In this document: piece after piece, positions 1-64,000 of the stretch
How positions within the stretch are numbered: position 1 is the stretch's first letter
Layout of the letters: every line of letters begins with the position of its first letter
Virus record (IMG/VR): IMGVR_UViG_3300045988_135485
DNA: 64,000 nucleotides
Reading direction: 5' to 3' (one strand)
From: a virus
Position numbers and translations under genes: made by a program
The notes under the pieces: generated by a model
Database searches by the model: none
What the model saw: the letters and a program-made list of their open reading frames with translations, nothing else
What the model was told of the DNA's origin: nothing

Positions 1-333
1 AAGCAACCGGAAAACAACTCGGCTTAATGCGGCATAAAATAGACGCGTGAACCGGGTTATTTCCGTACACCATTAAAACAGAGCGAACGCAGCGCAATTG
101 ATCGGCGTGGGCATAATTTCCAGACTGGCAACTTGGTTGAAATACCGGGATTGTAGTAGAACCATTTACCAGATAAACTTGGTTTACTCCTGCGTCAGCC
201 GGAATCTCCTGCGCTAAGCAAAGACGAAAAACCTGCCCGTTCGTGAGCGTTACGTTTGGAATGGTTATGTTTAACTGCGTACCCGCAACCGTCATTGAGG
301 TTGTTTTAATTTTCAAAACTTCGCAAGTCATAT
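1..333 (-). CDS. hypothetical protein, partial (N-terminal 111 aa in window, continues past window start)
   Basis: Reverse strand ATG at 331-333 preceded by AAAGGA; open to window edge; not in ORF track because it is unterminated. GC about 48% here. Confidence 0.35.
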
Positions 334-356
334 TCTCTTGTCCTTTCACCAATCAA

Positions 357-947
357 TTAAGCCAAAACGTTTCCGCTGCAGCCGCAACCGCAACCATTCA
401 GGCCGGTAATGCCTAAACCGTTAATAATTGCAGCGTTCGGGCAAACAGCCCCTACACCGGTAACGTCAGGACGTTTCAACATCTGGCAGGAAATAGCAGC
501 CAGCTGTTTATCAACTTCACCAAACTTGCGGTCATTATACAGCTGATTTTCCAAAACCAGATTTTTACGCTGTGCCTCGGCCAGCTGATCGCGCAAGCCC
601 TGATATGCGTAGAAATCAATTTTTTCCGCAATCATACGAGAGTTTGCCGTATCATTTGCGCGGGTGAGGTTTGCCTGTTCTTCAACAAGATACTGCGTGC
701 GCGCCGAGTTTATAATTTCTTGTTTTTCTGAATTACAAATTGCTTTGTAATCTTCGAACCCAAGTCCATAGCCCGGTACGCCTACGCCGGTGGCGAAACC
801 ACTGGCCCAGTTCCCGCCGCAATTACCGCAGCTGTTACCAAACCAACCATTGCCGCAGCCGTTACGATTAAACAGAAACGCTACAACAATAAGGAAGAAC
901 AAGGCCAAAAAGCCAATGCCGCCCCAACTATAAGATTCTTTATCCAT
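357..947 (-). CDS. membrane protein: N-terminal TM helix, Gly/Cys-rich segment, coiled coil (possible i-spanin-like)
   Basis: 196 aa ORF. Hydrophobic stretch LALFFLIVVAFLF, repeats GCGNGWFGNSCGNCGG and C-terminal GCGCGCSG, heptad region. By hand count, 357-476 is about 54% GC versus about 35% in the early-gene block. Confidence 0.5.
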   Translation of the reverse strand: MDKESYSWGGIGFLALFFLIVVAFLFNRNGCGNGWFGNSCGNCGGNWASGFATGVGVPGYGLGFEDYKAICNSEKQEIINSARTQYLVEEQANLTRANDTANSRMIAEKIDFYAYQGLRDQLAEAQRKNLVLENQLYNDRKFGEVDKQLAAISCQMLKRPDVTGVGAVCPNAAIINGLGITGLNGCGCGCSGNVLA

Positions 948-974
948 AATCTTATCCTTTATTAAAGCCCGATA

Positions 975-1334
975 TTATTTGATCCGTTTCAGATTTTCCC
1001 TCAACCGATCCAACTCGCTGGCAGGGGCTTGTTCTGCCTGCGGGTTAAACTCTTTTGTATCATAAACACTTTCGGCCGTGTTTATGCCTTTCAATAAATC
1101 ATCTTTATTGCAGCCAAGTTTTTGGATTGCCCAACCCGCCAAAGGGTGATTTAATAACGATTTGGCTTTTTCAAAACTGGCTCGGTCAATACCTGCTTTT
1201 TGAAACACCTCTTGCGGATTATTTGAACCCTGCAAAATGTTCGTCGCAACATCATACGCCCGGCTTAACATCTGGGCTTTTTCGGGTTTTAAAAAGCGGC
1301 TCGCTACGTTCAGTATTAGCTGTTTGTTTAGCAT
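975..1334 (-). CDS. hypothetical protein
   Basis: 119 aa ORF in a minus-strand operon. Overlaps the next ORF, so the start is probably an internal Met. Confidence 0.4.
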   Translation of the reverse strand: MLNKQLILNVASRFLKPEKAQMLSRAYDVATNILQGSNNPQEVFQKAGIDRASFEKAKSLLNHPLAGWAIQKLGCNKDDLLKGINTAESVYDTKEFNPQAEQAPASELDRLRENLKRIK

Positions 1335-1662
1335 TGCTTTCTTTCTCCTCTAATTTTACGACTTTATCATTTAAGGCAGCCAAAGCGTTTGACATCTCCA
1401 ACATCATCGCTTGGGTGTCTTTTAAAACTTTCTGCGTTTCTTTGCTCATTTCTTCCGGCGTTTTAGGCTTTTCCAAAATGCCCTTATCATAAAGGATTTG
1501 CTCGTAATCCTTAGCCGTATCTATGGCTTTTTTGTATTCTTCATTCGTAACGCCGATTTGCTGATTAAAAGAATTATAAATTTTTCCGTTGCTCACAAAG
1601 CCGATAAAATTACTTTGTGTTGCGTTAATTTCCCGGTAATTAAAATTATTAAAATCTGTCAT
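1252..1662 (-). CDS. hypothetical protein
   Basis: Track ORF 1252..1734 trimmed to Met25 (MTDFNNF), which is preceded by AAGGGA. Confidence 0.45.
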   Translation of the reverse strand: MTDFNNFNYREINATQSNFIGFVSNGKIYNSFNQQIGVTNEEYKKAIDTAKDYEQILYDKGILEKPKTPEEMSKETQKVLKDTQAMMLEMSNALAALNDKVVKLEEKESNAKQTANTERSEPLFKTRKSPDVKPGV

Positions 1663-1806
1663 CGCTTGCCGTCCCTTTTTCAACAATATATTGCAAGAGG
1701 GCAAGCTGTAGTGTAGTAAAATAAAACATCGCAATCCCTCGCTTGGATTACGATGTTAGCAGATGTAAAACATTAGATACGCAAAAGTTGCGCGAAAATT
1801 AGGCAA

Positions 1807-2118
1807 TTAATCAGGTATGCTTTTAATGCTTTCCTCAATCAAGCCGACAGCAATCGCGTTAATTTTTTCAGAATTAGAATCAATTCGGCCGTCTAAAATC
1901 AGAAAGCCCGCGCACGCCAAAAACAGAACCGTCAAAAACGAAATAAGCCAGGTATACACCAAAACCTTAGCGTCCATGTGGACAATATTGACGTTTCGCG
2001 AATTTTTGATTTGCGCATTGCCGCAACTACTGTTTGTGTCCTTGCTGTAATGCTTACTCGTCGACGAGTTGCCGGAATTAAACCGATTCCCCGTCAAATT
2101 ACTGTTCTCGTTTTTCAT
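1807..2118 (-). CDS. small membrane protein (single central TM; holin-like candidate)
   Basis: 103 aa with hydrophobic stretch VLVYTWLISFLTVLFLACAGFLIL. Confidence 0.45.
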   Translation of the reverse strand: MKNENSNLTGNRFNSGNSSTSKHYSKDTNSSCGNAQIKNSRNVNIVHMDAKVLVYTWLISFLTVLFLACAGFLILDGRIDSNSEKINAIAVGLIEESIKSIPD

Positions 2119-2350
2119 TTTTAAAATCCCTAATCTTGTTTAAGACGTTCATAAAAATAGTGGTAACACTGCGCGGGCATTTTCCCACCTTTTCACTCAC
2201 GCCGTCGTTGTAATAATTCAGGCGCAAAAGAAATATGTTCAGCTCTTCATCGGTTAAATCAATGTCTGGAGATTTAAGAAGTTCAATAATTTTGCACTTG
2301 CGCATTTTTTTGAACTCGTTTGTTATATCCGATGTTTTACTACGTGGCAT
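2099..2350 (-). CDS. small HTH protein, sigma-70 region-4-like
   Basis: 83 aa with LTDEELNIFLLRL...GVSEKVGKCPRSVTTI pattern. A TATAAT box (2365-2370, reverse strand) sits 14 nt upstream of the start. Confidence 0.45.
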   Translation of the reverse strand: MPRSKTSDITNEFKKMRKCKIIELLKSPDIDLTDEELNIFLLRLNYYNDGVSEKVGKCPRSVTTIFMNVLNKIRDFKNEKREQ

Positions 2351-2423
2351 ATTTTTTACCTTAAATTATATGACAAATGAATTTTAAAACCTTTATTTGT
2401 TAAAAGTCAATCTATAAAAAAAT

Positions 2424-2447
2424 AACAGTCGTATAACGTCTATTATG
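2424..2447 (+). repeat. cassette repeat copy 1 (core ATAACGTCTATTATG)
   Basis: In frame it encodes SRITSIM, the same peptide as the fibre gene copy. Confidence 0.65.
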
Positions 2448-2849
2448 GGGACAGTTTATCCGGTCGGCAGCCTCTATTTTGGAACGCAAAGCACTTGCCC
2501 CCTTGCTGCTATTATTGACGGCTCTACGTGGGAAAAAGTAGGCTCGTCGCTGATTACTTCCGTTAACACAAGTGTCCCAGTCAAAGGAAACGGAAAAAGT
2601 ATGGGTTGGACAAACGGAGACGCAAATTTCGGTTGTTCGCAAGGTGATAATGGATACGGCTGGTTTTTCCCGAGCTTAACAAGTGAGGCATACGGTAAAG
2701 ATATAGGCGTTGTTCAAACAGGCAATGCAGGCACGCGTCCGTCAGGCAGTAAATTAATGGGTTTAACATCAGACGCAAATAATTCCGGTATTGTCGGAAC
2801 TGTTACACGGACGGCTTTAACAGTTAATATTTGGAAACGTACGGCATAA
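2445..2849 (+). CDS. tail-fibre C-terminal cassette (tail-collar-like receptor-binding module), promoterless and without ribosome-binding site
   Basis: 134 aa ending NIWKRTA. Its start codon lies inside the repeat ATAACGTCTATTATG. No Shine-Dalgarno sequence. Oriented opposite to the fibre gene. Confidence 0.5.
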   Translation: MGTVYPVGSLYFGTQSTCPLAAIIDGSTWEKVGSSLITSVNTSVPVKGNGKSMGWTNGDANFGCSQGDNGYGWFFPSLTSEAYGKDIGVVQTGNAGTRPSGSKLMGLTSDANNSGIVGTVTRTALTVNIWKRTA

Positions 2850-2862
2850 ATCCTAGCGTCTG

Positions 2863-2881
2863 ATAACGTCTATTATGAATA
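2863..2881 (+). repeat. cassette repeat copy 2 (ATAACGTCTATTATGAATA)
   Basis: 19/19 identical to the fibre-gene copy; encodes ITSIMN in frame. Confidence 0.65.
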
Positions 2882-3126
2882 GTTTTAAGCTTGATGTAGC
2901 TAAAAAACAGACAATAGAAAATTCCTTTACTGCCCCTTCTGCCGGTATATTATCTGTCATAAATACCGGCAAAGGGACTTATACTGTAACTATTGACGGG
3001 GTAGAAGTTGCAAGAAGTTTTTTCTACGATTCGCAAGATAAAACTTCAATAATTGTTCCTATCGGAGCCGGTCAAAAAGCAGAAATAACTTTTGGCGAAA
3101 AATATTTTATCCCTTATTCGTTTTAA
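2875..3126 (+). CDS. tail-fibre C-terminal cassette 2
   Basis: 83 aa. Start codon inside the second copy of the repeat. No Shine-Dalgarno sequence. Ends KYFIPYSF, resembling the current fibre end FYFIPED. Confidence 0.45.
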   Translation: MNSFKLDVAKKQTIENSFTAPSAGILSVINTGKGTYTVTIDGVEVARSFFYDSQDKTSIIVPIGAGQKAEITFGEKYFIPYSF

Positions 3127-3499
3127 ACTCTTCAAAAGTTTTAATCTGAATATCCGGGAAAGTAGGATCTTTTGTAATATCCCGCAAATACTGTTTATAT
3201 TGCAAAAGGTCAATAAAATCCTGCTCCGAATCGGTCGTTTCAATTCCAAGTATTTTTTGTTCCCGGTAACGGTCAAAACGCCAGTCAAGGCTTGACAACA
3301 TAAAATCTCTTGTTTCGCGTAAATCTGCTGCCTTTTCTTCTGCCGGCATTTTGCCCTTTAAATACCACCGGCCCGAAGTCCTGCACTGTTCAACATCGCC
3401 GGGAATAAATCCGTTTTCAGCTGCAAAATCTTCGCGGCCGCCAAAATATACTTGAACTTCGTTTTTTTCTTCATTTGTGATTTTATAAAACAACTGCAT
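3107..3499 (-). CDS. tfa: tail fibre assembly protein (Tfa/Mu U family)
   Basis: 130 aa. C-terminal LLQYKQYLRDI-type motif typical of caudoviral tail fibre assembly chaperones. Sits downstream of the fibre genes. Confidence 0.6.
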   Translation of the reverse strand: MQLFYKITNEEKNEVQVYFGGREDFAAENGFIPGDVEQCRTSGRWYLKGKMPAEEKAADLRETRDFMLSSLDWRFDRYREQKILGIETTDSEQDFIDLLQYKQYLRDITKDPTFPDIQIKTFEEFKTNKG

Positions 3500-3502
3500 A
3501 TT

Positions 3503-3781
3503 TTAAACTCCTTTACATTGAAATGTTATTGCGTTTCCGTAATCTGCGTGCGCTAAATTAAACGTTACATTTTTAGCTTGATAGCCCATAAAACTACCGT
3601 GTGAACTATCACGATTAACCTGCAATGAAGACGCGTATAAATATAAATCGCCATATTTAACGTGACTTGCACGATTTTTATTTAACCAACGGTCATTTGC
3701 CGTATCTACAGTATCGCCGTTTCCCTGGCTAACTCCTGTAAAATAATCAGGCTTTAAACAATAATTATCAATACTTGGCAT
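3503..3781 (-). CDS. hypothetical tail-fibre-associated protein
   Basis: Start MPSIDNY preceded by AAGGGGG. Ends ...QCKGV like the neighbouring 238-aa protein. Confidence 0.45.
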   Translation of the reverse strand: MPSIDNYCLKPDYFTGVSQGNGDTVDTANDRWLNKNRASHVKYGDLYLYASSLQVNRDSSHGSFMGYQAKNVTFNLAHADYGNAITFQCKGV

Positions 3782-3783
3782 AA

Positions 3784-4500
3784 TTAAACCCCCTTGCATA
3801 AAAATCTAATGTTGTTTGTGCCGCTCGTTCTAAAATATAAGCCCTCTTCAATAAACACTTGCGTTGATGGCTCTTGTGTTGCTGAAGAGACACCCTCGGC
3901 AATTGTTACAGCGTCGGACATATCCGATTTTGTAGCAATTTCGATTTTTCTCGTATTGCCGTAACTATTTAGCCATTGATCTTTTGTAGCGTAAATTATT
4001 TTATTTTGAGCAATCGAAAAACCGGTTGTATAATCAGGCATACGGACGAGCTTAAACCTGTTTTTATACGGAATTTTACCGTTTACAATTTTAGCATAGC
4101 AGCTGAAACCGGTGGCCATATTTGTAGTTTTCCACCACCAGCCTTTTGGAATCGGGAAAATACTACCGCCGCATGGATTCGATATGCCGGCCAAATGTTC
4201 CATATACATAATGCGAATTGTGTTATTTTCATTAAAATTACTATCCGGGCAAATATCACAAGTTTTAATTGCTTGGCTGGTACGGTTATTATAAAGGCAT
4301 AGGTAACCGTCGCCCAGAGTAAAGCTTGACGCAATGCCGTCTTGTATGCTTTCAGCCGTAGAAAAATCAGGCTGTTTTAAAAAGTCCGTATCTGGAACGG
4401 TTGAGGCATAAACAAGAGTTGAGCCTTTATAAATCTTTCCGATTTTAGTTTTGCCAAAATAAATATCCTCAATTTTTTTGCTCCCGATGTGAACTGTCAT
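3784..4500 (-). CDS. tail-fibre-associated protein (possible distal adhesin)
   Basis: Start MTVHIG preceded by GGAGGA. 238 aa ending ...LCKGV. Confidence 0.5.
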   Translation of the reverse strand: MTVHIGSKKIEDIYFGKTKIGKIYKGSTLVYASTVPDTDFLKQPDFSTAESIQDGIASSFTLGDGYLCLYNNRTSQAIKTCDICPDSNFNENNTIRIMYMEHLAGISNPCGGSIFPIPKGWWWKTTNMATGFSCYAKIVNGKIPYKNRFKLVRMPDYTTGFSIAQNKIIYATKDQWLNSYGNTRKIEIATKSDMSDAVTIAEGVSSATQEPSTQVFIEEGLYFRTSGTNNIRFLCKGV

Positions 4501-4501
4501 T

Positions 4502-6427
4502 TTAATCCTCCGGGATAAAGTAGAATGTATTTGCATTCGGGCTTGATGGCAAGCTTGCAACTACCTGTAACTTATTATTCATAATAGACGTTATGCGGCT
4601 GTTCACCCAAGCCGTCGTTGCAATTTTGGCAGAGGAATCTGCGGCGTCCGGAGGTGTAGGACAAGTCGCGTATTTTCTCCCGTCTTTAGTGCAAACTATT
4701 TGTAATAAGGCTGTAGAAGTACTATTATTTGCGGTTATTTGTGATAAAATATTCCCATCTTTCTCTTGATAAAACCCTATTTCTGAAATCCATTTATTAT
4801 TTTTATCAGAAACAAAAATCCTTGCTGATTCTTCAGCAGACGGATTCGTTGTTACGTCAATCTTAGTATGTTTAAAACCAAAACGCGGATTATTTGATTG
4901 TCCGGTTTTAACTCCGCTAAACGTTTCATCTCCGGAGCGGTGCAGAAGATTAAAATTTTGTGACGGGTCAGCAGCTCTCCCTGCTGTCATAATTGCTTGG
5001 TTGCTATAGTTGGTAGACGCGGCAGGGTGCGGGGCAGTTGCCCTTATGCCGTTATTATCATCTCTGTTTATCTGAATTGAACCAAGGATAGAAGAGCCAT
5101 CTTTAGACGCAACATACATTTGCATACAATCTAGATTGTCATCAGATTTATAATTTCGCAAACCACCAAGCCTAGTTGAACCGTCAGAAGTAAATTGAAC
5201 CTCTGTAGATGTATTGCCCGCTTTGTTTAATTTTATAGGGATACTTCCGTTAAGAACCTTTGTCCCTGTAATTGTTTCATTCCCTGTTCTATGGACAACA
5301 TTGGTAGATTTATTAGGGTCGTTGACCCACCCGTCAGTTGCAATAGAAGTACCTAATGTACTGGAACTGGCTGAAGGAATAGGAGCATAGGCTTTATCAG
5401 TTCTTAAAACAGAATAGGTTGTACTATTAGGGGTAACTCCTAGAGCTGTAATCGGCCATTTATTATTTTGAGTATTCGAATCATAGAAGGCCCCACCAAA
5501 AATAACTTCTCGGTTGCCGTTTGTTTCTTGTCTTCTAATTACACGCATTCCATCGGGCTTTCCGTCAGTATTGGTTGTTGTATCTATTATAATATCTTCA
5601 ATAGTTTCTTCTTTTTTTAATGAAGTAGAAGGAGGCATATTAGACCTGAATTTAGCAATCCCGTCAAAAACCTTCCTCCCGGTTATAGTCTGATTCCCTT
5701 GCAGGGCTACAAACGTACCATTGGCTTCCTCTTTGGTATAGTAGAGACCTAGATTAAGCTGGGCAAGAGCTTCGTTCAACGCGTCTTCAATATCTCCTAA
5801 GGCATTATTCACCGTTGTTTGTGCTAAATTTGCTGAAGCTTCGGCCGAATCCGCAAAGTCAGATGCTCTTTGTACTTGTACCTGTATCTGGGAAAGGGCC
5901 GTTTCAAGGGCGCTGTTAATACTGGCCAGTGCTGAAGAGGACGTACTTTGAATAAGTGCCAACACATCTTGAGCTTGAGACAAAACTGTCAAAGCATCTG
6001 CAAGCTGAGCTAAGAAAAATTCCGAAACCTGTTCCCCGTTCTTGTCCGAGGATATGGGGGTCTTTACACATCTGGACAATTCCTCTTTCAAGGTTTGCAT
6101 TTTACCTACTAAGAGTGAAAATACGCGGTCAAACGCGTCTTTATCCATTGCTCCACGATTATTGCCGGAATCGCTTACTTCCCAGTTAAGCGGTACAGCT
6201 CTGACTATTGTAACTACGGTATTGGTCGCTGGAGGGGTTGCGAATGTAACTGTATTAGCGGTAACATCAACAGTATATTCGCTTGTTTGTTTCTCCTCTC
6301 CAAGATAGACCAAAACAAATTCAGAGGAGATAAAACTAAAGTCGGCAGAGAAAACGGTCTTTTCTCCGTTTGCTATCTCCTGTAATCTGGGTAAAATATC
6401 CTCAATCGTAGAAATAGAACCGCTCAC
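4502..6427 (-). CDS. side tail fibre protein (Mu S/P2 H/lambda Stf-like)
   Basis: 641 aa with long coiled coil and repeated xTITGxKxF fibre repeats. Contains an in-frame copy of the cassette repeat 26 codons before its stop. Confidence 0.75.
   Translation of the reverse strand: MSGSISTIEDILPRLQEIANGEKTVFSADFSFISSEFVLVYLGEEKQTSEYTVDVTANTVTFATPPATNTVVTIVRAVPLNWEVSDSGNNRGAMDKDAFDRVFSLLVGKMQTLKEELSRCVKTPISSDKNGEQVSEFFLAQLADALTVLSQAQDVLALIQSTSSSALASINSALETALSQIQVQVQRASDFADSAEASANLAQTTVNNALGDIEDALNEALAQLNLGLYYTKEEANGTFVALQGNQTITGRKVFDGIAKFRSNMPPSTSLKKEETIEDIIIDTTTNTDGKPDGMRVIRRQETNGNREVIFGGAFYDSNTQNNKWPITALGVTPNSTTYSVLRTDKAYAPIPSASSSTLGTSIATDGWVNDPNKSTNVVHRTGNETITGTKVLNGSIPIKLNKAGNTSTEVQFTSDGSTRLGGLRNYKSDDNLDCMQMYVASKDGSSILGSIQINRDDNNGIRATAPHPAASTNYSNQAIMTAGRAADPSQNFNLLHRSGDETFSGVKTGQSNNPRFGFKHTKIDVTTNPSAEESARIFVSDKNNKWISEIGFYQEKDGNILSQITANNSTSTALLQIVCTKDGRKYATCPTPPDAADSSAKIATTAWVNSRITSIMNNKLQVVASLPSSPNANTFYFIPED
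4576..4603 (-). repeat. cassette repeat copy 3 inside the fibre gene (inverted relative to copies 1 and 2)
   Basis: Reverse strand AACAGCCGCATAACGTCTATTATGAATA encodes ...NSRITSIMNN, 26 codons before the fibre stop. Confidence 0.65.
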
Positions 6428-6469
6428 TTTAGTTACCTCCTCTGAAACTGTCCGATTTGCAGTTTTAGA

Positions 6470-9247
6470 TTACTTTAAACTAAATTGATAGTCAAGTGCT
6501 TTTAGAACATCCTCATCACTCATTATCTTTCCCCAGACCTCTTCTGGTAACCAATCTACTTCCGGAGCCTCGTCCAGTTCTATTTGACCGAGCGGAGCCT
6601 TTTCCTTGTCAAACGGCTCAAAAGTTCTTCCCATTGATACAGAAGAGTTAAGTTTACAAACCTTCATTAGCCAAGGTTGGTCACACATAACTCTCTTCAC
6701 TAGGTCTCTATACTCAAGAACAAATTTACAATCTACACTGGCTACAATCTCGTCATGAACCGGAACCATAATTCTTACTTGGTCTGGTGTCCATCTCTTC
6801 TCTATTTCCTGTTGTAAATTCCACATAGCCCTCTTCGCTAGTGCGGCCGCCGTCCCTTGTATCTTCGAGTTCACGGCCTGATTCCTAGCCCGGGTTTGGG
6901 TTAATTTTATAAACTTACGGAGAAAGTTACGAACTCCTTGACTATCGTATGCATTGAGAAATTTATTTCTCATAATTTCCGCCCACAGGTCTGTTGTCTC
7001 AAACTTAAACCGTCGGTGACCATCAGGAAGGTCCACATATCCATCCTGAATCGCCGAAGATATAACGCTTAATCTCCAGTTTTCCAGCGTGGAGAATTTG
7101 CTACGATAAGCTTCTACTTTATTCCAATGTTCATCATCTGACCAGCCTAATTTTTCCTGCAAATTAGACAAGGCTCCAGAATATAGATAGCTAAAATTAG
7201 CCCCTTTCCCCAGTTCTGTTCTCGCCCATTTATAAAATTTAGCTGGCTGTAGTTGTTCTCCTTTGGTATTTACCAGATGGACTCCTTTATACTCTTCAGT
7301 TCCTTCAGGAAGATGCTTTATTGCTTTAAAGTCCTCTATGGAAAGATTCAACATCGCAGCAGCGGCGGCTGAGTGAAGGTCTCCCGGAGGAGTTGTACTG
7401 TAACATTCCACGAACTCCGGGTCTTGCGAAAGTTCACCCGGAATCACTAACTCGACGGCTGACCAGTCAGAGGACATAATTACTTGCCTATCTGGATAGT
7501 CAGCGAGATAGAATCCACGAACATAAGTAGATTCTCCGCGTTTACTTAATTGCTGCGGATTCGGGTTAGACATACTCATTCTACGAGTAGCCAATGTGGA
7601 GGAAATGCTGGGATAAACTTTACTGGTTTCCGGGTCGGTTAAATATAAGTACGGATTTAAATATAGTTTACATACTTGGTCTACTTGAGTTAATTTATTC
7701 ATACAATTTAGCAGTCTTGCCTCAGGCGTATCTTCTTCGTAAGACTCCAGCATCTTTCCTCTGGAATCTTTTCCTGACTGAATTTTACCTTTAACCTTTA
7801 TAGCCTTATGTCCCATTAAATCATAATAAATAGTTCTGCTTGGCATATAATGTACAAGGTTAATAATTCCTTTATTAACTTTTAAGTCTACGTCTTCCGT
7901 ATATGACTTTGTGATACCCCCGTTAATTTGAAGGATTTGTTTCATTACTCCTTCCGGAGAATCGTCATAATCTGGGGCATAAGCAAAGTCTTTGATTTGT
8001 TGACGGTATTTTCTCCAGTTCTTTTGGTACCAGGTTTCTGACTTCATAAGTGCTTCATTCGGTTCGACAGGAAACGGGAGAAGCTGTCTGAAAATAGTTT
8101 TTATCTCTCTTAATGTGTGGGCAGCTTTTTTTCTTTCTTCGTCTCTCTTCTTATAAACAGCCTTCAGGTCTATGTTTAATCCATAAGACTGTATATTAGT
8201 AAAGATGTCAGCCATTTTGTTCTCTTGGATAAAGAAAGTATTCCAAGCAGATGGGCAATTTTCTTGAATAAAGTCATAGAGAGCTTTATAGAGTTGAACA
8301 CACCAATAGGAATCTGACGCACCATAAAACATAACTTCTTCTCCAGTTAAATGACCCATGTGTGGTTCCTCTTGGAAATAAGGTCTATATTGCAGATACT
8401 TTTTATCTTTCAAGACAATATTTCTTTTTTTGGCATATTCAGACTTAGCCAAACATTCGTCATAGTGTTCCATTCTATAACCAAAAAAGGATTCGACAGC
8501 TTGTTTCAATCCGTACCCGATGGAGATTGACTTCAAGAATCCGTTATAAGAATGCGCAGCCTCGCTTTGTTTTCCGCAAACTTGACCAACTAACTCAGCC
8601 TGTTGTGGATTCAACTCTTGGTAGCCATCCCAGTTCTCGAAAGCTTGCGAAATGGCTGGTAGTAATTTTCTTATCTCTCCCAAGTCAGCATTACAGAATT
8701 TATCAAAGGAATAGGAATCGGAAGAGTAGGCAGATACACATAACTGTAACGTATCTATGTAATTAAAAATCTCGTAGTTATAATACATACGCATCATAAC
8801 TTTTTCAAACTGTGCATTATGGATAATTAACGTATGTTTCTGCATTTCTTCCATAAGAGAATAAATAGTTTCCCAAGCTAGTCTGTTCTCCATATCTCTC
8901 TGGTTAAGATTTATATAGTAACAAAAAGTATCTCCTTCTGGATAAATAGAAAAACCTGTAACTACTGTACGTCTAATATCAAAAACATTCTTACCAAGAG
9001 AATTAAATTTCTTTATTCCTTCATGAGCGTTCCCATTATGTGTTTCCAAATCGAATCCGGTGTATGGAGCTGTTTTTACTTTCTCAATAAGAATAGGAAG
9101 AAAGAAATCTATGTTACGCCTATCTACAAGAATTGTCTGTATGTCCTCAGTCCTATAATTCTTTAAGTTAATTGTCTTTAACATCACCCTTCTCCACAAG
9201 TTTCCAATGATACCCTCCAGTCCTGTAAGCTCTTTTATTGCAGACAT
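6470..9247 (-). CDS. polA: DNA polymerase I family (3'-5' exonuclease plus Pol A domains)
   Basis: 925 aa. Exo I motif FDLETHN; Pol A motif A DWSAVELV; motif B RTELGKGANFSYLYSG; motif C VHDE. Confidence 0.9.
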   Translation of the reverse strand: MSAIKELTGLEGIIGNLWRRVMLKTINLKNYRTEDIQTILVDRRNIDFFLPILIEKVKTAPYTGFDLETHNGNAHEGIKKFNSLGKNVFDIRRTVVTGFSIYPEGDTFCYYINLNQRDMENRLAWETIYSLMEEMQKHTLIIHNAQFEKVMMRMYYNYEIFNYIDTLQLCVSAYSSDSYSFDKFCNADLGEIRKLLPAISQAFENWDGYQELNPQQAELVGQVCGKQSEAAHSYNGFLKSISIGYGLKQAVESFFGYRMEHYDECLAKSEYAKKRNIVLKDKKYLQYRPYFQEEPHMGHLTGEEVMFYGASDSYWCVQLYKALYDFIQENCPSAWNTFFIQENKMADIFTNIQSYGLNIDLKAVYKKRDEERKKAAHTLREIKTIFRQLLPFPVEPNEALMKSETWYQKNWRKYRQQIKDFAYAPDYDDSPEGVMKQILQINGGITKSYTEDVDLKVNKGIINLVHYMPSRTIYYDLMGHKAIKVKGKIQSGKDSRGKMLESYEEDTPEARLLNCMNKLTQVDQVCKLYLNPYLYLTDPETSKVYPSISSTLATRRMSMSNPNPQQLSKRGESTYVRGFYLADYPDRQVIMSSDWSAVELVIPGELSQDPEFVECYSTTPPGDLHSAAAAAMLNLSIEDFKAIKHLPEGTEEYKGVHLVNTKGEQLQPAKFYKWARTELGKGANFSYLYSGALSNLQEKLGWSDDEHWNKVEAYRSKFSTLENWRLSVISSAIQDGYVDLPDGHRRFKFETTDLWAEIMRNKFLNAYDSQGVRNFLRKFIKLTQTRARNQAVNSKIQGTAAALAKRAMWNLQQEIEKRWTPDQVRIMVPVHDEIVASVDCKFVLEYRDLVKRVMCDQPWLMKVCKLNSSVSMGRTFEPFDKEKAPLGQIELDEAPEVDWLPEEVWGKIMSDEDVLKALDYQFSLK

Positions 9248-9707
9248 TACTTATATTACCTGGATTACAATGTTTCCTTTTACTGGCTTCAGACATGGAT
9301 TCAAAAATCTCTCCCGTTTCTACACATAGAACAGGTTTTCCATATAAAGCTGTCTGTGCTAACTTCATTTTTAAGTTTCTTAGACCATAGTTAGCATTAT
9401 AGAGGCTACTACACCATTCTAGATTTTCGACTTTGTTATTCAGTCTGTCCTCGTCTATATGGTTTACTTGTGGTAAATTATCAGGGTTAGGAATAAAAGC
9501 TTCTGCAACTAATCTGTGTATTTCTTTACCTTTATGAATAGGACGTTTATGGAAATTTATTTTTAAATAGCCGTTCGTACCTAAAAAAGGTTTTAGATTT
9601 CTTACTAAATGCTTTCTTGCATAATTCAAGCTTCTAACATTACCATAATTACTAATCTGATAATAACCTTCAAACCCTTTTATATCCTTCCATATCTCTT
9701 CTGTCAT
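9168..9707 (-). CDS. HNH homing endonuclease (free-standing)
   Basis: 179 aa with GFEGYYQISNYGNVRS N-terminal motif and VNHIDEDRLNNKVENLEW HNH core. Overlaps the polymerase 5' end. Confidence 0.75.
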   Translation of the reverse strand: MTEEIWKDIKGFEGYYQISNYGNVRSLNYARKHLVRNLKPFLGTNGYLKINFHKRPIHKGKEIHRLVAEAFIPNPDNLPQVNHIDEDRLNNKVENLEWCSSLYNANYGLRNLKMKLAQTALYGKPVLCVETGEIFESMSEASKRKHCNPGNISNVCNKRAYRTGGYHWKLVEKGDVKDN

Positions 9708-9720
9708 TTTATGTTTTTCC

Positions 9721-9780
9721 TAATAAAAAGGTGAGGATATAGGGGAAAAACTACTGTAAACAGTACCTATAGAGCCTCAC
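9721..9780 (-). terminator. rho-independent terminator upstream of HNH gene
   Basis: Reverse-strand hairpin GTGAGGCTCTATAGG...CCTATATCCTCAC followed by CTTTTTATT. Confidence 0.5.
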
Positions 9781-9862
9781 GAAGTGTTTTGTTTTTCCTA
9801 ATTTATAATAATATTGATTCTTTCTGAATGTCAAGCATTCTTTATTCTCTCCCAAGCTAAAA

Positions 9863-10486
9863 TTATTTTAAATGCTGTCCATCCTTCAGGCTTATTCTAC
9901 GAATTGTGAACTCATTAGGATTAGACGCATTATAATGCCTACTCCATATAAACCACCCATGATTATACATATTAGAGACGGTTTTTCCAGTATAACTATC
10001 TGCTCTCATCTTTAACCTTTCTTTTATAAGATATTCAGTCATCAGATGACCACCTGAAAGTATATCTTCTCTGGTTTTAGAACTTTCTGAATAAGCGTGT
10101 CTAAGAAGCATTATGATAACGTCAGCTCCATATTTGAAAGCTTGCCTAATATAATTATCAGCAATGGAATAAGGTGGGTTTGTTAAAACAATAAAGGGTT
10201 CTTTAGGGACATATTCCTCAGCGTGGAAGAAATCCACCCCTCCGATACCAACACCTCTATCAATCAGGTCGGTTTCCAGTATTTTATTAGAGAGATTATC
10301 TTTAAGAACCTTGGAAATAGCCCCTTTTCCGCAACTCGGTTCCCATATAGTATAAGCATAATGTATGCTTAAATTAGCCAATAAGGCTCTTGTAGCTTCC
10401 GGAGGTGTTTCGAAAAAATCCTCTTTAGGACGTTCATAGCCTTCAGTTGTAATGGTATATAAACCTTTAAAACCGTTATTTGCCAT
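9863..10486 (-). CDS. DNA methyltransferase (N6-adenine/N4-cytosine type, NPPY)
   Basis: 207 aa with motif I EPSCGKG and motif IV LTNPPYS. Confidence 0.7.
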   Translation of the reverse strand: MANNGFKGLYTITTEGYERPKEDFFETPPEATRALLANLSIHYAYTIWEPSCGKGAISKVLKDNLSNKILETDLIDRGVGIGGVDFFHAEEYVPKEPFIVLTNPPYSIADNYIRQAFKYGADVIIMLLRHAYSESSKTREDILSGGHLMTEYLIKERLKMRADSYTGKTVSNMYNHGWFIWSRHYNASNPNEFTIRRISLKDGQHLK

Positions 10487-10498
10487 TCTGACTGTCTC

Positions 10499-10783
10499 CT
10501 ATTTTACTTTCGGGTCTTCCAAAATCTCTCTGTCAACCAAGTCATACAAACGGTCAAAACCCTCATCGTCCCACTTATCTTTCTTTAACCTCTCTATTTC
10601 AGAAAGAATTTTCCGTTTAGCGAACGTTTGTTCTGTTATAAGCCTAAGTGCTTCATCTATTACATTAGTTGCTTTCCTAATCTTCACACTAGCGGGTGCC
10701 AGATTAAAAATAGTATCACTAAGATTATCCTTATATTTATCATTATAGTTATTACCATTATCGAAAGGATTCCACCAACTCAT
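10499..10783 (-). CDS. hypothetical protein
   Basis: 94 aa ORF in the operon. Confidence 0.4.
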   Translation of the reverse strand: MSWWNPFDNGNNYNDKYKDNLSDTIFNLAPASVKIRKATNVIDEALRLITEQTFAKRKILSEIERLKKDKWDDEGFDRLYDLVDREILEDPKVK

Positions 10784-10797
10784 ATTATTTCTCCCAA

Positions 10798-11646
10798 TTA
10801 AATTGTTAAACTAAAAGTTCCTAATTTTTCCTGAGCCACGTCTATCTGTCCATTTCCAGCAAAAAAGTGTTCCTGAATATCCTTAACCGGTACAGGAATA
10901 AAACTGACCAGATTGTACCATGTCTGTAATTCTCCCGAATGATAGGCATCGGCTATTTTATTGGCTAATACTTCCGACAGTTCCTCTGCTAATAGATTCT
11001 CAAGACTACCCTGCATACTCTGTAAAAGGTCACTAAATAAAACAAGGTCTTCTTCTTTTCCATATTCAAGATAGAAGAATACAGTTAAGAAATCTTTAGC
11101 ATAGTCACTTAACTTATTCCAAGCCGCTTCGCCGAACCCTTTCACTCCCGGTATATTATCAGAGGGGTCGCCGACTAACATTTTATAAGTCTTTACCCAT
11201 TTTGGCTCTACCGCTGGTTCTTTAAGCGTTCCTATATTTGGAGAGATTCTTAACTGTGTCAGGTCTCGGTCAGTGGACACAATGTCCATCTTATCGTCAT
11301 TAGAGGCCATTTTAACTGTAATAGTAGCTATAACGTCATCAGCTTCATATTCTGGAACCTCGACTGTTTTCACATTTATAGGAGCGTACTTAAGCAACTC
11401 CTTAAAAAACTTCATACCATCATAAATAGACTGGTCAGCAGGTTTCCTCTTCGCTTTATATGCAGGGTAAATAGCTTTCCTCTTTTTACGGGAATTGACA
11501 CCATCAAAGATACAGAAGATAAGGTCTTTCTGGTTCGCACCAGCAAGAATTTCCTGCCACAATGTAAAAAGAGAGGCACCGCCCATAGATTCTGCCATCT
11601 TTACGCGCAGCCAGTTATTCATATCGTAGATTAAAATTCTTCGCAT
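10798..11646 (-). CDS. 5'-3' exonuclease / flap endonuclease (T5 D15/PolI-N family)
   Basis: True start probably MRRILIYD (track ORF extends to 11814). IFDG..SRKKRKAIYPAYKAKR motif present. Confidence 0.7.
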   Translation of the reverse strand: MRRILIYDMNNWLRVKMAESMGGASLFTLWQEILAGANQKDLIFCIFDGVNSRKKRKAIYPAYKAKRKPADQSIYDGMKFFKELLKYAPINVKTVEVPEYEADDVIATITVKMASNDDKMDIVSTDRDLTQLRISPNIGTLKEPAVEPKWVKTYKMLVGDPSDNIPGVKGFGEAAWNKLSDYAKDFLTVFFYLEYGKEEDLVLFSDLLQSMQGSLENLLAEELSEVLANKIADAYHSGELQTWYNLVSFIPVPVKDIQEHFFAGNGQIDVAQEKLGTFSLTI

Positions 11647-11703
11647 TTTATTCTCCCAAGAGCTAACAAGAAACCGACAAAAAACCAACAGGAAAAAGCA
11701 AAT

Positions 11704-11737
11704 AGTTAAAAAAGGAGGGTAGTTCAGGCTACCCTCC
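11704..11737 (-). terminator. rho-independent terminator
   Basis: Perfect 9-bp stem GGAGGGTAG/CTACCCTCC followed by T6 on the reverse strand. Confidence 0.55.
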
Positions 11738-11755
11738 GCCGTCAATAAGGACAGT

Positions 11756-12613
11756 CTAGAAAGGTTCCGAAACCAAGCCCAGATTATGAGCCTGTTCAAA
11801 CGGAACATATTCAAAGTCTACCAAAGCCCAGTTATTAGAGTTTTTAGAAACATCTCTTCTGGTCAGTTTAACATAAACTTCTTCTCCGCGTTCTCTTACT
11901 TCCTGTGGCAGATTTCTGTAAAAGTCAACCCACGGCTTCCAGTTTGTCGTCGAGGTTGTATGACCGATTACAGTCCCGACTGCGGCAACGGTATTACCGG
12001 AGAAGCCCTTTACTTCTTTAATAACAGTCATTGGTAAATCAACGCAGTTATAGGGTCTCGCTTTCGGGTCTTTTTTCTGAATATCGGCAACAGCCTCCAG
12101 CCAAGAGCCACCGGAAAGACAAACTTTACCGTCAACGGTAGAAGCATAAGATACCGGCTGGCCGCCTTTAATAGACAACTTGGCAACTACATTGCTAAGG
12201 TTAATGGCTACATAAATTTCTTTATCACCAACAACATCGTTACCAATAAAGGTCTGTTGATATTTTACCTTCAAATAGTTATCTACAACCATCTGATTAG
12301 ACATAAGGTCATCCATCGTATAGGAAGTACCGTTAGCCGGGGCTGCCATCGCTTGATTGGAAACATTATTTGTCGGGATATTTGCTGCTACGGGAGCTGT
12401 TACAGGAGCTGTTACAGGAGCTGCTACAGGAGCATTCATAAGTCCTGCTGCTGGGGGAATCGGAGCAGAGACCGGAGCTGCGGCCTGCTGAGCTAAAGCC
12501 TGAGAATTTTGATAAGCTTTATAAATTTCCCAATCAGCTGAATCTTCCGGACCCGGAACATTGCCTGTTTGTAAAAGCTGGTTGAAGTAATTAATTTTTT
12601 CAGGTGTCAACAT
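11756..12613 (-). CDS. hypothetical protein with Pro/Ala-rich linker (possible ssDNA-binding protein)
   Basis: 285 aa with APVTAPVTAPVAA repeats (DNA 12-nt tandem at about 12370-12440) and C-terminal ...SEPF tail reminiscent of SSB tails. Confidence 0.35.
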   Translation of the reverse strand: MLTPEKINYFNQLLQTGNVPGPEDSADWEIYKAYQNSQALAQQAAAPVSAPIPPAAGLMNAPVAAPVTAPVTAPVAANIPTNNVSNQAMAAPANGTSYTMDDLMSNQMVVDNYLKVKYQQTFIGNDVVGDKEIYVAINLSNVVAKLSIKGGQPVSYASTVDGKVCLSGGSWLEAVADIQKKDPKARPYNCVDLPMTVIKEVKGFSGNTVAAVGTVIGHTTSTTNWKPWVDFYRNLPQEVRERGEEVYVKLTRRDVSKNSNNWALVDFEYVPFEQAHNLGLVSEPF

Positions 12614-12809
12614 ATTATTTTCCTTTCAATATGTTTGTTCGGTTTGTTCAATTTTGGTGGGAGGGTCATAAAGGCGCAAATTCCCTTTCCGTATTCCCTC
12701 CCATATTTCTGGTTCCTGCCAGTTGGTTTACTGACTTTAGCCGTCTCTAGGTATGGAACCAAAATACCTATCACCTCTTATCGACGGTTAATTGATGACG
12801 AGATAATCT

Positions 12810-13055
12810 TTACAGCTTAGTATTCTTCTTGTCAAGTAAAAAATTTAATAATTTATTAACTTTTCCCTGTTTTTTCTTCAACTTTTCTTTCAATAACTCA
12901 TTTACTATTAAATTGGCTACTATCCAAGAAGTATAACCGATGTCTTTAGTTTCGTTTAGGTCTTCTTCAGCATACATAATCCCTCTCTGGATAGCTAATA
13001 AAAGGTCATTCTTCTTAATGATTATTTCCTCACCATTAAATCTTTCATCTAACAT
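12810..13055 (-). CDS. hypothetical protein
   Basis: 81 aa ORF. Confidence 0.4.
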   Translation of the reverse strand: MLDERFNGEEIIIKKNDLLLAIQRGIMYAEEDLNETKDIGYTSWIVANLIVNELLKEKLKKKQGKVNKLLNFLLDKKNTKL

Positions 13056-13824
13056 CTATCTTCTCCTTTATGGCCCTTTGTTCTCTTTCAGTAGGAGTAT
13101 TATAAGCGGCGATTCCTGATTCGTTATACATTACTTGTCCTTTGTCTGTGGATAACTCGAATTTGTAAGTATAATCTCCTTCCGTATGTTCTTTTAAACA
13201 ATAGGCTATAGAATTGTCTACGAGTTTATAAAAATGTCCTACTTCCGGCTTTATTTTCTTTCTGCGTAAGACATACCAGTAATCTGAAGAAGTATCAATA
13301 GCAGCATTAACCATAAGCAGGTTACTTTCTCCTGTAAAATCATCTTTGTAAAAACGGCACAGGATATTGTCTTGTAATTTATAGAAGAAGTTAGAGCCTT
13401 TGCAAAAAACAGTAGAGCCTTTAGATAATTCGTATGTAATAGTATCTTTAGAGATAAAAACTTTCTCAAAACCATTAAATGTCTCTTGTGGGGGGGTCAT
13501 TTCTTTCTCAAATTCGATATTACTGGAACTATCGTTTTGGCTATTGTTTTGGCTGTTGCAATAGGCATCATAAAGAGATGTACTGGAAGAATTATTATAA
13601 GATTCATCTGATACTTCTCCTTTACCTTTTTCCATAAGCCTAAGCATAAATTCTCTTACCTTATCATTTCTTATGCTTGTCTCTTTTCGCGTTAAAATGT
13701 TAAGAACTGTACCATAACAAATTCCTTCGTCTTTACACAGTCCTTTTAAAGAATTATAGCCTTCTGCCTTTAATCCTTTATAGATTGCATCTCTATCAAT
13801 ATTGTAAACCCTATATTTTCTCAT
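13045..13824 (-). CDS. hypothetical protein with N-terminal HTH-like region
   Basis: 259 aa with ICYGTVLNILTRK near the N-terminus. Confidence 0.45.
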   Translation of the reverse strand: MRKYRVYNIDRDAIYKGLKAEGYNSLKGLCKDEGICYGTVLNILTRKETSIRNDKVREFMLRLMEKGKGEVSDESYNNSSSTSLYDAYCNSQNNSQNDSSSNIEFEKEMTPPQETFNGFEKVFISKDTITYELSKGSTVFCKGSNFFYKLQDNILCRFYKDDFTGESNLLMVNAAIDTSSDYWYVLRRKKIKPEVGHFYKLVDNSIAYCLKEHTEGDYTYKFELSTDKGQVMYNESGIAAYNTPTEREQRAIKEKIDVR

Positions 13825-13994
13825 ATTAATTCTCCTTTATAATTCTACTTATAACTCTACTTGTAACTCTCACAATTCTTTTTCAAAGACTACGACCATA
13901 AATAATAGGTCAATTTCAAAGACCGCAGTCTCTTCCAATTCATACCAACAAAAACCAAAAAGAAGTCCGTTTTGCAAAAAACCAAATCTAACTG

Positions 13995-14159
13995 TCATAA
14001 TCTTTTACTCCATCTTAATCCATTTTTATTCATATAACGCATAAGCCAAAGAATATGCTTATCACTAAGCACAGGAAATAGCTCATTACCATAATAATCA
14101 ACTAAATTTATGTGCTTATATTTTATAGCTCTACATAAAATAAGATATTTTTTATTCAT
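13995..14159 (-). CDS. small ORF (54 aa), below the 60-aa cutoff
   Basis: ATGA start/stop overlap with the upstream gene. Reads MNKKYLILCRAIKYK... Confidence 0.3.
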   Translation of the reverse strand: MNKKYLILCRAIKYKHINLVDYYGNELFPVLSDKHILWLMRYMNKNGLRWSKRL

Positions 14160-14494
14160 TGTTCTTCACTTTTCCTTAGTATAGTATTGATACGTTTTAA
14201 TAATTTTTCATCCTCTTCATGACCAACAGTGGTCATTTCCATACAAAGAAGAACTCTTTCTTTACACTCTTTCAACAAATCTAAAAGTTCACCATATCTA
14301 TTTACTTTATCAACAAAATCTTGCAAACTTGAACAACCCGGACATTCTACTTTATCGCCGTTCGGGAATCGAAAAGCGAAAGTAAAATTTAAATTATTTA
14401 CTGTAGTCACAAGCCTACCATCAGTTTTAAAATATTCAGTAGTATCTGCACCTTTTCTTACCAATAATCTTTCATCAGTCATTTTTTTTCTCAC
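14156..14494 (-). CDS. hypothetical protein
   Basis: 112 aa ORF; likely start MTDERLL. Confidence 0.45.
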   Translation of the reverse strand: MRKKMTDERLLVRKGADTTEYFKTDGRLVTTVNNLNFTFAFRFPNGDKVECPGCSSLQDFVDKVNRYGELLDLLKECKERVLLCMEMTTVGHEEDEKLLKRINTILRKSEEQ

Positions 14495-14598
14495 TTTCTA
14501 GTAAACCACCAAATTAAAAATGTTATGCAGAGAATTAATACTATTACTGCATAGGATTCCTCTGTTGCAGGACAAACACATTTACCGTAAGTTATCAT
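14491..14598 (-). CDS. small membrane protein (35 aa), below cutoff
   Basis: GAGGAAAAG 5 nt upstream of ATG. CxC motif plus TM helix VIVLILCITFLIWWF. Confidence 0.3.
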   Translation of the reverse strand: MITYGKCVCPATEESYAVIVLILCITFLIWWFTRK

Positions 14599-14610
14599 CT
14601 TTTCCTCACT

Positions 14611-14970
14611 TTACTTCAAAAAATTGAATTTCTTAAAGAAACTGAATATTTTATCAAGTGTCATCAGCTTTTCTCTTTCTTTCAACTGGATGCAAGCCTT
14701 AACCTGTTCCTGAAATTTTTTCTCGGCCTTGAAAAACAGAGGGACGGGAACGAGTAATTTTCTTTCAATGTAGATTGTATCTCCGTTGGGCATTTCCACA
14801 AAAGTACGTTCTCCAGTTCCATCGTTAGAAAAAAGTCCCTTCACCAAGTCAATTTTCTCTCTGACAACCATTTTCCCAGAAGTTTTAAATTCCGTAAATG
14901 CTATGTGTATATCTGCAATAGCCTTAAACTTTTTCGGGAGAAAAAAGTATTTATACTTATACTGGTTCAT
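14611..14970 (-). CDS. hypothetical protein
   Basis: 119 aa ORF. Confidence 0.45.
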   Translation of the reverse strand: MNQYKYKYFFLPKKFKAIADIHIAFTEFKTSGKMVVREKIDLVKGLFSNDGTGERTFVEMPNGDTIYIERKLLVPVPLFFKAEKKFQEQVKACIQLKEREKLMTLDKIFSFFKKFNFLK

Positions 14971-15275
14971 TTTTCCTCACTTTCATGTTTAGCGATACAA
15001 AACCTTTTAACCGCAGATGTTATCCGAATAACGTCTTCGGTATCACAATTAAAGGTAATCCCTCTTGCGACCATTTCCAAAAGGTTAAACATTTGTTTAT
15101 TTTCCTCCTTTAATCGCTGCAACTCGTCATAATCACAAGGCGCGAGAACTTCTATAACATCTTCATGTTCACAAAATGCCCAAAGTTTCACATCTGACCG
15201 CCACCAAGCAAGTACAACTCTGTTATCTTTTAATTTTACGAAATAATATCCTAATTTCCGTGTGTTATCGTTCAT
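14967..15275 (-). CDS. hypothetical protein
   Basis: 102 aa ORF; ATGA overlap. Confidence 0.45.
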   Translation of the reverse strand: MNDNTRKLGYYFVKLKDNRVVLAWWRSDVKLWAFCEHEDVIEVLAPCDYDELQRLKEENKQMFNLLEMVARGITFNCDTEDVIRITSAVKRFCIAKHESEEK

Positions 15276-15898
15276 TTTTCCTCACTTTCACCGAGAGCGA
15301 CTTTAATTTGTGGATAAAGCAGGTTTTCGTGACTATCAGTATATCCCCAGATGTCGATATAGCGCAGGCACTCTTTCAGCAATCCTCGAAGTTTTTCAAT
15401 TTCTGACCGCTGGTTTGTAATAATACCTTTGGCTTCATAATTAAGCTTTTCCCGTTCCTCAACCTCAGTCCTAAGTTTGATAATACTATCACTCTGAACT
15501 GTCTGATACCAACGAGAAGATTCTAGGTCTATTCTTTGGTCAGCAACTTTTTCTTTAAGTTCATCAAGCTCTTTTTTCAGCTGTTCCTTATCATCAAGAA
15601 GCTTATTAACTATTTCACAAGCAGTATCATAGTCAATCGGTTTACCGACATAGCTTGTAACAACACGTCTAAGTTTAACAAGCTCTGCTCGCATAACCAT
15701 ATACTTGCCATAGGTAGGAACGTGAGAAAGGATTTTAACACAGTTGGCAGGATTTAATCTGTCCCATCGACTTACAAAAATATTTTTATTTATATCTTGA
15801 TAATAAAAATATCCTCTGCTGTATTTATTAAGCTTCCATTCATTTGTTAGCTTCTTTGATAATTTCTCTGCTGCTTTTTTATTAAATGTTTTAACCAT
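15272..15898 (-). CDS. hypothetical coiled-coil protein
   Basis: 208 aa ORF. Confidence 0.45.
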   Translation of the reverse strand: MVKTFNKKAAEKLSKKLTNEWKLNKYSRGYFYYQDINKNIFVSRWDRLNPANCVKILSHVPTYGKYMVMRAELVKLRRVVTSYVGKPIDYDTACEIVNKLLDDKEQLKKELDELKEKVADQRIDLESSRWYQTVQSDSIIKLRTEVEEREKLNYEAKGIITNQRSEIEKLRGLLKECLRYIDIWGYTDSHENLLYPQIKVALGESEEK

Positions 15899-16233
15899 TA
15901 AATATCCTCCTTATCTAATCCTAGAACTTCATAAACTTTTATCATTTGTTCCAACGTGGGGTTAATATTACGGAATTTGTGGAAAAGAGCTTTAAACATC
16001 TTATCAGCCTGTCTATTGTCTTTAGCTGCTTGTTCACTTTCCCAGAGATGACCATGCGGGTATTCTCCGCGATAATTGGTTTCTTTATCGAATTTTCCGT
16101 GCCAACCATATTTTTCAACTGTATAATATAAACGACCCACTTTCTCAATTGTACAGTTAAAGCCTTTATCTCTCGGGTCTGATGGTTCAAACCATACTTC
16201 TTGACCTACTTTAAACATCTTTCTTATCCTCAT
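15898..16233 (-). CDS. hypothetical protein
   Basis: 111 aa ORF. Confidence 0.45.
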   Translation of the reverse strand: MRIRKMFKVGQEVWFEPSDPRDKGFNCTIEKVGRLYYTVEKYGWHGKFDKETNYRGEYPHGHLWESEQAAKDNRQADKMFKALFHKFRNINPTLEQMIKVYEVLGLDKEDI

Positions 16234-16612
16234 AAAAATTTACTTCATCTCTGCGGACGGGGCGGCAGTGGTCAAAATAAGTTACAGCAACATTCTTGCC
16301 TTTATACCTGCCGAATTGGCTTTCCCAAGAATCATAATCAGCTAATAGTCCGGCTACTTTCTTTTCTTCTTCCAAATCCCAAAACCAGCAAAGGCACTTG
16401 TGGTCAATGATATATTGCCAGTCTGGCTCTGGGTCTTGGTGTAGCTCCCATCGGTTTGAAAAAATATCACTTACGGATAAACTACAAAGAAAATCATTAT
16501 CAGTAGCAACTAAACTACCTTTTTTTTGAATATACTTGTCTTTTTCCCAATTATTACATCTAATCTTTGCCCCTTTTCTGAACTCGGGCAGCAGTTCTTC
16601 TAAATATGTCAT
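16211..16612 (-). CDS. hypothetical protein
   Basis: 133 aa ORF. Confidence 0.45.
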   Translation of the reverse strand: MTYLEELLPEFRKGAKIRCNNWEKDKYIQKKGSLVATDNDFLCSLSVSDIFSNRWELHQDPEPDWQYIIDHKCLCWFWDLEEEKKVAGLLADYDSWESQFGRYKGKNVAVTYFDHCRPVRRDEVNFYEDKKDV

Positions 16613-16869
16613 TATTTACCTACCTTTCGTAACGACGTTTCCCAATCATCAACGGGGATAATATCAAATATATCATTTAACCTAATTACCGGTGTGGTTA
16701 TAAAGGCACCCCAATATCCCTCAAACCAATATTTAACTGGCTCTTCTGAATACCAAAACCAAATTTTATCTCCATCCATAGCCACCCAGCCCGAGCGCAT
16801 TTTAGGCGCTATATCCCGCATAAATTCATCAATCGACATTGTCTTTAATATCCTAAAAAAATTAAACAT
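16612..16869 (-). CDS. hypothetical protein
   Basis: 85 aa ORF. Confidence 0.4.
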   Translation of the reverse strand: MFNFFRILKTMSIDEFMRDIAPKMRSGWVAMDGDKIWFWYSEEPVKYWFEGYWGAFITTPVIRLNDIFDIIPVDDWETSLRKVGK

Positions 16870-16985
16870 TGCTTTTGGGGGTTGAATATTCTCATAAGAT
16901 AAAGAATTGAGAACACCTCATGCTCGTACAACCAGCCGCCTCCAAGCGCATATTTATTATTTGGGAGTTTGTCGAGATATTTAGA

Positions 16986-17453
16986 TCACATTAAATTTGA
17001 TTTTGCAGAACTTAACAATCTGTCGAACTGCGACCTTTTATCAAATTCATCAGAACTTTCTTCTTGCATAAGGCCTTGATAGTGAGCCTGTACTTTTTCT
17101 TTAAAAATTGTTGCTAATGCTTGCAAAATACCCGGTTTTGCAATAAAAAGTTCATTTTCCTGATTGTAATATTCATGAATTTCTTTATTGCGGAACAAAG
17201 GCCTCATAAAAGGTTTTAACCTATTTCTATAGTCAATATATTTTCCCATTTCAAAAGCTTCCTCTGCTCCAGCCTCTTCTAAAACATCACCCCAATACGG
17301 CAGTTCTTCACCCTCAAAAGGCTTTTGTTTAGAGAATTCCCATAGTTCAGCTTTCATCATTTTACGGATTTTGTTAATGTCTTTTTTGTTCGCGACATAC
17401 AAATAATTTCTATATCCCATTAGTCTTGCTCCTTCATACAAAATATTCCACAT
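16986..17453 (-). CDS. hypothetical protein
   Basis: 155 aa ORF overlapping the PAPS-reductase gene end. Confidence 0.45.
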   Translation of the reverse strand: MWNILYEGARLMGYRNYLYVANKKDINKIRKMMKAELWEFSKQKPFEGEELPYWGDVLEEAGAEEAFEMGKYIDYRNRLKPFMRPLFRNKEIHEYYNQENELFIAKPGILQALATIFKEKVQAHYQGLMQEESSDEFDKRSQFDRLLSSAKSNLM

Positions 17454-18196
17454 TCAACATAACAATCTTTAGGTTTTCTCCCTTTCATATCGGGGCTTAA
17501 TTCGTCTAAGAAAATATGCCGAGGATTTTTATTTGCTCCCAAATCAACCAAACGGCACCCTAAACGGCGAGATTGTTCTGCGCGTTTTTTAAAAACATCA
17601 GGGAAGTTTTTACGCACTAAATTCCAATACCAAACAGAACCTGATTTTACACACCCTATACAGTTGGCATTTGGGAACTCGTATTTGGTATATATTTCAG
17701 GAAGTTTAATCCCTGCGCTTTCCATTTCAGCAAAACAACGATGTTTATCGTATCCATTGTAAATAAGTGGACATTCAAGAGTATATCCGATGTTCTTTTT
17801 GCTTTTTCTGAATCCTTCTGCACGCTTTTCTTCGCCCTTGGTATATCCCATAACAATAATATCTTTTTCTTTATCAAAGTTGTTTTTTCTTTCCCACTCC
17901 ATACGCGCTACCTGCTTAAGTTCAAACGTGCAAGGCGCAAATCCTGATGCGTTACTGACAAACTCATAATCTTCAAATACTTCTTCGATGTCGCAGTTCT
18001 CATAACACGGGTTTATTGCTTTTTCTATTTTAACTCCAAGCCATTTTTCACAGTCTTTTAAGAAACGAATATTATCTTGATGTTCGTTTGCTACTGGATT
18101 ATTTACTACGCGGATATTGTCTTTGTCATACTTCTCAATAGCAAGTTTCGTCGCTACTGCACTTGCAGCCCCGCAAGAAAAATAACAAACAATCAT
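17420..18196 (-). CDS. PAPS reductase-like (PP-loop ATP pyrophosphatase family) protein
   Basis: 258 aa. N-terminal CYFSCGAASAV P-loop-like motif and Cys-rich C-terminus. Confidence 0.75.
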   Translation of the reverse strand: MIVCYFSCGAASAVATKLAIEKYDKDNIRVVNNPVANEHQDNIRFLKDCEKWLGVKIEKAINPCYENCDIEEVFEDYEFVSNASGFAPCTFELKQVARMEWERKNNFDKEKDIIVMGYTKGEEKRAEGFRKSKKNIGYTLECPLIYNGYDKHRCFAEMESAGIKLPEIYTKYEFPNANCIGCVKSGSVWYWNLVRKNFPDVFKKRAEQSRRLGCRLVDLGANKNPRHIFLDELSPDMKGRKPKDCYVECGIFCMKEQD

Positions 18197-18420
18197 TCCT
18201 TAAACTCCTTGCTATTAACTGCCTCTTGCCAAGTCGGGTATTCTGCAATCAGTTTTAATTCTGTTTGAACTGTCTTTTTCCAAAGCCTTTCTGTATACCC
18301 GTTTGGAAATATGAAATATACCCAGCTAAAAGGTGATTTTGTTTCATCAACCCGTATCACCACAACGCGTCCTTTTGTTACTGCTAATTCAAAAATTTGT
18401 CCTACTTTAATCATCGCCAT
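18193..18420 (-). CDS. hypothetical protein
   Basis: 75 aa; AAGGAG upstream. Confidence 0.45.
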   Translation of the reverse strand: MAMIKVGQIFELAVTKGRVVVIRVDETKSPFSWVYFIFPNGYTERLWKKTVQTELKLIAEYPTWQEAVNSKEFKE

Positions 18421-18433
18421 AATCTCCTTGTTA

Positions 18434-18586
18434 TTAAAAAGACCTAAAAAAAATAAGGGCTATAAAGTCCAGAAATAAAAGCTCAATCATTCCTGCTAAA
18501 AGATAGATTAGATATTCATCATTAAATCTTCTTCTTTGTAAAATGTCACAAATTATACAAAGAAGAAGAACCGTCCATATAATCAT
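18434..18586 (-). CDS. small two-TM membrane protein (50 aa), below cutoff
   Basis: GGAGAAAAAGCT upstream; ATGA overlap with the upstream stop. Reads MIIWTVLLLCIICDIL...IALIFF. Confidence 0.35.
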   Translation of the reverse strand: MIIWTVLLLCIICDILQRRRFNDEYLIYLLAGMIELLFLDFIALIFFRSF

Positions 18587-18822
18587 AGCTTTTTCTCCTT
18601 TCCACATTTAGCACAAACTACTTTATAATGAGGACATTTTTTACATCTTCGAAAAAAGCAACCGGTACAATCTGGGTTTCCTTCACAGACATTAATCCAC
18701 TCATGCCTACAAAGTAATTTCTTAACCCAACTGGTAATTTTTGGTCTAGTCCCAAAAAGCTTTTTCTTTCTTTCAAGCATTAGTGTCGACATCTTCTTTC
18801 TTCTCCAAACACCCATCTTCAT
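18583..18822 (-). CDS. Cys-rich zinc-finger protein
   Basis: 79 aa with multiple CxxC motifs. Confidence 0.45.
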   Translation of the reverse strand: MKMGVWRRKKMSTLMLERKKKLFGTRPKITSWVKKLLCRHEWINVCEGNPDCTGCFFRRCKKCPHYKVVCAKCGKEKKL

Positions 18823-18967
18823 TATATTTTCTCTTAGGAAAAATACCGTTAGGATAGGTAATGTCTATTACTTCTCCACAGTTAGGGCAAACTATTGTTG
18901 GAACTAACAAGGGAAGGTCTATCTTATTAAAGCATTTTGGACACTGGATTGTTCCATAATTATCCAT
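18773..18967 (-). CDS. zinc-ribbon protein
   Basis: 64 aa with CPKC...CPNC. Confidence 0.4.
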   Translation of the reverse strand: MDNYGTIQCPKCFNKIDLPLLVPTIVCPNCGEVIDITYPNGIFPKRKYNEDGCLEKKEDVDTNA

Positions 18968-19400
18968 TCTTTTTCTCCTTTTGAAATTCCTTTAAACGCT
19001 CATAATCTACCAGAGCTTCTTTAAAAAATACCAAGCGGAACTCAGGTGTTTCGCCTAAACATTCTTTAATGAAAGCATTAACTCCTGAATCAATTTCTGC
19101 TCTTAAAAACGAAGTGAAAAGGTTTTCATACAAAACTAATTCCTCAGCAAGTCTATCAATTACTTGGTCTCTTCTATTTTCTAGCTTTGTATCCATCATA
19201 GAATATGCAGTTTCAAGCGTAATCTTTTCTCCAGTTCTATAAAATCTAGCCGACTGTGTTCCCGGATACACGTCGAACTCCAAGCTACTACAGCGATAAA
19301 CACCTTCAGTTTTCTTTACTAAAAGGTCTTTATACTTTGGTAAATCGTACTTTTCAAAAGATTCTCTCAAAAGCTGTTTCGTTTCTCTACTAAATTGCAT
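18960..19400 (-). CDS. hypothetical protein
   Basis: 146 aa ORF. Confidence 0.45.
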   Translation of the reverse strand: MQFSRETKQLLRESFEKYDLPKYKDLLVKKTEGVYRCSSLEFDVYPGTQSARFYRTGEKITLETAYSMMDTKLENRRDQVIDRLAEELVLYENLFTSFLRAEIDSGVNAFIKECLGETPEFRLVFFKEALVDYERLKEFQKEKKNG

Positions 19401-19732
19401 TATTTTTCTCCTAAAATACTTCTAATTAACATTACGATTTTGAATCCGTTGGGGTCATTCTCCACAGCAGAGGCAATATAGGCTATTACCTCTTCTTTAG
19501 TTAAGTCCAACCTCATTTTCGGCTTTATTTTAAATCGTTTTTTACAATAATATTTGCTCCAATATTCTTTGGCTTTTTTACGTTTATATAAATCTACACT
19601 ATCTGGTACTTTAAATATCCTCCTAGTTCTTTTAGCCAAATTAACCATAAACCACCAATGCCGTTCAGCATAAGCTTTTTCTTCTAACAGTTCGCTAATT
19701 TTCTCACGAAAGCAATCTATCTGGTAAAGCAT
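19400..19732 (-). CDS. hypothetical protein
   Basis: 110 aa ORF. Confidence 0.45.
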   Translation of the reverse strand: MLYQIDCFREKISELLEEKAYAERHWWFMVNLAKRTRRIFKVPDSVDLYKRKKAKEYWSKYYCKKRFKIKPKMRLDLTKEEVIAYIASAVENDPNGFKIVMLIRSILGEK

Positions 19733-19815
19733 AGTTCCAATTAAATGGTCATTTTCATAAGCAACCGAACCCTTTAAAGCTTTCTTTTTCTGCTTCTAAT
19801 TTCTCTTCCCAATAT

Positions 19816-20340
19816 TTAATCAAGTCTAAATTTGTCATAATGGGTTCCTTTCTCAAAAAACTCAACCAGCTCTTCTATAGTACACGGTATTTTTTTAGTT
19901 TTGTTCCTAAAATTATACCGGTGGTAGGCTAATAAAATCTTATTATAGTTAAGGCCATTATCAGAACAATATTGTCGTAAAGGTTGACCTTTATAGTATA
20001 ACTTTATCTGGTTTTTTCGCCTATTTTTATACTGTTCTCCGGCTATAAACTCATCGACGAACTTTTCAATATTCAGGTCGTTATTTTTTTTTCTTTCCCT
20101 TATAAAAACAGCCATAATATAAATATAATCCAGTTTGTTTTTCATACAGTAAGAATAAAAGGTCTGGCCTTTATACATAATTTTCTTACGATTTCTGTAC
20201 TCCTGATAGGCTTTTATAGCTTCTTCCAAAGACATCCCCTCTGCCATTCGAGATTGTATCCCAGAATAATTAAATCCGTTATATTGGCAGTATTTTCTTA
20301 TACTCATTTTATTTCCGTCTTTTAATACATAAATCGTCAT
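19816..20340 (-). CDS. hypothetical protein with three internal repeats of about 45 aa (YKGQ..Y.YC..N.L.Y)
   Basis: 174 aa ORF. Confidence 0.45.
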   Translation of the reverse strand: MTIYVLKDGNKMSIRKYCQYNGFNYSGIQSRMAEGMSLEEAIKAYQEYRNRKKIMYKGQTFYSYCMKNKLDYIYIMAVFIRERKKNNDLNIEKFVDEFIAGEQYKNRRKNQIKLYYKGQPLRQYCSDNGLNYNKILLAYHRYNFRNKTKKIPCTIEELVEFFEKGTHYDKFRLD

Positions 20341-20573
20341 TAGTAACCTACCTTTCTAAACTTCCTTAAGCTCTGCATAATCCACCAACTGTTCTTCTGA
20401 AGGTCTCTTAAAGATTTAATGTAGAAACCTCCTCCTTGCCTAACTGCAATCTCATCCGTTTCTTTGGAAAACACTACTTCCCACCGCTGGTATCTCATAT
20501 TCCAGTTTACGTCTATTACATAGTCTGATGGCAATAGTTTCTCGAAAAAAGTCTCGATTCTCTTTCTCATCAA
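20340..20573 (-). CDS. hypothetical protein
   Basis: 77 aa ORF. Confidence 0.4.
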   Translation of the reverse strand: MMRKRIETFFEKLLPSDYVIDVNWNMRYQRWEVVFSKETDEIAVRQGGGFYIKSLRDLQKNSWWIMQSLRKFRKVGY

Positions 20574-21904
20574 TAACCTACCTTTCTACTGTCTTCCTGT
20601 TTACGTTTAATAATATCCCACAAGCGATGCTCGACCTTAACATCGTAGAACAATCTATACACTCTGACAGGATATTTACGCCCGCCACGATCGGCTCGCT
20701 GTATTGCCTGTTTCCAGTTGCTGTCCTTATAATCAATGCTGACAAAGATAACAGTATCAACGTGTTCCCAGTTAAAACCGACAGCCATTGTTTCTGGAGA
20801 ACCAATTACTACATCCAGCCTACCAGCTCGGAAATCTTGGTCAATTTTGCTTCGATTTTTACCGGAGATGGACCCGTTAATTAACCCTGTCCTCAGCCCA
20901 TATTCTTCGCACAGTTTAACGAGACGTTCCTGTTCAGCAGTGAATACTGAAAATATTAGGAGCGGCTTCCCAGAATTTTTAGTATCTTCGAGGTGAACTT
21001 TAAGCATCTCGTCTTTTCCAAGATAAGGAATCCCTTCCAATCCTATGCTTTCCGGTGCTTCTAAAATTTGACGACATCTCATTTGGTGAACGCCTCCGGA
21101 ACCGGAATCGGTTAAGTAATTATCTTCCAATTCCAACAATGCTTTATCCTCAAATTCCTCATAGGCGTTGAGGTGAACTTTATCCATCCCACATTTTTCC
21201 GGAATTATAATCGGTTTTGGAGAACCTTTATAAGCTTCCTCAAAAGTCATTGCTACTGCTTCGCGAGCTAAAATCCTCTTAATCTTAGCATGATTTGTCC
21301 ACTCGATAACTGTTCCAAAATCGTCCGTAATTGCGTGCTGATAAAGGAAGTTTTTATAACTGGCATAATATCTAGGCTCAATGACACGGATTGCGGGATA
21401 AGCTGAAGAAAGACGGCCGTCGATTAACGTTCCGGTCATTCCCAGAAAAAATTTTACCCTATTCATTGCTCCGTAAAAACTTTGGGTTCTTTTACTGTCG
21501 TTGGTCTTATACCCCATGTGAAATTCATCGACAACTACACCGTTAAATTCTTTCGGAAGTTTTTGCCATTCGCGAGAGAAACAATCGAAACCCATCAGGA
21601 AAACTTTCACTTTCGGGTTTGCGTAAATTTCCTCTCTCTTCTTTGGAGTACCATCAACAACAGCTACCTCTTCAGGAAGAAAATCTGTAAATCTAAGAAG
21701 TTCGTCATAGTTCTTCTTCAGGAGGGATTTAGGCATAACAAATGCTACAATGGCTTTTTCTATTCTATTCAAATACTGAATATACAAACAAGCTGTAGGC
21801 GTTTTTCCTGTCCCCGGATGGGACAAATTTAACGACCGCTTCTTTGCTATATGGAAAGCTAAATGAGCGCTTTGATACGGTCTTAAAGTAAACCCTTCTA
21901 CCAT
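20570..21904 (-). CDS. SNF2/DEAD-like superfamily-2 helicase
   Basis: 444 aa with Walker A GTGKT, DEFH box (VVVDEFHMG) and C-terminal helicase motifs. Confidence 0.8.
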   Translation of the reverse strand: MVEGFTLRPYQSAHLAFHIAKKRSLNLSHPGTGKTPTACLYIQYLNRIEKAIVAFVMPKSLLKKNYDELLRFTDFLPEEVAVVDGTPKKREEIYANPKVKVFLMGFDCFSREWQKLPKEFNGVVVDEFHMGYKTNDSKRTQSFYGAMNRVKFFLGMTGTLIDGRLSSAYPAIRVIEPRYYASYKNFLYQHAITDDFGTVIEWTNHAKIKRILAREAVAMTFEEAYKGSPKPIIIPEKCGMDKVHLNAYEEFEDKALLELEDNYLTDSGSGGVHQMRCRQILEAPESIGLEGIPYLGKDEMLKVHLEDTKNSGKPLLIFSVFTAEQERLVKLCEEYGLRTGLINGSISGKNRSKIDQDFRAGRLDVVIGSPETMAVGFNWEHVDTVIFVSIDYKDSNWKQAIQRADRGGRKYPVRVYRLFYDVKVEHRLWDIIKRKQEDSRKVGY

Positions 21905-21927
21905 TTTAATCTCCCAAGACTTTATTA

Positions 21928-22353
21928 CTAAATCTTAAAAGCTGATGTCTCTTCAAATTGAGCTTCAGTCGCTGTTTTAAGTATCATCCAAACATTTACA
22001 CCGTAATAATCGGCAATTTTTATCAAATCAAGCAAGGTCAAATCTATTGTCCCTCTTTCAATCTGATTCAACTTCGTTGAAGTGATGCCGATTTCAGCGG
22101 CTACAAATGCCAGCGGTTTCTTAGCCCGGAAATTTCGTTCCCAAGCCAGTTTTTCTCCAAGGGCGGCGTGTAACTTAGTAAGGGGCATACGACTGATAAT
22201 CTTTTTATTGCTGTTTGATTTCAAAGGCAGATTAAGTCTTTTGGCGAGATTGTATGGATATGTTCTCGAAGTTCCAAATTCTTTACTGATTTCACTAGCA
22301 GTTCTTCCGTTCTTAATCCACTCGATTATTTTATCTCTATATTCATTAAGCAT
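21928..22353 (-). CDS. XRE-family HTH transcriptional regulator
   Basis: 141 aa with LNQIERGTIDLTLLDLIKIADYYGV. Confidence 0.65.
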   Translation of the reverse strand: MLNEYRDKIIEWIKNGRTASEISKEFGTSRTYPYNLAKRLNLPLKSNSNKKIISRMPLTKLHAALGEKLAWERNFRAKKPLAFVAAEIGITSTKLNQIERGTIDLTLLDLIKIADYYGVNVWMILKTATEAQFEETSAFKI

Positions 22354-22672
22354 TATTCTCTCCTAATAAATTTTTGAAACTAGACGATTGAAGATGATAA
22401 GCCAAAATAGATTCCTTTTGACCGAGATAAATCTTCAGGTCTTCTCTCAGTTTCTCAACTGCTTCAACATTCCCATTGTTAGCAAAGGCTCTTAACCATG
22501 CATACATTTCCGGAATCATTCTAATTAATTCTTTCGAAAAATCATCCTCAGTTTTAGCCAAGTACACTTCTTCTCCAGAAACTTTTAACCAACCGGGGCG
22601 GGCTAGGTTTTCTACCAACTCCATTTTAGATATTAGTTTTTGGATATTTTCACAACTATACGTTTCTGGCAT
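22346..22672 (-). CDS. hypothetical protein
   Basis: 108 aa ORF. Confidence 0.45.
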   Translation of the reverse strand: MPETYSCENIQKLISKMELVENLARPGWLKVSGEEVYLAKTEDDFSKELIRMIPEMYAWLRAFANNGNVEAVEKLREDLKIYLGQKESILAYHLQSSSFKNLLGENNA

Positions 22673-22886
22673 TTCTCGGTCTCCCTAATTCTCTTTTATG
22701 AACTTTCTTTACCCGCCAGTCGAACTCCGGCTGGTGTTTTTCTTTAAAATAAAGCTGTTTTAAGACAACTTTATTTTGTCCTATGGTAACTGTTTGAAAT
22801 GAAATATCTTTAACAGTTAAAAAGTTTTTCTCTTTTCCAATCCAAACATAATCTCCAATCTCGACTTCTTTTCTCTCTTCAGCCAT
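22656..22886 (-). CDS. hypothetical protein
   Basis: 76 aa ORF. Confidence 0.4.
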   Translation of the reverse strand: MAEERKEVEIGDYVWIGKEKNFLTVKDISFQTVTIGQNKVVLKQLYFKEKHQPEFDWRVKKVHKRELGRPRNARNV

Positions 22887-22910
22887 TTCCCGTCCCTTTC
22901 TATTCTCCGA

Positions 22911-23285
22911 TTACTTATAACTAATATCAAAAGATGGTTTAGTTTCATTAACAATTTCTTCCATGGATAAACCTGGAATATTCTTTCCGATTGTATGAGA
23001 ATATTCATACTTAACCGGTCGTTCTCCTTCCGGCATATGCCATACCATTTCCCAGCCAGTTTCTGATAACTTATAGGTAATATGTCTGGTCATTTTAATC
23101 GTAAACCGTCCAACTTTAAATTGTTTTGAGGTCTTATCCTCATCAATCATATCCCCGTATCTTTCGAGTAAAGATTTCTCCATTTCAACCCGAACTGCCT
23201 TTACGTCATTTTCGGTTTTCTTTTGATTCACATAAGCTTCCAAGAAAGCTTCGTCATCATATTCTACATCTCTAAATTTAATCAT
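22911..23285 (-). CDS. hypothetical protein
   Basis: 124 aa ORF. Confidence 0.45.
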   Translation of the reverse strand: MIKFRDVEYDDEAFLEAYVNQKKTENDVKAVRVEMEKSLLERYGDMIDEDKTSKQFKVGRFTIKMTRHITYKLSETGWEMVWHMPEGERPVKYEYSHTIGKNIPGLSMEEIVNETKPSFDISYK

Positions 23286-23286
23286 A

Positions 23287-23754
23287 TTAATTCTCCTTAA
23301 AATCTAATGGGACAGGAATTTCCGGACTTCCGCTCAGATATACTGGACGGATGTAAGAACTTCTGGCTATTTGAAAAATCCGATTGTAGTTACTTTGTAA
23401 AGTTATCCCGTATATCATTAACGGAAGAGCATTCGTTAATGATAAAAGGTAAAGCAATCGGGACGGGGTGGGAAGAAAGCCGGCATAGATAAAAGTCAAT
23501 TCCGGCCTTACTTCCAACCCTTTTGGAATTAAGTTTTGCATAACTTCAAAGCTTTTTCCCTCGGATTTTTCCGGTATATACAGCAACCGTCTCCATTCTA
23601 CATAGGTATTTTCATTTAAACCTTTATGTGGACACAGCAGCTTTTTGGACGGTTTTTCAAAGGGGCAAAGCTCGTTTAATTCAGTATCAGGTTCAATAAA
23701 GAATCTGATACCTTCATAATCACGAACACCCCAATATGAAACGTCCATACTCAT
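23287..23754 (-). CDS. hypothetical protein
   Basis: 155 aa ORF. Confidence 0.45.
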   Translation of the reverse strand: MSMDVSYWGVRDYEGIRFFIEPDTELNELCPFEKPSKKLLCPHKGLNENTYVEWRRLLYIPEKSEGKSFEVMQNLIPKGLEVRPELTFIYAGFLPTPSRLLYLLSLTNALPLMIYGITLQSNYNRIFQIARSSYIRPVYLSGSPEIPVPLDFKEN

Positions 23755-23945
23755 TAAATAATATCTCCTTTTAAAGTTATTCCATACTTCTTACAAAGTT
23801 CGTCCATTCTCTTAGTTTCTGACCTGTCATACTGTTTCCAAAGCTCCACCAACTCGTCTAAGTTTTTTAGCCTTTCCTTAAGTTTCTGGTCTTCTAAGTT
23901 TTTCTTAAACTTGTAAAAATCATAAATTATACATTTCTCTGGCAT
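23754..23945 (-). CDS. hypothetical protein
   Basis: 63 aa ORF. Confidence 0.35.
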   Translation of the reverse strand: MPEKCIIYDFYKFKKNLEDQKLKERLKNLDELVELWKQYDRSETKRMDELCKKYGITLKGDII

Positions 23946-23987
23946 TATATCTCCTTTTAAAGGAATTATACTATGTTTATTAAAACG

Positions 23988-24539
23988 TCAACAACTTTTT
24001 TCAAAAATATTTCTTACCACTGCTTCATTTTCTTTATCAACTCCAACAAAATGTTTTGAAATCTCGTCCAACTTTTTTTGACAATCTTCTTGAGAACCAC
24101 AGATTATCTTCTCAGATTTCAAAAGCTGGACTTCTCTACCCTTCTTTTTCAGAAGATTAGCAACAACCACATATTTAAAAGCTGCTTTCAATACTTGAGG
24201 TTCCTTTACTTCAAGTCCATCTAAGTCAGTCAGTTTATAGATAAACATATCTTCTCCGTTTATGGTTAAAACAGGAAGAACGTCCACACCTAGGTTAGGA
24301 TAATAAATTGTAGTTTTATCTTCGGGTTTTTCTACAAATTCAACATCAGTAATATTTAAGCTCGGGTCTTCCATTGAATCACCGACAATATCGTATGCCA
24401 GACTAATATCTTTTCCGTTTCTTTCTACAGTTATGGAATAGACACAATTTCCTTTTTGACAGCCCTTTACAAGTAATTTTTCCTCTCCGAGATAAACAAA
24501 ATCTCCTTCCCGGATTATGTTCATAATTGCTTTTTCCAT
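23988..24539 (-). CDS. hypothetical protein
   Basis: 183 aa ORF. Confidence 0.45.
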   Translation of the reverse strand: MEKAIMNIIREGDFVYLGEEKLLVKGCQKGNCVYSITVERNGKDISLAYDIVGDSMEDPSLNITDVEFVEKPEDKTTIYYPNLGVDVLPVLTINGEDMFIYKLTDLDGLEVKEPQVLKAAFKYVVVANLLKKKGREVQLLKSEKIICGSQEDCQKKLDEISKHFVGVDKENEAVVRNIFEKSC

Positions 24540-24562
24540 TTTGGTCTCCTTTCTTGCCTTGT

Positions 24563-24612
24563 TTTCTACTTTACTTTCTACTTTACTTTCTTTTCTATTT
24601 TACTTTCTTTTC
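24563..24612. repeat. tandem CTACTTTACTTTCT-type repeats
   Basis: Read directly. Confidence 0.5.
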
Positions 24613-24801
24613 GATATAATACCAAATTAAAACGGCTGTTTGGTACTTATCAATATTACGGAATTGAACCGACTTCACGTCAGGATACTTTTCTGTAAGG
24701 TCATTAAACTCCTGTTCAAAGTTTTTAGTCAAATTTAATTTTTTGACTTTTAAGACCTTTTTTACTTTCGTCTCCGATTCCTTTTTTACATTTCCAGACA
24801 T
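24595..24801 (-). CDS. hypothetical Lys-rich protein
   Basis: 68 aa ORF. Confidence 0.35.
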   Translation of the reverse strand: MSGNVKKESETKVKKVLKVKKLNLTKNFEQEFNDLTEKYPDVKSVQFRNIDKYQTAVLIWYYIEKKVK

Positions 24802-25199
24802 ATTTCTTCTCCAAAATTAGGTTCTTGTTTTACAATAAAAATCTTTTCAGCTTTCATATCATTACTGATATTTTCTTCTTCCAAGATTTCCTTCCACTCT
24901 TTAGCTTTATCACAAGCTTTTTTATAAGTTAAATCTTTTTCTACAATCATCATGTGTTTCTTATTCCGGTATTTCAGAACCAGAAAATAAAGACTTTTCT
25001 CGTCCTTTCGCTTATAAGGAGAAACATCCTCAATAATTGAGGCCAGTTCGGCTGGCATTTCATCTTCATAAGAAGTATTAATAATAAGACCTTCTTCCCT
25101 ATAAATTTCTTTAGCTTCCTCCTTGGAATTAGCCTCAACAACATATTTTACAACTGCATTGATTTTTTGTGATTGTCTACAAGTAACTGTCCACTTCAT
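24786..25199 (-). CDS. hypothetical protein
   Basis: 137 aa ORF. Confidence 0.45.
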   Translation of the reverse strand: MKWTVTCRQSQKINAVVKYVVEANSKEEAKEIYREEGLIINTSYEDEMPAELASIIEDVSPYKRKDEKSLYFLVLKYRNKKHMMIVEKDLTYKKACDKAKEWKEILEEENISNDMKAEKIFIVKQEPNFGEEICLEM

Positions 25200-25408
25200 A
25201 TTTCCTCACCTTTTATAATTGTTAATTCACAACAATCTCTAAGATATTCTACAGCCTCTTCCAAACTATAATTGGGACAACAAGCTAGTCTGGATTCGGG
25301 AACGAACTCAAGTTGGTCTTTATAATTTTCCTCCTTAGCATATTCAATTAACTGGTTTTCAGTAAAACACCCTTTATACTTATCATAATCAATTATGAAG
25401 TATAACAT
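25196..25408 (-). CDS. hypothetical protein
   Basis: 70 aa ORF. Confidence 0.4.
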   Translation of the reverse strand: MLYFIIDYDKYKGCFTENQLIEYAKEENYKDQLEFVPESRLACCPNYSLEEAVEYLRDCCELTIIKGEEI

Positions 25409-25427
25409 ATTATTCTCCTTTCAATTA

Positions 25428-25479
25428 CATCCTTACATAGCACCCTTACATAGCACCCTTACATAGCACCCTTACATAG
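25428..25479. repeat. tandem 13-bp repeat CACCCTTACATAG x 4, intergenic
   Basis: Read directly. Confidence 0.6.
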
Positions 25480-26011
25480 CGTCAATCTTTGCAATCAATT
25501 CTCTGGCTCTTTCTTCGGTCATATTTTCTTCAGATTCAAACTCTTTTATAATCTCCAATGCTTCAGGATTCGCTACTATTCTTAATTCATAGTTCTTATC
25601 AAACATTCGACCTTCTCGAAACCAATCAAATAAAAGTGGCTCAGTTTCACCTAAATAATCCCTGATAAATTTTTCATCGTTCTCTGAAACAAAGGATGTA
25701 GAACTACCATCTGCGTCAGGCCAAGGAAAGTCATTGTCTCTCTGATACCCAATTTCCCGTTCGGCAAACTCTTCATAGGAAGCATTTTCGCCGTATTTTG
25801 CTGCCTCAATCCAAAAGTACCTATCTACATAATCAGTTGGATTTTCCTCTGCATCTTCCCATAAGGACTCAGCCCTGCTCTTAGTAATGTATTCAAGACC
25901 TATTCCTGTCGCACCTTTAAAGTCTCCATCCCAAAAAACGGCCTCGAGATATATAATTACATCATCATCATCTATACCAATTAAAATTTTATTTCTGCTT
26001 TCCAAACGCAT
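25472..26011 (-). CDS. acidic protein (candidate DNA mimic / anti-restriction)
   Basis: 179 aa, strongly Asp/Glu-rich. Confidence 0.45.
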   Translation of the reverse strand: MRLESRNKILIGIDDDDVIIYLEAVFWDGDFKGATGIGLEYITKSRAESLWEDAEENPTDYVDRYFWIEAAKYGENASYEEFAEREIGYQRDNDFPWPDADGSSTSFVSENDEKFIRDYLGETEPLLFDWFREGRMFDKNYELRIVANPEALEIIKEFESEENMTEERARELIAKIDAM

Positions 26012-26059
26012 AGCTAGTCTCCTTTCTTAAACAATCTCTTTTTTAAACAATCTCTTTTA

Positions 26060-26323
26060 TTAACCAAAAAACAATCCAGATTTAATTATAGATTTAAATT
26101 GGTAATAATACTCCTTAAATCGTTCATCATCTGATGCAATCTCTACCCAAAAAACTTCGTCTATATCCGAAGCATCATCAGAAGTCATTATAGCCCATTC
26201 TTCATACCGATACTCGTTATTAGCAAAACGAGCCAAAGTATCCATCGCTTTTAATGCCTTAACCCTATTAATCATTACCTTTTGTGTTACGTCTAAGCCC
26301 ATAATCAGTTCCCCCCTTTTCAA
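26060..26323 (-). CDS. hypothetical protein
   Basis: 87 aa ORF. Confidence 0.4.
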   Translation of the reverse strand: MKRGELIMGLDVTQKVMINRVKALKAMDTLARFANNEYRYEEWAIMTSDDASDIDEVFWVEIASDDERFKEYYYQFKSIIKSGLFFG

Positions 26324-26325
26324 AA

Positions 26326-26541
26326 TTAGTTCAAGTTTCCTTCCACAGCTATAATTTTTGGCTCGTCCGATTCAACTGCTTGATAAAATTCATCAACACA
26401 GGTTTCATCTAAGATTTCACTTTCATTGTACATACAACGCTTAGCTAGGTAGATAGCTTCTTCTGTTGAATCAGCCTCAACTTTAACTCTCCGTTTTCTG
26501 TACATTGTCTCTGTATATTCGGCATCAACTGTAAATATCAT
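26326..26541 (-). CDS. hypothetical protein
   Basis: 71 aa ORF. Confidence 0.4.
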   Translation of the reverse strand: MIFTVDAEYTETMYRKRRVKVEADSTEEAIYLAKRCMYNESEILDETCVDEFYQAVESDEPKIIAVEGNLN

Positions 26542-26759
26542 TTCTGGTCTCCTTTCACGATTTCATTTATATTCACGTTCTCATTCACGTTCTCATTCAG
26601 ATTCTCTTCCAGTTCGGCAATTCTTTTCTTAAGTTTATTCAAGTCCATTAAAACTTCAGAAAGAACCCTAACTAACATAATTGTAACATTTTGTCCGGTT
26701 ATTCGATTTATTTCTCCAGACAAAACCATTCTCAAAAGTTCACTACTATATTTATCCAT
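26538..26759 (-). CDS. hypothetical protein
   Basis: 73 aa ORF with NENVNENVN repeat. Confidence 0.4.
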   Translation of the reverse strand: MDKYSSELLRMVLSGEINRITGQNVTIMLVRVLSEVLMDLNKLKKRIAELEENLNENVNENVNINEIVKGDQK

Positions 26760-26762
26760 AGT

Positions 26763-27440
26763 TTATATTTTCCTCTCCAAAAATATTTCTTTCTTTTCCT
26801 CATCAACTGAATATTCAAAATATTCTCCGTCTTTATACAAACAAAGTCTTTCATATAAGCAGTCGTCAGCAAATGATACCAGTTCTTCTTCATAAAACAA
26901 ATTCCCAAATCTAGCCTCTTCCTCCTCCATTTTTGTAAGAAGATGGAACTCAAACATTACCTGCCATTTTCTAGTATCTTCCCACTCCTTAAATTCCTCA
27001 ATTTTATTTGGAACAAAGGAAATAAATCCACTATAACTAGTAAAATTATCTTTTAAATAGTTAGCAAATTTTTCTCCGTTTTCGAAATAACAGTAATTTT
27101 CTAAAGCTTCCTCATCAACTGTAACATTAGCTATAATCTTGTCATTTCTATAGTTATAGAACCGAGGAGAATCTATGTCAACAAACTCAAATTTTGTTAC
27201 GATATTTTTATCCAAATAATCGCTTAGTAATTCAACAGCCTTTTCTCCAACCTCCTTTTCAAAAGCTGAAAAATCGTCTATTTCCCATTCATACCCTTCT
27301 GGCATTTTAAAATCAGGATATTGTTCTGTTAAATAAAAAAGGCTATCACAGTTATATAAATTCGTTTCATAAAAACCTTGAAAAATCTTTGTAGACCAGC
27401 TTACATATTCAAAAGTAATCATTTTTCTATTCCTTTCCAA
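26763..27440 (-). CDS. hypothetical protein
   Basis: 225 aa ORF. Confidence 0.45.
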   Translation of the reverse strand: MERNRKMITFEYVSWSTKIFQGFYETNLYNCDSLFYLTEQYPDFKMPEGYEWEIDDFSAFEKEVGEKAVELLSDYLDKNIVTKFEFVDIDSPRFYNYRNDKIIANVTVDEEALENYCYFENGEKFANYLKDNFTSYSGFISFVPNKIEEFKEWEDTRKWQVMFEFHLLTKMEEEEARFGNLFYEEELVSFADDCLYERLCLYKDGEYFEYSVDEEKKEIFLERKI

Positions 27441-27907
27441 AAAATATCGTCCAAAGGGATTGTCTTTTTAGCTCTGGACAAAGCTATTGCTACTGCCGCT
27501 CTCATGTCCTCTCTTGTAGCCGGAAGAGGGTTATCTTCATTGAAGAGAACTAAATATCTTTCAAAACCTAGATTTTCGCAAACTTCCACGTCTATCAAGT
27601 CAACCAGCTCTTCAACCTCTTCCGGATTTGGAACTTGACTTAGAGAGGGGATAACTCTGTAATGCAACGGATGTACACAATAAGGGACACGACAAACTTT
27701 CCTCAACTCATATCCCGGAATAAGTACCCCCTCCTCTTTCATAGTTTTTTCCAAAGCTAATCTGATTTTAGACCGATTATGATTTTCAGGAACCCAATGG
27801 CCTTTATCTAAATTAACTTTATATGATTTTAAAGTTATGATATAATCCAAAAGAGGACTATGCTCGGGATTACGTACTGCATTTTCAACTGCATTCTCTT
27901 TAGACAT
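27419..27907 (-). CDS. hypothetical protein, possible HNH-like motif (CRVPYCVHPLH)
   Basis: 162 aa ORF. Confidence 0.4.
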   Translation of the reverse strand: MSKENAVENAVRNPEHSPLLDYIITLKSYKVNLDKGHWVPENHNRSKIRLALEKTMKEEGVLIPGYELRKVCRVPYCVHPLHYRVIPSLSQVPNPEEVEELVDLIDVEVCENLGFERYLVLFNEDNPLPATREDMRAAVAIALSRAKKTIPLDDIFWKGIEK

Positions 27908-28130
27908 CTTCGTTCTCCCTAAAATATTTAGCCTCGTTAGTATAAGCTTCTAATAAACTAGTTTCATCTAATTCTGGACAACGGCTTATATAATAGCTCT
28001 GTCCATCTGGTTGAAGCATATCTTTTCCAAATTTAACGGCCTTCTCTTTTGAATCAAATTCAAGAATATACTTCAAAAGCCAGTTTTCTTTAGGAGAAAC
28101 AATATAAACCGTCCAAGTCTTTTCAGTCAT
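27900..28130 (-). CDS. hypothetical protein
   Basis: 76 aa ORF. Confidence 0.4.
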   Translation of the reverse strand: MTEKTWTVYIVSPKENWLLKYILEFDSKEKAVKFGKDMLQPDGQSYYISRCPELDETSLLEAYTNEAKYFRENEDV

Positions 28131-28149
28131 GGTCTTACTCCTCTTTCAA

Positions 28150-28593
28150 TTATATTTTTGATTTTCTCGTATAGTGGTCTCTACTATACAAGAAATCCCA
28201 ATAACGACTCAACTCATCCAACATATTATACATAGTAAGTTCTAAAGTAGATGGATTTATTTCCTGACCGTTAATCCCCTCTTTTGGAGCAACAGTTAAA
28301 AAGAGATAATTACCATCTCCGTTATCTCTCCAATACTCATAAGAACTTACGTCATAGAAAAAATAAATACTGACATGACGTAATTCCACCTTTAGTTTAT
28401 CAGCTTTTTTATAAAAGGCATAATAACCTTTTTTATTAAAACAATCGGTTCTTAAATCTACTCTGAAATCAAAAATATCTTCACCATTTTCTTCATAAAA
28501 AACATCAACTTTTGTTGATAAACTATCGGCTAGAGCTTCCCAATCGCGGCTAGAAAATACTTTTTCAGTCATAATTTTACTCCTTTTCTTCAA
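28150..28593 (-). CDS. hypothetical protein
   Basis: 147 aa ORF. Confidence 0.45.
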   Translation of the reverse strand: MKKRSKIMTEKVFSSRDWEALADSLSTKVDVFYEENGEDIFDFRVDLRTDCFNKKGYYAFYKKADKLKVELRHVSIYFFYDVSSYEYWRDNGDGNYLFLTVAPKEGINGQEINPSTLELTMYNMLDELSRYWDFLYSRDHYTRKSKI

Positions 28594-28901
28594 TCTTTTT
28601 CGCTTTCGGAATCAGAATCGCTTTCGTCTTCCTCGTCCTCGTCATCTTCGTCCTCGTCCTCATCATCTTCACAATCACAATCGCAATCATTTATACCAAC
28701 CAAGTCAAAGCACCACTCCCAGTCAAACCATAGGAGGTCGTTCATAGTTACTTCCGGGATTCCGTCAGGATAAAGTTCCCGAATCTGGGCCGAGAACGCG
28801 TCCGCTTTCCCGGCATCGACTATTTTCTCTTTTGTATTTATGGCTGTTTCACCCCATGGTTCAAATTCTTCTAAGTCAAAATCTTTACAAATCATATACA
28901 T
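28590..28901 (-). CDS. protein with extremely acidic C-terminal tail (DCDCDCEDDEDEDEDDEDEEDESDSDSESEKD)
   Basis: 103 aa ORF with a 20-bp palindrome 50 bp upstream. Confidence 0.5.
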   Translation of the reverse strand: MYMICKDFDLEEFEPWGETAINTKEKIVDAGKADAFSAQIRELYPDGIPEVTMNDLLWFDWEWCFDLVGINDCDCDCEDDEDEDEDDEDEEDESDSDSESEKD

Positions 28902-28950
28902 TTTTATGTTCCTTTCAATTTCTGTTCAATTTTCCTATTCTTCTTTCAAT

Positions 28951-28970
28951 TTGTTCCAACGTTGGAACAA
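28951..28970. promoter_or_regulatory. 20-bp perfect palindrome TTGTTCCAACGTTGGAACAA (operator-like)
   Basis: Read directly; about 50 bp upstream of the gene starting at 28901. Confidence 0.6.
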
Positions 28971-28987
28971 CTTGGGTAATTTTATGG

Positions 28988-29653
28988 TTAAATCATTTTT
29001 ATAAACTTTTTCGCCTCTTCAACTGAAAAAGCTTTGCAAAAATCATCCGGGAAATTGTTATACATTGCTTCAAAAGCTTTATCAAAGTCGCTATCAATAA
29101 AGCCGCTTAAATTATCCTCCTCTTCATCATTTCTAAAAAGATGATACTCCCAACATTCGCAGTTGGCCCAATCAGAATACTGTTTAACTTCCGTCTTTAC
29201 CCAATAATCGATTTTTTTCTTAAATTTGACAGAAATCCGATGCTTTTTAAATTCCCGGTAAATATGTGCCTTTTTTACTAAATAGAAACCTATACATCCG
29301 CAATCCCAGCCAGTTGATTTTCCAATAAACATATTCCATCCGCTGTGGTCGTAGACAGATACAGGATAAACAATAAAACCCATTTCCTCTAAACGTTTTT
29401 TGTCTGTCTGGTAATTACCAGATGACCAATCGGAAAAGTCGCCTGTTTCTGTAAGTTCATTCTCAACGTACTCACAAGAATTTTTTACAAAAAACTTACC
29501 AATAAGGCAATCACAATCGTTGCGAGGATTGTCGCAGAACCGGTCTCTGGTTATTTCAATTCTCCAGTTCTCTAATTTAGGGTCAATAACTCCCGGCAAT
29601 TCATACTGAATCTCGTTCTGGATTACGTTCTGAATCTCGTTTGCATTAATCAT
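28988..29653 (-). CDS. hypothetical Cys-rich protein
   Basis: True start MINANEIQ preceded by AGGAAAGGA. The track ORF extends through the palindrome using a TTG start. Confidence 0.45.
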   Translation of the reverse strand: MINANEIQNVIQNEIQYELPGVIDPKLENWRIEITRDRFCDNPRNDCDCLIGKFFVKNSCEYVENELTETGDFSDWSSGNYQTDKKRLEEMGFIVYPVSVYDHSGWNMFIGKSTGWDCGCIGFYLVKKAHIYREFKKHRISVKFKKKIDYWVKTEVKQYSDWANCECWEYHLFRNDEEEDNLSGFIDSDFDKAFEAMYNNFPDDFCKAFSVEEAKKFIKMI

Positions 29654-29701
29654 AACTTGTTCCTTTCCTAAAACAAATTCAAGTTGTTCAAGTGGTTTAA
29701 G

Positions 29702-29721
29702 TTGTTCCAACGTTGGAACAT
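29702..29721. promoter_or_regulatory. palindrome copy (18-bp perfect TGTTCCAACGTTGGAACA)
   Basis: About 50 bp upstream of the start at 29653. Confidence 0.6.
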
Positions 29722-29802
29722 TTACATTCTTCTAGAATGTTAATAATTTAGTTTTGTCTAAATAAGATGAAAAAATATTTTTGTGCTGTATTTGTCTAAA
29801 AA

Positions 29803-29994
29803 TTAACCTACTTTTGAGTATGTAAAAATAGGTCGAAATTTACATACAAATTGGTATATATAATAATTTGTTGCTGTCTTCCTAAATTGTGTATTTGTGT
29901 ATTTTCGGAAATGTATCCAAAAATACATCTGAAGATACGCAACCAATAAGCCAACTATTAAACCAGTCAATAAAATGGTTATTAAACCAGTCAT
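29803..29994 (-). CDS. small N-terminal-TM protein
   Basis: 63 aa ORF. Confidence 0.3.
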   Translation of the reverse strand: MTGLITILLTGLIVGLLVAYLQMYFWIHFRKYTNTQFRKTATNYYIYQFVCKFRPIFTYSKVG

Positions 29995-30008
29995 TAAACC
30001 CCACTTTT

Positions 30009-30215
30009 TTAGGCAGTGGTTGCATACACTGTCCTCTCTGGTACCCCCCTACCTGAAAGTAGGCTCATATTACTCACAGCTAAAATTTTGAAGATTTTAC
30101 CATCTTGAGAAAAGACACAGAGGCGGGGGCGTTTCTCAAAAAGGTCAAATTCGAGTTTTACAACCATGTTTTGTTTGGCATATTTCACGATTAAGTCGGA
30201 TAAGTTCTTTACCAT
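30009..30215 (-). CDS. hypothetical small protein
   Basis: 68 aa with AAAGGAAACAA upstream. Palindrome and 14-bp direct repeats lie 25-85 bp upstream. Confidence 0.4.
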   Translation of the reverse strand: MVKNLSDLIVKYAKQNMVVKLEFDLFEKRPRLCVFSQDGKIFKILAVSNMSLLSGRGVPERTVYATTA

Positions 30216-30273
30216 CGTTTGTTTCCTTTCAGTTGTGTTACCATGGTTTGTTTACCATGGTTTGTTTGCTAGG

Positions 30274-30293
30274 TTGTTCCAACGTTGGAACAA
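30274..30293. promoter_or_regulatory. palindrome copy (20-bp perfect)
   Basis: About 60 bp upstream of the start at 30215. Confidence 0.6.
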
Positions 30294-30341
30294 TCTTAAA
30301 ATGAACGCGGAATCTTTTCCCAAAATTCTCCCCAAATTGAT

Positions 30342-30410
30342 TCCGGATTTTGTTTCCAAATCTCGTCCGGAATCTGGTCCGGATTCTGGTCGGAATTGTC
30401 GCCGGAAAAA
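30342..30410 (+). repeat. iteron-like direct repeats TCCGGA(A/T)T(C/T)TGG (about 4 copies, 12-bp period)
   Basis: Read directly; related CCGGATTCCTG repeats at 31226-31254 and 18-bp repeats at 31456-31510. Confidence 0.6.
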
Positions 30411-31040
30411 GTACTCAGTTTTATTCCCTCCCTAGACAAAGAGACGGAATTTTGAAAAAAAGGTATTATTCTACCTTTTTTGGACAGAAAAATGAAAAAA
30501 ACTAGAACCAAGATAGAACAATTATTTCACCATCTTTGACCAAGTTGTTGTTTTTACTCTTTTGTCTAGTTTTTTTTTGAGTTGACAGACTATTTTAAAT
30601 TGTCTCTATATAGAATTTTTTTATAAATACCCCATAGGGTATATTTATCTTATTTTTTTTCCGTGAATCTTAAAAAAAAAAAAAAATCTATTTTAGACAA
30701 AATATATAAAAACAATGGGTTAGATGTAAACTACTCCAGTGGTGTTCTAATAATGTTCAAGTGGTTAAAAAAAAGCGGGTCCTTATTTTATTGTATAAGT
30801 TTCATTTGTCTAATTTGTCAGATGTTTTTTCTTGGTTTTTCAATGGCTTATTTTATTTTCTCCTTATATAGTAAAAATGATACGTTTCAGTCTAAAAAGT
30901 GGTTCTTTGTCTAGACTGTGAAAGTGCTTGAAACGGGGAACGCCTTTGTCTATCTGGCATAGACGGGGTGTGGACGAAATTCCGCCCTTTCTTCTGTCAA
31001 GAAAATGTCTAACAGTCTAAAATCGACAAAATCTGTCAAT

Positions 31041-31057
31041 TTTCCAACGTTGGAACA
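31041..31057. promoter_or_regulatory. palindrome copy (TTCCAACGTTGGAA, 14-bp core)
   Basis: Read directly. Confidence 0.55.
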
Positions 31058-31069
31058 CGGAGTCAATTT

Positions 31070-31087
31070 TGTTCCAACGTTGGAACT
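31070..31087. promoter_or_regulatory. palindrome copy (GTTCCAACGTTGGAAC, 16-bp)
   Basis: Read directly; 29 bp from the previous copy. Confidence 0.6.
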
Positions 31088-31204
31088 TTTTCGGAATCCC
31101 TTAATATGATTCCAAAACTTTTTCGCGCGCCATCTTAAGCGGCCATTTAATATATAAATTAAAGAAAAATAAAGAAAAGATATAAAGAGAATCCCGCCCG
31201 GGAC

Positions 31205-31224
31205 TTGTTCCAACGTTGGAACAA
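31205..31224. promoter_or_regulatory. palindrome copy (20-bp perfect)
   Basis: Read directly; just downstream of the 266-aa gene. Confidence 0.6.
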
Positions 31225-31255
31225 ATCCCGGATTCCTGCCCGGATTCCTGCCCGG

Positions 31256-32056
31256 TTAGGCGGCCAACTTTTCGGTTGTTTGTATTTTCTGGTATGCCTG
31301 TGTTATCACTTCCACAACGTCGCCCGCCATCGTAACCGCCTCGCCATAACCGTAAATCTTAACAACGTTATCAAACGCGGTTATAAATTCGCTGGCTGCT
31401 TGCATCAATACGACTTCCGGCGGAAGTTGTACCGATTCCGGGCTGTTTTCCGTTCCCGTTTCTGAATCTGATTCCGGGTTAGATTCTGATTCCGGGTTAG
31501 ATTCTGATTCGTCGCTTGTGCTCGGCTTCGGCTGTTTTTCTGGCTTAAGAGCGTCATACAAACCGCGCAAACTTTCATAGTTTGCAAAAATACTGCCCGT
31601 TATTTCTGCAATAGCCGCGGCGGGCGTGCCTATTATGTTAGACTCTTTAATAATATCGCGGTTTAATTCGATTAATTTTAATGCCGCTTTAATTTTAGCG
31701 TAGATGGATGATTTTTGCGGGTGTGTCCGAATATCCGCGTTTATTTTAAATAAGTGTAAAATTATGTGCTTTCTGAATCCTTTTTCATCCATCTTTTTAT
31801 TAAAAGTCGAGTAATATAAACGGGCTTTAAAGATTGACTTTACAACGGCGAGTCCAGCTAATCCGGCTTTGTTTTCCGCGTTTGTTTCTCTTAAATAGGC
31901 ATTGTAACCCTCTTTTAAATAAGATAAAACTACTTCTTTCGGCTCGCCTGTAAAGTCATTTGACAAACGAACGTTGCGGGCGTTATTCTCATTTAACGGC
32001 TTATAGTCTGGCTTGTGCAGAGGTTGGGATGACTGGTTAATATGTTTAATAGACAT
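31256..32056 (-). CDS. hypothetical two-domain protein with acidic SESNPE-repeat linker (candidate origin-binding initiator or regulator)
   Basis: 266 aa. The linker-coding DNA (31456-31510) is itself an iteron-like 18-bp tandem array. The gene is flanked by palindromes and repeat arrays. Confidence 0.5.
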   Translation of the reverse strand: MSIKHINQSSQPLHKPDYKPLNENNARNVRLSNDFTGEPKEVVLSYLKEGYNAYLRETNAENKAGLAGLAVVKSIFKARLYYSTFNKKMDEKGFRKHIILHLFKINADIRTHPQKSSIYAKIKAALKLIELNRDIIKESNIIGTPAAAIAEITGSIFANYESLRGLYDALKPEKQPKPSTSDESESNPESESNPESDSETGTENSPESVQLPPEVVLMQAASEFITAFDNVVKIYGYGEAVTMAGDVVEVITQAYQKIQTTEKLAA

Positions 32057-32221
32057 GATTTTGACTCCTGTATATAAAATGTTAATAAATGTTAATAGCT
32101 GTTATTTTCTTAATGATTCCACAAGCCCGCAAATAGCGGTGTATATGGTTATAAATAATATTGTGTAAATAGCTAGTGTAAACATTGATGACTCCTTTTA
32201 GTTGGCTTATATGTTTATTTA

Positions 32222-32241
32222 ATGTTCTAACGTTAGAACAT
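32222..32241. promoter_or_regulatory. symmetric variant palindrome ATGTTCTAACGTTAGAACAT
   Basis: Both half-sites carry the same C-to-T change, so dyad symmetry is kept. About 165 bp upstream of the 266-aa gene. Confidence 0.55.
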
Positions 32242-32275
32242 CTTTGATTTAGGCAATATTCAGATATTACCGATA

Positions 32276-32299
32276 CGCGGGGGCGGCAACCCCCGCGCG
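32276..32299. other. GC-rich hairpin CGCGGGGG-cggcaa-CCCCCGCG (no T-tract)
   Basis: 8-bp GC stem in an otherwise AT-rich region. Confidence 0.5.
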
Positions 32300-32638
32300 G
32301 TTTGCATAAAATTTACTTATTCACAATGTGCTATAACTACCAGCCGCCCGGCTGATGACTGTTATATATAAGCTAATTAGTTACTTGTCAACTACTTTTT
32401 TGCACTTTTTTTAAAAAAAGTACACTTTTTTTAGTAAGTCATTGTTTTTGCGTGATTCTTTTTTTATGTTAAGTTTATTATAAGGTATACACACGGGCAC
32501 GTGCTATACATGCAAACGTAACCTTTACATATAGGCCGGGTGATAGGGGTGTAGGCTTTTTATATGGGAGAATAAAAAGGTGGCGGAGAACAGGCCCCGA
32601 TTCTGACCCCCCGCCCAAAACCATTTCCACCTAACACA

Positions 32639-32712
32639 ACCTACCAACTTACCTACCAACTTACCTACCAACTTACCTACCAACTTGCCTACCAACTTGC
32701 CTATCACCTGAC
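32639..32712 (+). repeat. tandem 12-bp iterons (A/G)CCTACCAACTT x about 6
   Basis: Read directly. Followed by TTCGCGGTC-type repeats (32720-32780) and CGACCAGAA repeats (32848-32900). Confidence 0.65.
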
Positions 32713-32919
32713 AGGACCGCGAACGCGAGCGCAGTCACTTTCGTGTTCGCGGTCGCATTCGCGGTCACGTTCGTTTTCATTTTTGAGGTTCTCAGCAAGG
32801 GGAACGACCACGAACACGAACGCAAAAGCCGACATAAACTTGACAAGAATCTTAACCAGAACTAGAATCTTAACAGTCGACCAGAATAATCGACCAGAAC
32901 AGGGAGGGAGAAACAACAA

Positions 32920-33402
32920 ATGGATTCAATGATAGCAGGCAACAGCCAAAATCAAAATGCACAAAATCTTAAACATAACTTCAAACAGATAACCTATACC
33001 AAAAACTCAACTAAACAGAAAGAGGAGCGTGCCTTCTTCAAGAATCGTGTTAAGAAAGCATTTCTTCACTGGTTATATTACAAGGGGCTCATTCCGTGGA
33101 AAGAGCTCCCTTCTTTTTTAGATGTTCACCACAAGCATCCGCTAGGCGGTGGCGGCAGCAATGAATTTACCAACTTGGTAATAATGGTCAGGCGAGACCA
33201 TGAGAAAATGAACAGGGAAATAATAGAGCCGCAGTTGCGTGGCATTCGGGAGGGTGAAACCAGAGAAATAACGGTTCCTTGGTGGAACTCTGAGAAGGGA
33301 GAATTTATTGATTGGGAAGGCATATACCGGTATTTGGAAGAGCTCGAACGCTCTCGACGTATGCGTTCCTCCGATCGCGCATGCGGTCGCGGAGGTAGAT
33401 GA
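32920..33402 (+). CDS. HNH endonuclease
   Basis: 160 aa with DVHHKHPLGGGGSNEFTNLVIMVRRDH core (H-N-H). Confidence 0.65.
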   Translation: MDSMIAGNSQNQNAQNLKHNFKQITYTKNSTKQKEERAFFKNRVKKAFLHWLYYKGLIPWKELPSFLDVHHKHPLGGGGSNEFTNLVIMVRRDHEKMNREIIEPQLRGIREGETREITVPWWNSEKGEFIDWEGIYRYLEELERSRRMRSSDRACGRGGR

Positions 33403-33565
33403 CGGTTGCATACACGAACATATATATGATTGTGTATGCGACCATATATGCAAAAAATTTGCACATATTAGCGGGAAAAGAGGTCATTCAATACACTTTT
33501 TGCAAATAAATGCTAAAAAAGAGGCTTTTTTGCGGTTTTTAGCATTTATTTGCAAAAAAGTGTAA

Positions 33566-33611
33566 GAAAAAGGCCATTCTGTGTGAAAAAATCACACAGA
33601 ACGGCCTTTTT
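33566..33611. terminator. bidirectional rho-independent terminator
   Basis: Stem GGCCATTCTGTGTGA/TCACACAGAACGGCC flanked by an A-run and a T-run. Preceded by a roughly 20-bp-arm palindrome at 33500-33555. Confidence 0.55.
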
Positions 33612-33659
33612 TAGCTTAAATTGGTTGATTTTGACCAATTTTGGTTCATCTCGGCGTAT

Positions 33660-33989
33660 TTATGAAAAGATTCCTCTATCTCGATACTTTTTTACCTGTT
33701 TCCGGTCCTGAATCTCGGCTCGTTTGCGTAGCCTTTTGGCTTTTTTATAGACCTCTCCGGTTACTTTCTTGCCTTCAAGAACGTATATGACAGCCTCCTT
33801 TTCCACAACCTCCTTTTCCTCAACCGATTCTACAGGTCGCTCTGCAAGCGGGCACCCGTCGTCTTGTCCATTGTGAGTCCATTCACCATCAAGCCATCGA
33901 CTTGAAAGCCCATAAAGTTGCCTAATTCGGTCAGCCTCCGTAAGAAGCCTCTCAACCCCACAGGCCTTGCACGGATAGTCGCACAGCAA
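33660..33989 (-). CDS. hypothetical protein (overlaps primase 3' end in another frame; doubtful)
   Basis: 109 aa ORF with a 160-nt overlap. Confidence 0.25.
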   Translation of the reverse strand: MLCDYPCKACGVERLLTEADRIRQLYGLSSRWLDGEWTHNGQDDGCPLAERPVESVEEKEVVEKEAVIYVLEGKKVTGEVYKKAKRLRKRAEIQDRKQVKKYRDRGIFS

Positions 33990-36340
33990 AAGCTCGTGTA
34001 TTTTTCGTACAGAGAATTTACCAATACTGAGCCGCTCCCGGTTTCCGTCCTCCTCGGTCCCTCCTCCGAGGTCAGGTAGAAAAAAACTGAGTCATTCTCA
34101 CTGGCCATCTCCCTGATTATCTGTTGATGGCTGCTTGGTAAAGTAAAATCTCTTTGCTCTACCAATTCTCTAACGCAGGAGATAACCCATGCGGCAATGC
34201 CCTCTCTCTCCTCAGCGACTATTGTTTCACCAATGTTGCGGACTTTATCCTTCTTTTTAACCGCATGGTTGAACGTAAGAATGAGCCATCGTCTATTGAA
34301 TCCTTCCGATACGTCCTTTGTCTTTGGCAGGTAGTTACTGGCAAACCAATGCGTCGCCATCGGCGTAAAGGAAAATATCGGTCTTCCTTTGTACTGGCCA
34401 TCTAAGGTACTTCCGTCAATAATCGATTTAAAACTTGCTCCCGGAATCGGTTGCGATTCGTTTAACTCGCCACAAATGTTTAAAAGGGATTTGGATAATT
34501 CCGTTACTTCGAATTTATCTTCAAACTTGTAGGGAGTTACATATGAAATAACCTCCTTGGGTAGTAAGTGTTTAACTATTTCCAATAATTGAGATTTACC
34601 CGAGCCCGCAATACCATAGAGAAGAATGGCTCTGGCAAATGAGGGCCCCATTCCGAAGAAGGTTGCACACATCGCTTCCTGAAGAGCTCTCTTTCTCGCT
34701 TCAAAATCCAGTTCCATACCCCAAATTGATTCCAGAAACTTATCAAATCTAGGATGATGGTCAACAAGCTCAGGTACATATCTGAAGGGCAGCGTATAGG
34801 TACATCCGAAGGAAGGGTCGTGAGGAAAGGTCATTCCGTCACTGCTTACGAAACAGTTTGCAAAATTGACACCCTGTATTTTTCTACTATTCAGGTCAGT
34901 TTGAGGAACAATTGACTTTAATACTTTCAAAACCCCGGCATGATCGTGAGCCTTTCTTGCAGCAGGAAGATTCCCGTAATTGTTAGCTACTAAACAAAGT
35001 ATTTCCTGTTCAGACAATACTTCCCAGTTGGAGCCCTTATACTGCCAGAATTTATCATTCCAGAAGTGAACTTCTCCTATTCTCTTCAGGTCTTCCAGCA
35101 CGGCTCTGGCTATTTCCGTGTGGTCAATTCCCTCCAGTTCTCCCCGTCGCAGTTCCTGTAGACGTTTCTTTAGGCTAGGAACCTGAATAGTTTTACTGTT
35201 AGTTTGTTTTATGTAGGTGAAGACCGTATCTATTTCTAAGGACGTTAAATGCGGAGAACGACTAATTCTGCGTAGAACATATTCTATGGCCGAAATCCTT
35301 TGAATAGCCCCCTCATCTTCGTATTTTTCAAACTCGGTCTTGAGATAATCTTTCAGTTGTTCTACCGACCATTCGTTATGTTCGGCATCGAATTTAAGAC
35401 CCCAGCTTTCTTTCTGTTCCTCGGTAAGTCCGGTATCCCATCCGAGAGGAAGCGGTTTATTTTTCGGGCCTACAACATCCTGAATCAGGAACTGAATGAG
35501 GTTGCGGACACCTTTCTCGATGTCAATGTCGTCTCCGGCCACATTCTCAACACAGCAGGTTTTCCATACATACATACGGTCTATTGCTTCCAGCAGCGAT
35601 AACTCTCCTCTGGTTACTGCATTTGCATAGAAGCCTGCCATCGTGGTCATCTTTACGTCACGGCTTCCCTGAGAAACGTAATCCGTAGTTCTGGTCCAGC
35701 CTGCGTGAGACAGCGTAATTCCGTAATCTTGGAAAGCGTTCCTTAACATGGATTCGAGGTTTTCCGGAAGAGGTTTCAGATAAGGTATAACCTCTGTAAT
35801 CGGTTGATTACAAACGTACGGCTTCTGTGTTTTGGGATGTATTGACGGTGGTAGAACCACTTGGTTGCCGGAAGATAGACATTCACAAATCATGTGACCG
35901 TCTACGTCTTTAATTTTAAACGGTTTCTCTCCTTTATATTTATAAAGGAGAACTTTTCCCTTTTGTCCGACACGTTCCCAAGGAGAATATCCACAGATTT
36001 CATTGATTATATTAATAAGTGTCTTATTCTCGGTATCAATATCAATGGCAACACATCCCGACTGCGGTCCTAACGGCAATCCTATGTTACTGTCCGGGAA
36101 ATTGTTTAGCCAGTGGTCTTGTTCCTGAGGAAGCGGCATCTTGTCCTTATAAGAGGTCCAGTTTATCGGAATCGGTTCCTTGCCGCGAGGGCGTAACGGT
36201 ATTACCGGAAGCCCTTTTTGCCAAAGAAGCGGGGCATTATTCTTGAAAAGGTCCTTATTCGGGAAAAGAGTTATGTTTTGGGAGATTTTTTCTTTCTCTT
36301 CTGCTAAGTCCTTGGCTAGTTTTAAAGTATTACCTGTCAT
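33830..36340 (-). CDS. primase-helicase (prim-pol N-terminal domain, PriCT/D5_N, SF3 helicase; P4 alpha-like)
   Basis: 836 aa with Walker A GIAGSGKSQ. The domain order is typical of phage/plasmid P4-family primases. Confidence 0.8.
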   Translation of the reverse strand: MTGNTLKLAKDLAEEKEKISQNITLFPNKDLFKNNAPLLWQKGLPVIPLRPRGKEPIPINWTSYKDKMPLPQEQDHWLNNFPDSNIGLPLGPQSGCVAIDIDTENKTLINIINEICGYSPWERVGQKGKVLLYKYKGEKPFKIKDVDGHMICECLSSGNQVVLPPSIHPKTQKPYVCNQPITEVIPYLKPLPENLESMLRNAFQDYGITLSHAGWTRTTDYVSQGSRDVKMTTMAGFYANAVTRGELSLLEAIDRMYVWKTCCVENVAGDDIDIEKGVRNLIQFLIQDVVGPKNKPLPLGWDTGLTEEQKESWGLKFDAEHNEWSVEQLKDYLKTEFEKYEDEGAIQRISAIEYVLRRISRSPHLTSLEIDTVFTYIKQTNSKTIQVPSLKKRLQELRRGELEGIDHTEIARAVLEDLKRIGEVHFWNDKFWQYKGSNWEVLSEQEILCLVANNYGNLPAARKAHDHAGVLKVLKSIVPQTDLNSRKIQGVNFANCFVSSDGMTFPHDPSFGCTYTLPFRYVPELVDHHPRFDKFLESIWGMELDFEARKRALQEAMCATFFGMGPSFARAILLYGIAGSGKSQLLEIVKHLLPKEVISYVTPYKFEDKFEVTELSKSLLNICGELNESQPIPGASFKSIIDGSTLDGQYKGRPIFSFTPMATHWFASNYLPKTKDVSEGFNRRWLILTFNHAVKKKDKVRNIGETIVAEEREGIAAWVISCVRELVEQRDFTLPSSHQQIIREMASENDSVFFYLTSEEGPRRTETGSGSVLVNSLYEKYTSFCCATIRARPVGLRGFLRRLTELGNFMGFQVDGLMVNGLTMDKTTGARLQSDL

Positions 36341-36882
36341 AATCTATATTTCCCCTCTTCAATAACCTTCGTTGTACCTAACCCTGTCCCCGGTTCTGTA
36401 CCTAATTCTTCTCTACTTTCCGATTCTGCGAGTTCTCTTAAGAACATTTCTCTTTGTTCAGGAAGAACCTTTTTTAGAATCTTCAAGACTTTGGATTCAA
36501 ATTCCCGCATTTGATTCAGATTTGTTGCTCTCTCCGCCAACGTAAGCAGCTTCTCCAGCTGGGTGGTTGCCGTTCTTTGGATAGAAGCTTTGTCTTTATC
36601 GTCTATTTCGTTGGATTTAAGTAATTCTTTAGTTTGCCAGTACAGATTAATTATTTCTGTCTTCAGGTCTAAGTTTGTCATGGTAGGAAGGTCTGCCTTT
36701 GACGAACTTTCTCCGGTGTTAATACTAACCGGTGGGAAAATAAGGTTGAGAGACTTTTTGATAGGTTCTGAATATGGAGATTCGGCTACATACTTAGGGT
36801 TTTTTTTTATCTCTAATCCTATAGAATAAATCTTAAAAACGGTCTCATAATTTATATCAGGATATTTATTGTTTTGAGCCAT
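36337..36882 (-). CDS. hypothetical coiled-coil protein
   Basis: 181 aa ORF immediately upstream of the primase. Confidence 0.45.
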   Translation of the reverse strand: MAQNNKYPDINYETVFKIYSIGLEIKKNPKYVAESPYSEPIKKSLNLIFPPVSINTGESSSKADLPTMTNLDLKTEIINLYWQTKELLKSNEIDDKDKASIQRTATTQLEKLLTLAERATNLNQMREFESKVLKILKKVLPEQREMFLRELAESESREELGTEPGTGLGTTKVIEEGKYRL

Positions 36883-37096
36883 GGGTCGATTCTCCGTTTA
36901 AAATTAAAGGTTCTGAAGAAGTATGGTTTTTAAAAAGTTCTACATCTGTAAGTAGAAAATATACCTTTCCTCCTAAAGTTCTTCGGGGAACTAATGAACC
37001 CTTCTTTATATAGCGGTAAATGGTTTGGTAAGAAACACCGACCCTTTTGGCAAAGCTTTCAATGCTTATGCGTTTATCTCTATCAGTAACTTCCAT
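36866..37096 (-). CDS. HTH DNA-binding protein (excisionase/AlpA/MerR-like)
   Basis: 76 aa with FAKRVGVSYQTIYRYIKKGSL. Confidence 0.6.
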   Translation of the reverse strand: MEVTDRDKRISIESFAKRVGVSYQTIYRYIKKGSLVPRRTLGGKVYFLLTDVELFKNHTSSEPLILNGESTHGSKQ

Positions 37097-37384
37097 AATC
37101 CCTCCCTAAATGTTATGGTATGTTAGGTTGTGTAAAGTGGTGGTAGTCTACGATATATTTTTGTAAATGTCAAGCAAAAAACCTCAGTTTATTCAACTGA
37201 GGTTTCGGTGGAACTAATTAAGAAAAATAATATGTAGGTGTTTAATGATTCATGCGTCAAACTGTTATTAACTGACTAGCTATTCTTGGATTCGATTATC
37301 TTATATCTTATATAAAATACTTTGTCAATAGAAAAGTTGACTATTTTAAAAAATAGGTTTAGGCTGTGCTAAAACGGAGGTAAA
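37097..37384. promoter_or_regulatory. divergent promoter region with two inverted repeats
   Basis: Inverted repeat AAACCTCAGTT-n6-AACTGAGGTTT (37178-37205) overlaps reverse-strand TTGACA-17-TAGACT. Palindrome CTATTTTAAAAAATAG (37341-37356) sits between plus-strand TTGACT and TAGGCT upstream of terL. Confidence 0.5.
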
Positions 37385-39115
37385 ATGAAATACGTCTTCT
37401 CAAATAATCCTTATCTTCAAGCCTTAGCAGAAAAAGTCATAAGACAAAAGACCGATTCTGATATGGCCGAATGGGTTTGTAATAACACAACCTTAGCCGG
37501 GGGACCGTTTTCTTTGAAGAATAGGGGTTATCAGAGAGCCGTATTGGCTGATATGCACCCTAACCTTTGTTGTAAGAAGTTATCCCAAATCGGAATGACT
37601 GAATGTCAGATTCGTAAAGCTCTTGGTTTTATGGTAATGAACCCCGGAACCCGCGTTCTTTATACTTTTCCGACTAAGATATTGAAAGATAATAACAGTG
37701 CTCCTCGTATTCGCCCTATTTTTGATACGGACTTTCCGGGACAAGGTGATATAAGAAATAATAATATTCTTCAGATAGGTTCATCTTTCTTATATATTTC
37801 CGGTGGTTCCGAATCCGATGTTACATCTACGCCGGTAGATATGATTTTAAATGACGAAATTGATTTGGGAACATCAGAATTTTATGCCTTGGCTAATTCC
37901 AGACTTCAAGCGTCCGTCTATCAAATTAAACAAAGCTTTTCCACCCCTACCTTTGAAAATTTCGGTATCTCAGCTGATTATAATTCTTCTGACCAACGGG
38001 AATATTTTGTGAAATGCCCGCATTGTAACGAATGGCAGGTACCTCTTTATGACCTAGAATCCGTATATATTCCTAAGTTACCAAAGTTTATCCAAAGGCT
38101 TACAGATATAAAAGAGGACGTAGCCGTAGGATTAGATTACGACAATTCTTGCGTCGTATGCAAAAAGTGTCGGCATCCGCTTGATTTATCTGATGACGCT
38201 ATTCGGGAATGGGTTCCCACCTATCCGTCCAGAGAACATCACAGAGGATACCAGATTCGTCCATTTAGTACCAATTTATTGTCTATTAAATACTTGGTAA
38301 TGACAATGGCCGATTGTATAAAAAGAGGTCAAATCCGCCGCGGATATAATACGGTTCTTGGAGAAGAATATAAAGAGGGAGACGCTCGTATTGACGTTAA
38401 GGCGATTAAGAAATGCTTTAAATCGCAGGTAGTTCCGGAAGTTTCGCCGGATAAACCTGTATATATAGGTATAGATGAAGGCCTAACCTGCCATATAGTC
38501 CTTTACACAGACGGGGCGGCCTTCGCCTTTATTAGGGTTATTTACGACCAACTGTTGAGTAAAGTAAAGGAATTGGATAAGAAATACAATATTGTTGCCG
38601 GAGCTATCGACCGTTATCCTTATACTCCTTTATCAAATGATATTAGAGATATGACTGAGGGCCGTATCCAGCCAGTAGTTTACGGAGGCCAGAAGATTGC
38701 TGAGCCTAAACACGAACAAGATAAAGCAGTATCTTTCTATATGTGTAACCGTACCCACGCCCTTGATGCAGTTAAGTCTAAGATAGTGAACGGAGAGATT
38801 GATTTTTACGGTTATTATGACCAAGAAGAATTAATCACCGAGCATTTACAAGACATGGCCAGAGAAGACGTTCCCGGAAAACAACCTGAGTGGGTAAAGT
38901 TGAACGGGAATGACCACTATTTTCATGCGCTTGGATACGCTCTTTTAGCCAAACAGATAAAATATGTAGCCGGTCTCGGTCTAAAAAATGAAGACAGAAC
39001 AATAATTAGCTTGACAGGTCCAGAAGAAAATTATAAAAATAAGGATAAGATGAAGGATAGGTCTAACCTGTGTGGCTATATGAGTGGCTATTCAACTAAC
39101 AGGTTATTGTATTAG
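37385..39115 (+). CDS. terL: terminase large subunit (GpA-type)
   Basis: 576 aa with Walker A-like region, CPHCNEWQ zinc motif and CVVCKKC. Confidence 0.8.
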   Translation: MKYVFSNNPYLQALAEKVIRQKTDSDMAEWVCNNTTLAGGPFSLKNRGYQRAVLADMHPNLCCKKLSQIGMTECQIRKALGFMVMNPGTRVLYTFPTKILKDNNSAPRIRPIFDTDFPGQGDIRNNNILQIGSSFLYISGGSESDVTSTPVDMILNDEIDLGTSEFYALANSRLQASVYQIKQSFSTPTFENFGISADYNSSDQREYFVKCPHCNEWQVPLYDLESVYIPKLPKFIQRLTDIKEDVAVGLDYDNSCVVCKKCRHPLDLSDDAIREWVPTYPSREHHRGYQIRPFSTNLLSIKYLVMTMADCIKRGQIRRGYNTVLGEEYKEGDARIDVKAIKKCFKSQVVPEVSPDKPVYIGIDEGLTCHIVLYTDGAAFAFIRVIYDQLLSKVKELDKKYNIVAGAIDRYPYTPLSNDIRDMTEGRIQPVVYGGQKIAEPKHEQDKAVSFYMCNRTHALDAVKSKIVNGEIDFYGYYDQEELITEHLQDMAREDVPGKQPEWVKLNGNDHYFHALGYALLAKQIKYVAGLGLKNEDRTIISLTGPEENYKNKDKMKDRSNLCGYMSGYSTNRLLY

Positions 39116-39123
39116 GGAAGATT

Positions 39124-40611
39124 ATGGCAGGAATCAGTTCATTATTTGAGTTTATACTTCCAACTAAAAAGGCAAAGACTGACGGTAATGCTTATACTGA
39201 TACTTACCGCCCCGGCGGAAGTGCCAGCACTTTAACTGCTCCCGATTATATGGAGCATATTGAAGACCTTTATGATACAAGGGTTAGTGAAGATTCAAAC
39301 GAACTTTTACAAAACCTTTTTCGGCAAGACCCTGATTGCTCCGCAGCGGTAAATGCTTTTTTAACTGTATCTGATACAAAAATGGTCTATTATGCAGTTG
39401 ACGCTGAGGGAGAAATAAGTCAAGAAGGAACTAAGACCCTTGAATATCTTATTAATAGGATTACTTTTAGAAATGATTACACATTAAATTATCAAATGAA
39501 GCCTTCTCTTAGTTCTTTAAGAGAAGAGTTAAAGTATATGTGTCTTTTAAGAGGAGCTGTTGGAGCCGAGCTGGTATTTGATAAAACATTGCTCCCAAAA
39601 GAAATCAGAAATGTTGATATGCATTTTGTTGAATGGACGGAAAATAAGAACGGGGAATATAAACCGATTCAGAAGACTGATGAATCAGGTGAAGAAGTGA
39701 GCCTTGATATTCCTACATTCTTCACAGCCTTTTTCCGTAGAGACCCGACCAGTCCTTATACATATTCTTTCTTTGTAAGTGCTATAAATGTTATCGCCGC
39801 CAGACAACAGGTAATTAATGACCTGTATCGGATTATGAATATAACAGGCTTTCCACGCATTGATTTAACGGTGATGGAAGAAATTATAAAAAACAATATG
39901 CCCGCTGAAATTAAGGCTAATCCGGATAAATATAGAGAATATGTAAATAGCACCGTTAATACTATTGCTAATTCTTTTGCCAGTATTAAGCCTCAATATC
40001 CTATTGCCCACACTGACGCTGTTCAAGCTAAGATGCTGAATGAAAAAGGTCCGGGAAGTTCTTTACAGATTGCAGAAGTAATTGATACACTGAATGCCCA
40101 GAACCAAGCCGCAATGAAGGTCGTAAGTGCCGTACTCGGCCGCGGTTCTTCAGGTGTAAATACAGCATCTGTCGAGGCTAAAGTTTTTGCAGACAACGCA
40201 GCAGCTTTAAATAAACCGATTGACCATCTTCTTGAAGAAATATTTACACTGGCTTTGCGTATGTCCGGTTTTGATGGAAAGGCTGTTATGTATTCAAAGG
40301 GAGTTGACCTTAGACCAGAACTTGAATTGGAAAATCAACTAACAATGAGACAGGCTCGTTTACTGGAACAGCTCTCTCTTGGTATTATAACCGACCTTGA
40401 TTTTCACCTTTTAATGAATGACCGAGTTCCGATCGGACAAATTACTCAGTTATCAGGAACTAATTTCCAGTCTAATAAAATGAATACAACGGATACCACT
40501 TCAAACACTGACCCTCTTGGAAGGAGTTTAACAGCTGAAGGTGGAGATATGGCAAAGTCAAACAGTAACAAAACAACTAAGGACCAGCAGAAAGGGAAAG
40601 ACTTAAATTGA
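39124..40611 (+). CDS. portal protein
   Basis: 495 aa immediately after terL. Confidence 0.7.
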   Translation: MAGISSLFEFILPTKKAKTDGNAYTDTYRPGGSASTLTAPDYMEHIEDLYDTRVSEDSNELLQNLFRQDPDCSAAVNAFLTVSDTKMVYYAVDAEGEISQEGTKTLEYLINRITFRNDYTLNYQMKPSLSSLREELKYMCLLRGAVGAELVFDKTLLPKEIRNVDMHFVEWTENKNGEYKPIQKTDESGEEVSLDIPTFFTAFFRRDPTSPYTYSFFVSAINVIAARQQVINDLYRIMNITGFPRIDLTVMEEIIKNNMPAEIKANPDKYREYVNSTVNTIANSFASIKPQYPIAHTDAVQAKMLNEKGPGSSLQIAEVIDTLNAQNQAAMKVVSAVLGRGSSGVNTASVEAKVFADNAAALNKPIDHLLEEIFTLALRMSGFDGKAVMYSKGVDLRPELELENQLTMRQARLLEQLSLGIITDLDFHLLMNDRVPIGQITQLSGTNFQSNKMNTTDTTSNTDPLGRSLTAEGGDMAKSNSNKTTKDQQKGKDLN

Positions 40612-40653
40612 TAGTTTAAAAAAAACTATTGAATTAATTATTTAAAATGTTAT
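40611..40653 (+). promoter_or_regulatory. conserved upstream element TAGTTTAWWAAAAACTATTGAA...TTAATTATTTAAAATGT
   Basis: Recurs at 46490-46540. Both copies lie directly upstream of high-copy structural genes (protease/scaffold and major tail protein). Confidence 0.45.
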
Positions 40654-40676
40654 CTTTATGACAAAAGGGTAAAATT

Positions 40677-41864
40677 ATGGCTAAGAGAGTAACTTTAACA
40701 GAAAAAATGAGACAAGAGGTAATGGCCCGTTGTGGGACAGATGTTGACCTCAATAAAATTGTCTTTTATCAGGCTAGAGGTATTTCTACAGAACCTATCC
40801 ATCAAGGGACCTTATATGATAAGGGTATCTTAGAAAGACAGGCTCTTGTCGATATGTTAAATCTGGTAAATGACCCCCTTAATACTGTTACTCTACAGAC
40901 AATGCACAATCAAAAGGTTTTGCCAACAGGAAGAGTTTTCTATGCAGAATTAGTAGATGAACAGAATACAGGACATTCTGCTCTTTATACACTCTTCGGT
41001 GTTAGTACAAATCATCCCGAAATTATATCTGATGTAGATAATGGTATAATCGACGAAGTTTCTTACAGCTTTATGCCGAAGAAAATTCTATGTAATAAAT
41101 GTAATAAAGACTTCTTAGATGATGACGTAAACTTTCTTGATTTCCTTACCGGAACCTGTCCCGAATGCGGAGCAGTTATGGGTAAAGATGACGCTCATGT
41201 AATAATCCCGGGAGTGGAATCAGTTAGAGAATTGTCTTTGGTAACTAGAGGAGCTGCTAGACACGCAAAAATCCTTGATAGTATGTACCAAATGGCAATG
41301 TCAGATAAAAGCTCACCAGTTATTACTCTGACAAAGAAAGGGGTTAAAAAAGACCTCTGCGTATTTAATTTGTGTTCAACAATTTACAACAAGGAAGTAG
41401 AAATGAACCCAGAAGAGTTAAAAGCTGCCATTTTGGCGGCCACTGAGCCTCTGTCAAATGAGGTGAAGGACATGAAGGTTTCCTTGGCTTCCCTAGGACA
41501 AGAGAAGGCGGCTCTCGAGACAGCTAAAAATGAAGCTGAGAACACTAAAGCTGCTTTGGAAGAAGAGAAAGCTTCCTTGTCTGAAGAGAAGGCCAGATTA
41601 GAAACCGAATTGGCTGATTCAAAGAAAGAAATTGAACGCCTGAAAGGTGTTGAAGCTTCTTTCGATGAAGAGATTAAAAAGGTATTGGTTGCGGCCGGTT
41701 TATCCGACACTATTCCGGAAGACACTGAAGGTAAGGCTGAACTTTTGAAAAAAGCTCATCTTACGTTAGCAAATATTCCGGTTAATGGCGTTTCTGCCGG
41801 AGCCGATAGAGGTATTAACAATAACGAGAGTAGTGTTGACTTCTCGGTATATAAAGTTCGTTAA
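40677..41864 (+). CDS. prohead protease (HK97/S78-like) fused to coiled-coil scaffold domain
   Basis: Motif MHNQKVLPTGRV...EVSYSF with His/Ser spacing of S78 proteases. C-terminal 130 aa is a Glu/Lys/Ala heptad coiled coil. Confidence 0.65.
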   Translation: MAKRVTLTEKMRQEVMARCGTDVDLNKIVFYQARGISTEPIHQGTLYDKGILERQALVDMLNLVNDPLNTVTLQTMHNQKVLPTGRVFYAELVDEQNTGHSALYTLFGVSTNHPEIISDVDNGIIDEVSYSFMPKKILCNKCNKDFLDDDVNFLDFLTGTCPECGAVMGKDDAHVIIPGVESVRELSLVTRGAARHAKILDSMYQMAMSDKSSPVITLTKKGVKKDLCVFNLCSTIYNKEVEMNPEELKAAILAATEPLSNEVKDMKVSLASLGQEKAALETAKNEAENTKAALEEEKASLSEEKARLETELADSKKEIERLKGVEASFDEEIKKVLVAAGLSDTIPEDTEGKAELLKKAHLTLANIPVNGVSAGADRGINNNESSVDFSVYKVR

Positions 41865-41875
41865 GGAGAATTATA

Positions 41876-42262
41876 ATGGCTTATCAGGGCGTTACATTAA
41901 AAAATACTGTACCTGCCAATGACCTTACGTTTATTCTGGCTGATGACATTAAAGAAGAGCACGTTGGTTTGGCTGTTGTACAGGATAGCGCGGCCTCTAA
42001 TACGGTTAAACTTGCCGGAGACGGAGACCTGATTTTTGGTCGTTTGGAAAATGTCGAAGACCGTAAGGTTGAAGGCATTAAAGTCGGTGCAGTAAAAATT
42101 ATCGGTGGTATGGCTTTTAAAAAGTCAAAGGCAGCTGTCGCAGTTGGTGATAAAGTTGTCGGTGCCGGAAATGGTTTGGTCAAAAAGGGCGCAGATTCCA
42201 CTTCTGACCTTGCTGTATGGGAAGTAAACGGCGATGAAGTAATCGTCGTAAAGACACACTAA
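41876..42262 (+). CDS. head decoration protein (gpD-like)
   Basis: 128 aa between protease/scaffold and major capsid protein; Gly/Ala/Val-rich. Confidence 0.5.
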   Translation: MAYQGVTLKNTVPANDLTFILADDIKEEHVGLAVVQDSAASNTVKLAGDGDLIFGRLENVEDRKVEGIKVGAVKIIGGMAFKKSKAAVAVGDKVVGAGNGLVKKGADSTSDLAVWEVNGDEVIVVKTH

Positions 42263-42274
42263 GGAGAATAACAG

Positions 42275-43480
42275 ATGAAAAGTATTTTGGCATTAAAAGA
42301 AAATGCAAAATCGTTGAAAGAACTTCTGGGGGGGTTGAAGTCTGAAAAGCGTGTTGATTCCCAGAATGCCGGTATCGAATTTGCAGAAAAAGCAAAAGAA
42401 TATGGCATGGCAATTGACGATTATTTGCGTTTCGCAGTTGACCTTGACGCTGACGAAGAAGGTAAAAAATATAAAGCAGCTGGGTTGGATGGTTACGAAG
42501 CCGCGCTGGCTTACTTGGGCTTGCCGGTAAGAGAGGACTATTCAAAGAAGATTTCATTGGCCGCCACTGGTGAAACCTTCCAGTCCTATCCGGGTACCAG
42601 AGTTTTGTTTCCGCAGGTAGTTGACAGTGTTTTGCGTTTTTCTACCAATCAGAACTATCTCGAAAGTGTATCTGCTCTCGTAGGTAATTCTCGTACTATT
42701 ACTGGTACTGAGATGATTTCAATCGTCGCTGAATCTGATAAGGACGCAGAAGGTACCTTCTATGTAGCTCAGGGTGCTGACATTCCTTTGAGAACGATTA
42801 AGACCTCTGAACAGATGGTTTCTATGTATAAGCATGGTTCCGGTTACGAGTTCACTTATGAGTTTGAACGTCGTGCCGCAATTGACATCCTGATTCCGTA
42901 TGTTGCTCGTATTAATCGTCAGTTGGAACTGTCTAAAGTTGCTTTGGCTACGACTATTCTGATTAACGGTGACGGTGTACATCCGGCTGCTCCGATTGTT
43001 AAACAGTCTGATATGTATAAGAAGATAAACGGTGAAGCCGCTCAAGCTCCGACCAACAAGATTGATTATCCGTCTCTGTTGAGTTGGTTAGTCGACCGGG
43101 CTGGTAATGGTGCACACGCTCCGATTGACACCATAGCTGGTAACTATGATATGTACCTGCAATGGATGCTGATGTTTACACCTACTCTGTCTGATATTTC
43201 TCAGCCTGAAGCTATGGCTAAGGTTGGTGGTCCGGTTGTTACGGCAAATATTCCGGGTATGTTCTCTCCGATTAAATTTGCTCTGTCTTCTACCGTCCCG
43301 GCTGGTAAACTGATTGGCTTTACCAAGGCTGAAACGTTAGAGGAACTGATTGAAGCCGGGTCACAGATTTCTGAATCTGAAAAGGCTGTTAGAAATCAGA
43401 AAACAACCTATGTTAAATCAGAAGTTACTGGATACCGTTTGGTCTTCGGTGATACTCGTTCTATCTATGATACTAAATAG
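42275..43480 (+). CDS. major capsid protein
   Basis: 401 aa in the position and of the size expected for the major capsid protein. Strong hairpin 43495-43518 follows. Confidence 0.7.
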   Translation: MKSILALKENAKSLKELLGGLKSEKRVDSQNAGIEFAEKAKEYGMAIDDYLRFAVDLDADEEGKKYKAAGLDGYEAALAYLGLPVREDYSKKISLAATGETFQSYPGTRVLFPQVVDSVLRFSTNQNYLESVSALVGNSRTITGTEMISIVAESDKDAEGTFYVAQGADIPLRTIKTSEQMVSMYKHGSGYEFTYEFERRAAIDILIPYVARINRQLELSKVALATTILINGDGVHPAAPIVKQSDMYKKINGEAAQAPTNKIDYPSLLSWLVDRAGNGAHAPIDTIAGNYDMYLQWMLMFTPTLSDISQPEAMAKVGGPVVTANIPGMFSPIKFALSSTVPAGKLIGFTKAETLEELIEAGSQISESEKAVRNQKTTYVKSEVTGYRLVFGDTRSIYDTK

Positions 43481-43494
43481 TAGTGTGGGGGGAA

Positions 43495-43518
43495 GGAGGT
43501 CTTCTTCGGAAGACCTCC
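43495..43518 (+). terminator. hairpin GGAGGTCTTC-ttcg-GAAGACCTCC (attenuator/terminator after the major capsid gene)
   Basis: Perfect 10-bp stem. Confidence 0.45.
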
Positions 43519-43540
43519 AGATTAAAGAAAGGAGACTTAA

Positions 43541-43882
43541 ATGTCAGAAAATTACAAAAGAAAAGCTTTAATTAAACTTAAAGAAGGTTCTTTTCTCGAT
43601 TTGTTGTGTGAACAACAGTATATTATGAGTGGAAAGCCTTATGTGGCCATTGTTTCTACAGCCATTAACAGCCTTATTTCCAGAGGAAAAGCCGAATGGT
43701 TGGGAGAACTGGACGAGAGCGCAAGTCAGGAAGAGTTTGAAAAAATCTGGAAGAAGAGTGAAGAAAATCAGGAAAAGGCTGTGGCTGCTTTCATGAAATC
43801 TTTTGGCAAAAATAGAAAGATTGAATCTACTTCGACTGGTAACACAAATTCTTCTAGCCGTGGAAATTCTAACCAGCAGTAA
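43541..43882 (+). CDS. head completion/connector protein
   Basis: 113 aa ORF. Confidence 0.45.
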   Translation: MSENYKRKALIKLKEGSFLDLLCEQQYIMSGKPYVAIVSTAINSLISRGKAEWLGELDESASQEEFEKIWKKSEENQEKAVAAFMKSFGKNRKIESTSTGNTNSSSRGNSNQQ

Positions 43883-43896
43883 TAAGGTATCCGTTC

Positions 43897-44691
43897 ATGG
43901 ACTATGTATTTAAAGATGAAGATTTAACGATGCCTGTTGACATTACAGTCAATGGTAATTTCGTATATCCTGATGATAATAAATACACATATAAGATAAG
44001 GTCCATGGACGGAACCATATTATTTTCCAGCGAAGAACAGGAAGTCGTTCCAGAGGAGCCAGAGGAAGAACCTGTTTCAGAAAATAGTCAAGATACTGAA
44101 ACAGGAGAAATAATTCCTACGGATAGGATTATAATAGTTATCCCTAAAGAATATAACACCTTAGAGGAAGGAAAACTTTTTAAAAGTCAGATTGTGGAAG
44201 TAAGTTTCTTATATCAGAAGAAGCCTTATACGATTAAGAAAGCATATAGAATCACGTCCTTTTTCTATTTTAGTGCTTCTCCTCAAGATGTTAGAAACTA
44301 TTATGGTCTAAATAACGGGGAGCTTCCCGACGAGGACATTGACCTTAATGAAATTTATCTTCAGTTAGTACAAAAGCACGGAAACACTTTTATTAATTGT
44401 TTAAAGTCTGATGGTGTAGGTAATATCCGTGCTAACAGGCTTATTACTTTAAAAGGAGTAGTTCAAGTATTTCCGTCAGTAAGACTGCGTGTTAATCAAG
44501 AAGAAAACGATGGTTCTTCTAAGTTTACGCGTTACCTTAATAAGATTGATTGGGATAGTTTCCTCGACGACGTTCAGGCTGAGATAGAGGAGCTGGAAAA
44601 CAATCTAACTGGGGAAGAAACAATTACCTATACAAGTTATACTCCGTTTGTTGTTGGTGCAGTAACAGACGCAATTACCGGAGAAAGCTAA
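43897..44691 (+). CDS. head-tail structural protein
   Basis: 264 aa ORF. Confidence 0.45.
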   Translation: MDYVFKDEDLTMPVDITVNGNFVYPDDNKYTYKIRSMDGTILFSSEEQEVVPEEPEEEPVSENSQDTETGEIIPTDRIIIVIPKEYNTLEEGKLFKSQIVEVSFLYQKKPYTIKKAYRITSFFYFSASPQDVRNYYGLNNGELPDEDIDLNEIYLQLVQKHGNTFINCLKSDGVGNIRANRLITLKGVVQVFPSVRLRVNQEENDGSSKFTRYLNKIDWDSFLDDVQAEIEELENNLTGEETITYTSYTPFVVGAVTDAITGES

Positions 44692-45254
44692 TGGGTGATT
44701 TACATAGGGTAGGCCGGTCGATTAGGCATTTATTCGTAAAAGAAGACGGTAAACGGTTTTGGGGACAGCTTTTGAAACCGCCGATGAGCCAGACAAGAAG
44801 TTCTTCCTTTTTTAATGCTCGTCGTATTTTAAAAGTAGACAAATTTCAAAATATAAAAAATGGAGAAATATTCCAGTTGGCCGAGGGCGACTGGGCACTT
44901 ACTTTCGATAATACCGAAGGGTACTATCGGGATTTGATTTATTTAACCTATGGGGTAATTATTCTTGACACAGAATTATCTTGGAAGAGAAGAATTTCTG
45001 AAATCGACCCGGCTACAAAATTGGAAAAAACCGTAGGTTATAAAGACTTAGGTAAGTTCAAATGTGCAATGGAATTTACAGCCTATACAGACGATTCCTT
45101 AAAAATTCCTCAGCCCCGTTACCGTCTGTTATGTAACGCCGAAATCAGACCCGGAGACCTCTTAGACGACCAGATTACTGTACAACACGTTGAACACGTT
45201 CAAGGTATAGTAATGGCTTATGTAAGGGGAAAAGTTCTTGGAAAAGCTGACTAA
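44691..45254 (+). CDS. head-tail joining protein
   Basis: 187 aa ORF. Confidence 0.45.
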   Translation: MGDLHRVGRSIRHLFVKEDGKRFWGQLLKPPMSQTRSSSFFNARRILKVDKFQNIKNGEIFQLAEGDWALTFDNTEGYYRDLIYLTYGVIILDTELSWKRRISEIDPATKLEKTVGYKDLGKFKCAMEFTAYTDDSLKIPQPRYRLLCNAEIRPGDLLDDQITVQHVEHVQGIVMAYVRGKVLGKAD

Positions 45255-45861
45255 AAAATACGAGTTGTCTGAGCTGGGAAACGTTATCATTAATTCGGTA
45301 GAAAAGATAACGTTAAAACGATTTTCTAGATTAAAGCCAAGGCTTCAGGAAGTAGTCAGGAAAGAATCAGAAAGATATTTTAAGTATTTGGACGAAAAGG
45401 TAGTCGGAGTCCATGCTAATCCTTTTCATTTTTACAATAAACAACCTTGGCCAGCTTTAAGTGAAAAGTATGTAAAATATAAGAAGAAAAAGCATCGTAG
45501 CAGTGGCTTCTGGTCGAATAAGAAAGTTCTTCACAATTGGCTGCAATCGGCTAGTCCAACAGAAGTATTTGGACAGCCTTATATTGACATAAGAAACTTC
45601 AATCCTACTGCTACAGGTTTACAATGGGCTAATATAAGAGTGGAGCCTTTTCCAAGAACAAATATTAATGTTCCGGTTGAAATTTATAATAGACTTTTTG
45701 GAAGAAGAAGAGTATTATCAGGAGCAGCAGCTGTTTTAGGAACGTATGTATCTAACAACGATATGCGTCCTATTATTTCTCCGGCGATGAGACAACTTAT
45801 AAATTATTCTATAAAGAGAAAGGTAACAAGAACTATAAAGGAGGTTTTGCAAAATGGTTGA
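45238..45861 (+). CDS. head-tail joining/tail completion protein
   Basis: 207 aa ORF. Confidence 0.45.
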   Translation: MEKLTKKYELSELGNVIINSVEKITLKRFSRLKPRLQEVVRKESERYFKYLDEKVVGVHANPFHFYNKQPWPALSEKYVKYKKKKHRSSGFWSNKKVLHNWLQSASPTEVFGQPYIDIRNFNPTATGLQWANIRVEPFPRTNINVPVEIYNRLFGRRRVLSGAAAVLGTYVSNNDMRPIISPAMRQLINYSIKRKVTRTIKEVLQNG

Positions 45862-46312
45862 AGAAGATGTTTATAAAGATACAATAACCTCTGTTATGAG
45901 ATTCTTACTTGAAAAAATGGAGGATATACGAACGGAGGGTATATCTGAAAATATCGAATTTAAAAACTTAGATGGTCATGCTGAAGACCAAGTTCTTGAA
46001 AATATTGATTATATATTGTTCAGAAATTTTTGTGGTAATATAGGAGCCCACCTTTGCGATTATACCTTTGAAGTAGGGGTATCTACGTTCGAAGATGAAA
46101 ATCTATTTAGACACATTGAGATTATAAACAGGCTTGTGAACCTTTTAGCGCCATTAAAACAGATAACCGTTTATTCTCATAGAGATTACTGGTTGAAAAA
46201 AGGCACATTAACCTGTACAGAACCTTCAACGGTACAACCTTTTGGTAAGTATAATACTAGGGCCGTCCAGTTTCTTCTGGTAAGTGTTGAATCAACCGAG
46301 ACAAGGCCCTGA
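45854..46312 (+). CDS. tail terminator-like protein
   Basis: 152 aa ORF before the major tail protein. Confidence 0.45.
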   Translation: MVEEDVYKDTITSVMRFLLEKMEDIRTEGISENIEFKNLDGHAEDQVLENIDYILFRNFCGNIGAHLCDYTFEVGVSTFEDENLFRHIEIINRLVNLLAPLKQITVYSHRDYWLKKGTLTCTEPSTVQPFGKYNTRAVQFLLVSVESTETRP

Positions 46313-46469
46313 CATCGGCTTCTGACCCATAGGATAACCCAAGTTTAATTAAATATATAGCCTCTTTGGTTAGAGACCGTTCTGTAATTTCTGTTCTCTT
46401 TCTTAAACAATCATATATGGACCTTGGAAAATAGATTGTAAGACTGACTGTATCTTCCCTCTCGACCAT
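46257..46469 (-). CDS. ribbon-helix-helix (Arc/MetJ/CopG-like) DNA-binding protein; moron on opposite strand
   Basis: 70 aa. Beta-strand VSLTIYFP followed by helices ...ERSLTKEAIYLIKL, compare Arc GRSVNSEIYQRV. Lone minus-strand gene inside the late plus-strand operon. Confidence 0.5.
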   Translation of the reverse strand: MVEREDTVSLTIYFPRSIYDCLRKRTEITERSLTKEAIYLIKLGLSYGSEADVRALSRLIQHLPEETGRP

Positions 46470-46489
46470 TATCGTCTCCGTAGTTTATT

Positions 46490-46540
46490 TTAGTTTATTA
46501 AAAACTATTGAAACTATAGATTAAATTATTTAAAATGTAA
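46490..46540 (+). promoter_or_regulatory. second copy of the conserved late-gene upstream element
   Basis: See 40611-40653. Confidence 0.45.
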
Positions 46541-46580
46541 ATCGTAAATTAATATAAATCAATTATGAAAGGATAAAACT

Positions 46581-47732
46581 ATGCCGGGTGCAGGTAGCGC
46601 AAAAACAGAGAGCTTTAACCTTGGTGCCGCAACTGTTATGATTGGTCCAAAGGCAGACGTTCTCGACTTTACTCCTGAAAAACATGGTATTGGTCTGGTT
46701 AAAAACTTTACGTTTTCGTCCAGTGACCAGTATCTTGATTTGACGCAGGGTATTAGAAATACTGTCGTTTATTCCGTAAAGAATGGTTCCGATATTACGG
46801 CTTCGATGGAAGTTTATGAATATACTTCGAGAAACCTCGCCTATGCTTTGGGTTTGGAAGGTTTTGAGCTTATTGAAGGAGCCGATTTGGCTTTGAAAGA
46901 AAACATCAATGGTGATATGGTTACGACTGAAATTAAAGTATCGGCCTCTTCTGATTCCAGTGCCAGTGATCTCTTGCCAGATGATTATGTAATTATCCAA
47001 GGCAATAAGTCTTCCAACGAAGACTTGGTATTTGTTGGTAAACTGGCTGAAGCAACGTTTGACCCGGGGACGGCTCCTCAGGTAGCTGTAAATGGTACGG
47101 TTCTTGACTTGATGAGGGCTCTGAAACAGGCTAACGATGGCGTAGCTGTATTGACCATTGAAAAGGGACACATGAAGGTTCTGGCTGGTGCTGAACAGAC
47201 TGTAACGTGTTCTGAAAAGTTCAAGACAGTCTTCGGTATTACTGAAGGTGAAAGAGGTCCGTTGACGGGTACGGTTGAAGTTTCGGCTAGAGACGTACTG
47301 GGTACTCTGGGCTTTGCGAATAATGACGAAGTTACGATTTCTATTGACTCCAATGAAATTGCCGAAGCTTTGATTAAGACCTCTCCGGCAGCTGATTCGT
47401 CTGCTTCCTATACGCTGACGTTTGACCGTCCGATTCCGGAAGGGTTCAACTTCTCGGCTGGGGACCGTGTTCACAAAGTAAACCTGATTCCGGTAGGCTC
47501 TGCTGAAGACCAGCCGACTTTGGCGGCGAAGATTGTCGGTATTCTTCCGGAAGGCAAGAAACCGGTTACTATCATTATTCCGAAGCTGCGTATTTCTAAC
47601 GGCTTCAGCCTGTCGTTCCAGACAGACCAGTATGGTAATATGCCGTATGAATTTACGCCGATGGAACAGGTTATGAGTGACCCGCTTTATGCGGAATACG
47701 GAGATAAAGGTTTTGCCTTTGTACTCAATTAA
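46581..47732 (+). CDS. major tail protein
   Basis: 383 aa preceded by an AT-rich conserved upstream motif. Terminator follows. Confidence 0.65.
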   Translation: MPGAGSAKTESFNLGAATVMIGPKADVLDFTPEKHGIGLVKNFTFSSSDQYLDLTQGIRNTVVYSVKNGSDITASMEVYEYTSRNLAYALGLEGFELIEGADLALKENINGDMVTTEIKVSASSDSSASDLLPDDYVIIQGNKSSNEDLVFVGKLAEATFDPGTAPQVAVNGTVLDLMRALKQANDGVAVLTIEKGHMKVLAGAEQTVTCSEKFKTVFGITEGERGPLTGTVEVSARDVLGTLGFANNDEVTISIDSNEIAEALIKTSPAADSSASYTLTFDRPIPEGFNFSAGDRVHKVNLIPVGSAEDQPTLAAKIVGILPEGKKPVTIIIPKLRISNGFSLSFQTDQYGNMPYEFTPMEQVMSDPLYAEYGDKGFAFVLN

Positions 47733-47739
47733 ACCTTTT

Positions 47740-47800
47740 GGCTTTTAGTCTCCGTTAAAGCCAGATAGGGTAACTTTATAGTTACCCTATTCTTTTTTTG
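47740..47800 (+). terminator. rho-independent terminator (two hairpins plus T7)
   Basis: Hairpins GGCTTT...AAAGCC and ATAGGGTAACT-ttat-AGTTACCCTAT, then TCTTTTTTT. Followed by TTGATT-16-TATTAT promoter-like boxes (47804-47831). Confidence 0.6.
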
Positions 47801-47853
47801 CTCTTGATTTTATTTTTAGATTAGATATTATAAATTCGTGAAAAACAACAAGC

Positions 47854-48303
47854 ATGGAGACTAAAATGGAAGAAGCCAAAGATAAGAAAAATTTATCTGA
47901 TTCAATCAATATTACCTATAGTGAAGACGGGGTAACTGAAAAAACCAAGACGATTAAAATGTCGATGGGTCTTTTACAAGCCATGTTTTCTAAGTTTGTA
48001 GATAAGGACCAGATATTTAATCTGGGAATGGATGCCTATCTTCAAAATGCCCTGATTAATGAAGTTATGGATGATAGAGACGAGAACGGAAATCGTAAGA
48101 ATGTAGAAAAGAACTGGGCTATGTTCTTGTCTTGTGAGGAGGGGGAAAAACTCAGCAACTGGATTTCGGAGCACATCGTTGATTTTTTTACTTTCAAACT
48201 GGAGCAGCAGATGAAGAATGTAGAAAAATTAATGCCTGCTCTAAAAGAGGCAGACAAAGTCAACAAGAAGGCGATGAAAGAGGAAAAATCGAATCCTGCC
48301 TAA
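47854..48303 (+). CDS. tail assembly chaperone (G-like)
   Basis: 149 aa just upstream of the tape measure gene. Confidence 0.6.
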   Translation: METKMEEAKDKKNLSDSINITYSEDGVTEKTKTIKMSMGLLQAMFSKFVDKDQIFNLGMDAYLQNALINEVMDDRDENGNRKNVEKNWAMFLSCEEGEKLSNWISEHIVDFFTFKLEQQMKNVEKLMPALKEADKVNKKAMKEEKSNPA

Positions 48304-48569
48304 AATGGATAGAAGGGTTAAACTTCGAGGAACTTACCTTTTGGGCTTTTAAGGATTCTTTGTATAATATAAAGTGGCGTTTTTCTCTTAGAGAAATTCG
48401 CAGCTATATACAAATAAGAGTGTCAGAAAAACAAACTGATGCGATTACCAACTTTGAAGCAATGGCTAAAGTATTAGCGATTGCTTTTGGGAGTAATAAA
48501 AAAGGCAAAGAAACTAAAATCCAGAACGAAAGTCAGCTGAGAATGGCTCTGGAAAAAATGAAAGGGTAA
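48280..48569 (+). CDS. tail assembly chaperone -1 frameshift extension (T-like)
   Basis: The -1 frame stays open from at least 48240 through 48569. An A5 tract in GAG GAA AAA TCG (48280-48291) is a possible slip site. Confidence 0.4.
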
Positions 48570-48577
48570 GGGAGAGA

Positions 48578-51500
48578 ATGGCGGACATCGAGAAAGCTGT
48601 TGTTGAGACTAAGCTTAAGGTAGATTCTAAGGAATTAAAAAAGTCCTTTGACGAGATAGAGACAAGCCTTAAAAATATAGAAGCCTTAAAGAAAAAGGCA
48701 GCTAAACAGAACCTGTTCTCAGAAGGTGATATAAAAAGGTCACAGTTAATTGGTAAAGAGATTAAGGAGGCCTTTAATAATTATAACGGCAATCTTTTAA
48801 ATAAAAGTATGTCGCAAGCCCTTAGTAATATTTCAGGACAAACTAAGGCTTTAAATAGACAGCTCAAAGCTATACAAGCTTTTTATACTGGTCTACCGGC
48901 TATGATTAATAAAGCTGAACTGACTGGTAAACGCACTAAGCTAATGTATAGTGGAGCGGATGCTGAAATTTTCCAGCAGGCTAAGACAGCCGCCGCACTG
49001 GAAAATATGCAAAAGACAATAAAGTCTTATCAATTATCTCAGCTCGGTATTAGTAACGAAGCTCAAAAATATGCTGAACGTTCTCAACAATTAAATCAGT
49101 ATCTGGGCGTAACCCAGTTAAGGTTAATGGCCAATTATGCGGCTATTAACGCAGTCACAAATGGTCTCAGGTCTGTTCTTAATTATACGGGTCAGTTTAA
49201 TGAAGAATTAAAGCAGTTGCAGGCCATATCGGCTGTTTCCGACACCGGCTTAAAAGGTTTAAAAGAAACTATTTATGAAGTAGCCAATGCGACCAAATTT
49301 AATTCCTTAGAAGTGGCTAAGTCCGCTACAGTATTAGCTCAAGCTGGTTTGAGTGTATCTCAAATTAAAGAGACCCTTCCGGCCATTGCTAAGCTTGCTA
49401 CAGCAACAGGTACAGACTTAGCTACCTCCACGGATGTTATTACTTCTACACTTAATATTTACAGTCTTCAAGTAACAGAGGCAACTCAGGTAACTAATGC
49501 CTTAACAACTGCAATGAATGAATCTAAAGCTGATATTGCCGGATTCCAGACTGCTATTCAGTATGCAGGTAACTTTGCGGCTCAACTGGGTATGTCCTAT
49601 GAAGAGACAGCCGCTGCGATTGCTGCCGCTACCCAAGCTGGTATTAGGTCTAAATCTATGCTTGGTACTGGCTTAAGAGCAGTATTGACAGAGTTTTTAA
49701 AACCTACAGATAAGTTAGTAACTCAACTAGGAAAAGTTGGACTAACTTTAAGTGACATTGATGTTAGAACTAAAGGCTTTACAAACGTATTAAAGACTTT
49801 AAAAGATGCTGGTTTTGGAGCTGCTGAGGCTTTTCGAGGAATGGAAAGAAGAGGTGCTGCTTTCTTAGTCGCCTTGATTAACCAAGTTGATTTTATCGGT
49901 CAATTAAGAGAGAGAATGGCTGGTAGCACAGCGGCTATGAAGGCTAATGAAACCCAGATGGAAGCTCTTACTAATCAATGGAAGAATTTTAAATCTATCT
50001 TAGGAAATATTGCCTACGAAGGATTAGAACCTATAATTGAACTCTTGAGTAAATTACTCAAAACTATAAATAGTTTTATGTCTTCAGGATTAGTAGGAAT
50101 TATAGGTTCAGTTTTATTTGGTACAATAACCGTTGCTGGAACAACCAGCTTTGTTTCTTTGATAATAAAGAGCCTAGGTACTATTTCTAGTTCTATAGTA
50201 AAGCTCGGAAAATCTTTGGAAGTTATGCAAAGATACAGTAGAATGCATGGAGTATCAACGGCAGTTACAGGCATCTCCGCTATTTTTACTAAACTTCCTC
50301 TGGGACAAGTAACAATGTTTGCAGCTGCTATATCTGCACTCATAACTACTCTTGGTATGGCTGCAAGTGCAATGGGTTTATTTACAAGTGAATCTGATAA
50401 AGCAAAAGCTAAGCTTGAAGAATCCTTAGGTGAATTGGATAAAGCTCAGCAAGGTTATAGTACACTGCAAAATATGCTTGACCGTTTTTATGCAAATAGA
50501 CAGAAGCTGGATAATCAGGCAGAAAGAAATATTTTCGTCCGTGAGATTATTACAAGGATTCCTGAGGCAAGCACTGTAATAAAAGATGCGACTATATCTG
50601 TAGACGAACTGGAGAAAGCCCTTCATAAACTGAACGATATAAGGCTAGATAAGTTAGTTAATGAAACTAAAAAAGTGGCTGAAGCTACAAAACAATCTTT
50701 GTTTGCTGATACTGCTGAGAATTTGTCTAACATAATTTCAAACGGTTGGTTCGGTTCTTCAAGTGAAGGGTTACATAATTTATTAGGCTATATAACGAAC
50801 TTGAAAAATTTGATGCCTGAATTAGAGACTAAAAATATTAGCACTGAATTAAGCAAGGCATGGGATAGAAGACTAGGCTTTGGTTCTACCGATACGAGTT
50901 CTAAAAGATTAACTTCTGTTCTTATTGAAGAAATAAGAAAGGCTGCCGAAAAGAGGTATCCAGAAGAATCTTCGAATCAAGCAAGTTATCTTAGAAATAC
51001 TGCTGAGCTTATTAAGGATAATGAAGAATTTAAACAGCTTTTAAATGATATAGCCGATAATATAGAAGCTGAAGCTAATCTTATTTCGGCAGCAACCGCT
51101 AGAGGTGTTAAAGCTGAATTTAGTGACGAAATCTCTCAGATAATGAGGGACACTCAAAGCTCAATCGCTGATGCTGCCAAGGCTCAAGAAGACGTAAATA
51201 ACTCTCTAAGGCTTGGAATTGACTTGAGTAAGGAACAAGTTGAGGCTGTAAAAAACAGCAGTTCTAGTCTAGAGGAAATGCAAAAAAGACTAGACAGTCT
51301 TAAAAATGTAAAGACCACAGCCGATTTAGCTTCTTTCTTCGGTATAAAAGAATCCGATTTAAAAATTAGACTTAGTAATATGCGGAAGGAAAACCCGGAG
51401 CTGAGAAATGTCTCTGATAAGGACCTTGTTACTAGAATAGTTGGACAGATGACTACAGAGTTCTCTGGAGCTATTAGTCGTTTAATTGAAGCTATGACAA

Positions 51501-53077
51501 GCTTAGAAGATACTATCGCTGCTAATTCTCAACTAGACAGAGCCTCTCGTAATGCCGCATCTGAAACTTCGAGAATAATATCTCAAAGGATTAATTCATT
51601 AGGTGGTATTCCTGCTGCTGAATTGGCTAAGGAAGAGAAAGCTATCAAAGACTTAATAGATGAATATAGAAGTTATGCCAGAGCCGCTGCCGGACTTGGT
51701 AATTTGGAAGAAGGAGTGGCTCTTACTCCGGAGCAAAAGAAAGCTGAATCTCGTATTAATATGCAAATTGACATATGGGAAAAGAAATTAACGTCTACGT
51801 CTAGTAACTTAATTGCTAAAATTGATACTACCAGTATGCGTATGGATTACTTCTTTAAAATGCTTAAGGCCAATATTGAAGAAGCTGACGCTGCCTATAA
51901 CAAAGCTATAGCCAATATGAATAAGCAGGTCAATATTCAACAGGGTATAGTTACCGGAGCCGAGAGATATTATGGCTCTGGAAGTGTAATATCTTCCGTA
52001 GAACAGCAACGTTTAACTGACCTTCAAGAAGCTAATCTAGCGAAGGAAACAGAGGTTTCAGAACGGCTTTATAAACGATATGAAGAAATCTTAGAGACCT
52101 TGAGAAATAACCCGATGTATTCAAATATAAAGGGGGATTATTTCAGTGCCTTAGAAAGGTATCAAAGAGCTCAGTCTTCTGGTAGTGCCGTAGAAATTGA
52201 AGCCGCCTATAGAAATCTGAATCGAGTATCTGATACATATAATAAGTTTGCTAAACAGGAAACAGACTTAGAAAAATCTATGTATGACTTGAAGGAGACT
52301 ATAGACGTAAATAACGCCACTTTGGATTATATTAAAAAACAAGGTGAGATGAGTGGTATGGGACAGATAACCTCGGGATTTAATTATGGTATTCAGTCCT
52401 ATAGAGATGAGGTAAAAAATCAGGGATTATTAACTTTAGGAGAAACTACTGCCAGTTATACTAAACAAAGTGTAGACGCATTAGACTCTAGTTTGTCTGA
52501 AATGTTCTCTAACATTTTGAGTGGTTCAGCAAAAGCCGGAGATGCCTTTAAAAGTTTCGGCCAAACAGTTATAGCTACTTTAAGGGACATTGCTGTTCAA
52601 ATGGCTGTTAAACAAGGCTTAAATCTTCTCTTTTCTGCATTCGGATTTGGAACCGGGGGGGGAGAAAGTCCTACGAATTTGTTAGCCCAAATCCCCGGGT
52701 TTGGTAAAGCCCAAGGCGGTCTAGTAGTTGGTCCTACTCCTAATCGAGATTCTGTTTTAACAAAGCTAATGCCGGGTGAATATGTTCTTAAAAAGTCGGC
52801 CGTTGACACCATTGGTAAAGATTATCTGGATAATTTGAATAATAATTCTAATGGAATTATTCAAGGTTCTAAAGAAGAAATGGATTCGTCTTTAGCTGCA
52901 ACATCGTCTGATTCAAATTCTCCAACACCAAACGGAATAGTAAACGTATATGTTGTCGCTCAAGACCAGCAACAAGGTATGTCTCCAAACGATGTTTTGG
53001 TTACAATTTCAAACGATATTCTTAAAGGTGGTCAGACAAAACGATTGATTAAACAGGTAGCAGTCGGAGGTATATAG
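48578..53077 (+). CDS. tail tape measure protein
   Basis: 1499 aa, alpha-helical and Ala-rich, with central TM segments. Confidence 0.85.
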   Translation: MADIEKAVVETKLKVDSKELKKSFDEIETSLKNIEALKKKAAKQNLFSEGDIKRSQLIGKEIKEAFNNYNGNLLNKSMSQALSNISGQTKALNRQLKAIQAFYTGLPAMINKAELTGKRTKLMYSGADAEIFQQAKTAAALENMQKTIKSYQLSQLGISNEAQKYAERSQQLNQYLGVTQLRLMANYAAINAVTNGLRSVLNYTGQFNEELKQLQAISAVSDTGLKGLKETIYEVANATKFNSLEVAKSATVLAQAGLSVSQIKETLPAIAKLATATGTDLATSTDVITSTLNIYSLQVTEATQVTNALTTAMNESKADIAGFQTAIQYAGNFAAQLGMSYEETAAAIAAATQAGIRSKSMLGTGLRAVLTEFLKPTDKLVTQLGKVGLTLSDIDVRTKGFTNVLKTLKDAGFGAAEAFRGMERRGAAFLVALINQVDFIGQLRERMAGSTAAMKANETQMEALTNQWKNFKSILGNIAYEGLEPIIELLSKLLKTINSFMSSGLVGIIGSVLFGTITVAGTTSFVSLIIKSLGTISSSIVKLGKSLEVMQRYSRMHGVSTAVTGISAIFTKLPLGQVTMFAAAISALITTLGMAASAMGLFTSESDKAKAKLEESLGELDKAQQGYSTLQNMLDRFYANRQKLDNQAERNIFVREIITRIPEASTVIKDATISVDELEKALHKLNDIRLDKLVNETKKVAEATKQSLFADTAENLSNIISNGWFGSSSEGLHNLLGYITNLKNLMPELETKNISTELSKAWDRRLGFGSTDTSSKRLTSVLIEEIRKAAEKRYPEESSNQASYLRNTAELIKDNEEFKQLLNDIADNIEAEANLISAATARGVKAEFSDEISQIMRDTQSSIADAAKAQEDVNNSLRLGIDLSKEQVEAVKNSSSSLEEMQKRLDSLKNVKTTADLASFFGIKESDLKIRLSNMRKENPELRNVSDKDLVTRIVGQMTTEFSGAISRLIEAMTSLEDTIAANSQLDRASRNAASETSRIISQRINSLGGIPAAELAKEEKAIKDLIDEYRSYARAAAGLGNLEEGVALTPEQKKAESRINMQIDIWEKKLTSTSSNLIAKIDTTSMRMDYFFKMLKANIEEADAAYNKAIANMNKQVNIQQGIVTGAERYYGSGSVISSVEQQRLTDLQEANLAKETEVSERLYKRYEEILETLRNNPMYSNIKGDYFSALERYQRAQSSGSAVEIEAAYRNLNRVSDTYNKFAKQETDLEKSMYDLKETIDVNNATLDYIKKQGEMSGMGQITSGFNYGIQSYRDEVKNQGLLTLGETTASYTKQSVDALDSSLSEMFSNILSGSAKAGDAFKSFGQTVIATLRDIAVQMAVKQGLNLLFSAFGFGTGGGESPTNLLAQIPGFGKAQGGLVVGPTPNRDSVLTKLMPGEYVLKKSAVDTIGKDYLDNLNNNSNGIIQGSKEEMDSSLAATSSDSNSPTPNGIVNVYVVAQDQQQGMSPNDVLVTISNDILKGGQTKRLIKQVAVGGI

Positions 53078-53478
53078 TGGAAAATTTTGATAATTTTATG
53101 ATGCATTTAGTAAAGGCTGAATATCAACCTAACGGTTTTTCGGTAAACTTTGGTGGCGGATATTCTTTTGATACAGATGGTGGTTATCCTCCTCTTAAAA
53201 AGTTTACATTGACTTTCAAAGGATATAGATACTACACTAAAATTGTAAATGGTGTCGAAGTTGTTGACCATGAAAAAAATAAGGATAAGAATAATATGGC
53301 TGCTTTGGAAGATTTTTATTTGCGCCATTTAACTTATAAAAATTTTGAATATAACAGCCCTATTTATGGAAAAGTTATAGTCAGATTTTCTGAACCTTTA
53401 AGTATTCCTGAGGGATATGAAAGTGGTCACGGAGTATTGAAGGATTTTAACGTTATATTGAAGGAAGTATTTGCATGA
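53077..53478 (+). CDS. minor tail protein (gpM-like)
   Basis: 133 aa ORF directly after the tape measure gene. Confidence 0.5.
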   Translation: MENFDNFMMHLVKAEYQPNGFSVNFGGGYSFDTDGGYPPLKKFTLTFKGYRYYTKIVNGVEVVDHEKNKDKNNMAALEDFYLRHLTYKNFEYNSPIYGKVIVRFSEPLSIPEGYESGHGVLKDFNVILKEVFA

Positions 53479-53963
53479 CTCTACTTATTCCTGAAGAACA
53501 TAAAGAAGAAAATCTTAAACTTTCAGCAGATGCATACGTTGACCTGTTCCACATCCAACTTCGTAATGGCTCTAACTTTTTTATTAAAGCTGGAGACCCT
53601 GTTTTTTGGAACGGGAATGACTGGGAGAGTCTACCTATTTCTCTTAGCGGTTACGATATAAAGTCCGATTCAGAGGTGTCTCGGCCAAAACTTCAAGTTG
53701 TTAATCCAGAAGGAGTTTTTTCAAAGATTATTCTTGACGGAGACTTAGATAAAGCTTTTTGTTATCGTTACCGGGTTCTTCGCCGAGATATTGACCAAAA
53801 CCGTCCGGTTTATCAAATGCTGATGTGGATTATTTGGACTGCAACTTCTATCAATAAGCACTATGTTGAGTTTGAACTGCGTAATCCTATGGACGGTAAT
53901 AATTTTTATATTCCGGCGAGGCAGTATCTCCCTCCGGAGTTTCCAGCTGTAACATTTAGGTAG
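53475..53963 (+). CDS. minor tail protein (gpL-like)
   Basis: 162 aa ORF. Confidence 0.5.
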   Translation: MTLLIPEEHKEENLKLSADAYVDLFHIQLRNGSNFFIKAGDPVFWNGNDWESLPISLSGYDIKSDSEVSRPKLQVVNPEGVFSKIILDGDLDKAFCYRYRVLRRDIDQNRPVYQMLMWIIWTATSINKHYVEFELRNPMDGNNFYIPARQYLPPEFPAVTFR

Positions 53964-53973
53964 GAGAATTTAA

Positions 53974-54501
53974 ATGCCTATTATAAAATATCCGACCGAA
54001 GAAGTTTTTAGACAGTATGTAGGAATAGATTTTAACCATGGAAGTACAGATTGCTACGGGCTTATTCGTAGAGTATATTCAGAAGTATTTGGAATTATAC
54101 TTACTGATTATGCCCGTCCTGATGATTGGTGGAACCATAGTGACGAATATAATCTCTACATGGACAATTATGAAAGCGAAGGATTTAGAATCGTAGATTC
54201 TGACCTTATTCGTAATTGGGAAGTTGGGGATATTATTTTAATGGCTATTCAATCTACTGTTCCCTGCCATGCCGGTATCTATATTGGGGAAGGTAAGATA
54301 TTACATCATTTTTACGGGCGTAAATCTTCTATTGAAAATTATTGTAGAATATGGAAGAATACCACTACAGGAGTAATTAGGCATAAAGATTTAAAGATTG
54401 ATAGGCCTATGGAAAAAATGGAGTTGTCAGAAGATGCTAGAATCAAGTCTTTTATGTTATTACAGCAAGAACGGTCCAGAACGCGGGGGGATAATAACTA
54501 A
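53974..54501 (+). CDS. NlpC/P60-family tail protein (gpK C-terminal-domain-like)
   Basis: 175 aa with Cys (TDCYGL) and His (ILHH) of the papain-like fold. Confidence 0.55.
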   Translation: MPIIKYPTEEVFRQYVGIDFNHGSTDCYGLIRRVYSEVFGIILTDYARPDDWWNHSDEYNLYMDNYESEGFRIVDSDLIRNWEVGDIILMAIQSTVPCHAGIYIGEGKILHHFYGRKSSIENYCRIWKNTTTGVIRHKDLKIDRPMEKMELSEDARIKSFMLLQQERSRTRGDNN

Positions 54502-54757
54502 CAGAGGTCCACAAGAATGTGAAAATGTTTGCGAAAATCCCTACGGGGGTTTTGAAATGAGCTTTGAGGACCAAGACAAGTTGGATTCACCCGATGTTGT
54601 TGGAACATTTCATACTCATCCGGGGGCTTCAGCCAACCTTAGCTTTGAGGACTATGAATCTTTTATGGGTTATCCTAAATTAACTCACTACATTATTGGC
54701 CAAGATGGTATTCGCTCCTACAAAGTTATAAATGGAGCATTAGTTAATGAAGGTTAA
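54434..54757 (+). CDS. JAB/MPN metalloprotease-domain tail protein (gpK N-terminal-domain-like)
   Basis: Exact JAMM motif HTHPGASANLSFED (HxHx7Sx2D). First ATG is MLESS (track ORF 54398.. uses TTG). Overlaps the NlpC ORF in the +1 frame. Confidence 0.55.
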   Translation: MLESSLLCYYSKNGPERGGIITNRGPQECENVCENPYGGFEMSFEDQDKLDSPDVVGTFHTHPGASANLSFEDYESFMGYPKLTHYIIGQDGIRSYKVINGALVNEG

Positions 54758-55322
54758 GATTTTTCTACATGGTCATTTACGAGATAAAATTGGAAAAGAT
54801 TATCTTGAAGAAGATGTAAAAACAGCCAGAGAGGCTTTAAGTAGACTGGACTTTTGTTTATCTAAACTAGGAAGACCTCCGCTTTCCTTAGGTAGGTGGA
54901 AAGTGGTTGTTAAACATTATGAAACTAAAGAGAAACTATTTGGAAGTCTTAGGCATAATATTATTCATGTTTATCCAAGGTTTTGCACAGCTAAGAATGT
55001 ATTTTCTGCTATTGGTAATACTATTGTTGCGGCTATGAAGACAATGGGAGGAATAGTTACAGGTCGTATTATATGGGATAATAAAGGTTTTATGAAAGAC
55101 CTTACTCGATTAATGGGGGGAGTAACTGAACTATTTGGGTTAAGCCCGGAAATGAATACGTCTGAAGAAATAGAGAATAATTCTAAGTATTTGGGAACTA
55201 TTGGCAATACAGTTGTTGCCGGAACCCGGATTCCATTTGGGTATGGCCTATATAAAGTTTCTGGACATTTTATTTCTTATAATGTATCATCTACAACCAT
55301 AAGGGTATTAAGCAAGGAGTAG
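54747..55322 (+). CDS. tail assembly protein I-like (N-terminal ubiquitin-like domain), paralog 1
   Basis: 191 aa. MKVKIFLHGHLRD N-terminus resembles MoaD/ThiS. C-terminus ...AGTRIPFGYGLYKVSGHFISYN shared with paralog 2. Confidence 0.6.
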   Translation: MKVKIFLHGHLRDKIGKDYLEEDVKTAREALSRLDFCLSKLGRPPLSLGRWKVVVKHYETKEKLFGSLRHNIIHVYPRFCTAKNVFSAIGNTIVAAMKTMGGIVTGRIIWDNKGFMKDLTRLMGGVTELFGLSPEMNTSEEIENNSKYLGTIGNTVVAGTRIPFGYGLYKVSGHFISYNVSSTTIRVLSKE

Positions 55323-55324
55323 CT

Positions 55325-55951
55325 ATGAAAGTAAAGGTTTATTTTCACGGGCATTTACGGGATAAAATAAAAAAAGAATTTATTACTTTAGAAGCTGAAA
55401 CTGCCTATGATGCTCTTAAAGCTATTGCCGTAAAGTATCAGAAAGACCTGAAAGCTCCGCTCGATATTGGAAGATGGAAGATAAGAATAAAAGGATATGA
55501 TTCTAAAGAATCTTGGTTTGTTCCTTTATATACTTCAGAACTACATATATATCCTTTATTTAAGGCTGCTAAATCTAACTGGGCTATGGTTGCCGTCGGT
55601 GCTGCCTTGATGGTTGTCGCCCCTTATCTGGCAGGTGCCACAGCTTTTGGACTAGGAACAGCTTTTATGGGGACTACTGTCGGAGGTGCTTTAGGTTCTT
55701 TTGCTTTAACAACAGGTATCGCTCTAGTTTTATCCGGCGTAATGAACCTATTGTTTCCTACTCCGACTTTAAACACTTCTGAAGAAGCTTCGACAAATTC
55801 GAAATATCTAAATGGTTCTAACGCAAATACGGTCGCTGCCGGAACCAGAATCCCATTCGGATATGGCCTATTTAAAGTAGCCGGTCATTTTATATCTTAT
55901 AATATTTCGTCAACAACAATAAAGGTTATAAACAGCAAGGAGTCCAGCTGA
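55325..55951 (+). CDS. tail assembly protein I-like, paralog 2
   Basis: 208 aa with the same N- and C-terminal motifs and a hydrophobic Gly/Ala-rich middle. Confidence 0.6.
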   Translation: MKVKVYFHGHLRDKIKKEFITLEAETAYDALKAIAVKYQKDLKAPLDIGRWKIRIKGYDSKESWFVPLYTSELHIYPLFKAAKSNWAMVAVGAALMVVAPYLAGATAFGLGTAFMGTTVGGALGSFALTTGIALVLSGVMNLLFPTPTLNTSEEASTNSKYLNGSNANTVAAGTRIPFGYGLFKVAGHFISYNISSTTIKVINSKESS

Positions 55952-58900
55952 TGATAGGTGCCTTAATAAGAGACAGACTTATTTATGAAAAATCTAAGCT
56001 TGAGGCTCAGAAGGCAGAAGAAGCTAAAAAAGCAGCTCGTACCATTAATCTTGACGATACAATCGACCAAGCTGAAATTGTTCTTGGCCTTTGTGAAGGA
56101 GAGATTGAGGGGTTGGAAAATGGAGCAAAAAGTTTTTATGTCAGTGATACTCCTCTTCAATCAGCCGGTGGAGATGACAACTTTGAAGAAGTGGCTCTTG
56201 AACTATTTCCCGGTTCTGGAGCTAATGAAGAACTCTATTATTTCCTCGGTGGCGCAACAAGAAGTACAAGTGTAGGCGTAGAATTATCTCATGATGTTCC
56301 TGTAGTCAGACAAACTCAAACAGGAGAACTTGACTTTATAGAGATTCGTTTGGTTGTATCAGCATTAATGTTTCAAGGTAAAAAAGGACCGGGAGCAAGC
56401 AGTGTTGAAATAAAGGTTGAATACAGAGCTATATCTGATGAAAAATGGTCCAATATTACTGGAGAAGATTTACCGATTATTTTTACTGGTAAAATATCTG
56501 GTAATGTGGTTCAAGAATTTAGAATTGAAGTAGAACGAAAAAATGAGCCTTATGAAATTAGAATAACTAAAATGTCTCAAGACGGTAATAATTCTACAAC
56601 TTTTAATACCGTTAGCTGGGAATCGTTTCAAGAAGGATTTGTTACTCCTAGAGAATACCCTTATACGGCTTTAGCTCATATTCACCTACAATACTCTAAT
56701 CAGTTGACAAGTGTTCCGTCATTTTATGGTATTTATAAACTAATCCGTATTCGTGTTCCTTCCAATTACAATCCCGAGACAAGGGAATACACCGGTGAAT
56801 GGGATGGTACATTTAAAATTGCTTGGTCAGATAATCCGGCTTGGTGTCTGTATGATTTTGTAATGAATGACCGTTATGGCGTAAATGCTTATTCTACGGT
56901 TACGTTGGATAAATGGGATTGCTATGAAGCAGGTCAATGGTGCGATGAGTTAGTAAACGATGGTCGTGGAGGAAAACAGCCCCGTTATACCTGTAATCTT
57001 CTTCAAACCGAAGCCACGAATGGCCGAGAATTTGCCGTTTATTTGGCAAGTTTATTTAATGCTGTTCTGGTTGAGGAATCTGTCGGATACCTTCGCCTGT
57101 TTGTAGAAAAGGACGCTGACGCAGTCTTCTTATTTACGCCGGAAAATATAACCGAAGATGGTTTCTCGTATAGTTTTACTTCTCCGGAAAACAGATATAA
57201 TGACATTAAAGTTTCATTTACTAATCCGGAAATGAACTGGGAATCGGATACCAGAAGAATCTATAACCAAGATGACATTGATAAGAATGGGCGCGTTACT
57301 TATGATTTCGCTGCTGTTGGATGTATCCGTGAAGGCGAAGCTATGCGACGTGCCTATTATAAATTAATTACCTCTCTTACTGAAAAGATTACTGTTACTT
57401 TTTCTACAAACAGACAGGCTCAATGCTTATCTAATTTTGATATTATCTTGATAGCTGACCCCGTATTGGGTTTCTCTATACCGGGAAGAATAAAAAGATT
57501 GAGTGAAGATAGAAAGACAGTTTATCTTAGAGACAGTGTTTACCTTGAAGCAGGTATCGGATATAAGATAACCTTTAATCTTCCAGACGGGTTATATGAG
57601 ACCGAAATTAATCCTGTTTCCGGTTCCGGTAGCTTGTATGAATTTACAGTTACAGATGCTCTCCCGGACAATCTTCCGGAATTAGCTACTTTCACAATCC
57701 ATGGTTCTGATAAAACTGGTACTCCTAAACCTTTCCGAATTGTTTCCATATCCGAGGGAGACAATGCCGACGTTTATACAATAACGGCCTTGGAATTGAA
57801 TCGTAATAAATGGGAAGCAGCTGACAATATGGAATTTGAAGGAATGGGAGATTATTCAGGTCTTCCTTCTATATCAGAGATTCCGCATATATTAGACGCT
57901 TCTTTTTATCTTAACTATAATAAGGTTAATAACGAAACCGAATTGTATATCACTGCTACATTTGACCCTACATATCCTTATTATTCCGGCGGCCTTGTTG
58001 TATATAGTAAAACGTCGGGAGATGAGGCATGGATAAAGAGAGAAGTTGTAAATAACAACATTATTATCGACCATCCGGCAGGGGTTTACCAGTTTGTTAT
58101 TTTACCGTTATCCACAACGGGGATAACGCCGTCTTTTGAGACAGCTCCTATATTTACATACGAGGTCGAGGACGTGTTCGATTATCCGTCCAACGTTAAA
58201 AATTTAAGAGTTTCTCGTTCAATCAATGGTGTTCAACTTACATGGGACCCAGTAGAGGATATTGATTTATCCGGATACGAGATAAGAGAAGGAACCGATT
58301 GGGATACCGGAGAAGTGATAACAACCGGCTTTATGGGAACTTCTACCTTTGTTGCTCTTGAAGACAGTAATACTCATCATTATATGGTTTGCGCTCAGAA
58401 CTTCTTAGGCATATATAGCTTAATTCCTGCATATATATCCACAAGTGTTTACAATCCTGAAGACGTTCCGGCTTTCTATGCAACAGTATGCCAAGACAGA
58501 GTAAGGTTCGATTGGGAACAAGTCCCGGGCGTGGACATCGAGTATGAAATCAGACAAGGAAATAATTGGAGCACCGCTATAAAGGTTGCGAAAGTTAAGG
58601 GTAACAACACCACTGTTCTTTTGCCTGCTTTAAGTGACGTTGTATATGCAATTAAAGCTGTTTCCCCAGCAGGTCTATACAGTGTAAATCCTCGATATGC
58701 CCGTCCGGATATGGAACTGTTCTCAAACAGAAACATTATTCTGGAAGTAGACAATGCTGCTGAAGGTTTCCCCGGAATTACTTATGGTTTCGAACCTTTA
58801 TCGTATGTAGACAAATCTTTGGTTATGAAACAGGAAGTTACCCGTGCCGAGCACTATTTCCCGGTTGAGTTAAGGAAGGTAACTCGTGCGCGTAACTGGT

Positions 58901-59577
58901 TCGATACAGAGGCTTTCTCGTATGGAAATCGCTTAACGTGGAATGACCTTCATTACAGATATTCATCAACTGAAGCACATATTTCTTGGATTAACTCCAA
59001 GGAACTGGACGCTGACGGAGACATTGAAATAGTAATTATGAAATATCGTGAGCCGGAAAACTATGAGGGTTTATACGGATTTCCTTATAATGGATTTACT
59101 AATGATATAGCTGAAAAGATATATCCAGATGTTGAAACAAATATAAGCTATACTGATTCTCATATTACTAAAGGGTTATTACTGCATAACAATACATACT
59201 TAGAATATAGCGGTATGGTAATACCTGAAACCTTCAATTTAACCTTTAAATTGAAGATTACCGACCAATCGGAAAAGAACCTTAACTTAGTCACATTGTA
59301 CGGAACGAATACCTATTTGAAGGTTTATATGTTTGACGGTCAGCTTTATTTAAGAATGTCTGACCATAAGGATATTATTATTCCTTATAAAACCGCTACG
59401 GCTTTAGACTTTTTAACAATTTCAATAAGCCAGACAGCAACAGAAAGAACCCTTTACTTTTATGCTGATTATGGTAATTATGAAAATTATAAAGTTATTG
59501 AAGCCTCCCCGGTTGGTGCTTTTTCACAATACTTTATCAATAGAAAATTAGGAGAATATAATGAGAATGTCGGGTAA
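55951..59577 (+). CDS. central tail fibre / host specificity protein (gpJ-like)
   Basis: 1208 aa in the gpJ position; contains FN3-like segments. Confidence 0.75.
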   Translation: MIGALIRDRLIYEKSKLEAQKAEEAKKAARTINLDDTIDQAEIVLGLCEGEIEGLENGAKSFYVSDTPLQSAGGDDNFEEVALELFPGSGANEELYYFLGGATRSTSVGVELSHDVPVVRQTQTGELDFIEIRLVVSALMFQGKKGPGASSVEIKVEYRAISDEKWSNITGEDLPIIFTGKISGNVVQEFRIEVERKNEPYEIRITKMSQDGNNSTTFNTVSWESFQEGFVTPREYPYTALAHIHLQYSNQLTSVPSFYGIYKLIRIRVPSNYNPETREYTGEWDGTFKIAWSDNPAWCLYDFVMNDRYGVNAYSTVTLDKWDCYEAGQWCDELVNDGRGGKQPRYTCNLLQTEATNGREFAVYLASLFNAVLVEESVGYLRLFVEKDADAVFLFTPENITEDGFSYSFTSPENRYNDIKVSFTNPEMNWESDTRRIYNQDDIDKNGRVTYDFAAVGCIREGEAMRRAYYKLITSLTEKITVTFSTNRQAQCLSNFDIILIADPVLGFSIPGRIKRLSEDRKTVYLRDSVYLEAGIGYKITFNLPDGLYETEINPVSGSGSLYEFTVTDALPDNLPELATFTIHGSDKTGTPKPFRIVSISEGDNADVYTITALELNRNKWEAADNMEFEGMGDYSGLPSISEIPHILDASFYLNYNKVNNETELYITATFDPTYPYYSGGLVVYSKTSGDEAWIKREVVNNNIIIDHPAGVYQFVILPLSTTGITPSFETAPIFTYEVEDVFDYPSNVKNLRVSRSINGVQLTWDPVEDIDLSGYEIREGTDWDTGEVITTGFMGTSTFVALEDSNTHHYMVCAQNFLGIYSLIPAYISTSVYNPEDVPAFYATVCQDRVRFDWEQVPGVDIEYEIRQGNNWSTAIKVAKVKGNNTTVLLPALSDVVYAIKAVSPAGLYSVNPRYARPDMELFSNRNIILEVDNAAEGFPGITYGFEPLSYVDKSLVMKQEVTRAEHYFPVELRKVTRARNWFDTEAFSYGNRLTWNDLHYRYSSTEAHISWINSKELDADGDIEIVIMKYREPENYEGLYGFPYNGFTNDIAEKIYPDVETNISYTDSHITKGLLLHNNTYLEYSGMVIPETFNLTFKLKITDQSEKNLNLVTLYGTNTYLKVYMFDGQLYLRMSDHKDIIIPYKTATALDFLTISISQTATERTLYFYADYGNYENYKVIEASPVGAFSQYFINRKLGEYNENVG

Positions 59578-60001
59578 ATTTCGTGGACGTTTAGTCAACC
59601 ATAAAACTGGTGAAATTATTTGCTGGGAAAAGCACAATAAGGTAGTAAAAGTTGGCTTTAACTGGGTAGCGAGCCTTATGTCGGATACGACAGTTAGAAT
59701 GGCTCCTATTTCTCATATTGCATTCGGAACCGGAAGTAATGTAACAGTCGATTCTATGATTGCTTTGGAGAACGAGGTTTATAGAGCACCAGTAACTTCT
59801 AACTGGAATGAGACCACAAGAGAATTAACTTTTACAGGAAGTATCCCCAAACAATCAGGGTTAAGTGTTAATATTACCGAAGTAGGTTTATTTAACGCCG
59901 AAGCTGGTGGAACTATGTTCGACCGAGCTACATTTTCACCAAAGGGTATTGATGAAGACCTGTCTTTTGATTACACGTTTATTATAACCATTACTGAGTA
60001 A
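59561..60001 (+). CDS. tail protein
   Basis: 146 aa ORF. Confidence 0.45.
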   Translation: MRMSGKFRGRLVNHKTGEIICWEKHNKVVKVGFNWVASLMSDTTVRMAPISHIAFGTGSNVTVDSMIALENEVYRAPVTSNWNETTRELTFTGSIPKQSGLSVNITEVGLFNAEAGGTMFDRATFSPKGIDEDLSFDYTFIITITE

Positions 60002-60021
60002 TCTACAGAGGGAGAATCCTA

Positions 60022-60744
60022 ATGGAAGAGACAAACGAATTAGGCGAAGTATATAACTGGGAGTTTGTTCCGGCCAAACTTACATCGTGGGACGATGCAG
60101 GTAAGCAGTGGGATTCTACAGGTGCTAATCAACCGTGGGATACTTTTGGTAATGAAGGCGGCTGGGTAGTAAGTACGAAAAGAACTCTTAATTTAAATAC
60201 GGAAACCGAATCGCGCCTTGACCGATTTACTAAAGAATACCTGTCTCTTATAGACGCTGCTTTCAATAATGAGAAAGTTGTTATGAATGATGTTGAGTTT
60301 CTGGACGGGGGCTTATCTCTCGATGAGATAAGAGAAATGGCTAAGAAGGGAACTCCTATTGAATATGAAGATGCCAGACCATTGGTGGCCGGAGAATATA
60401 CTTATCAAAAGGCTATTGTCGGTATTCGTATGAGAACCTATAGCCTTAACACTAAACTTGGTTTTTATAAAGCGAAACTAAGTATTGACGTTGAGGATAT
60501 TGTAGACCGTGGAACTGTTGAAGTAACAAGCACCGACCCAGCTAATCCGACTAAAGTTTCTTATCATAAGCTCTATTATAATGTTCCGGAAGAAATTATG
60601 TTCAATATTACAGAATTTACAGAGCCTTGTACAGTTGAAGTATTGACTAAAACAGAAAAAGAGTTTACCTTTATGTTAAAGTCCACTGTAAACAAAGATA
60701 CATACGTCACAGGAAAAGTAAGCTGGCTTGCGACGGGGTATTAA
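60022..60744 (+). CDS. tail protein
   Basis: 240 aa ORF. Confidence 0.45.
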   Translation: MEETNELGEVYNWEFVPAKLTSWDDAGKQWDSTGANQPWDTFGNEGGWVVSTKRTLNLNTETESRLDRFTKEYLSLIDAAFNNEKVVMNDVEFLDGGLSLDEIREMAKKGTPIEYEDARPLVAGEYTYQKAIVGIRMRTYSLNTKLGFYKAKLSIDVEDIVDRGTVEVTSTDPANPTKVSYHKLYYNVPEEIMFNITEFTEPCTVEVLTKTEKEFTFMLKSTVNKDTYVTGKVSWLATGY

Positions 60745-61942
60745 CCAATCAGCGAGGAAAAGAATGGCTAACGAGAAAAACTTACCTAATATTACTGGCG
60801 ATGAGACCATTGCTAAAACATGGAGGCGCTTATTAACCAGAGATAGAAATACCTCCAACTTCTTTTCCGGAGACGATTTTACAACTGACCAAGACCCTGT
60901 TCAAGATGTCGGAAGACCTAACTGGAGGACGGATTTAAACCGCCTGTTTATTTTTAATGGTACAGACTTTATCAGTCTGTGGGATTATTTAACTCCTCAA
61001 GAAATTGCTTATTCTATTGAACATCCCGATGTCCCTGACACAGTTCAGGACGTGAAAGCGATTCTGGACCTGCTTGTGAATCGGAACCTGCTTAATACAG
61101 TAACTATGCCTGCGGTGTCTCAAAAATATATCGGGAACGGAACAACTACAGAATACGACCTTGAAAGATATACGAGTAATAAGAATACACTTTATGTATT
61201 TATTGACGGCGTGAAACAAGTTACGGATACCTATGAATTAGCTTCTGATGGTATGTCAGTTATCTTTAATCAAGCTCCTAATAATGGAGAAACTATTGAA
61301 ATACTCCAACTAGCATCTTTGCTTGAATATGATTACTCTCCATTTATTAAAAAATTTACTGCTGAAGAAGGGGTAACAGAGTTCGACGTTGGTTTCCCTA
61401 TTTTAAATAAGGACAGCCTTATAATAGTTCATGCTGGAAAAGTATTAATGGATGCTGACTGGGAAATTCTCCCGGACGGTCATACTGTAAAATTTATTAT
61501 GGAACCGGTAGTAGGACAAGAGATTGTTATTAGGTCCATATTTAAGACCTCTTATGTAACCGTATCCGCGAACTCAATCGGGACTGCTGAGTTGAAAGAT
61601 GGAGCTGTTACGGCAGCTAAACTTGCAACAGCCATTCCTGTAGATATAAACAACGTCGCTGACGGGTCTATAACCACTGCCAAGTTAGCCAACTCGGTGA
61701 TTGACTCTACTAAATTGGCTAATAACGCAGTAATTACTTCTTCTATCGCAGATAAATCCGTTACAAAAGAGAAGTTAGCCGATAACGTCGCAACGTCACT
61801 TTTAGGAACGGAGAATGTTTCAACCGGAAACATTGCTCCTAAGTCTATTACTGAAGATAAATTAAGTGATGATTTAACTACTGTAATAGCTAATCTAACA
61901 ACCAGAATTACGGCATTAGAAGCGGCAATAACGAATAAGTAA
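60728..61942 (+). CDS. tail fibre protein with KLA-type fibre repeats
   Basis: 404 aa. Repeats AAKLATAI/TAKLANSV/TKLANNAV/KEKLADNV. Confidence 0.6.
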   Translation: MRRGINQSARKRMANEKNLPNITGDETIAKTWRRLLTRDRNTSNFFSGDDFTTDQDPVQDVGRPNWRTDLNRLFIFNGTDFISLWDYLTPQEIAYSIEHPDVPDTVQDVKAILDLLVNRNLLNTVTMPAVSQKYIGNGTTTEYDLERYTSNKNTLYVFIDGVKQVTDTYELASDGMSVIFNQAPNNGETIEILQLASLLEYDYSPFIKKFTAEEGVTEFDVGFPILNKDSLIIVHAGKVLMDADWEILPDGHTVKFIMEPVVGQEIVIRSIFKTSYVTVSANSIGTAELKDGAVTAAKLATAIPVDINNVADGSITTAKLANSVIDSTKLANNAVITSSIADKSVTKEKLADNVATSLLGTENVSTGNIAPKSITEDKLSDDLTTVIANLTTRITALEAAITNK

Positions 61943-61952
61943 GGAAAGGCCT

Positions 61953-62666
61953 ATGAATCTTGATTTTAATAAGATAGTAGAATACATCGCCGGTGGTAAT
62001 CTAACCGTACTTATTCTAACCTGCATTATATTAATTTTGGTTGCTTGGATAAAATATGAAGATTCTATCAGACGATTACTTTCATATCTCAGGTATGACC
62101 TCTTCGACCGTAATAAGGAAGAGGTAGAAAAAGAACGTAATGCTTTCGATATTCGCAATGACTTATTCATGAACCAAATAAGTCTTAAAATTATAAAAAT
62201 TGAATCTCTCCATCTTTCAAAAGACGTTGGAAGAAACGCTCTTTATCATTATTTGGTAAAGACTATGTTGTCTATGTTAAGAGATAAGTTCACGGCTGAT
62301 TTAACGGCTTACAAAAACGGCGATTTATCTAAAGAAAAGTTCTGTAGCTACTATCTTTACCATAAACAGGGTATAGAAAATTTTAAAATTGAATATTCAA
62401 AAATAATTGAGGAAAAGCTGAAGAAAGATGATTGGAATGACGAAAATATAGCTTACGTTATCAATATGTTTAACCAATGGTCTTCGTCCTATTTTGAGCT
62501 CTTGGCTGAGCTTATTTCTACTTGTAAAATTCCAGATAGTGTAATAATGTCTTGGTGGGTCTTCTTTTATGAGATATATATTACACTCGAAAAATTTAGT
62601 ATCTCTATTAACGGAAGAATCACCGGTAATACTTTTGAAAAAATAAAGATAGGAAAACCTAGGTAG
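61953..62666 (+). CDS. membrane-anchored protein (moron candidate; superinfection exclusion or abortive infection?)
   Basis: 237 aa with N-terminal TM helix LTVLILTCIILILVAWI. Noticeably AT-rich compared with flanking fibre genes. Confidence 0.45.
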   Translation: MNLDFNKIVEYIAGGNLTVLILTCIILILVAWIKYEDSIRRLLSYLRYDLFDRNKEEVEKERNAFDIRNDLFMNQISLKIIKIESLHLSKDVGRNALYHYLVKTMLSMLRDKFTADLTAYKNGDLSKEKFCSYYLYHKQGIENFKIEYSKIIEEKLKKDDWNDENIAYVINMFNQWSSSYFELLAELISTCKIPDSVIMSWWVFFYEIYITLEKFSISINGRITGNTFEKIKIGKPR

Positions 62667-62725
62667 AAAACTAAGATAGAGAATCGAGATGGAGAGCCAA
62701 ACAATTTAGACAATTTGGAGGAAGC

Positions 62726-63877
62726 ATGGCCAATAACGACGATATTACAGATTACAATTACCCTAACATTGAACCTACTGACTATATTGATGAATCTTTA
62801 CCCAATATATTGGCCAGAGATGATGCTTCCAAACATGGGTTCAGGCGTGTTTCCACTTTCCCGACTGTGACTACGGACGACGTTGGTATGAGGGTATATA
62901 TGAGGGGACGTGGGAACTTTCAGTTAATTTCAGCTGACCCCGAGCCCCAATGGAAACAACTGTCCGAAGACAATCGTAATCCTGCTTATACAGATTGGGT
63001 GAAGGACAACTATCAACCCCTTAGTAAAATATTGACCACTCTTTCAAAATTAAAAGAAGCCCAGCAAGCAGTCCCTTATTTTAACGGGCCGGAAGATATG
63101 CAAGCTGTCACGATTACTAGATATATGCTGGCTCTTTTTGAGGCTACGGATGACGCTGAGGTCAGGGAATTGCTTAACTTAGGTTCAGCTGCAACCATTG
63201 ACGTTCCTATTGATGGAAAATACATTGCAGACGGGTCTATCACAATGGATAAGGTCAGTACCCAATTTAAACAATCTTTAGGCTGGACTACTGGCGATGC
63301 AAAGTTGACCTTTAAAAAAACGGCTGATGAAGGTTGGATAATGCTTGATGACGGCTCTATTGGTTCTTCTGCTTCCGGAGCAACAACACGGGCTAATTCC
63401 GATACCTATGACTTGTTTATGTTAATGTGGGACATTCCTTATTGTGAAATCCAGACCTTCTCCGGGACCTCTTCCACGAAGACAACAGCAATCCAAGATT
63501 GGTCTGCAAATAAAAGATTGGTCTTGCCAAAGTTCTTAGGTCGTGCCATCGCCTGCGCCGGTCAAGGTTCCGGATTAACGAAACGGTCGCTTGGTGAATC
63601 GTTGGGAGAGGAGAACACCGTCTTAGGCATTAATCAGCTCCCGCGCCATAATCACGGGGACTTGGTGTCAATTCAATCCAACGTCGGTAGTAAGAACGGC
63701 AGAATTGCTTATTGGGTAGGCTCTAGGCAATACAACAGACTCGGGCGCACCGATGAACATACAATCATAGAAGAGGACGATTACTATGCCGGTACCGCTG
63801 AAGCTGGCGGTGGAGGTAATGCAGGCCATAACACAATGCAGCCGACCACATTCGTAAATGTGATGCTGAAGCTTTAG
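62726..63877 (+). CDS. tail fibre protein with phage tail-collar domain
   Basis: 383 aa with LPKFLGRAIACAGQGSGLT...HNHG...NTMQPTTFVNVMLKL. Confidence 0.65.
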   Translation: MANNDDITDYNYPNIEPTDYIDESLPNILARDDASKHGFRRVSTFPTVTTDDVGMRVYMRGRGNFQLISADPEPQWKQLSEDNRNPAYTDWVKDNYQPLSKILTTLSKLKEAQQAVPYFNGPEDMQAVTITRYMLALFEATDDAEVRELLNLGSAATIDVPIDGKYIADGSITMDKVSTQFKQSLGWTTGDAKLTFKKTADEGWIMLDDGSIGSSASGATTRANSDTYDLFMLMWDIPYCEIQTFSGTSSTKTTAIQDWSANKRLVLPKFLGRAIACAGQGSGLTKRSLGESLGEENTVLGINQLPRHNHGDLVSIQSNVGSKNGRIAYWVGSRQYNRLGRTDEHTIIEEDDYYAGTAEAGGGGNAGHNTMQPTTFVNVMLKL

Positions 63878-63906
63878 TTAATCGGAACTAGTTAATCGAC
63901 AGTATC

Positions 63907-64000
63907 AAAGCTTTAACATTACGTTCACAAAAACGGTTGGTTGCATAACATTAAACGGTTTACTTTCTCCGGCTGTACCCATAGATATATCCGGCTCCTG
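63907..64000 (-). CDS. tail-collar-domain protein, C-terminal fragment (gene continues past window end)
   Basis: Reverse-frame reading ...GESKPFNVMQPTVFVNVMLKL-stop, near-identical in its end to the convergent plus-strand gene. Confidence 0.4.

Follow-up and report, generated by a model that had tools for sequence, protein, structure and literature searches.

The tail-fibre locus described here is probably (at a rough probability of 0.78) a multi-cassette invertible switch, or shufflon, for the distal end of the fibre, as judged from sequence comparison. As such, it would be a tail-fibre shufflon without a linked recombinase. Recombination sites are present, the fusions between them are in frame, and close relatives contain three states of the locus together with the reciprocal junctions, with breakpoints inside the sites. 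The module is common to two unrelated phage backbones. The inversion is probably a site-specific and recurrent event, not a rare accident, and the switch would be expected to alter receptor specificity.

The window, that is, the whole stretch of DNA that was analysed, is 64,000 nucleotides long; its source virus is a gut phage. The following features were identified.

4502..6427, minus strand: complete tail-fibre gene, 641 aa, ending ...WVNSRITSIM followed by NNKLQVVASLPSSPNANTFYFIPED (ORF list)
4595..6427, minus strand: constant part of the fibre, residues 1 to ~611 of 641, ending ...ATTAWVNSR (ORF list)
4574..4603, minus strand: recombination site F within the fibre gene, CAGCCGCATAA-CGTCTA-TTATGAATAAT, encoding SRITSIMNN (pattern search, repeat finder)
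4502..4579, minus strand: ending now expressed, the 25-residue tail NNKLQVVASLPSSPNANTFYFIPED and its stop codon (sequence read directly)
3784..4500, minus strand: 238-aa gene translated after the tail, starting MTVHIGSKKIEDIYFGK... (ORF list)
3503..3799, minus strand: 98-aa gene of the invertible segment (ORF list), kept in the relatives L126 (98 aa) and L018 (92 aa)
3107..3499, minus strand: 130-aa tail-fibre assembly chaperone-like gene, the last of the expressed arm (profile searches)
2875..3126, plus strand: silent cassette 2, an 83-aa ORF with 82 residues after the junction (NSFKLDVAKKQ...KYFIPYSF)
2856..2883, plus strand: recombination site 2, GCGTCTGATAA-CGTCTA-TTATGAATAGT (pattern search, repeat finder, dif-matrix scan)
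2445..2849, plus strand: silent cassette 1, a 134-aa ORF with 133 residues after the junction (GTVYPVGSLYFG...NIWKRTA)
2424..2453, plus strand: recombination site 1, the outer boundary, CAGTCGTATAA-CGTCTA-TTATGGGGACA (pattern search, repeat finder, dif-matrix scan)
2099..2410, minus strand: fixed flank outside the invertible DNA, with a promoter-like site (2410-2381) and an 83-aa helix-turn-helix-like gene

The switch would operate through three quasi-palindromic sites, one in the fibre gene and two facing it, each of the latter heading an alternative ending that has neither promoter nor ribosome-binding site. If the fibre site recombined conservatively with site 1, 2448-4579 would flip and the fibre would be 749 aa long, with a Gp10_C-like tip. 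With site 2 as the partner, the flipped stretch would be 2878-4579 and the fibre 698 aa long, tipped by 82 residues. At present the fibre ends in the 25-residue tail, after which the separate 238-aa, 98-aa and chaperone-like proteins are read. Inversion of 2433-4594 in silico gives an in-frame 749-aa fibre, and inversion of 2863-4594 an in-frame 698-aa fibre.

A pattern search of the whole window found three exact copies of ATAACGTCTATTATG, at 2433-2447 (+), 2863-2877 (+) and 4580-4594 (-), all read in frame and encoding RITSIM. With up to two mismatches there are four matches, compared to 0.20 expected, and this number was reached in 0 of 100 shuffles; the match at 45884, with two mismatches, is unrelated to the fibre-locus sites. 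The copies extend to inverted repeats of 24 nt (2424-2447 and 4580-4603, 92% identity) and 19 nt (2863-2881 and 4576-4594, 100% identity), as found by the repeat finder. The core copies and the extended repeats of 19-24 bp had been read from the sequence in an earlier note, and both were recovered. The same note placed the fibre copy 26 codons before the stop, which needs a small correction: the methionine is followed by 25 residues, and the 26th codon is the stop itself.

The 641-aa fibre has about 60 full-length homologues (79-92% identity) and a BppL_N motif at residues 377-390 (Pfam scan). In relatives, at least 10 different endings follow its constant part, attached at RITS(I/V)M. The 25-residue tail is present in at least 30 homologues, and L001, L004 and L018 have it inverted, as a silent cassette. 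Its last codons, CCGGAGGAT, contain GGAGGA, the ribosome-binding site for the next gene. The tail is an adaptor, whose end carries the ribosome-binding site of the separate downstream 238-aa gene. The current ending, cited in the earlier note by its last residues FYFIPED, is therefore more than a short C-terminus. The 238-aa gene has no Pfam or PHROG match; its counterpart is 427 aa long in L005, L018 and L019, with a weak F5/8 type C match, and 237 aa in L126. Its position suggests that the product is a separate receptor-binding protein of the current state. No Pfam or PHROG family match was observed for the 98-aa gene. The 130-aa ORF matches Pfam Phage_tail_APC (8e-5, below the family cut-off) and PHROG tail-fibre and assembly families (6e-10 to 1e-5).

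Both convergent ORFs begin at the repeat's own ATG (ORF list), in frame with the fibre copy, as the earlier note had stated. It had also taken them for silent cassettes lacking a Shine-Dalgarno sequence. Indeed, direct reading found no GGAG-type ribosome-binding site within 30 nt upstream of either ORF, and the promoter search found no promoter facing 2445..2849 or 2875..3126 that is better than random. Cassette 1 is a Gp10_C-like fibre-tip domain (Pfam Gp10_C, 0.0019), and many of its homologues have a precomputed PF21939 match. It forms the fibre ending in P0088 and P0099, with a close variant in P0119, and is fused to the fibre in contigs L018, L086 and L124. Cassette 2 ends the fibre in P0065, in over 20 further protein clusters and in L019. 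Gene callers list the convergent ORFs as separate 124-134-aa ORFs in more than 40 clusters, as would be expected if they were ordinary self-expressed small genes and the common 15-mer merely a conserved start region. This is highly improbable. Apart from the missing expression signals, the frame runs on upstream through RIT/ITS in every copy, the same sequences occur fused to the fibre at exactly that junction, and cassette 1 is a fibre-tip domain without any attachment part.

The evidence for inversion comes from comparison between assemblies. Relative to L018, the window is collinear at 4580-5281 (L018 8196-8891), inverted at 2424-4603 (L018 8868-11614, 96.9-97.5% identity) and again collinear at 1-2447 (L018 11591-14037, 99.3% identity). 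The overlaps between these alignments equal the 24-nt repeats, and the breakpoints lie inside the repeats, the left one at site F and the right one at site 1. The flank 2099..2410, with its promoter-like site TTGACT-18-TAAAAT (10/12), is collinear and 99.3% identical whichever way the segment faces. In one and the same myovirus, represented by L005 and L018 (flanks 97.3% and 99.3% identical), the segment is found in opposite orientations. In the clade of 73-kb phages, L001 11840-13817 matches L004 13805-11831 inverted, from site to site, with 97.2% identity, and the flank downstream of the inverted segment is collinear (99.2%). Further pairs differing by inversions are L001/L012, L004/L008 and L003/L004. 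Comparison with homologous phages, proposed earlier as a check, thus yielded flipped segments.

The fusion junctions agree with this. In L124, the constant part of the fibre leads into cassette 1, and site 2 with cassette 2 comes next. In L123, the end of cassette 1, which is the left flank of site 2, is followed by site 2 and then by the tail cassette with its following gene; this is the reciprocal junction of the state expressing cassette 2. All junctions predicted for the three states are present in independent assemblies, and the in-silico fusion products agree at the junction with natural proteins: P0099 for cassette 1, and P0065 and the more than 20 other clusters for cassette 2. The earlier claim that inversion with either cassette copy would fuse an alternative C-terminus in frame is borne out by the flipped relatives, their breakpoints at the repeats and these natural fusion proteins. 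Gain or loss of a cassette was also observed: the distal site of L001 consists of the left flank of the outermost site of L004 and the right flank of its middle site, so that the two differ by a cassette of ~300 bp, and the crossover falls within the 14-nt core.

Two unrelated backbones, the 73-kb clade and a ~40-kb myovirus, have the site, with 2-5 copies in each locus. The 16-mer is confined to the fibre locus in every relative, in both orientations and always in frame. The closest relative, L126, is 97% identical to the window over 11.4 kb and collinear with it down to 2843, diverging at site 2, and the window's left 2.8 kb may derive from another phage. Indeed, positions 1-2447 are 99.3% identical to the myovirus (L018, L020) and only 70-78% to other 73-kb phages, the two backbones are 96-100% identical in the invertible segment, and L019 resembles a chimera of the two. 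It is therefore conceivable, if quite improbable, that the assembler joined a 73-kb phage and the ~40-kb myovirus through the common fibre module. However, natural module exchange between co-infecting phages would look identical. Moreover, the three-site arrangement of the window (tail expressed, cassettes 2 and 1 convergent, same flank) exists inside the myovirus itself, in L005, L037 and L122, and therefore the finding holds whichever genome owns it.

The conserved span of the site is about 24 nt, GTCGC-ATAAC-K-TCT-R-TTAT-GAATA. It is quasi-palindromic and can be read as inverted arms CATAA and TTATG about a 6-nt centre. There are two variants, CGTCTA and CTTCTG, separated at only two positions, both in the centre and always linked; no hybrid centre was observed among ~55 site instances. 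A homologous fibre in L121 has CGCATAATTAAC, encoding NRIIN, at the corresponding position, and the CGCATAA part of the left arm may thus be inherited coding sequence.

An unlikely alternative is that the inversions are driven by homology with no dedicated recombinase, through host RecA, phage single-strand-annealing proteins or template switching in replication between short inverted repeats, the likeness of the repeats being maintained through selection and gene conversion. Neither backbone has a recombinase gene, and the myovirus encodes a RecT-like protein (weak match) with an adjoining nuclease-like gene (judged by eye). In many relatives the repeat is ~100 nt long, comprising the site and the tail coding sequence, and is 98% identical in L001. 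The tail variants VVSSL and VVDEL are tied to different downstream genes in L001 and L004, which indicates exchange or conversion inside the repeat. A second fibre locus lies in opposite orientations in the window and in five relatives, having flipped on a repeat of 62-64 nt, in which matrix scans found no dif-like or Din-like core, so homology-driven inversion evidently occurs in these phages. However, the partner sites have only 15-24 nt in common in the window, L005 and L018, yet flips are observed among genomes with 97-99% identical flanks; RecA-dependent exchange drops steeply under ~25 nt of identity. The junctions of cassette gain, loss and fusion fall at the common 14-19-nt core. In 38 silent copies of the site, ~24 nt are conserved symmetrically about the dyad centre while the flanks are unrelated, the left one being non-coding. 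Finally, the codons ATA-ACK-TCT never vary synonymously, unlike the neighbouring codons.

Another possibility, distinctly unlikely, is a frozen relic: the locus was built by past recombination, the invertase has been lost, and the cassettes are spare parts moved by rare exchange between phages, with no switching. Every full-length 641-aa homologue is in the tail-expressing state; neither cassette 1 nor cassette 2 was found on the ~60 full-length homologues of the 73-kb clade, and fusions occur only on the shorter myovirus-type fibre. L005 and L126, the closest relatives of the cassette region, are oriented as the window, which has no invertase gene, and the copy in L126 is already truncated. 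On the other hand, the three cores of the window are still identical over 15 nt with the same centre, so the sites remain compatible, and the cassettes are intact ORFs, 96-97% identical to copies expressed elsewhere. In addition, in E. coli Pin systems, invertases of other resident elements can act in trans (PMC12529663).

No recombinase had been noticed in the window earlier, and profile searches agree. Searches for a serine or tyrosine recombinase were negative for the window, for the ~9 kb of the genome beyond it and for the ~40-kb myovirus: there were no Resolvase, Phage_integrase or IS110-type matches among 40 ORFs of the window, 10 of the missing genome part and 10 of the myovirus. Because the genome encodes no recombinase, we infer that the enzyme is supplied in trans. 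A tentative candidate is a small serine invertase of the kind left truncated in L126, where a 159-aa Resolvase-domain gene (1e-38) without the DNA-binding end lies 8 kb upstream, just upstream of the block collinear with the window. Full-length homologues of 200-222 aa are known (85-98% identity). Pin-like enzymes share only ~36% identity with the invertase family near this clade (L126, P0231-P0234). The sites are unlike those of the Gin/Hin type: against a matrix of 16 known Gin/Hin/Cin/Pin/Min sites (site table from PMC3241671), the window sites score -6 to -17 bits, and the known sites 7 to 34. A host Xer-type tyrosine recombinase acting on dif-like sites is a slightly more doubtful candidate. 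Under a matrix of 48 proteobacterial dif sites (table from PMC2731167), the three sites rank 1st, 2nd and 4th among ~128,000 positions, site F being the top-scoring 28-mer of the window. The likeness is weak: the sites score 7.7-11.9 bits, whereas true dif sites have a median of 29, and 15% of random 64-kb sequences hold some match of at least 11.9 bits.

Elements that borrow host XerC/XerD carry no recombinase, and the element here is likewise without one. The 11-6-11 geometry of dif fits the sites, with inner arms CATAA and TTATG, and variation is limited to the 6-nt centre. In the left arm, (A/G)GTCGCATAA, there is agreement with alphaproteobacterial dif, e.g. AAGTCGCATAA of Mesorhizobium (PMC2731167). 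However, the scores are far below those of true dif sites, and on the XerD side the outer arm fits badly, lacking the conserved A at position 25 and reading TTATGGGGAC in cassette 1. Xer is not known to invert phage tail-fibre segments, and a literature search gave no relevant report. In E. coli, the tail-fibre P segment of e14 is flipped by PinE, PinQ and PinR, serine invertases whose genes lie elsewhere in the cell, which establishes that an invertase can be supplied in trans; unlike the locus here, e14 also carries its own pin gene (PMC12529663).

The Mu G and P1 C segments, switched by the serine invertases Gin and Cin, share with this locus a constant fibre part, a crossover within the coding sequence, a tip changed by inversion, and a variable part with its assembly chaperone on one arm and a convergent alternative on the other. 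However, Mu and P1 have two states, compared to three or more here, and their invertase gene adjoins the segment, whereas here there is none in the genome. Their gix and cix sites are not matched by the sites here, and only in this locus does one state end the fibre in a short tail and pass the tip to a separate gene. In the p15B Min and R64 Rci shufflons, as here, several cassettes with short crossover sites both ways are joined to one constant part by successive inversions; relatives of this locus have up to 5 sites. Min (serine) and Rci (tyrosine) are encoded beside their own shufflons, unlike here, their mix and sfx sites are unrelated in sequence, and here cassettes also appear to be deleted or inserted between direct sites. 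The likeness to Mu G and p15B Min drawn in the earlier note stands for the layout and for the switching seen in relatives, but not for the sites.

Comparable systems are known from gut phages. A BV01-like Phocaeicola phage has a multi-cassette shufflon over the 3' end of its tail-fibre gene, with all configurations present in populations; that locus, in a temperate Bacteroidaceae phage, is flanked by a recombinase and works through the directional 10-nt motif TGGGAGAACT (PMC13596623). In the Rin shufflon of Bifidobacterium prophages, a short repeat precedes each variable receptor-binding ending, and inversions were likewise inferred by genome comparison; unlike here, it encodes a tyrosine invertase of its own, and its 11-nt site is asymmetric (PMC6109161). 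The same paper describes a second inverted bifidophage locus, without a recombinase, which is a single inversion at an 8-nt repeat (PMC6109161), whereas the locus here involves several cassettes, many genomes and two backbones.

Three exact copies of the 15-mer ATAACGTCTATTATG are present in the window, at 2433-2447 (+), 2863-2877 (+) and 4580-4594 (-), as claimed in the earlier note. At no more than two mismatches there are four matches against 0.2 expected, and none of 100 shuffled sequences reaches four. The repeat finder reports two inverted repeats, of 24 nt (2424-2447 and 4580-4603, 92% identity) and of 19 nt (2863-2881 and 4576-4594, 100% identity). The copies, hereafter called sites, belong to the following genes.

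4502..6427, minus strand: fibre gene, 641 aa; the minus-strand site copy encodes SRITSIM, 25 residues before the end
2445..2849, plus strand: convergent ORF (cassette 1), 134 aa; ATG supplied by a plus-strand site copy
2875..3126, plus strand: convergent ORF (cassette 2), 83 aa; ATG supplied by a plus-strand site copy

The proposed placement, with one copy in frame inside the fibre gene and the others at the starts of convergent ORFs, is confirmed by this list. On reading the sequence, no GGAG-type ribosome-binding site was seen for either convergent ORF, again as proposed, and neither has a convincing promoter. Three genes follow the fibre gene on the same strand, encoding 238, 98 and 130 aa; the 130-aa product matches tail-fibre assembly chaperones. 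The GGAGGA ribosome-binding site of the 238-aa gene sits inside the last codons of the 25-residue fibre tail. Inversion of 2433-4594 in silico creates an in-frame 749-aa fibre, and inversion of 2863-4594 an in-frame 698-aa fibre.

The gene that follows the tail (window 3784-4500) encodes 238 aa here and 237 aa in L126, a contig of the 73-kb clade. Its counterpart in contigs L005, L018 and L019 encodes 427 aa with a weak match to the F5/8 type C (discoidin) domain. The difference is due to an indel of approximately 565 bp near the 5' end (L005 10883-11449, L018 10922-11486). A direct repeat of 26 nt (22/26 identical) was observed at 2189-2214 and 4599-4624. The second copy abuts the fibre site on the constant side and codes for IATTAWVNS, and the first lies in a different frame inside an 83-aa helix-turn-helix gene. 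By a rough estimate this repeat is not expected by chance, and it may be left over from an earlier fibre end.

About 60 near-full-length homologues of the fibre were found in human-gut metagenomes, and the DNA around many of them was compared. The decisive comparison is that with L018, an approximately 40-kb contractile-tailed phage (hereafter the myovirus).

Alignment of the window with the myovirus contig L018
window 4580-5281, L018 8196-8891: collinear, 84% identity
window 2424-4603, L018 8868-11614: inverted, 96.9-97.5% identity
window 1-2447, L018 11591-14037: collinear, 99.3% identity

Neighbouring alignments share exactly the 24-nt repeats, which places the breakpoints inside them. L005 and L018 represent the same phage with the segment in opposite orientations, the flanks being 97.3% and 99.3% identical. 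Within the 73-kb clade, a site-to-site inversion of 1979 bp separates L001 from L004 (97.2% identity, downstream flanks 99.2%), and inversions also separate three further pairs of contigs. Flipped relatives, one of the observations by which the earlier note proposed to check its claim, were found in both groups. The other predicted junctions occur as well. In L124 cassette 1 is fused to the constant part of the fibre, and site 2 and cassette 2 come next. In L123 the end of cassette 1 is followed by site 2, the tail cassette and the gene after the tail; this junction is the reciprocal of the state in which cassette 2 is expressed.

In the homologous proteins, at least ten distinct endings follow the constant part at the RITS(I/V)M junction. 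Cassette 2 is the fibre ending in protein cluster P0065 and more than 20 other clusters, cassette 1 is the ending in P0088 and P0099, and its close variant is found in P0119. The junctions of the in-silico products of the window agree with these natural fusion proteins. Together with the junctions in L018, L123 and L124, this bears out the claim that inversion fuses an alternative C-terminus in frame. The fused forms occur on the shorter, myovirus-type fibres; among the best 120 matches none is on a full-length fibre of the 73-kb type (641-aa-like). The evidence is a comparison of assemblies, not of reads, and all alternative states come from different samples. The ends of the short cassette-1 contigs L122-L124, checked as a hint of a mixed population, show no clean coincidence with the sites. 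No near-identical DNA was found among GenBank phages, and the only match of the fibre protein to annotated phages covers 60 residues, in a lemur-gut virus. The interpretation of the locus as a shufflon is supported by these comparative data.

In L019 (ENA ERZ1304612 NODE_36) the fibre is fused to cassette 2, and cassette 1 is missing at that spot. The region 8000-12000 of this contig contains two constant parts facing each other across one invertible segment, each preceded by baseplate genes of a different phage. Either two phages were misassembled across the module that they share, or two phage genomes recombined at the sites. As this contig appears chimeric, it was given little weight. A prophage-like contig, L121 (GCA_051885555.1, an Alphaproteobacteria genome bin), contains at 9900-12200 a 609-aa fibre that ends in a Gp10_C-like tip (...NIWKRTA*) and, convergent to it, a homologous cassette. 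The repeat of this locus is 63 nt long (90% identity) and starts with TCGCATAATTAACATTCTG, and a Phage_integrase gene is located 4 kb away. This is the same design in a host that is likely proteobacterial.

The invertible segment is 96-100% identical between the two phage backbones, the 73-kb type and the myovirus, which are unrelated. The window is collinear with its closest relative, the 73-kb-type L126, from 14172 to 2843 (97.05% identity over 11.4 kb), and L126 diverges exactly at site 2. The left 2.8 kb of the window, comprising the flank, site 1 and cassette 1, resembles the myovirus at 99% (1-2447 is 99.3% identical to both L018 and L020). Thus the contig may be a natural recombinant or an assembly chimera, and its mosaic structure may reflect module exchange between phages in the former case. 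The same three-site arrangement is present within the myovirus itself (L005, L037, L122). A search of 185,579 species genomes for the host or a related prophage yielded only a short spurious match (60%) in Sporosarcina and no related prophage. The closest matches of the terminase are in approximately 80-kb phages of Proteobacteria, a GapR-like domain is present, and genome bins of Alphaproteobacteria contain related cassettes and invertases. These are weak hints of a proteobacterial host.

The site was found at this locus only, in approximately 55 distinct instances, with two to five copies per genome (three in the window) in both orientations and always in frame, and the same short site stands at the head of each cassette. 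Among the 38 silent copies, whose left flank is non-coding, approximately 24 nt are conserved, GTCGC-ATAAC-K-TCT-R-TTAT-GAATA, and the sequence beyond is unrelated. This span is symmetric about a dyad centre, the conserved TC. There are two variants of the site, with centres CGTCTA and CTTCTG. The two variable positions lie between the inverted arms CATAA and TTATG (site arms GTCGCATAA and TTATGAATA) and are always linked, no hybrid centre being observed among the approximately 55 instances. The codons ATA-ACK-TCT have no synonymous variation, whereas the neighbouring codons do vary synonymously. The distal site of L001 consists of the left flank of the outermost site of L004 and the right flank of its middle site. 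This joining, equivalent to gain or loss of an approximately 300-bp cassette, has 14 nt shared and maps to the core.

In L002 (14221-14268) two copies stand head to head and form a 48-nt near-palindrome resembling an "empty" cassette. In both L002 and L010, the 625-aa fibre lacks the expressed copy, which is found instead at codon 37 of a separate 158-aa ORF (...LYAVEASSLITSVMNN...).

The identity of the enzyme that would act at the sites is what makes the locus interesting. Pfam domains of the Resolvase, Phage_integrase and IS110 types were absent from 40 ORFs of the window, from 10 ORFs in the approximately 9 kb of the genome outside it (read from the relative L016), and from 10 myovirus ORFs (L022, L106). 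In particular, the serine invertase domain PF00239 was found neither in the 40 nor in the 10 outside ORFs, and the tyrosine recombinase domain PF00589 in none of the scanned ORFs of the window, L016, L022 and L106. ORFs of at least 100 aa contain no HxLRH-type motif, and a six-frame search for recombinase signatures was empty. The earlier observation that no serine or tyrosine recombinase gene is visible in the window holds, and extends to the ORFs read from the approximately 9 kb outside.

A candidate invertase gene was found in L126 (1664-2143, 159 aa), just outside the collinear block and 8 kb upstream of the fibre. It encodes a complete Resolvase catalytic domain (1e-38) and is cut off after residue 158, without the helix-turn-helix DNA-binding end. 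Its full-length homologues have 200-222 aa and 85-98% identity (P0231-P0234, on contigs up to 46 kb); more remote homologues are annotated as Pin-like invertases, with about 36% identity to those of coliphages. A tblastn search with this protein found nothing in the window, where the syntenic slot (approximately 14172-18393) contains 4.2 kb of unrelated small genes. The site is absent from the IMG/VR contigs that encode homologues of this protein (identity at best 50-59%), and no contig, compared by length, was common to the lists of invertase and fibre homologues, which is a weak comparison. These searches revealed no link between the invertase family and the site.

Two HNH-type endonuclease genes are located at window 9168-9707 and 32920-33402. 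The former and the start of the DNA polymerase gene overlap, and the corresponding gene of L002 and L126 has precomputed NUMOD4 and HNH_3 matches; in L001 a methyltransferase gene takes its place, so it is a variable insert. The 807-aa helicase gene of the myovirus (L022 10010-12433, L106 18-2441) is apparently, by eye, split by an intein-like insert with a 190-aa endonuclease-like ORF in another frame.

Din-family crossover sites have 26 bp, TTC---AAAC- -A -GTTT---GAA, with a 2-bp core, and the geometry of the conserved TC alone is compatible with such a site. However, under a matrix built from 16 published Gin/Hin/Cin/Pin/Min sites (PMC3241671 Table 3), the scores of the three sites range from -6 to -17 (best -6.1, -8.4 and -6.5) compared to 7.2-33.7 for known sites, and none of the three is within the top 12 matches in the window. 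Hence the hypothesis of Din-type sites was rejected. Likeness to loxP and to the Bacteroides Mpi repeat was dropped, the matches being partial and coincidental.

One possibility is that the inversions are driven by homology and not by a dedicated recombinase. Indeed, in many relatives the repeat at the fibre locus is approximately 100 nt long, and a second fibre gene is flipped between the window and five relatives on a repeat of 62-64 nt that has no dif-like or Din-like core.

62726..63877, plus strand: second fibre gene, 383 aa, tail-collar-like; its end reads ...SLGEE followed directly by NTVLGINQL...

At this second locus, positions 63880-64000 encode on their reverse strand the final part of an alternative ending (...QEPDISMGTAGESKPFNVMQPTVFVNVMLKL*). 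The latter is the expressed one in all five relatives (L013-L017, approximately 10800-11470), all of which keep NTVLGINQL as a silent inverted cassette, and thus the window is flipped relative to them. The window copy of the repeat is at approximately 63549-63612, and its partner is beyond the window end. As the whole story, homology is nevertheless improbable: in the group formed by the window, L005 and L018, no more than 15-24 nt are common to the partner sites of the flips, the span conserved at the fibre sites is symmetric, and the variation of the site is restricted to its centre.

Another possibility involves the host enzymes of chromosome dimer resolution. Under a matrix of 48 proteobacterial dif sites (PMC2731167), the three sites rank first, second and fourth of approximately 128,000 positions. 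They score 7.7-11.9 bits, whereas true dif sites have a median of 29. A match of at least 11.9 occurs somewhere in 15% of random 64-kb sequences, and the chance of such a score at a position fixed beforehand is approximately 1e-6 per position. The left arm of the sites, (A/G)GTCGCATAA, is identical to the one in some dif sites of Alphaproteobacteria, and part of it may be inherited coding sequence. Overall, the resemblance to dif is modest. We assign a probability of about 0.22 to the reading that the phage borrows the chromosome-dimer resolvase of its host. The sites would then be degenerate dif sites, the cassettes would be shuffled by XerC/XerD or a single Xer-like enzyme, and co-infecting phages would trade receptor-binding modules through the same sites. 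This would explain the near-identical module that a siphovirus-like genome of 73 kb shares with a myovirus of 40 kb and, if true, would be the first Xer-driven system of tail-fibre phase variation.

DNA inversion of tail fibres is a classic phage route to alternate hosts, and to our knowledge the invertase travels with the switch in every worked-out case. The switch described here, with several cassettes and no linked recombinase, occurs in a well-populated family of human-gut phages. If the enzyme comes from the host or from other resident elements, the host range would depend on the last cell of growth, and the short sites would double as portable joints for exchange of receptor-binding modules between phages. 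For host-range prediction and phage engineering for gut bacteria, silent cassettes would need to be read in addition to the expressed gene, and the 24-nt site could serve as a compact recombination target.

The proposed likeness in layout to Mu G, P1 C and p15B Min holds. As in the Din family (Gin/Hin/Cin/Pin/Min), a constant fibre part is joined in frame to variable parts by inversion; however, there a small serine invertase gene (Resolvase domain plus a helix-turn-helix end) is encoded with the segment, and none is found in this genome. Din-family systems also use a Fis-dependent recombinational enhancer in cis. Several cassettes are used in p15B Min and the R64 shufflon as well. Site-headed cassettes in both orientations, as here, are characteristic of R64 Rci and bifidophage Rin, but these have an adjacent tyrosine recombinase gene. 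Tail-fibre shufflons of gut phages with an adjacent recombinase have been described in bifidophages (Rin, PMC6109161) and BV01-like phages (PMC13596623). In E. coli, a prophage fibre segment is known to be inverted in trans by Pin-type invertases (PMC12529663). The idea of a trans-supplied invertase was raised for a simple bifidophage locus with 8-nt repeats, and noted there as unreported in phages (PMC6109161). Compared to Mu G, P1 C, p15B Min, R64, Rin and the BV01-like systems, the locus described here differs in having a site unlike any of theirs and, in two backbones, no linked recombinase.

Follow-up and report, generated by a model that had tools for sequence, protein, structure and literature searches.

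What function does a gene-free stretch of about 1 kb serve in a phage genome? The question is raised by positions 30216-31255 (the island) of a 64,000-nucleotide piece of viral DNA (the window; IMG/VR record IMGVR_UViG_3300045988_135485), for which a first-pass annotation had suggested a replication origin, a partition site or a non-coding RNA locus. All features named in that annotation are present and far from chance, with coordinates slightly off, and its statement that no credible ORF exists is borne out, as changes in A-tract length among near-identical relatives (A15, A16 or A13TA) frameshift the poly-K ORF. Its view of the island as non-coding and functional holds, while the partition-site and non-coding RNA readings found no support. 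Lack of conservation among relatives had been named as grounds for abandoning that view; the region is conserved. As judged from comparative sequence analysis, the island is a genuine control region, conserved in a human-gut phage and its relatives, and it probably combines candidate early-gene operator sites with either a genome end (packaging site) or a replication origin. Phage elements of this kind are already known, and the present one is a well-built case rather than something new in kind. A megablast search of positions 30000-31500 against 50,697 phage records returned no match, and no tRNA or tmRNA was found.

Relatives and Mapped Terminal Repeats

The window is best explained as a human-gut relative of the JWF/Lumi/Seuss/EAb13 group, siphophages of about 80 kb that package with direct terminal repeats (DTRs) of 1.5-2.3 kb beside the primase gene; as a whole, this explanation is rated a little better than even. 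The primase shares 44% identity with its counterparts in JWF and phage 2-1, and TerL matches that of JWF at 37% identity over its full length. The gene order is common to the group: early genes on the minus strand, the gap, a small minus-strand gene, an HNH gene on the plus strand, and then the module of primase-helicase (minus), gp006-like gene (minus) and TerL (plus), the small minus-strand gene(s) lying downstream of the primase. A search with the primase through 185,579 bacterial genomes revealed no close relative and thus pointed to no host and no prophage state.

In five of five sequenced relatives with mapped ends, the DTR boundary falls inside the non-coding gap syntenic with the island. 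The JWF repeat is 1466 bp long, with its right copy starting at 80076 inside the gap 79094-80136, and that of phage 2-1 is 1542 bp, starting at 81170 inside the gap 80554-81266. PhageTerm placed the Lumi repeat at 2298 bp (PMC9959647), with a boundary in the gap 80102-81239, and the annotated repeat of Seuss is 1748 bp. In EAb13, the repeat measures 2177 bp (PMC10508131) and the boundary lies within the AT-rich core of the gap 2033-2778. The gaps of these phages, which infect Achromobacter (JWF and 2-1), Xylophilus (Lumi), Caulobacter (Seuss) and Acinetobacter (EAb13), resemble the present one in the order of the primase, gp006 and TerL genes, in comprising 0.14-1.1 kb of non-coding DNA that sets the first unique early gene apart from the last gene of the repeat, and in holding an AT-rich core together with short tandem arrays and iterons peculiar to each lineage; the gaps of the relatives also contain the DTR boundary. 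They differ in that there is no nucleotide similarity to the island, the repeat genes are non-homologous and ends are mapped in the relatives alone; JWF also lacks a repeated palindrome, unlike the present phage. The first-pass annotation had missed this synteny with a terminal-repeat boundary.

The window holds one collapsed copy of the repeat region, and the terminus of the present phage is placed by synteny. Within that region, the 266-aa ORF beside the island (Table 1) matches JWF gp002, Lumi_003 and EAb13 CDS0121 in position. BLASTP found no homology among the terminal-repeat genes of different lineages, the 266-aa ORF included, and Pfam and PHROGs assigned no function to the 266-aa, 68-aa and neighboring ORFs. 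A second non-coding stretch on the far side of this gene is a candidate for the primase-proximal repeat boundary, with the AT-rich centers of the two stretches about 1.8 kb apart, which is within the 1.5-2.3 kb seen in the family. The two stretches do not align, and a shared AGTTGACA was rejected, as 4 occurrences against 1.9 expected are not significant. Three assembly breaks at 31163-31196, beside the 34-nt hairpin and an AT-rich stretch of low coverage, are ambiguous as evidence of a terminus. Two further indications were discarded. The apparent contig ends of the relatives ORLP and NODE-160, human-gut contigs of 75.8 kb (ORLP01000002.1) and 73.9 kb (ERZ779852), are storage-chunk boundaries, and contig ends throughout the family lie about as far from the AT-rich minimum as expected by chance.

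Table 1. Coordinates of features in and around the island (window positions).
Feature	Position	Strand	Remarks
Palindrome copy, outside island	28952-28969		50 nt upstream of ATG at 28901
Palindrome copy, outside island	29703-29720		About 50 nt upstream of ATG at 29653
14-bp tandem array (TTTACCATSGTTTG)	30208-30267	-	TRF: period 14, 4.2 copies
Palindrome TGTTCCAACGTTGGAACA, operator-like	30275-30292		59 nt upstream of ATG at 30215
12-bp array built on CCGGAWTC	30338-30410		Variable copy number
TTGTCTA iterons (n=6, both orientations)	30433-30952 (span)	30433-, 30562+, 30694-, 30806+, 30907+, 30946+	
Conserved AT-rich core, about 190 bp	30548-30735		Candidate packaging/terminus site or origin
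Second conserved block (AGTCTAAAAAGTGGTTCTTTGTCTAGACTGTGAAAGTG)	30885-30935		74% identity, ORLP alignment
Palindrome pair	31040-31057 and 31070-31087		Conserved TTGACTCC between copies
Third conserved block (…CTTTTTCGCGCGCCATCTTAAGC)	31088-31137		ORLP alignment
34-nt hairpin with palindrome copy	31198-31231	-	25 nt past stop of 266-aa gene, T-rich minus-strand DNA beyond it
CCCGGATTCCTG tandem array, x2.4	31227-31255		Variable copy number
266-aa ORF	31256-32056	-	Gene inside terminal repeat, by synteny
Second non-coding stretch	32057-32919		Similar build: AT-rich core and 12-bp array
Symmetric palindrome variant TGTTCTAACGTTAGAACA	32222-32239		Upstream of RBS and 27-codon ORF

Repeated Palindromes as Candidate Operators

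Three palindromes had been noted in the first pass, a true but incomplete description: all are instances of a single perfect palindrome of 18-20 bp, TTGTTCCAACGTTGGAACAA, of which the island holds four copies (at about 30277, 31042, 31072 and 31208). The window contains six perfect copies and one symmetric variant, all confined to 28.9-32.2 kb, against 0.31 perfect copies expected, and none of 100 shuffles reached 8. The extension of this operator-like set beyond the island had been overlooked. Three copies (28954, 29705 and 30277) stand some 50-60 nt before the RBS and ATG of successive early genes. In ORLP, a relative about 75% identical overall, the palindromes are kept at 100% while their flanks are about 45% identical. 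This relative likewise retains the position of the copy at 30275-30292 despite such flanks, and also the pair with its intervening element, at a center-to-center spacing of 24 nt vs. 30 nt here.

Other lineages carry palindromes of their own in the same places, namely GTGCAATTGCAC (8-12 copies), GTTGACGTCAAC (6), TTACCTAGGTAA (4), GGGAAATTTCCC (4) and TCCTAGCTAGGA (3). Single-copy palindrome matches in IMG/VR (L008 and L009) were rejected as unrelated contigs. The occurrence of lineage-specific palindromes in the same places in distant JWF/Lumi/Seuss/EAb13-like relatives suggests operators for a phage-encoded dimeric regulator, and since the centers of the other-lineage palindromes are themselves palindromic, a dimer reading double-stranded DNA fits better than an RNA hairpin. 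As in an operator array, identical symmetric sites occur above chance within one transcription block, are kept while their flanks diverge and change in sequence between lineages. Two ORFs have domain hits that make them candidate helix-turn-helix (HTH) proteins, one of 76 aa (HTH_17/MerR-like; 36866-37096) and one of 141 aa (HTH_3; 21928-22353). Neither is linked to the palindrome, and the 76-aa ORF also has a homologue in the relative L022, whose element differs. A sigma-70 scan found no convincing promoter overlapping a palindrome.

Multi-copy operators are familiar from other phages, including the conserved inverted repeats of phiC31, the stoperators of mycobacteriophage L5 and the PeSL cassettes of T4-type phages. 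The present sites are alike in being many, identical and short within intergenic gaps of the early block, and in their association with mosaic gene cassettes bounded by repeats. They differ in that L5 stoperators are asymmetric, whereas these palindromes are perfectly symmetric; that PeSL carries a sigma-70 promoter, none being attached here; and that the present phage appears lytic, neither HTH candidate being tied to its sites.

The clustering of several identical palindromes within about 3 kb could also be taken for a centromere serving plasmid-like maintenance, which relates to the partition site proposed in the first pass. In its outer bases, TGTT…AACA, the palindrome resembles the chromosomal parS (TGTTNCACGTGAAACA). 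However, it is 18-20 bp long with a different center, and no ParA, ParB or KorB domain was detected in approximately 50 ORFs scanned from the window. Three of the sites lie about 50-60 nt upstream of early cistrons, as do the unrelated palindromes of relatives, rather than forming a single centromere cluster. Given also that the 185,579 bacterial genomes hold no close relative, a centromere is extremely improbable.

Tandem Arrays and the Predicted Terminator

The 14-bp direct repeats noted earlier are present at 30241-30268 (CCATGGTTTGTTTA/G), with a third, degenerate copy overlapping a start codon. Read on the minus strand, this array forms the C/A-rich leader that precedes the first unique early ORF (30215 to 30009), together with its RBS and ATG. 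Full copies number two here and five in contig 119754, and analogous variable arrays follow the palindrome in relatives, as does a 9-bp variable array after the copy at 29703-29720. The 12-bp iteron-like array is also present (TRF 30359-30396, 3.2 copies). Its CCGGAWTC motif occurs 19 times in the 64 kb, with 5 of these copies in the island (p=1e-5); relatives have 1-4 copies of the array, and the L022 island carries similar GATTCCGG arrays. A point unremarked in the first pass is that conservation is lowest in the tandem arrays and the A15 tract, which vary in copy number or are absent among relatives. The A15 tract lies at 30672-30686, not at 30674-30688 as first given. At the other end of the island, the 34-nt hairpin (fold z=-3.8) is probably the terminator of the terminal-repeat gene; in its place, ORLP has an unrelated GC hairpin.

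AT-Rich Core and Iterons

The very AT-rich stretch described earlier, with a GC minimum of 0.20 at 30600-30699, belongs to the conserved core (GC 0.20-0.29). The core is 98-100% identical in close relatives, vs. 85-96% for the adjacent gene, and about 80% identical in ORLP, where sequence outside the conserved blocks shows only about 45% identity and many indels. Its first part contains T9-GAGTTGACAGACTATTT, in which 25 nt around TTGACA (30582-30587) are invariant, the -10-like TATATA (30607-30612) and the ATACCC-CATA-GGGTAT hairpin (30627-30642) followed by T8 (30653-60); the two boxes and the hairpin with its T-run had been reported in the first pass. Further along are CCGTGAATCTTAA, the non-conserved A15, TAGACAAAA and CAATGGGTTAGATGTAAA. 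An exact search for the invariant 17-mer matched only unrelated coding DNA, and an AT-rich motif seemingly common with JWF (TTTTTTATA…GGTATATTTAT) was dropped, as it was not found across the family. Flanking the core are TTTGTCTA iterons, overlooked in the first pass: the island holds 6 of the 19 TTGTCTA copies in the window (p=4e-7). The motif is similarly repeated in the islands of L022 and ORLP, and the copies at 30694, 30806 and 30907 are conserved in position in the ORLP alignment. The second non-coding stretch, where one would expect the other boundary, has no copy of it.

Short repeated iterons, in both orientations, around an AT-rich unwinding stretch are also the build of a replication origin, which is the main rival for the core and, being compatible with a junction, could coexist with it; this alternative is rated less likely than not. 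Primase-helicase replicons of the P4 and SaPI types have iteron origins. The likeness to these lies in the iterons, the AT-rich stretch and a nearby prim-pol/D5-type primase-helicase, although the candidate site here is 2.6 kb from the primase gene, with another gene and an HNH insert between. The P4-alpha-like primase-helicase would be the most plausible initiator, binding the iterons and melting the AT-rich DNA, while the conserved TTGACA box and the hairpin with T8 would yield a short priming transcript, and the palindromes and arrays would be neighboring but unrelated regulatory sites. JWF and phage 2-1 each have a single locus at which an AT-rich core is enclosed by equivalent iterons of their own lineage, arranged as an inverted pair about 90 nt apart. 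This locus is not part of the DTR and is distant from the cut site, the mapped boundary being 400-500 nt from it and 60-100 nt from the repeat gene, which suggests that core and cut site may be separate modules, with the core as the origin.

Other observations on the origin are mixed. DnaA boxes (TTWTNCACA) number zero in 30216-31255, while the L022 island has three against 0.9 expected. A strong negative GC skew stops at about 30 kb although genes remain on the minus strand to 37 kb; however, gene class confounds this change, as do inserts that are non-coding or on the plus strand. The iterons differ in sequence between JWF and 2-1, but the C-terminal domains of their primases are 80% identical, and co-variation of iteron and primase is therefore uninformative. 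The P1 pac site is an example of iterons around a cut site, so that the arrangement fits packaging as well. The promoter-like pair also speaks against an origin, as its -10 element is poor and its 19-nt spacer falls outside the 16-18 nt that the sigma-70 scan accepts, leaving it unreported; the -35 box is conserved in ORLP and the -10 just partly so.

The same elements provide the sole remaining lead for a non-coding RNA, namely a promoter-like box and, at a distance of 35-75 nt, a terminator-like hairpin with a U-run, both of them kept in ORLP. Such a plus-strand RNA of about 45 nt, running from the TTGACA box to the ATACCC hairpin and T8, could be antisense to read-through early transcripts. 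In ORLP, the stem is kept and the loop differs (CCTA vs. CATA here), yet no compensatory changes are present, and RNA folding of the AT core is no better than that of shuffles (z +0.06 and -1.84). The Rfam scan proposed in the first pass matched no family in Rfam 15, yielding only two sub-threshold miRNA matches caused by the palindromes (21 bits vs. thresholds of 63 and 100). With the weak -10 element and 19-nt spacer in addition, a small RNA is very improbable.

A different comparison is offered by phage T5, in which Repeat Region 3 is a 1.2-kb untranslated region of direct repeats, inverted repeats and palindromes that spans the inner terminal-repeat boundary and shows stronger conservation than the ORFs beside it (Davison, bioRxiv 10.1101/866236). 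The island, likewise an untranslated, repeat-rich stretch of about 1 kb, matches it in size, build and conservation pattern, and would match it in position as judged from synteny only. By analogy, the terminal repeat would enter the cell first and its gene would be expressed, with transfer of the DNA stalling in the repeat-rich island until a repeat-encoded protein releases it. However, T5 is of an unrelated phage family with a 10-kb repeat, vs. about 2 kb here, and its defining paired DnaA boxes and 131-bp IRD'-spacer-IRC' are absent from the island. Additionally, domain scans of the window ORFs recognized no A1/A2-like protein, the DTR would be only about 1.5-2 kb with one gene, and two-step injection is not known in this phage group. 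An injection pause of this kind is thus very improbable.

Proposed Function of the Junction

The best reading of the island is that of a composite junction region, in which operators and leaders of the early genes accompany a terminator and a core that serves as packaging site or origin. In view of the observed sites with their statistics and conservation, of the pattern seen throughout the family and of the synteny with DTR boundaries mapped in relatives, the chances are slightly in favor of a cis-acting junction that leads from the terminal-repeat gene to the first unique early operon and includes operators and a terminase core. With the minus strand as the transcribed strand, the 34-nt hairpin would first stop transcription of the repeat gene. 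The palindromes, as a pair in the island and singly before each following early cistron, would be operators for a phage-encoded dimeric DNA-binding protein that switches the early operon, either through repressor sites overlapping promoters or through roadblocks. The core of about 190 bp and its flanking iterons would be the assembly site for a sequence-specific phage protein, as a terminase recognition and cutting region that sets the terminal-repeat boundary and possibly also starts replication. Finally, the short C/A-rich tandem arrays may act as slippage-prone leaders or spacers of unconstrained copy number. From these patterns we infer the binding of proteins, their regulatory role and the location of the terminus in the present phage.

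To our knowledge, nothing is known of early gene control, the origin or the packaging signal in this group, which comprises JWF, Lumi, Seuss, EAb13/Mystique and at least 148 metagenomic relatives, and of which members are now in use against Acinetobacter and Achromobacter. The present analysis supplies a candidate operator of 18-20 bp with seven sites, a conserved core of 190 bp and the rule that each lineage has its own palindrome. These may be of use in finding the regulator, in phage engineering, by indicating safe insertion points and what must stay, and in annotating genome ends in metagenomic assemblies. A broader generalization, which at present seems unlikely, is that each lineage of these mostly uncultured long-terminal-repeat siphophages has its own 18-22 bp palindrome and variable C/A-rich leader array before many early cistrons, together with one dedicated protein, cassette-shuffling junctions and a T5-like checkpoint. 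If true, a dedicated phage protein would read the palindromes and thereby turn off, or set the timing of, the entire host-takeover operon in a lytic phage, the palindromes would double as junctions for the shuffling of early-gene cassettes, and the iteron-bearing, AT-rich island would be a T5-like checkpoint linking the entry of DNA with the initial round of expression and the onset of replication.

Organization of the non-coding island

A minus-strand gene block encloses the island (30216-31255), in which GC falls to a minimum of 0.20. GC skew of the minus-strand genes is strongly negative (-0.2 to -0.43) until ~30 kb (window 1-37000) and near zero at 31-37 kb. The 14-bp repeat and 12-bp array described in the first-pass annotation were recovered by TRF, and the reported TTGACA box with a TATATA box about 19 nt downstream and the hairpin with a T-run were both located. 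The TTGACA/TATATA pair is unlisted by the sigma-70 scan because its 19-nt spacer exceeds the limit of that scan. The A15 tract is real, but lies two bases to the left of its annotated position (30674-30688). The three palindromes are also present, but are all copies of a single element, TTGTTCCAACGTTGGAACAA, rather than separate palindromes. Copy 31208 forms the centre of a 34-nt hairpin beginning 25 nt past the stop of the 266-aa gene. In addition, TTGTCTA occurs in six island copies in both orientations (p=4e-7), and the 12-bp arrays are built on the word CCGGAWTC (p=1e-5). An 18-bp tandem repeat within the 266-aa gene (31467-31510, SESNPE repeats) holds the same word as the non-coding arrays on both sides of the gene.

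Features of the island and its surroundings
Feature	Position	Strand	Detail
68-aa ORF	30215-30009	-	Start adjoins left edge of island
14-bp repeat	30208-30267		4.2 copies
12-bp array	30359-30396
TTGACA box	30582-30587		19 nt spacing to TATATA
Hairpin ATACCC-CATA-GGGTAT	30627-30642		Followed by T8
A15 tract	30672-30686
ORLP01000002 footprint 1	30548-30735		~80% identity
ORLP01000002 footprint 2	30885-30935		74% identity
ORLP01000002 footprint 3	31040-31137		63-73% identity
Perfect palindrome, 14-bp core of TTGTTCCAACGTTGGAACAA	28954, 29705, 30277, 31042, 31072, 31208
266-aa ORF	31256-32056	-	Stop adjoins right edge of island
Variant palindrome TGTTCTAACGTTAGAACA	32225 (element 32222-32239)		Symmetric, two bases changed
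GC hairpin	32278-32300		Second non-coding stretch
AT-rich core of second stretch	~32360-32480
Array ACCTACCAACTT	32639-32703		5.4 copies, second stretch
Array GTTCGCGGTCAC	within 32057-32919		2.4 copies, second stretch

The suggestion of a non-coding RNA locus has the conserved promoter-like box and hairpin as its sole support; an Rfam scan of the island returned no family, and RNA folds likewise lent no support. A tRNA search found none. A partition site, also suggested, was rejected because ParA/ParB were not found among the window ORFs scanned.

Conservation among relatives

The cis-elements of the island are non-random and conserved. Close relatives were identified among the contigs of IMG/VR (five) and ENA (several). 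Two of them match the window at 98-100% identity across the island centre (30400-31099) and at 85-96% in the adjacent 266-aa gene, and the early genes left of the island are mosaic. Differences within the island are mainly changes in copy number (14-bp array, 2 or 5; 12-bp array, 1-4; CCGGATTCCTGC, 1-2), and the A-tract occurs as A15, A16 or A13TA.

The more distant ORLP01000002 (75.8 kb), which like ORRU01001467 has a record name reading human gut metagenome, carries the same palindrome and is 71-79% identical in patches. Its two stretches were treated as contiguous because, in the analogous case of the human-gut contig NODE-160, the chunks were shown to be adjacent. Three footprints are shared with the window, and the rest of the gap is ~45% identical. 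Footprint 1 holds a 25-nt invariant stretch, T8-GAGTTGACAGACTATTT, together with CCGTGARTCTTAA, one iteron and CAATGGGTTAGATRTAAA; the stem of its hairpin, with T8, is unchanged and the loop is different. A15 is not conserved. The early-gene palindromes and the island pair are exactly kept, at a pair spacing of 24 versus 30 nt. The place of the 34-nt hairpin is taken by an unrelated GC-rich hairpin, which fits a terminator role.

Palindromes of the early region

Within the 64-kb window, the 14-bp core of TTGTTCCAACGTTGGAACAA is found six times as a perfect copy, compared with 0.31 matches expected by chance. On the transcribed minus strand, an RBS and ATG follow 50-60 nt downstream of each of copies 28954, 29705 and 30277, and the variant palindrome precedes another by ~38 nt. 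At that distance downstream of the variant is a 27-codon hydrophobic ORF with a good RBS (MFTLAIYTILFITIYTAICGLVESLRK, 32104-32187, minus strand), possibly a genuine small early gene.

This operator-like set co-varies with lineage. Among the 80 primase-anchored loci examined, of 148 confirmed, many lineages have a perfect palindrome of their own (such as AAAAGTGCAATTGCACTTTT, CAAGGTTGACGTCAACCTTG, AGTTTACCTAGGTAAACT, TTTGGGAAATTTCCCAAA and TAGTCCTAGCTAGGACTA), present 3-12 times in intergenic gaps downstream of the primase and usually followed by an RBS and ATG at a distance of 15-70 nt. One 61% relative (locus L022) has five copies of a 7-bp-stem hairpin instead. In the perfect-palindrome lineages the element centre is also palindromic; this would be needed for DNA binding by a symmetric protein dimer but not for an RNA loop. 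No sigma-70-like promoter accompanies the palindrome sites, several of which are too close to the RBS for one. The palindromes may be bound by a phage-encoded dimeric regulator that would control the early operon.

The sites tend to precede a C/A-rich tandem array of variable length, the class to which the 14-bp repeat belongs. A 9-bp array (TTCAAGTTG, 3.3 copies, 29678-29707) lies between palindrome 29705 and the next start codon and is several-fold longer in the related contig 123405. Palindromes coincide with mosaic breakpoints between relatives, and extra cassettes in contig 123405 are bounded by palindromes, which suggests recombination at these sites. In the mosaic early genes (window 27900-29400; locus L018, 14500-16100), blocks of 50-60% identity lie beside blocks of 97-100% in otherwise near-identical relatives.

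Synteny with terminal-repeat boundaries

The primase-helicase (Prim-Pol, D5_N and DUF5906 domains) shares 32-45% identity with its counterparts in Achromobacter phages JWF and 2-1, Xylophilus Lumi, Caulobacter Seuss, and Acinetobacter EAb13 and TCUP2199, and TerL shares 37% with JWF TerL over its full length. The genes around the primase are arranged in the same order. In all five relatives with ends examined, a long direct terminal repeat (DTR) adjoins the 3' end of the primase gene: 1466 bp in JWF, 1542 bp in phage 2-1, 1748 bp (annotated) in Seuss, 2298 bp in Lumi by PhageTerm (PMC9959647) and 2177 bp in EAb13 (PMC10508131). The primase-distal boundary lies, in all five, within the non-coding gap that separates the last repeat gene from the first unique early gene; by synteny, this gap corresponds to the island.

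In Lumi, Seuss and EAb13 the boundary falls in, or at most ~70 nt from, an extremely AT-rich stretch, which favours a terminus or packaging function for the AT-rich core of the island (30548-30735). The main rival, a replication origin as the first-pass annotation had proposed, is retained for the core and may coexist with packaging. In JWF and phage 2-1 the boundary is 60-100 nt from the repeat gene, and a separate iteron module lies 400-500 nt farther out, outside the DTR and apart from the cut site, a layout that favours an origin. This module consists of an AT-rich core enclosed by an inverted iteron pair (CCACCCAAA or CCACCACCCC) with ~90 nt spacing, and of two direct copies; the iterons are lineage-specific and the geometry is conserved (JWF, 79611-79975; phage 2-1, 80494-80938). 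It is single-copy in the sequence covered, which was ~10 kb at the start and ~7.5 kb at the end of JWF, and 3.6 kb and ~6.2 kb, respectively, of phage 2-1. The L022 island (7862-8404) also argues for an origin, with three consensus DnaA boxes (TTATCCACA and two of TTATACACA) versus 0.9 expected in the whole locus. However, the window's island has zero DnaA boxes, again favouring a terminus or packaging function. The same result counts against a T5-like injection stop, suggested only by a marked architectural resemblance to T5 Repeat Region 3.

The DTR boundary of JWF and phage 2-1 sits between inverted repeats GGCGTGGTAGCGG and CGCTACCACGCC. Breaks within 31163-31196 are seen in three contigs of two independent assemblies (OLQV01003717, end 31196; ERZ780223 NODE-3813, end ~31166; NODE-265, start 31186). 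They adjoin the 34-nt hairpin and lie at 60-90 nt from the 266-aa gene stop, a distance matching that of the repeat boundary in JWF and phage 2-1. These breaks could be an assembly artefact or a true genome end.

A second non-coding stretch (32057-32919) is built as the island is, with an AT-rich core and 12-bp array. Their centres are ~1.8 kb apart, which fits a repeat of usual size carrying the 266-aa gene. This stretch is 76-90% identical among close relatives, with many indels, and is far less conserved than the island. Between the repeat module and the primase is a weak HNH endonuclease ORF on the opposite strand (32920-33402, plus). As the same slot holds two HNH endonucleases in JWF and phage 2-1, it may be a recurrent homing-endonuclease insertion point. 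Elsewhere in the window, a NUMOD4/HNH_3 endonuclease ORF (9168-9707) overlaps the end of the DNA polymerase A gene, the ORF at 15898-16233 matches a phage ProQ C-terminal-like domain (E=1.4e-12), and that at 26326-26541 matches a DpnD/PcfM-like domain with E=2.6e-5 and a score of 24.6 bits, slightly below the Pfam cut-off of 25.0.

Overall, the island most plausibly represents a composite junction region. The physical genome end would lie within it, the 34-nt hairpin would terminate the repeat gene, and the iteron-flanked AT-rich core would be an assembly site for the terminase, the reading preferred here, or for a replication initiator. The island is a real regulatory and terminal region and, rather than forming a new category, fits two known kinds, the terminal-repeat boundary regions of phages and early operators present in multiple copies.

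Follow-up and report, generated by a model that had tools for sequence, protein, structure and literature searches.

A putative degenerate copy of a terminus-associated module in a repeat-dense block of a human-gut phage genome: candidate inner end of a direct terminal repeat

Long direct terminal repeats (DTRs) with sequence-defined ends are known in principle from the phages T7, T5 and SPO1. At the T7 concatemer junction, short-repeat arrays reportedly lie on either side of a 160-bp repeat, which the terminase cuts in a sequence-specific manner. The terminal repeats of T5 and SPO1 are long (10–13 kb), carry early host-takeover genes and have repeat-dense non-coding DNA at their inner end, and SPO1-like phages of Bacillus, Staphylococcus, Enterococcus and Listeria hosts package long DTRs as well. 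In HK97-like phages, a cos site is cut by the terminase together with an adjacent HNH nuclease. To our knowledge, the signal that fixes the ends is not known for most families, and metagenome-assembled genomes come without end information.

The stretch of DNA analysed here (the window) comprises 64,000 nucleotides of virus record IMGVR_UViG_3300045988_135485 and contains a repeat-dense non-coding block at positions 32057–32919. Its relatives with defined ends are the isolated phages Seuss, Lumi, EAb13, JWF and 2-1, whose TerL proteins are 37–39% and whose primases are 32–45% identical to those of the window. The gene order is the same in all five and in the window: repeat (a predicted one in the window), (cargo), primase (−), orf181 (−), terL (+). 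Their TerL and primase proteins are homologous to those of the window, and orf181 is homologous to JWF gp006, Seuss gp007 and Lumi_006. In the window, the family anchor gene, encoding a PrimPol/D5-type primase-helicase, is located at 33830–36340 (−) and the gene for the large terminase, of the gpA ATPase type (PHROG 675), at 37385–39115 (+), both assigned with Pfam and PHROG. TerL is gpA/SPO1-like, with distant matches mostly in phages of Bacillus, Staphylococcus, Enterococcus and Listeria, whereas the T7 terminase is gp19-like; no T7-like RNA polymerase was noticed in this phage, and its sequence shows no similarity to that of the T7 junction. A small terminase gene upstream of terL had been reported missing by a first-pass annotation, and indeed the interval from 37097 to the terL start at 37385 contains no ORF of 40 aa or more. 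A hidden small terminase was sought in orf181 and rejected after finding no support in Pfam, PHROGs and PDB sequence searches, and a 76-aa HTH protein gave only a weak match to a small-terminase PHROG (E=0.0023). The G+C content of the window (about 33–46% in 1-kb bins) is much below that of Seuss, Lumi, JWF and 2-1 (genome values of 61% for Seuss and 57% for Lumi).

All five isolates have long DTRs. Read mapping placed the ends of Seuss (1,748 bp; PAUSE), EAb13 (2,177 bp; PhageTerm) and Lumi (2,298 bp; PhageTerm), and the records of JWF and 2-1 contain exact end duplications of 1,466 and 1,542 bp. In every case, the primase-side edge of the DTR falls inside one module of about 110 nt. The last base of the DTR precedes an A4-6T4-5 box by 20–22 nt in Seuss, Lumi, EAb13 and 2-1 and by 7 nt in JWF (22, 21, 21, 20 and 7 nt across the five isolates), the recorded edge of JWF being 13 nt off the position seen in the other four. 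A second conserved box is found 65–71 nt before the A-run, and the order of elements in the family is a GGGTA..TTTTT box, a GAGAAC/GATCATGCC-like box, a C-run and the A/T box. A family HMM detected the module in 32 of 80 IMG/VR loci (E<0.01), always on the same strand and 83–2700 bp downstream of the primase gene. No shared motif was found at the outer edges of the five DTRs; the DTR starts of Seuss, Lumi and EAb13 consist of 60–100 nt of very AT-rich DNA, whereas those of JWF and 2-1 do not.

The window carries a candidate degenerate copy of this module at 32546–32640 (+), assigned by its HMM match to one metagenomic locus (L017, the nearest outgroup) and by box order, strand and spacing. It comprises box 1, GGGGTGTAGGCTTTTTATAT (32546–32565), the motif GAGAACA (32586–32592) followed by a C-run, and a degenerate A/T box, AAAACCATTT (32617–32626); CCACCTAACACAA is also present. 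As in the five isolates, this candidate two-box arrangement lies downstream of the primase gene and on the same strand. Box order and strand fit the family, the spacing is 71 nt as compared to 65–68 nt, and the distance from the GAGAAC box to the A/T box is about 5 nt longer than the family's. Unlike the isolates, the window has a degenerate A/T box, and the family HMM fails to find its candidate module, giving a partial, non-significant match at 32541–32602 (model positions 20–81, 4.4 bits). An HMM built from window segment 32536–32645, its strain variants and L009 matched the L017 module over its full length (E=0.0011, 18.4 bits) and, as its second match, the L068 module, with the best reversed-sequence decoy reaching 6.5 bits. 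By this profile match, the window segment is homologous to the L017 module, and through this single intermediate (E=1e-3) the window is weakly linked to the family. In strain alignments, 32546–32640 forms an island of conservation between two hypervariable stretches; the conserved part of the block is this two-box module and none of the elements highlighted by the first-pass annotation. Another candidate for the module, the G/C hairpin with the adjacent AAAATTT (32265–32314), was rejected in favour of 32546–32640, because its match to the family HMM, although the best, was non-significant (6.3 bits, E=0.41) and lacked box 1, and because its own HMM found nothing above the reversed decoys. Searches of IMG/VR with exact and degenerate module patterns returned no further relatives of the window clade.

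With a probability of roughly 55%, the block serves as both a control region and a terminus and lies at the primase-proximal (inner) end of a DTR of about 2 kb in a siphovirus-like phage of the human gut that belongs to the Seuss/JWF/Lumi/EAb13 family. The terminase would recognise the module on concatemers and cut about 21 nt before the A/T box, which puts the predicted inner DTR edge at about 32592–32596. A cut at the module would make the right genome end, and the single repeat copy at each concatemer junction would then be duplicated, as in T7-type packaging. The left part of the block (32057 to about 32594, about 535 bp) would accordingly lie inside the repeat, with the promoter and leader of orf266, the early palindrome, the G/C hairpin and an AT-rich stretch, and the right part (about 325 bp) would be unique DNA, carrying a separate promoter for the HNH gene as well as tandem and inverted repeats that are unstable. 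We infer that this phage has a DTR at all, where its exact edge lies, that the terminase is the cutting enzyme and what the arrays do. By analogy with the AT-rich DTR starts of Seuss, Lumi and EAb13, a tentative outer edge was placed at 30560–30700 (no strand assigned), the strongest AT trough of the region (15% G+C) with T/C-rich runs; the DTR would then measure about 2.0 kb. Genome ends are predicted at about 32.59 kb and, tentatively, at about 30.6 kb. Direct repeats between the two non-coding blocks that might mark both edges gave chance-level matches only. Metagenome contig ends were rejected as a proxy for physical ends, because they fall in arrays, palindromes and strain-variable sites (29957, 31186, about 32690 and 33627) and because a collapsed DTR leaves no break in the assembly graph.

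The first gene inside the predicted repeat is orf266 (31256–32056, −), taken from the ORF list, whose product contains an acidic low-complexity stretch. No real Pfam or PHROG family was found for it, and its homologues are confined to the window clade (78–95% identity). Its position corresponds to that of Seuss gp003, Lumi_003 and JWF gp002, three genes within a DTR, but it has no sequence similarity to them; in the isolates, as predicted for the window, the first repeat gene is an ORF of 195–266 aa that is read away from the edge. More generally, the repeat-borne genes of the window lack homology to those of Seuss, JWF, Lumi and EAb13, so that shared genes could not be used to infer what the repeat contains. 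The predicted ends resemble the T7-type junction in being fixed and sequence-defined, with one repeat copy duplicated per concatemer junction and with short tandem arrays and G/C hairpins beside the repeat, but the predicted repeat is about 2 kb and carries genes, as opposed to 160 bp in T7. Like the repeats of T5 and SPO1, it would be long and gene-bearing, with early-type promoters, palindromes and repeat-dense non-coding DNA near the inner boundary; it is much shorter (about 2 kb versus 10–13 kb), its genes are not homologous, and two-step injection is not supported here.

A broader proposal, which we advance tentatively, is that the module of about 110 nt with its two boxes represents a previously undescribed terminase recognition and cleavage signal, with the cut at a fixed distance of about 21 nt from an A/T box. 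It would be common to a widespread family of long-DTR siphoviruses that infects Caulobacter, Achromobacter, Xylophilus and Acinetobacter and has many metagenomic members, among them this gut clade, with the arrays as a part or a by-product of end duplication. If so, the sequence of a metagenomic contig would suffice to predict physical genome ends. The module would then be a candidate packaging signal for the family that helps to orient and delimit related metagenomic genomes, and there is a weak trace of it in a human-gut clade that has not been cultured.

All features listed by the first-pass annotation were found in the sequence at the coordinates it had given. At the left border, the leader of orf266 (32057–32221, −), with its AGGAG ribosome-binding site and leftward promoter, is nearly invariant between strains; a promoter scan returned a consensus match to a sigma-70-like promoter, TTTACA-16-TATTAT, running leftward from 32182 to 32155 (−). 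Adjacent to it lies the variant palindrome ATGTTCTAACGTTAGAACAT (32222–32241, no strand assigned), which differs by two mismatches from TTCCAACGTTGGAA, a palindrome with six exact copies between 28954 and 31221 (0.31 matches expected). The variant has a DNA fold z of −4.05, is unchanged in 5 of 6 strains and is probably an operator or an RNA hairpin of the early region. The described G/C-only hairpin (32276–32297, no strand assigned) has the 8-bp stem attributed to it (−13.8 kcal/mol, z=−2.44; 2 of 200 shuffles fold equally well) and likewise lacks a T tract; in the strains, substitutions disrupt its outer stem pairs without compensation. It does not qualify as an intrinsic terminator, as the downstream CGGTTTGCAT contains no T run and the hairpin is absent from the terminator scan. 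The segment 32401–32466 (+) contains an AT palindrome and three copies of CTTTTTTTA (32405, 32425 and 32458). The palindrome (32401–32424) is present as annotated, but its fold is within chance for AT-rich DNA (z=−1.41; 21 of 200 shuffles). It is embedded in a highly conserved stretch, 32380–32480, with 21–30% G+C; this is also expected of promoter DNA. The left half of the block as a whole (32057–32480) is 88–90% identical in two related contigs (L103 and L106), compared to 78–84% for the adjacent coding sequences. It is followed by a hypervariable segment identified in strain alignments (32485–32545, no strand assigned), at which about 100 bp of G-rich DNA are inserted in sister strains, which also have (CGCGCC)n-type repeats here. 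Several metagenome contigs end in this segment.

The six tandem 12-bp units noted before at 32639–32712 (+) were recovered as an array of ACCTACCAACTT with 5.4 copies and a degenerate sixth (TRF: 32639–32703, 98% matches, score 116). On the predicted map, this array lies on the unique side of the DTR edge and is unstable in copy number: the window has 6 copies, against about 1.5 for the sister strains L005 and L007, and in L009 its place is taken by an unrelated 13-mer array of five copies, which adjoins a partial, degenerate copy of the module. Short tandem arrays with periods of 12–18 bp are frequent between the genes of the genome's early half, and the 12-mer array is thus one of a common kind. 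Seuss and Lumi resemble the window in having tandem arrays on the unique side of the module. Arrays are located on the primase side, 27–131 nt from the module, in L017, L021, Seuss, L061 and L080 and about 85 nt past the A/T box in Lumi; such module-adjacent arrays are a minority (5 of 31 family loci in the IMG/VR set). Arrays thus recur beside the module in the family, with neither their sequence nor their copy number conserved, and they may serve as accessory binding sites under loose constraint or have arisen by slippage when ends are processed. To the right, the segment 32712–32830 (no strand assigned; fold z=−4.5) contains inverted repeats with copies of TTCGCGGTC and GACCGCGAA. The three exact copies of TTCGCGGTC, at 32715 (−), 32746 and 32758, are the only ones in the 64-kb window, and a copy with one mismatch is found at 32806 (−); the segment is dispensable, because it is missing in L009. 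Next follow a sigma-70-like promoter, TTGACA-17-TAGAAT (32840–32868, +), which is assigned to the HNH gene and is the top promoter match of the region (11/12), unchanged in the strains and with TTGACA retained in L009, and the 5' leader of the HNH gene (32878–32919, +), with the two previously described copies of CGACCAGAA (32878 and 32891) and the ribosome-binding site GGGAGGGAG.

The HNH-type nuclease gene adjoining the block, also an element of the first-pass annotation, corresponds to an ORF at 32920–33402 (+) with a visible HH..N..H motif and a weak Pfam HNH match (E=0.008, 16.7 bits against a cut-off of 21.4 bits). Its orthologue in L009 is 69% identical, and crAss-like phages have distant homologues that carry an HNH annotation. 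Among 31 distinct module loci, the gap between primase gene and module measures 83–673 bp in 20 and exceeds 900 bp in 11. The long gaps carry varied ORFs, such as a PF01844 HNH gene in L034, two HNH_3 genes in JWF/2-1 and GH19 and MazG genes in L075; others have ORFs without Pfam matches. The HNH gene of the window, located between the candidate module and the primase gene, is therefore accessory and optional, because the slot holds other cargo or nothing across the family.

These results bear on what the block could be instead. The idea that it belongs to the genome ends and their packaging, raised by the first-pass annotation, is supported, but not in the form given there, a cos site of the HK97-like type at which the terminase and the adjacent HNH nuclease cut together. 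An HNH-type gene does stand beside the suspected terminus, as in that system, and a small terminase gene is not recognisable; yet the ends of all five relatives, on which cohesive ends could be checked, are long DTRs. Moreover, the HNH gene is adjacent to neither terL nor the portal gene, as 4 kb with the primase, orf181 and HTH genes, all on the opposite strand, lie between it and terL; most family members lack it or have an unrelated HNH_3 gene or other cargo in its place, and its homologues in isolated phages are exclusively mid-genome genes of SPbeta-like and crAss-like phages. A cos site is hence very improbable and the proposed partnership of this HNH protein with the terminase is not upheld; a system of the HK97 type cannot be deduced from an HNH gene beside a repeat-dense block. 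Little more can be said for a replication origin, the other function that had been suggested, in which the 12-mers and TTCGCGGTC copies would act as iterons that flank an AT-rich unwinding region and are bound by the PrimPol/D5 primase-helicase, as in P4 or SaPI. In SaPIs and some Streptococcus phages, the origin directly follows the D5-type helicase gene, and the block is close to such a gene and offers direct repeats, the conserved AT-rich stretch 32380–32480 and one relaxed DnaA box (32317). The would-be iterons, however, are neither conserved nor do they co-vary with the primase: strains with about 1.5 instead of 6 array copies have a primase that is 100% identical over the best-matching segment, and L009, with its unrelated 13-mer array and no TTCGCGGTC segment, has one that is 91% identical, with a near-identical C-terminus. 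Because the copy number varies and the L009 array is unrelated, the 12-mers are unlikely to be origin iterons, and tandem 12-mers near a primase-helicase gene need not be. DnaA boxes are not enriched in the window (11 versus 7.6 expected; one in the block), and in most relatives, the 83–670 bp between primase gene and module are free of arrays. An origin was therefore judged improbable, although the conserved AT-rich part could still be one.

An ordinary divergent control region is a better competitor, though still an unlikely one. The block would then hold promoters and operators for orf266 and the HNH gene among neutral microsatellites, with the genome ends elsewhere or not fixed. Sigma-70-like promoter matches on both strands agree with this, as do the palindrome at 32222–32241, one of seven spread over the early intergenic regions, the abundance of tandem arrays in early intergenic DNA, the freedom of array copy number to vary between strains and the non-significant result of the family HMM on the window. 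Left unexplained are the full-length match between 32536–32645 and the L017 module (E=0.0011, compared to 6.5 bits for the best decoy) and the conservation of this segment between two hypervariable flanks; promoters, in turn, are compatible with a DTR terminus and do not exclude it.

Rfam returned no match inside 32057–32919 even at E≤1, a tRNA scan of the hub region found none, and no near-identical DNA was found in isolated phages. Sub-threshold hairpin look-alikes from Rfam were limited to 31042–31085 and to the interval between 33039 and 33622. As a dispersed motif, CACTTTTT is not enriched in the window (9 copies versus 6.4 expected); six of the nine copies are located within 30.0–33.6 kb.

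The window is arranged as a phage genome: as far as 32056 the minus strand carries early and replication genes, and from 37385 on the plus strand carries structural genes. orf266 (31256-32056, minus strand, no known family) is followed by the non-coding block (32057-32919), a weak HNH gene (32920-33402, plus strand), a non-coding stretch of 427 bp (33403-33829) and the gene for a PrimPol/D5 primase-helicase (33830-36340, minus strand). Next come orf181 (36337-36882, minus strand), the gene for a 76-aa HTH_17/MerR-like protein (36866-37096, minus strand) and, on the plus strand, those for the gpA-type large terminase (TerL; 37385-39115) and the portal (39124-40611). Near-identical DNA was absent from 50,697 phage records. 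Sources of strain- and species-level relatives were IMG metagenome 3300045988 and several assemblies in ENA; one of the ENA records is labelled human gut metagenome. Isolates matched by both TerL and primase (32-45% identity) were Achromobacter phages JWF and 2-1, Caulobacter phage Seuss, Xylophilus phage Lumi and Acinetobacter phages EAb13, TCUP2199 and Mystique, all with the identical primase(-)/terL(+) arrangement. The 76-aa protein is specific to the window clade and weakly matches a small-terminase PHROG (E=0.0023); orf181, without a family or structural match, lies next to terL on the opposite strand family-wide. Either could be a candidate for the missing DNA-recognition partner of the terminase.

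Direct terminal repeats (DTRs) of 1,748 bp in Seuss (PAUSE on raw reads; PMC4591317), 2,177 bp in EAb13 (PhageTerm; PMC10508131) and 2,298 bp in Lumi (PhageTerm; PMC9959647) have been reported, and exact duplications at the record ends give repeats of 1,466 bp in JWF and 1,542 bp in 2-1. Each of these five repeats starts a short distance past the primase gene's 3' end. Judged from these five isolates, the family packages with long DTRs, not cohesive ends. The five inner (primase-proximal) repeat edges were compared in one common orientation. From the edge to a downstream A4-6T4-5 box there are 22 nt in Seuss, 21 nt in Lumi and EAb13, 20 nt in 2-1 and 7 nt in JWF. Inside the repeat, 65-71 nt before the A-run, is a second box of consensus GAAGGGTA-n5-6-TTTTT; a C-run and a G-rich box resembling GATCATGCC lie between the two boxes. 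An HMM of this ~110-nt module, built from 24 distinct sequences, detected it in 32 of 80 IMG/VR family loci (E<0.01); all hits share one strand and lie 83-2700 bp downstream of the primase gene. No prior description of the module was found in the limited collection of literature searched.

Dominated by GC-rich genomes, the family HMM gave no significant match in all 64 kb of the window. Its best match comprised a G/C hairpin plus AAAATTT (32265-32314; 6.3 bits, E=0.41) and its fifth fell at 32541-32602 (4.4 bits); both lie within the block on the expected strand, and neither is sufficient alone. By eye, 32546-32640 contains all module elements in the right order and spacing (GGGGTGTAGGCTTTTTATAT, GGTGGCGGAGAACAGGCC, CCCCCCGCCC, AAAACCATTT, CCACCTAACACAA), with 71 nt from box 1 to the A-run. 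A reciprocal HMM combined this segment with its variants in other strains and with L009, a species-level relative; the search covered ~0.9 Mb of family loci and excluded the window clade. The top match, over the full length, was to the module of the nearest outgroup, L017 (61% primase identity; E=0.0011, 18.4 bits), followed by the module of L068; reversed decoys reached at most 6.5 bits. An HMM of the hairpin segment gave nothing above decoys, and this candidate was discarded. Because the reciprocal HMM matched the L017 module well above decoys and the hairpin segment did not, 32546-32640 is taken as an orthologous, degenerate copy of the family module. The predicted edge falls at 32592|32593 by alignment to L017 (GAGAATA|GTT) and at 32594-32596 by the 20-22-nt rule applied from the A-run at 32617, so that both routes agree. 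From these sequence comparisons, the block is predicted to straddle the inner boundary of a long DTR (probability roughly 0.55); confidence is moderate, and the window is linked to the family via one intermediate sequence, L017. On this reading, control elements of the early region, unstable repeats and a degenerate copy of the family's terminus module would make up the block.

The left part of the block (32057 to ~32594) would lie inside the repeat and is under strong constraint in the strain comparison: relative to the window, the orf266 coding DNA is 84% identical in L103 and 78% in L106, versus 90% and 88% for 32057-32480, with long invariant runs at 32130-32340. It contains a palindrome, the G/C hairpin, an AT-rich stretch and a leftward sigma-70-like promoter (32182 to 32155). 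A hypervariable segment (32485-32545) carries a ~100-bp G-rich insertion in sister strains. Homologues of orf266 (34 clusters, P0001-P0034; 78-95% identity) are confined to the window clade; in most public assemblies the gene lies on contigs of merely ~1-1.8 kb, which fits flanking assembly-breaking repeats or strain variation.

All elements listed for the block by the first-pass annotation were confirmed in its sequence. The variant palindrome (32222-32241, the variant copy itself at 32225) differs by 2 mismatches from the 14-bp palindrome TTCCAACGTTGGAA, of which six exact copies occur within 28954-31221 (28954, 29705, 30277, 31042, 31072, 31208) versus 0.31 expected. The exact copies, usually in the form TTGTTCCAACGTTGGAACA, are located in intergenic spacers of early minus-strand genes and resemble operators of a single dimeric regulator, or RNA processing/terminator hairpins. 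The G/C hairpin folds with -13.8 kcal/mol (z = -2.4), and its outer-stem substitutions are single, in different strains and uncompensated, hence provide no covariation evidence. The AT palindrome, while present, is unremarkable as a fold (z = -1.4).

The right part of the block would be unique DNA outside the repeat and is evolutionarily plastic in comparisons with strains and L009. Its 12-mer array is real (5.4 copies, 98% matches), with ~1.5 copies in sister strains; L009 has at this place an unrelated 13-bp x5 array and lacks the segment with TTCGCGGTC. The three exact TTCGCGGTC copies of the window all lie in this inverted-repeat segment, which folds with z = -4.5. Only two elements are retained: a TTGACA-17-TAGAAT promoter (32840-32868) and the HNH gene's ribosome-binding site. 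The 12-mer array is not special in kind, since short tandem arrays are frequent in early intergenic DNA of the window. The early half (13827-33825) holds many perfect or near-perfect arrays of 12-18-bp period, most of them between early genes (24563-24612, 25431-25480 with 13 bp x3.8, 26571-26606, 30208-30267, 30359-30396, 31227-31255); the structural half has almost none. Copy numbers vary by strain (5.7 copies of the 29957-30000 array in L015), and one contig terminates inside the 29957-30000 array. Arrays also lie 27-131 nt from the module in L017, L021, Seuss, L061 and L080, and beside it in Lumi, with a different unit in every lineage and no array in most family members.

Alternatively, the arrays could be read as origin iterons recognized by the neighbouring primase-helicase. 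The reading of the 12-mers as iterons is weakened by their unstable copy number and by L009, in which the array unit is replaced, yet the primase shares 91% identity and its C-terminus is virtually unchanged. DnaA boxes are not enriched. The origin model is weakened overall; the conserved AT-rich stretch could still serve in replication. The first-pass annotation had also proposed a cos/pac site at which the HNH nuclease cooperates with terminase, as in HK97-like phages. The HNH gene is stable within the window clade, as judged from its 69%-identical L009 orthologue. Across the family, the slot between primase gene and module varies in content: in 20 of 31 loci the gap is merely 83-673 bp, L034 carries a PF01844-type HNH gene, JWF and 2-1 two HNH_3 genes and L075 a GH19 lysozyme-like and a MazG gene, and other loci with gaps >900 bp carry ORFs without a Pfam match or not scanned. 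Among isolated phages, homologues of the window HNH occur only mid-genome, in SPbeta-like and crAss-like phages; this, together with the variable slot, marks the gene, as judged from sequence, as accessory or mobile cargo rather than a packaging co-factor. With long DTRs in the family and a variable HNH slot, the cos/HNH model is rejected; the proposed association of the block with a genome end is upheld, in the form of a probable inner DTR boundary instead of a cos site.

At the outer (far) edge, the first 60-100 nt of the repeat are very AT-rich and T/C-rich in Seuss, Lumi and EAb13, but not in JWF and 2-1. The deepest AT trough of the window lies at 30640-30700 (15% G+C); if this were the outer edge, the repeat would span ~2.0 kb and include orf266 and four palindromes. 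Some IMG/VR family contigs (L034, 1,734 bp from the module, and L019/L020) end in very AT-rich, T/C-rich sequence resembling the true left ends of Seuss, Lumi and EAb13, and these may be genuine physical genome ends. Inside the repeat of many family members, GGCGAA/GCCGAA/GCGAAG-type arrays with hexamer-multiple periods occur at a nearly constant distance of 630-990 nt from the module (L076 9366-9438; L081 9256-9293; L088 9313-9349). In the first repeat-borne protein, these arrays probably code for an acidic stretch of low complexity, whose counterpart may be the SESNPESESNPESDSE stretch of orf266, encoded by an array within its coding sequence (31467-31510; 18 bp x2.4).

The spacer between the HNH and primase genes (33403-33829) is a third structured non-coding stretch, with a palindrome (33404-33443), an inverted repeat with 27-bp arms (33492-33564) and a hairpin resembling a bidirectional terminator (33577-33601); in L009 the repeats at this place differ, being two ~30-bp copies of GACACTTTTTCCTACGAAAAATGTGA. 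The motif CACTTTTT is not above chance over the whole window; six of its nine occurrences fall within 30.0-33.6 kb (30002, 30894, 32403, 32423, 33494, 33555), often within palindromes (GCACTTTTT...AAAAAGTGT), and similar motifs are present in the primase-HNH spacer of L009.
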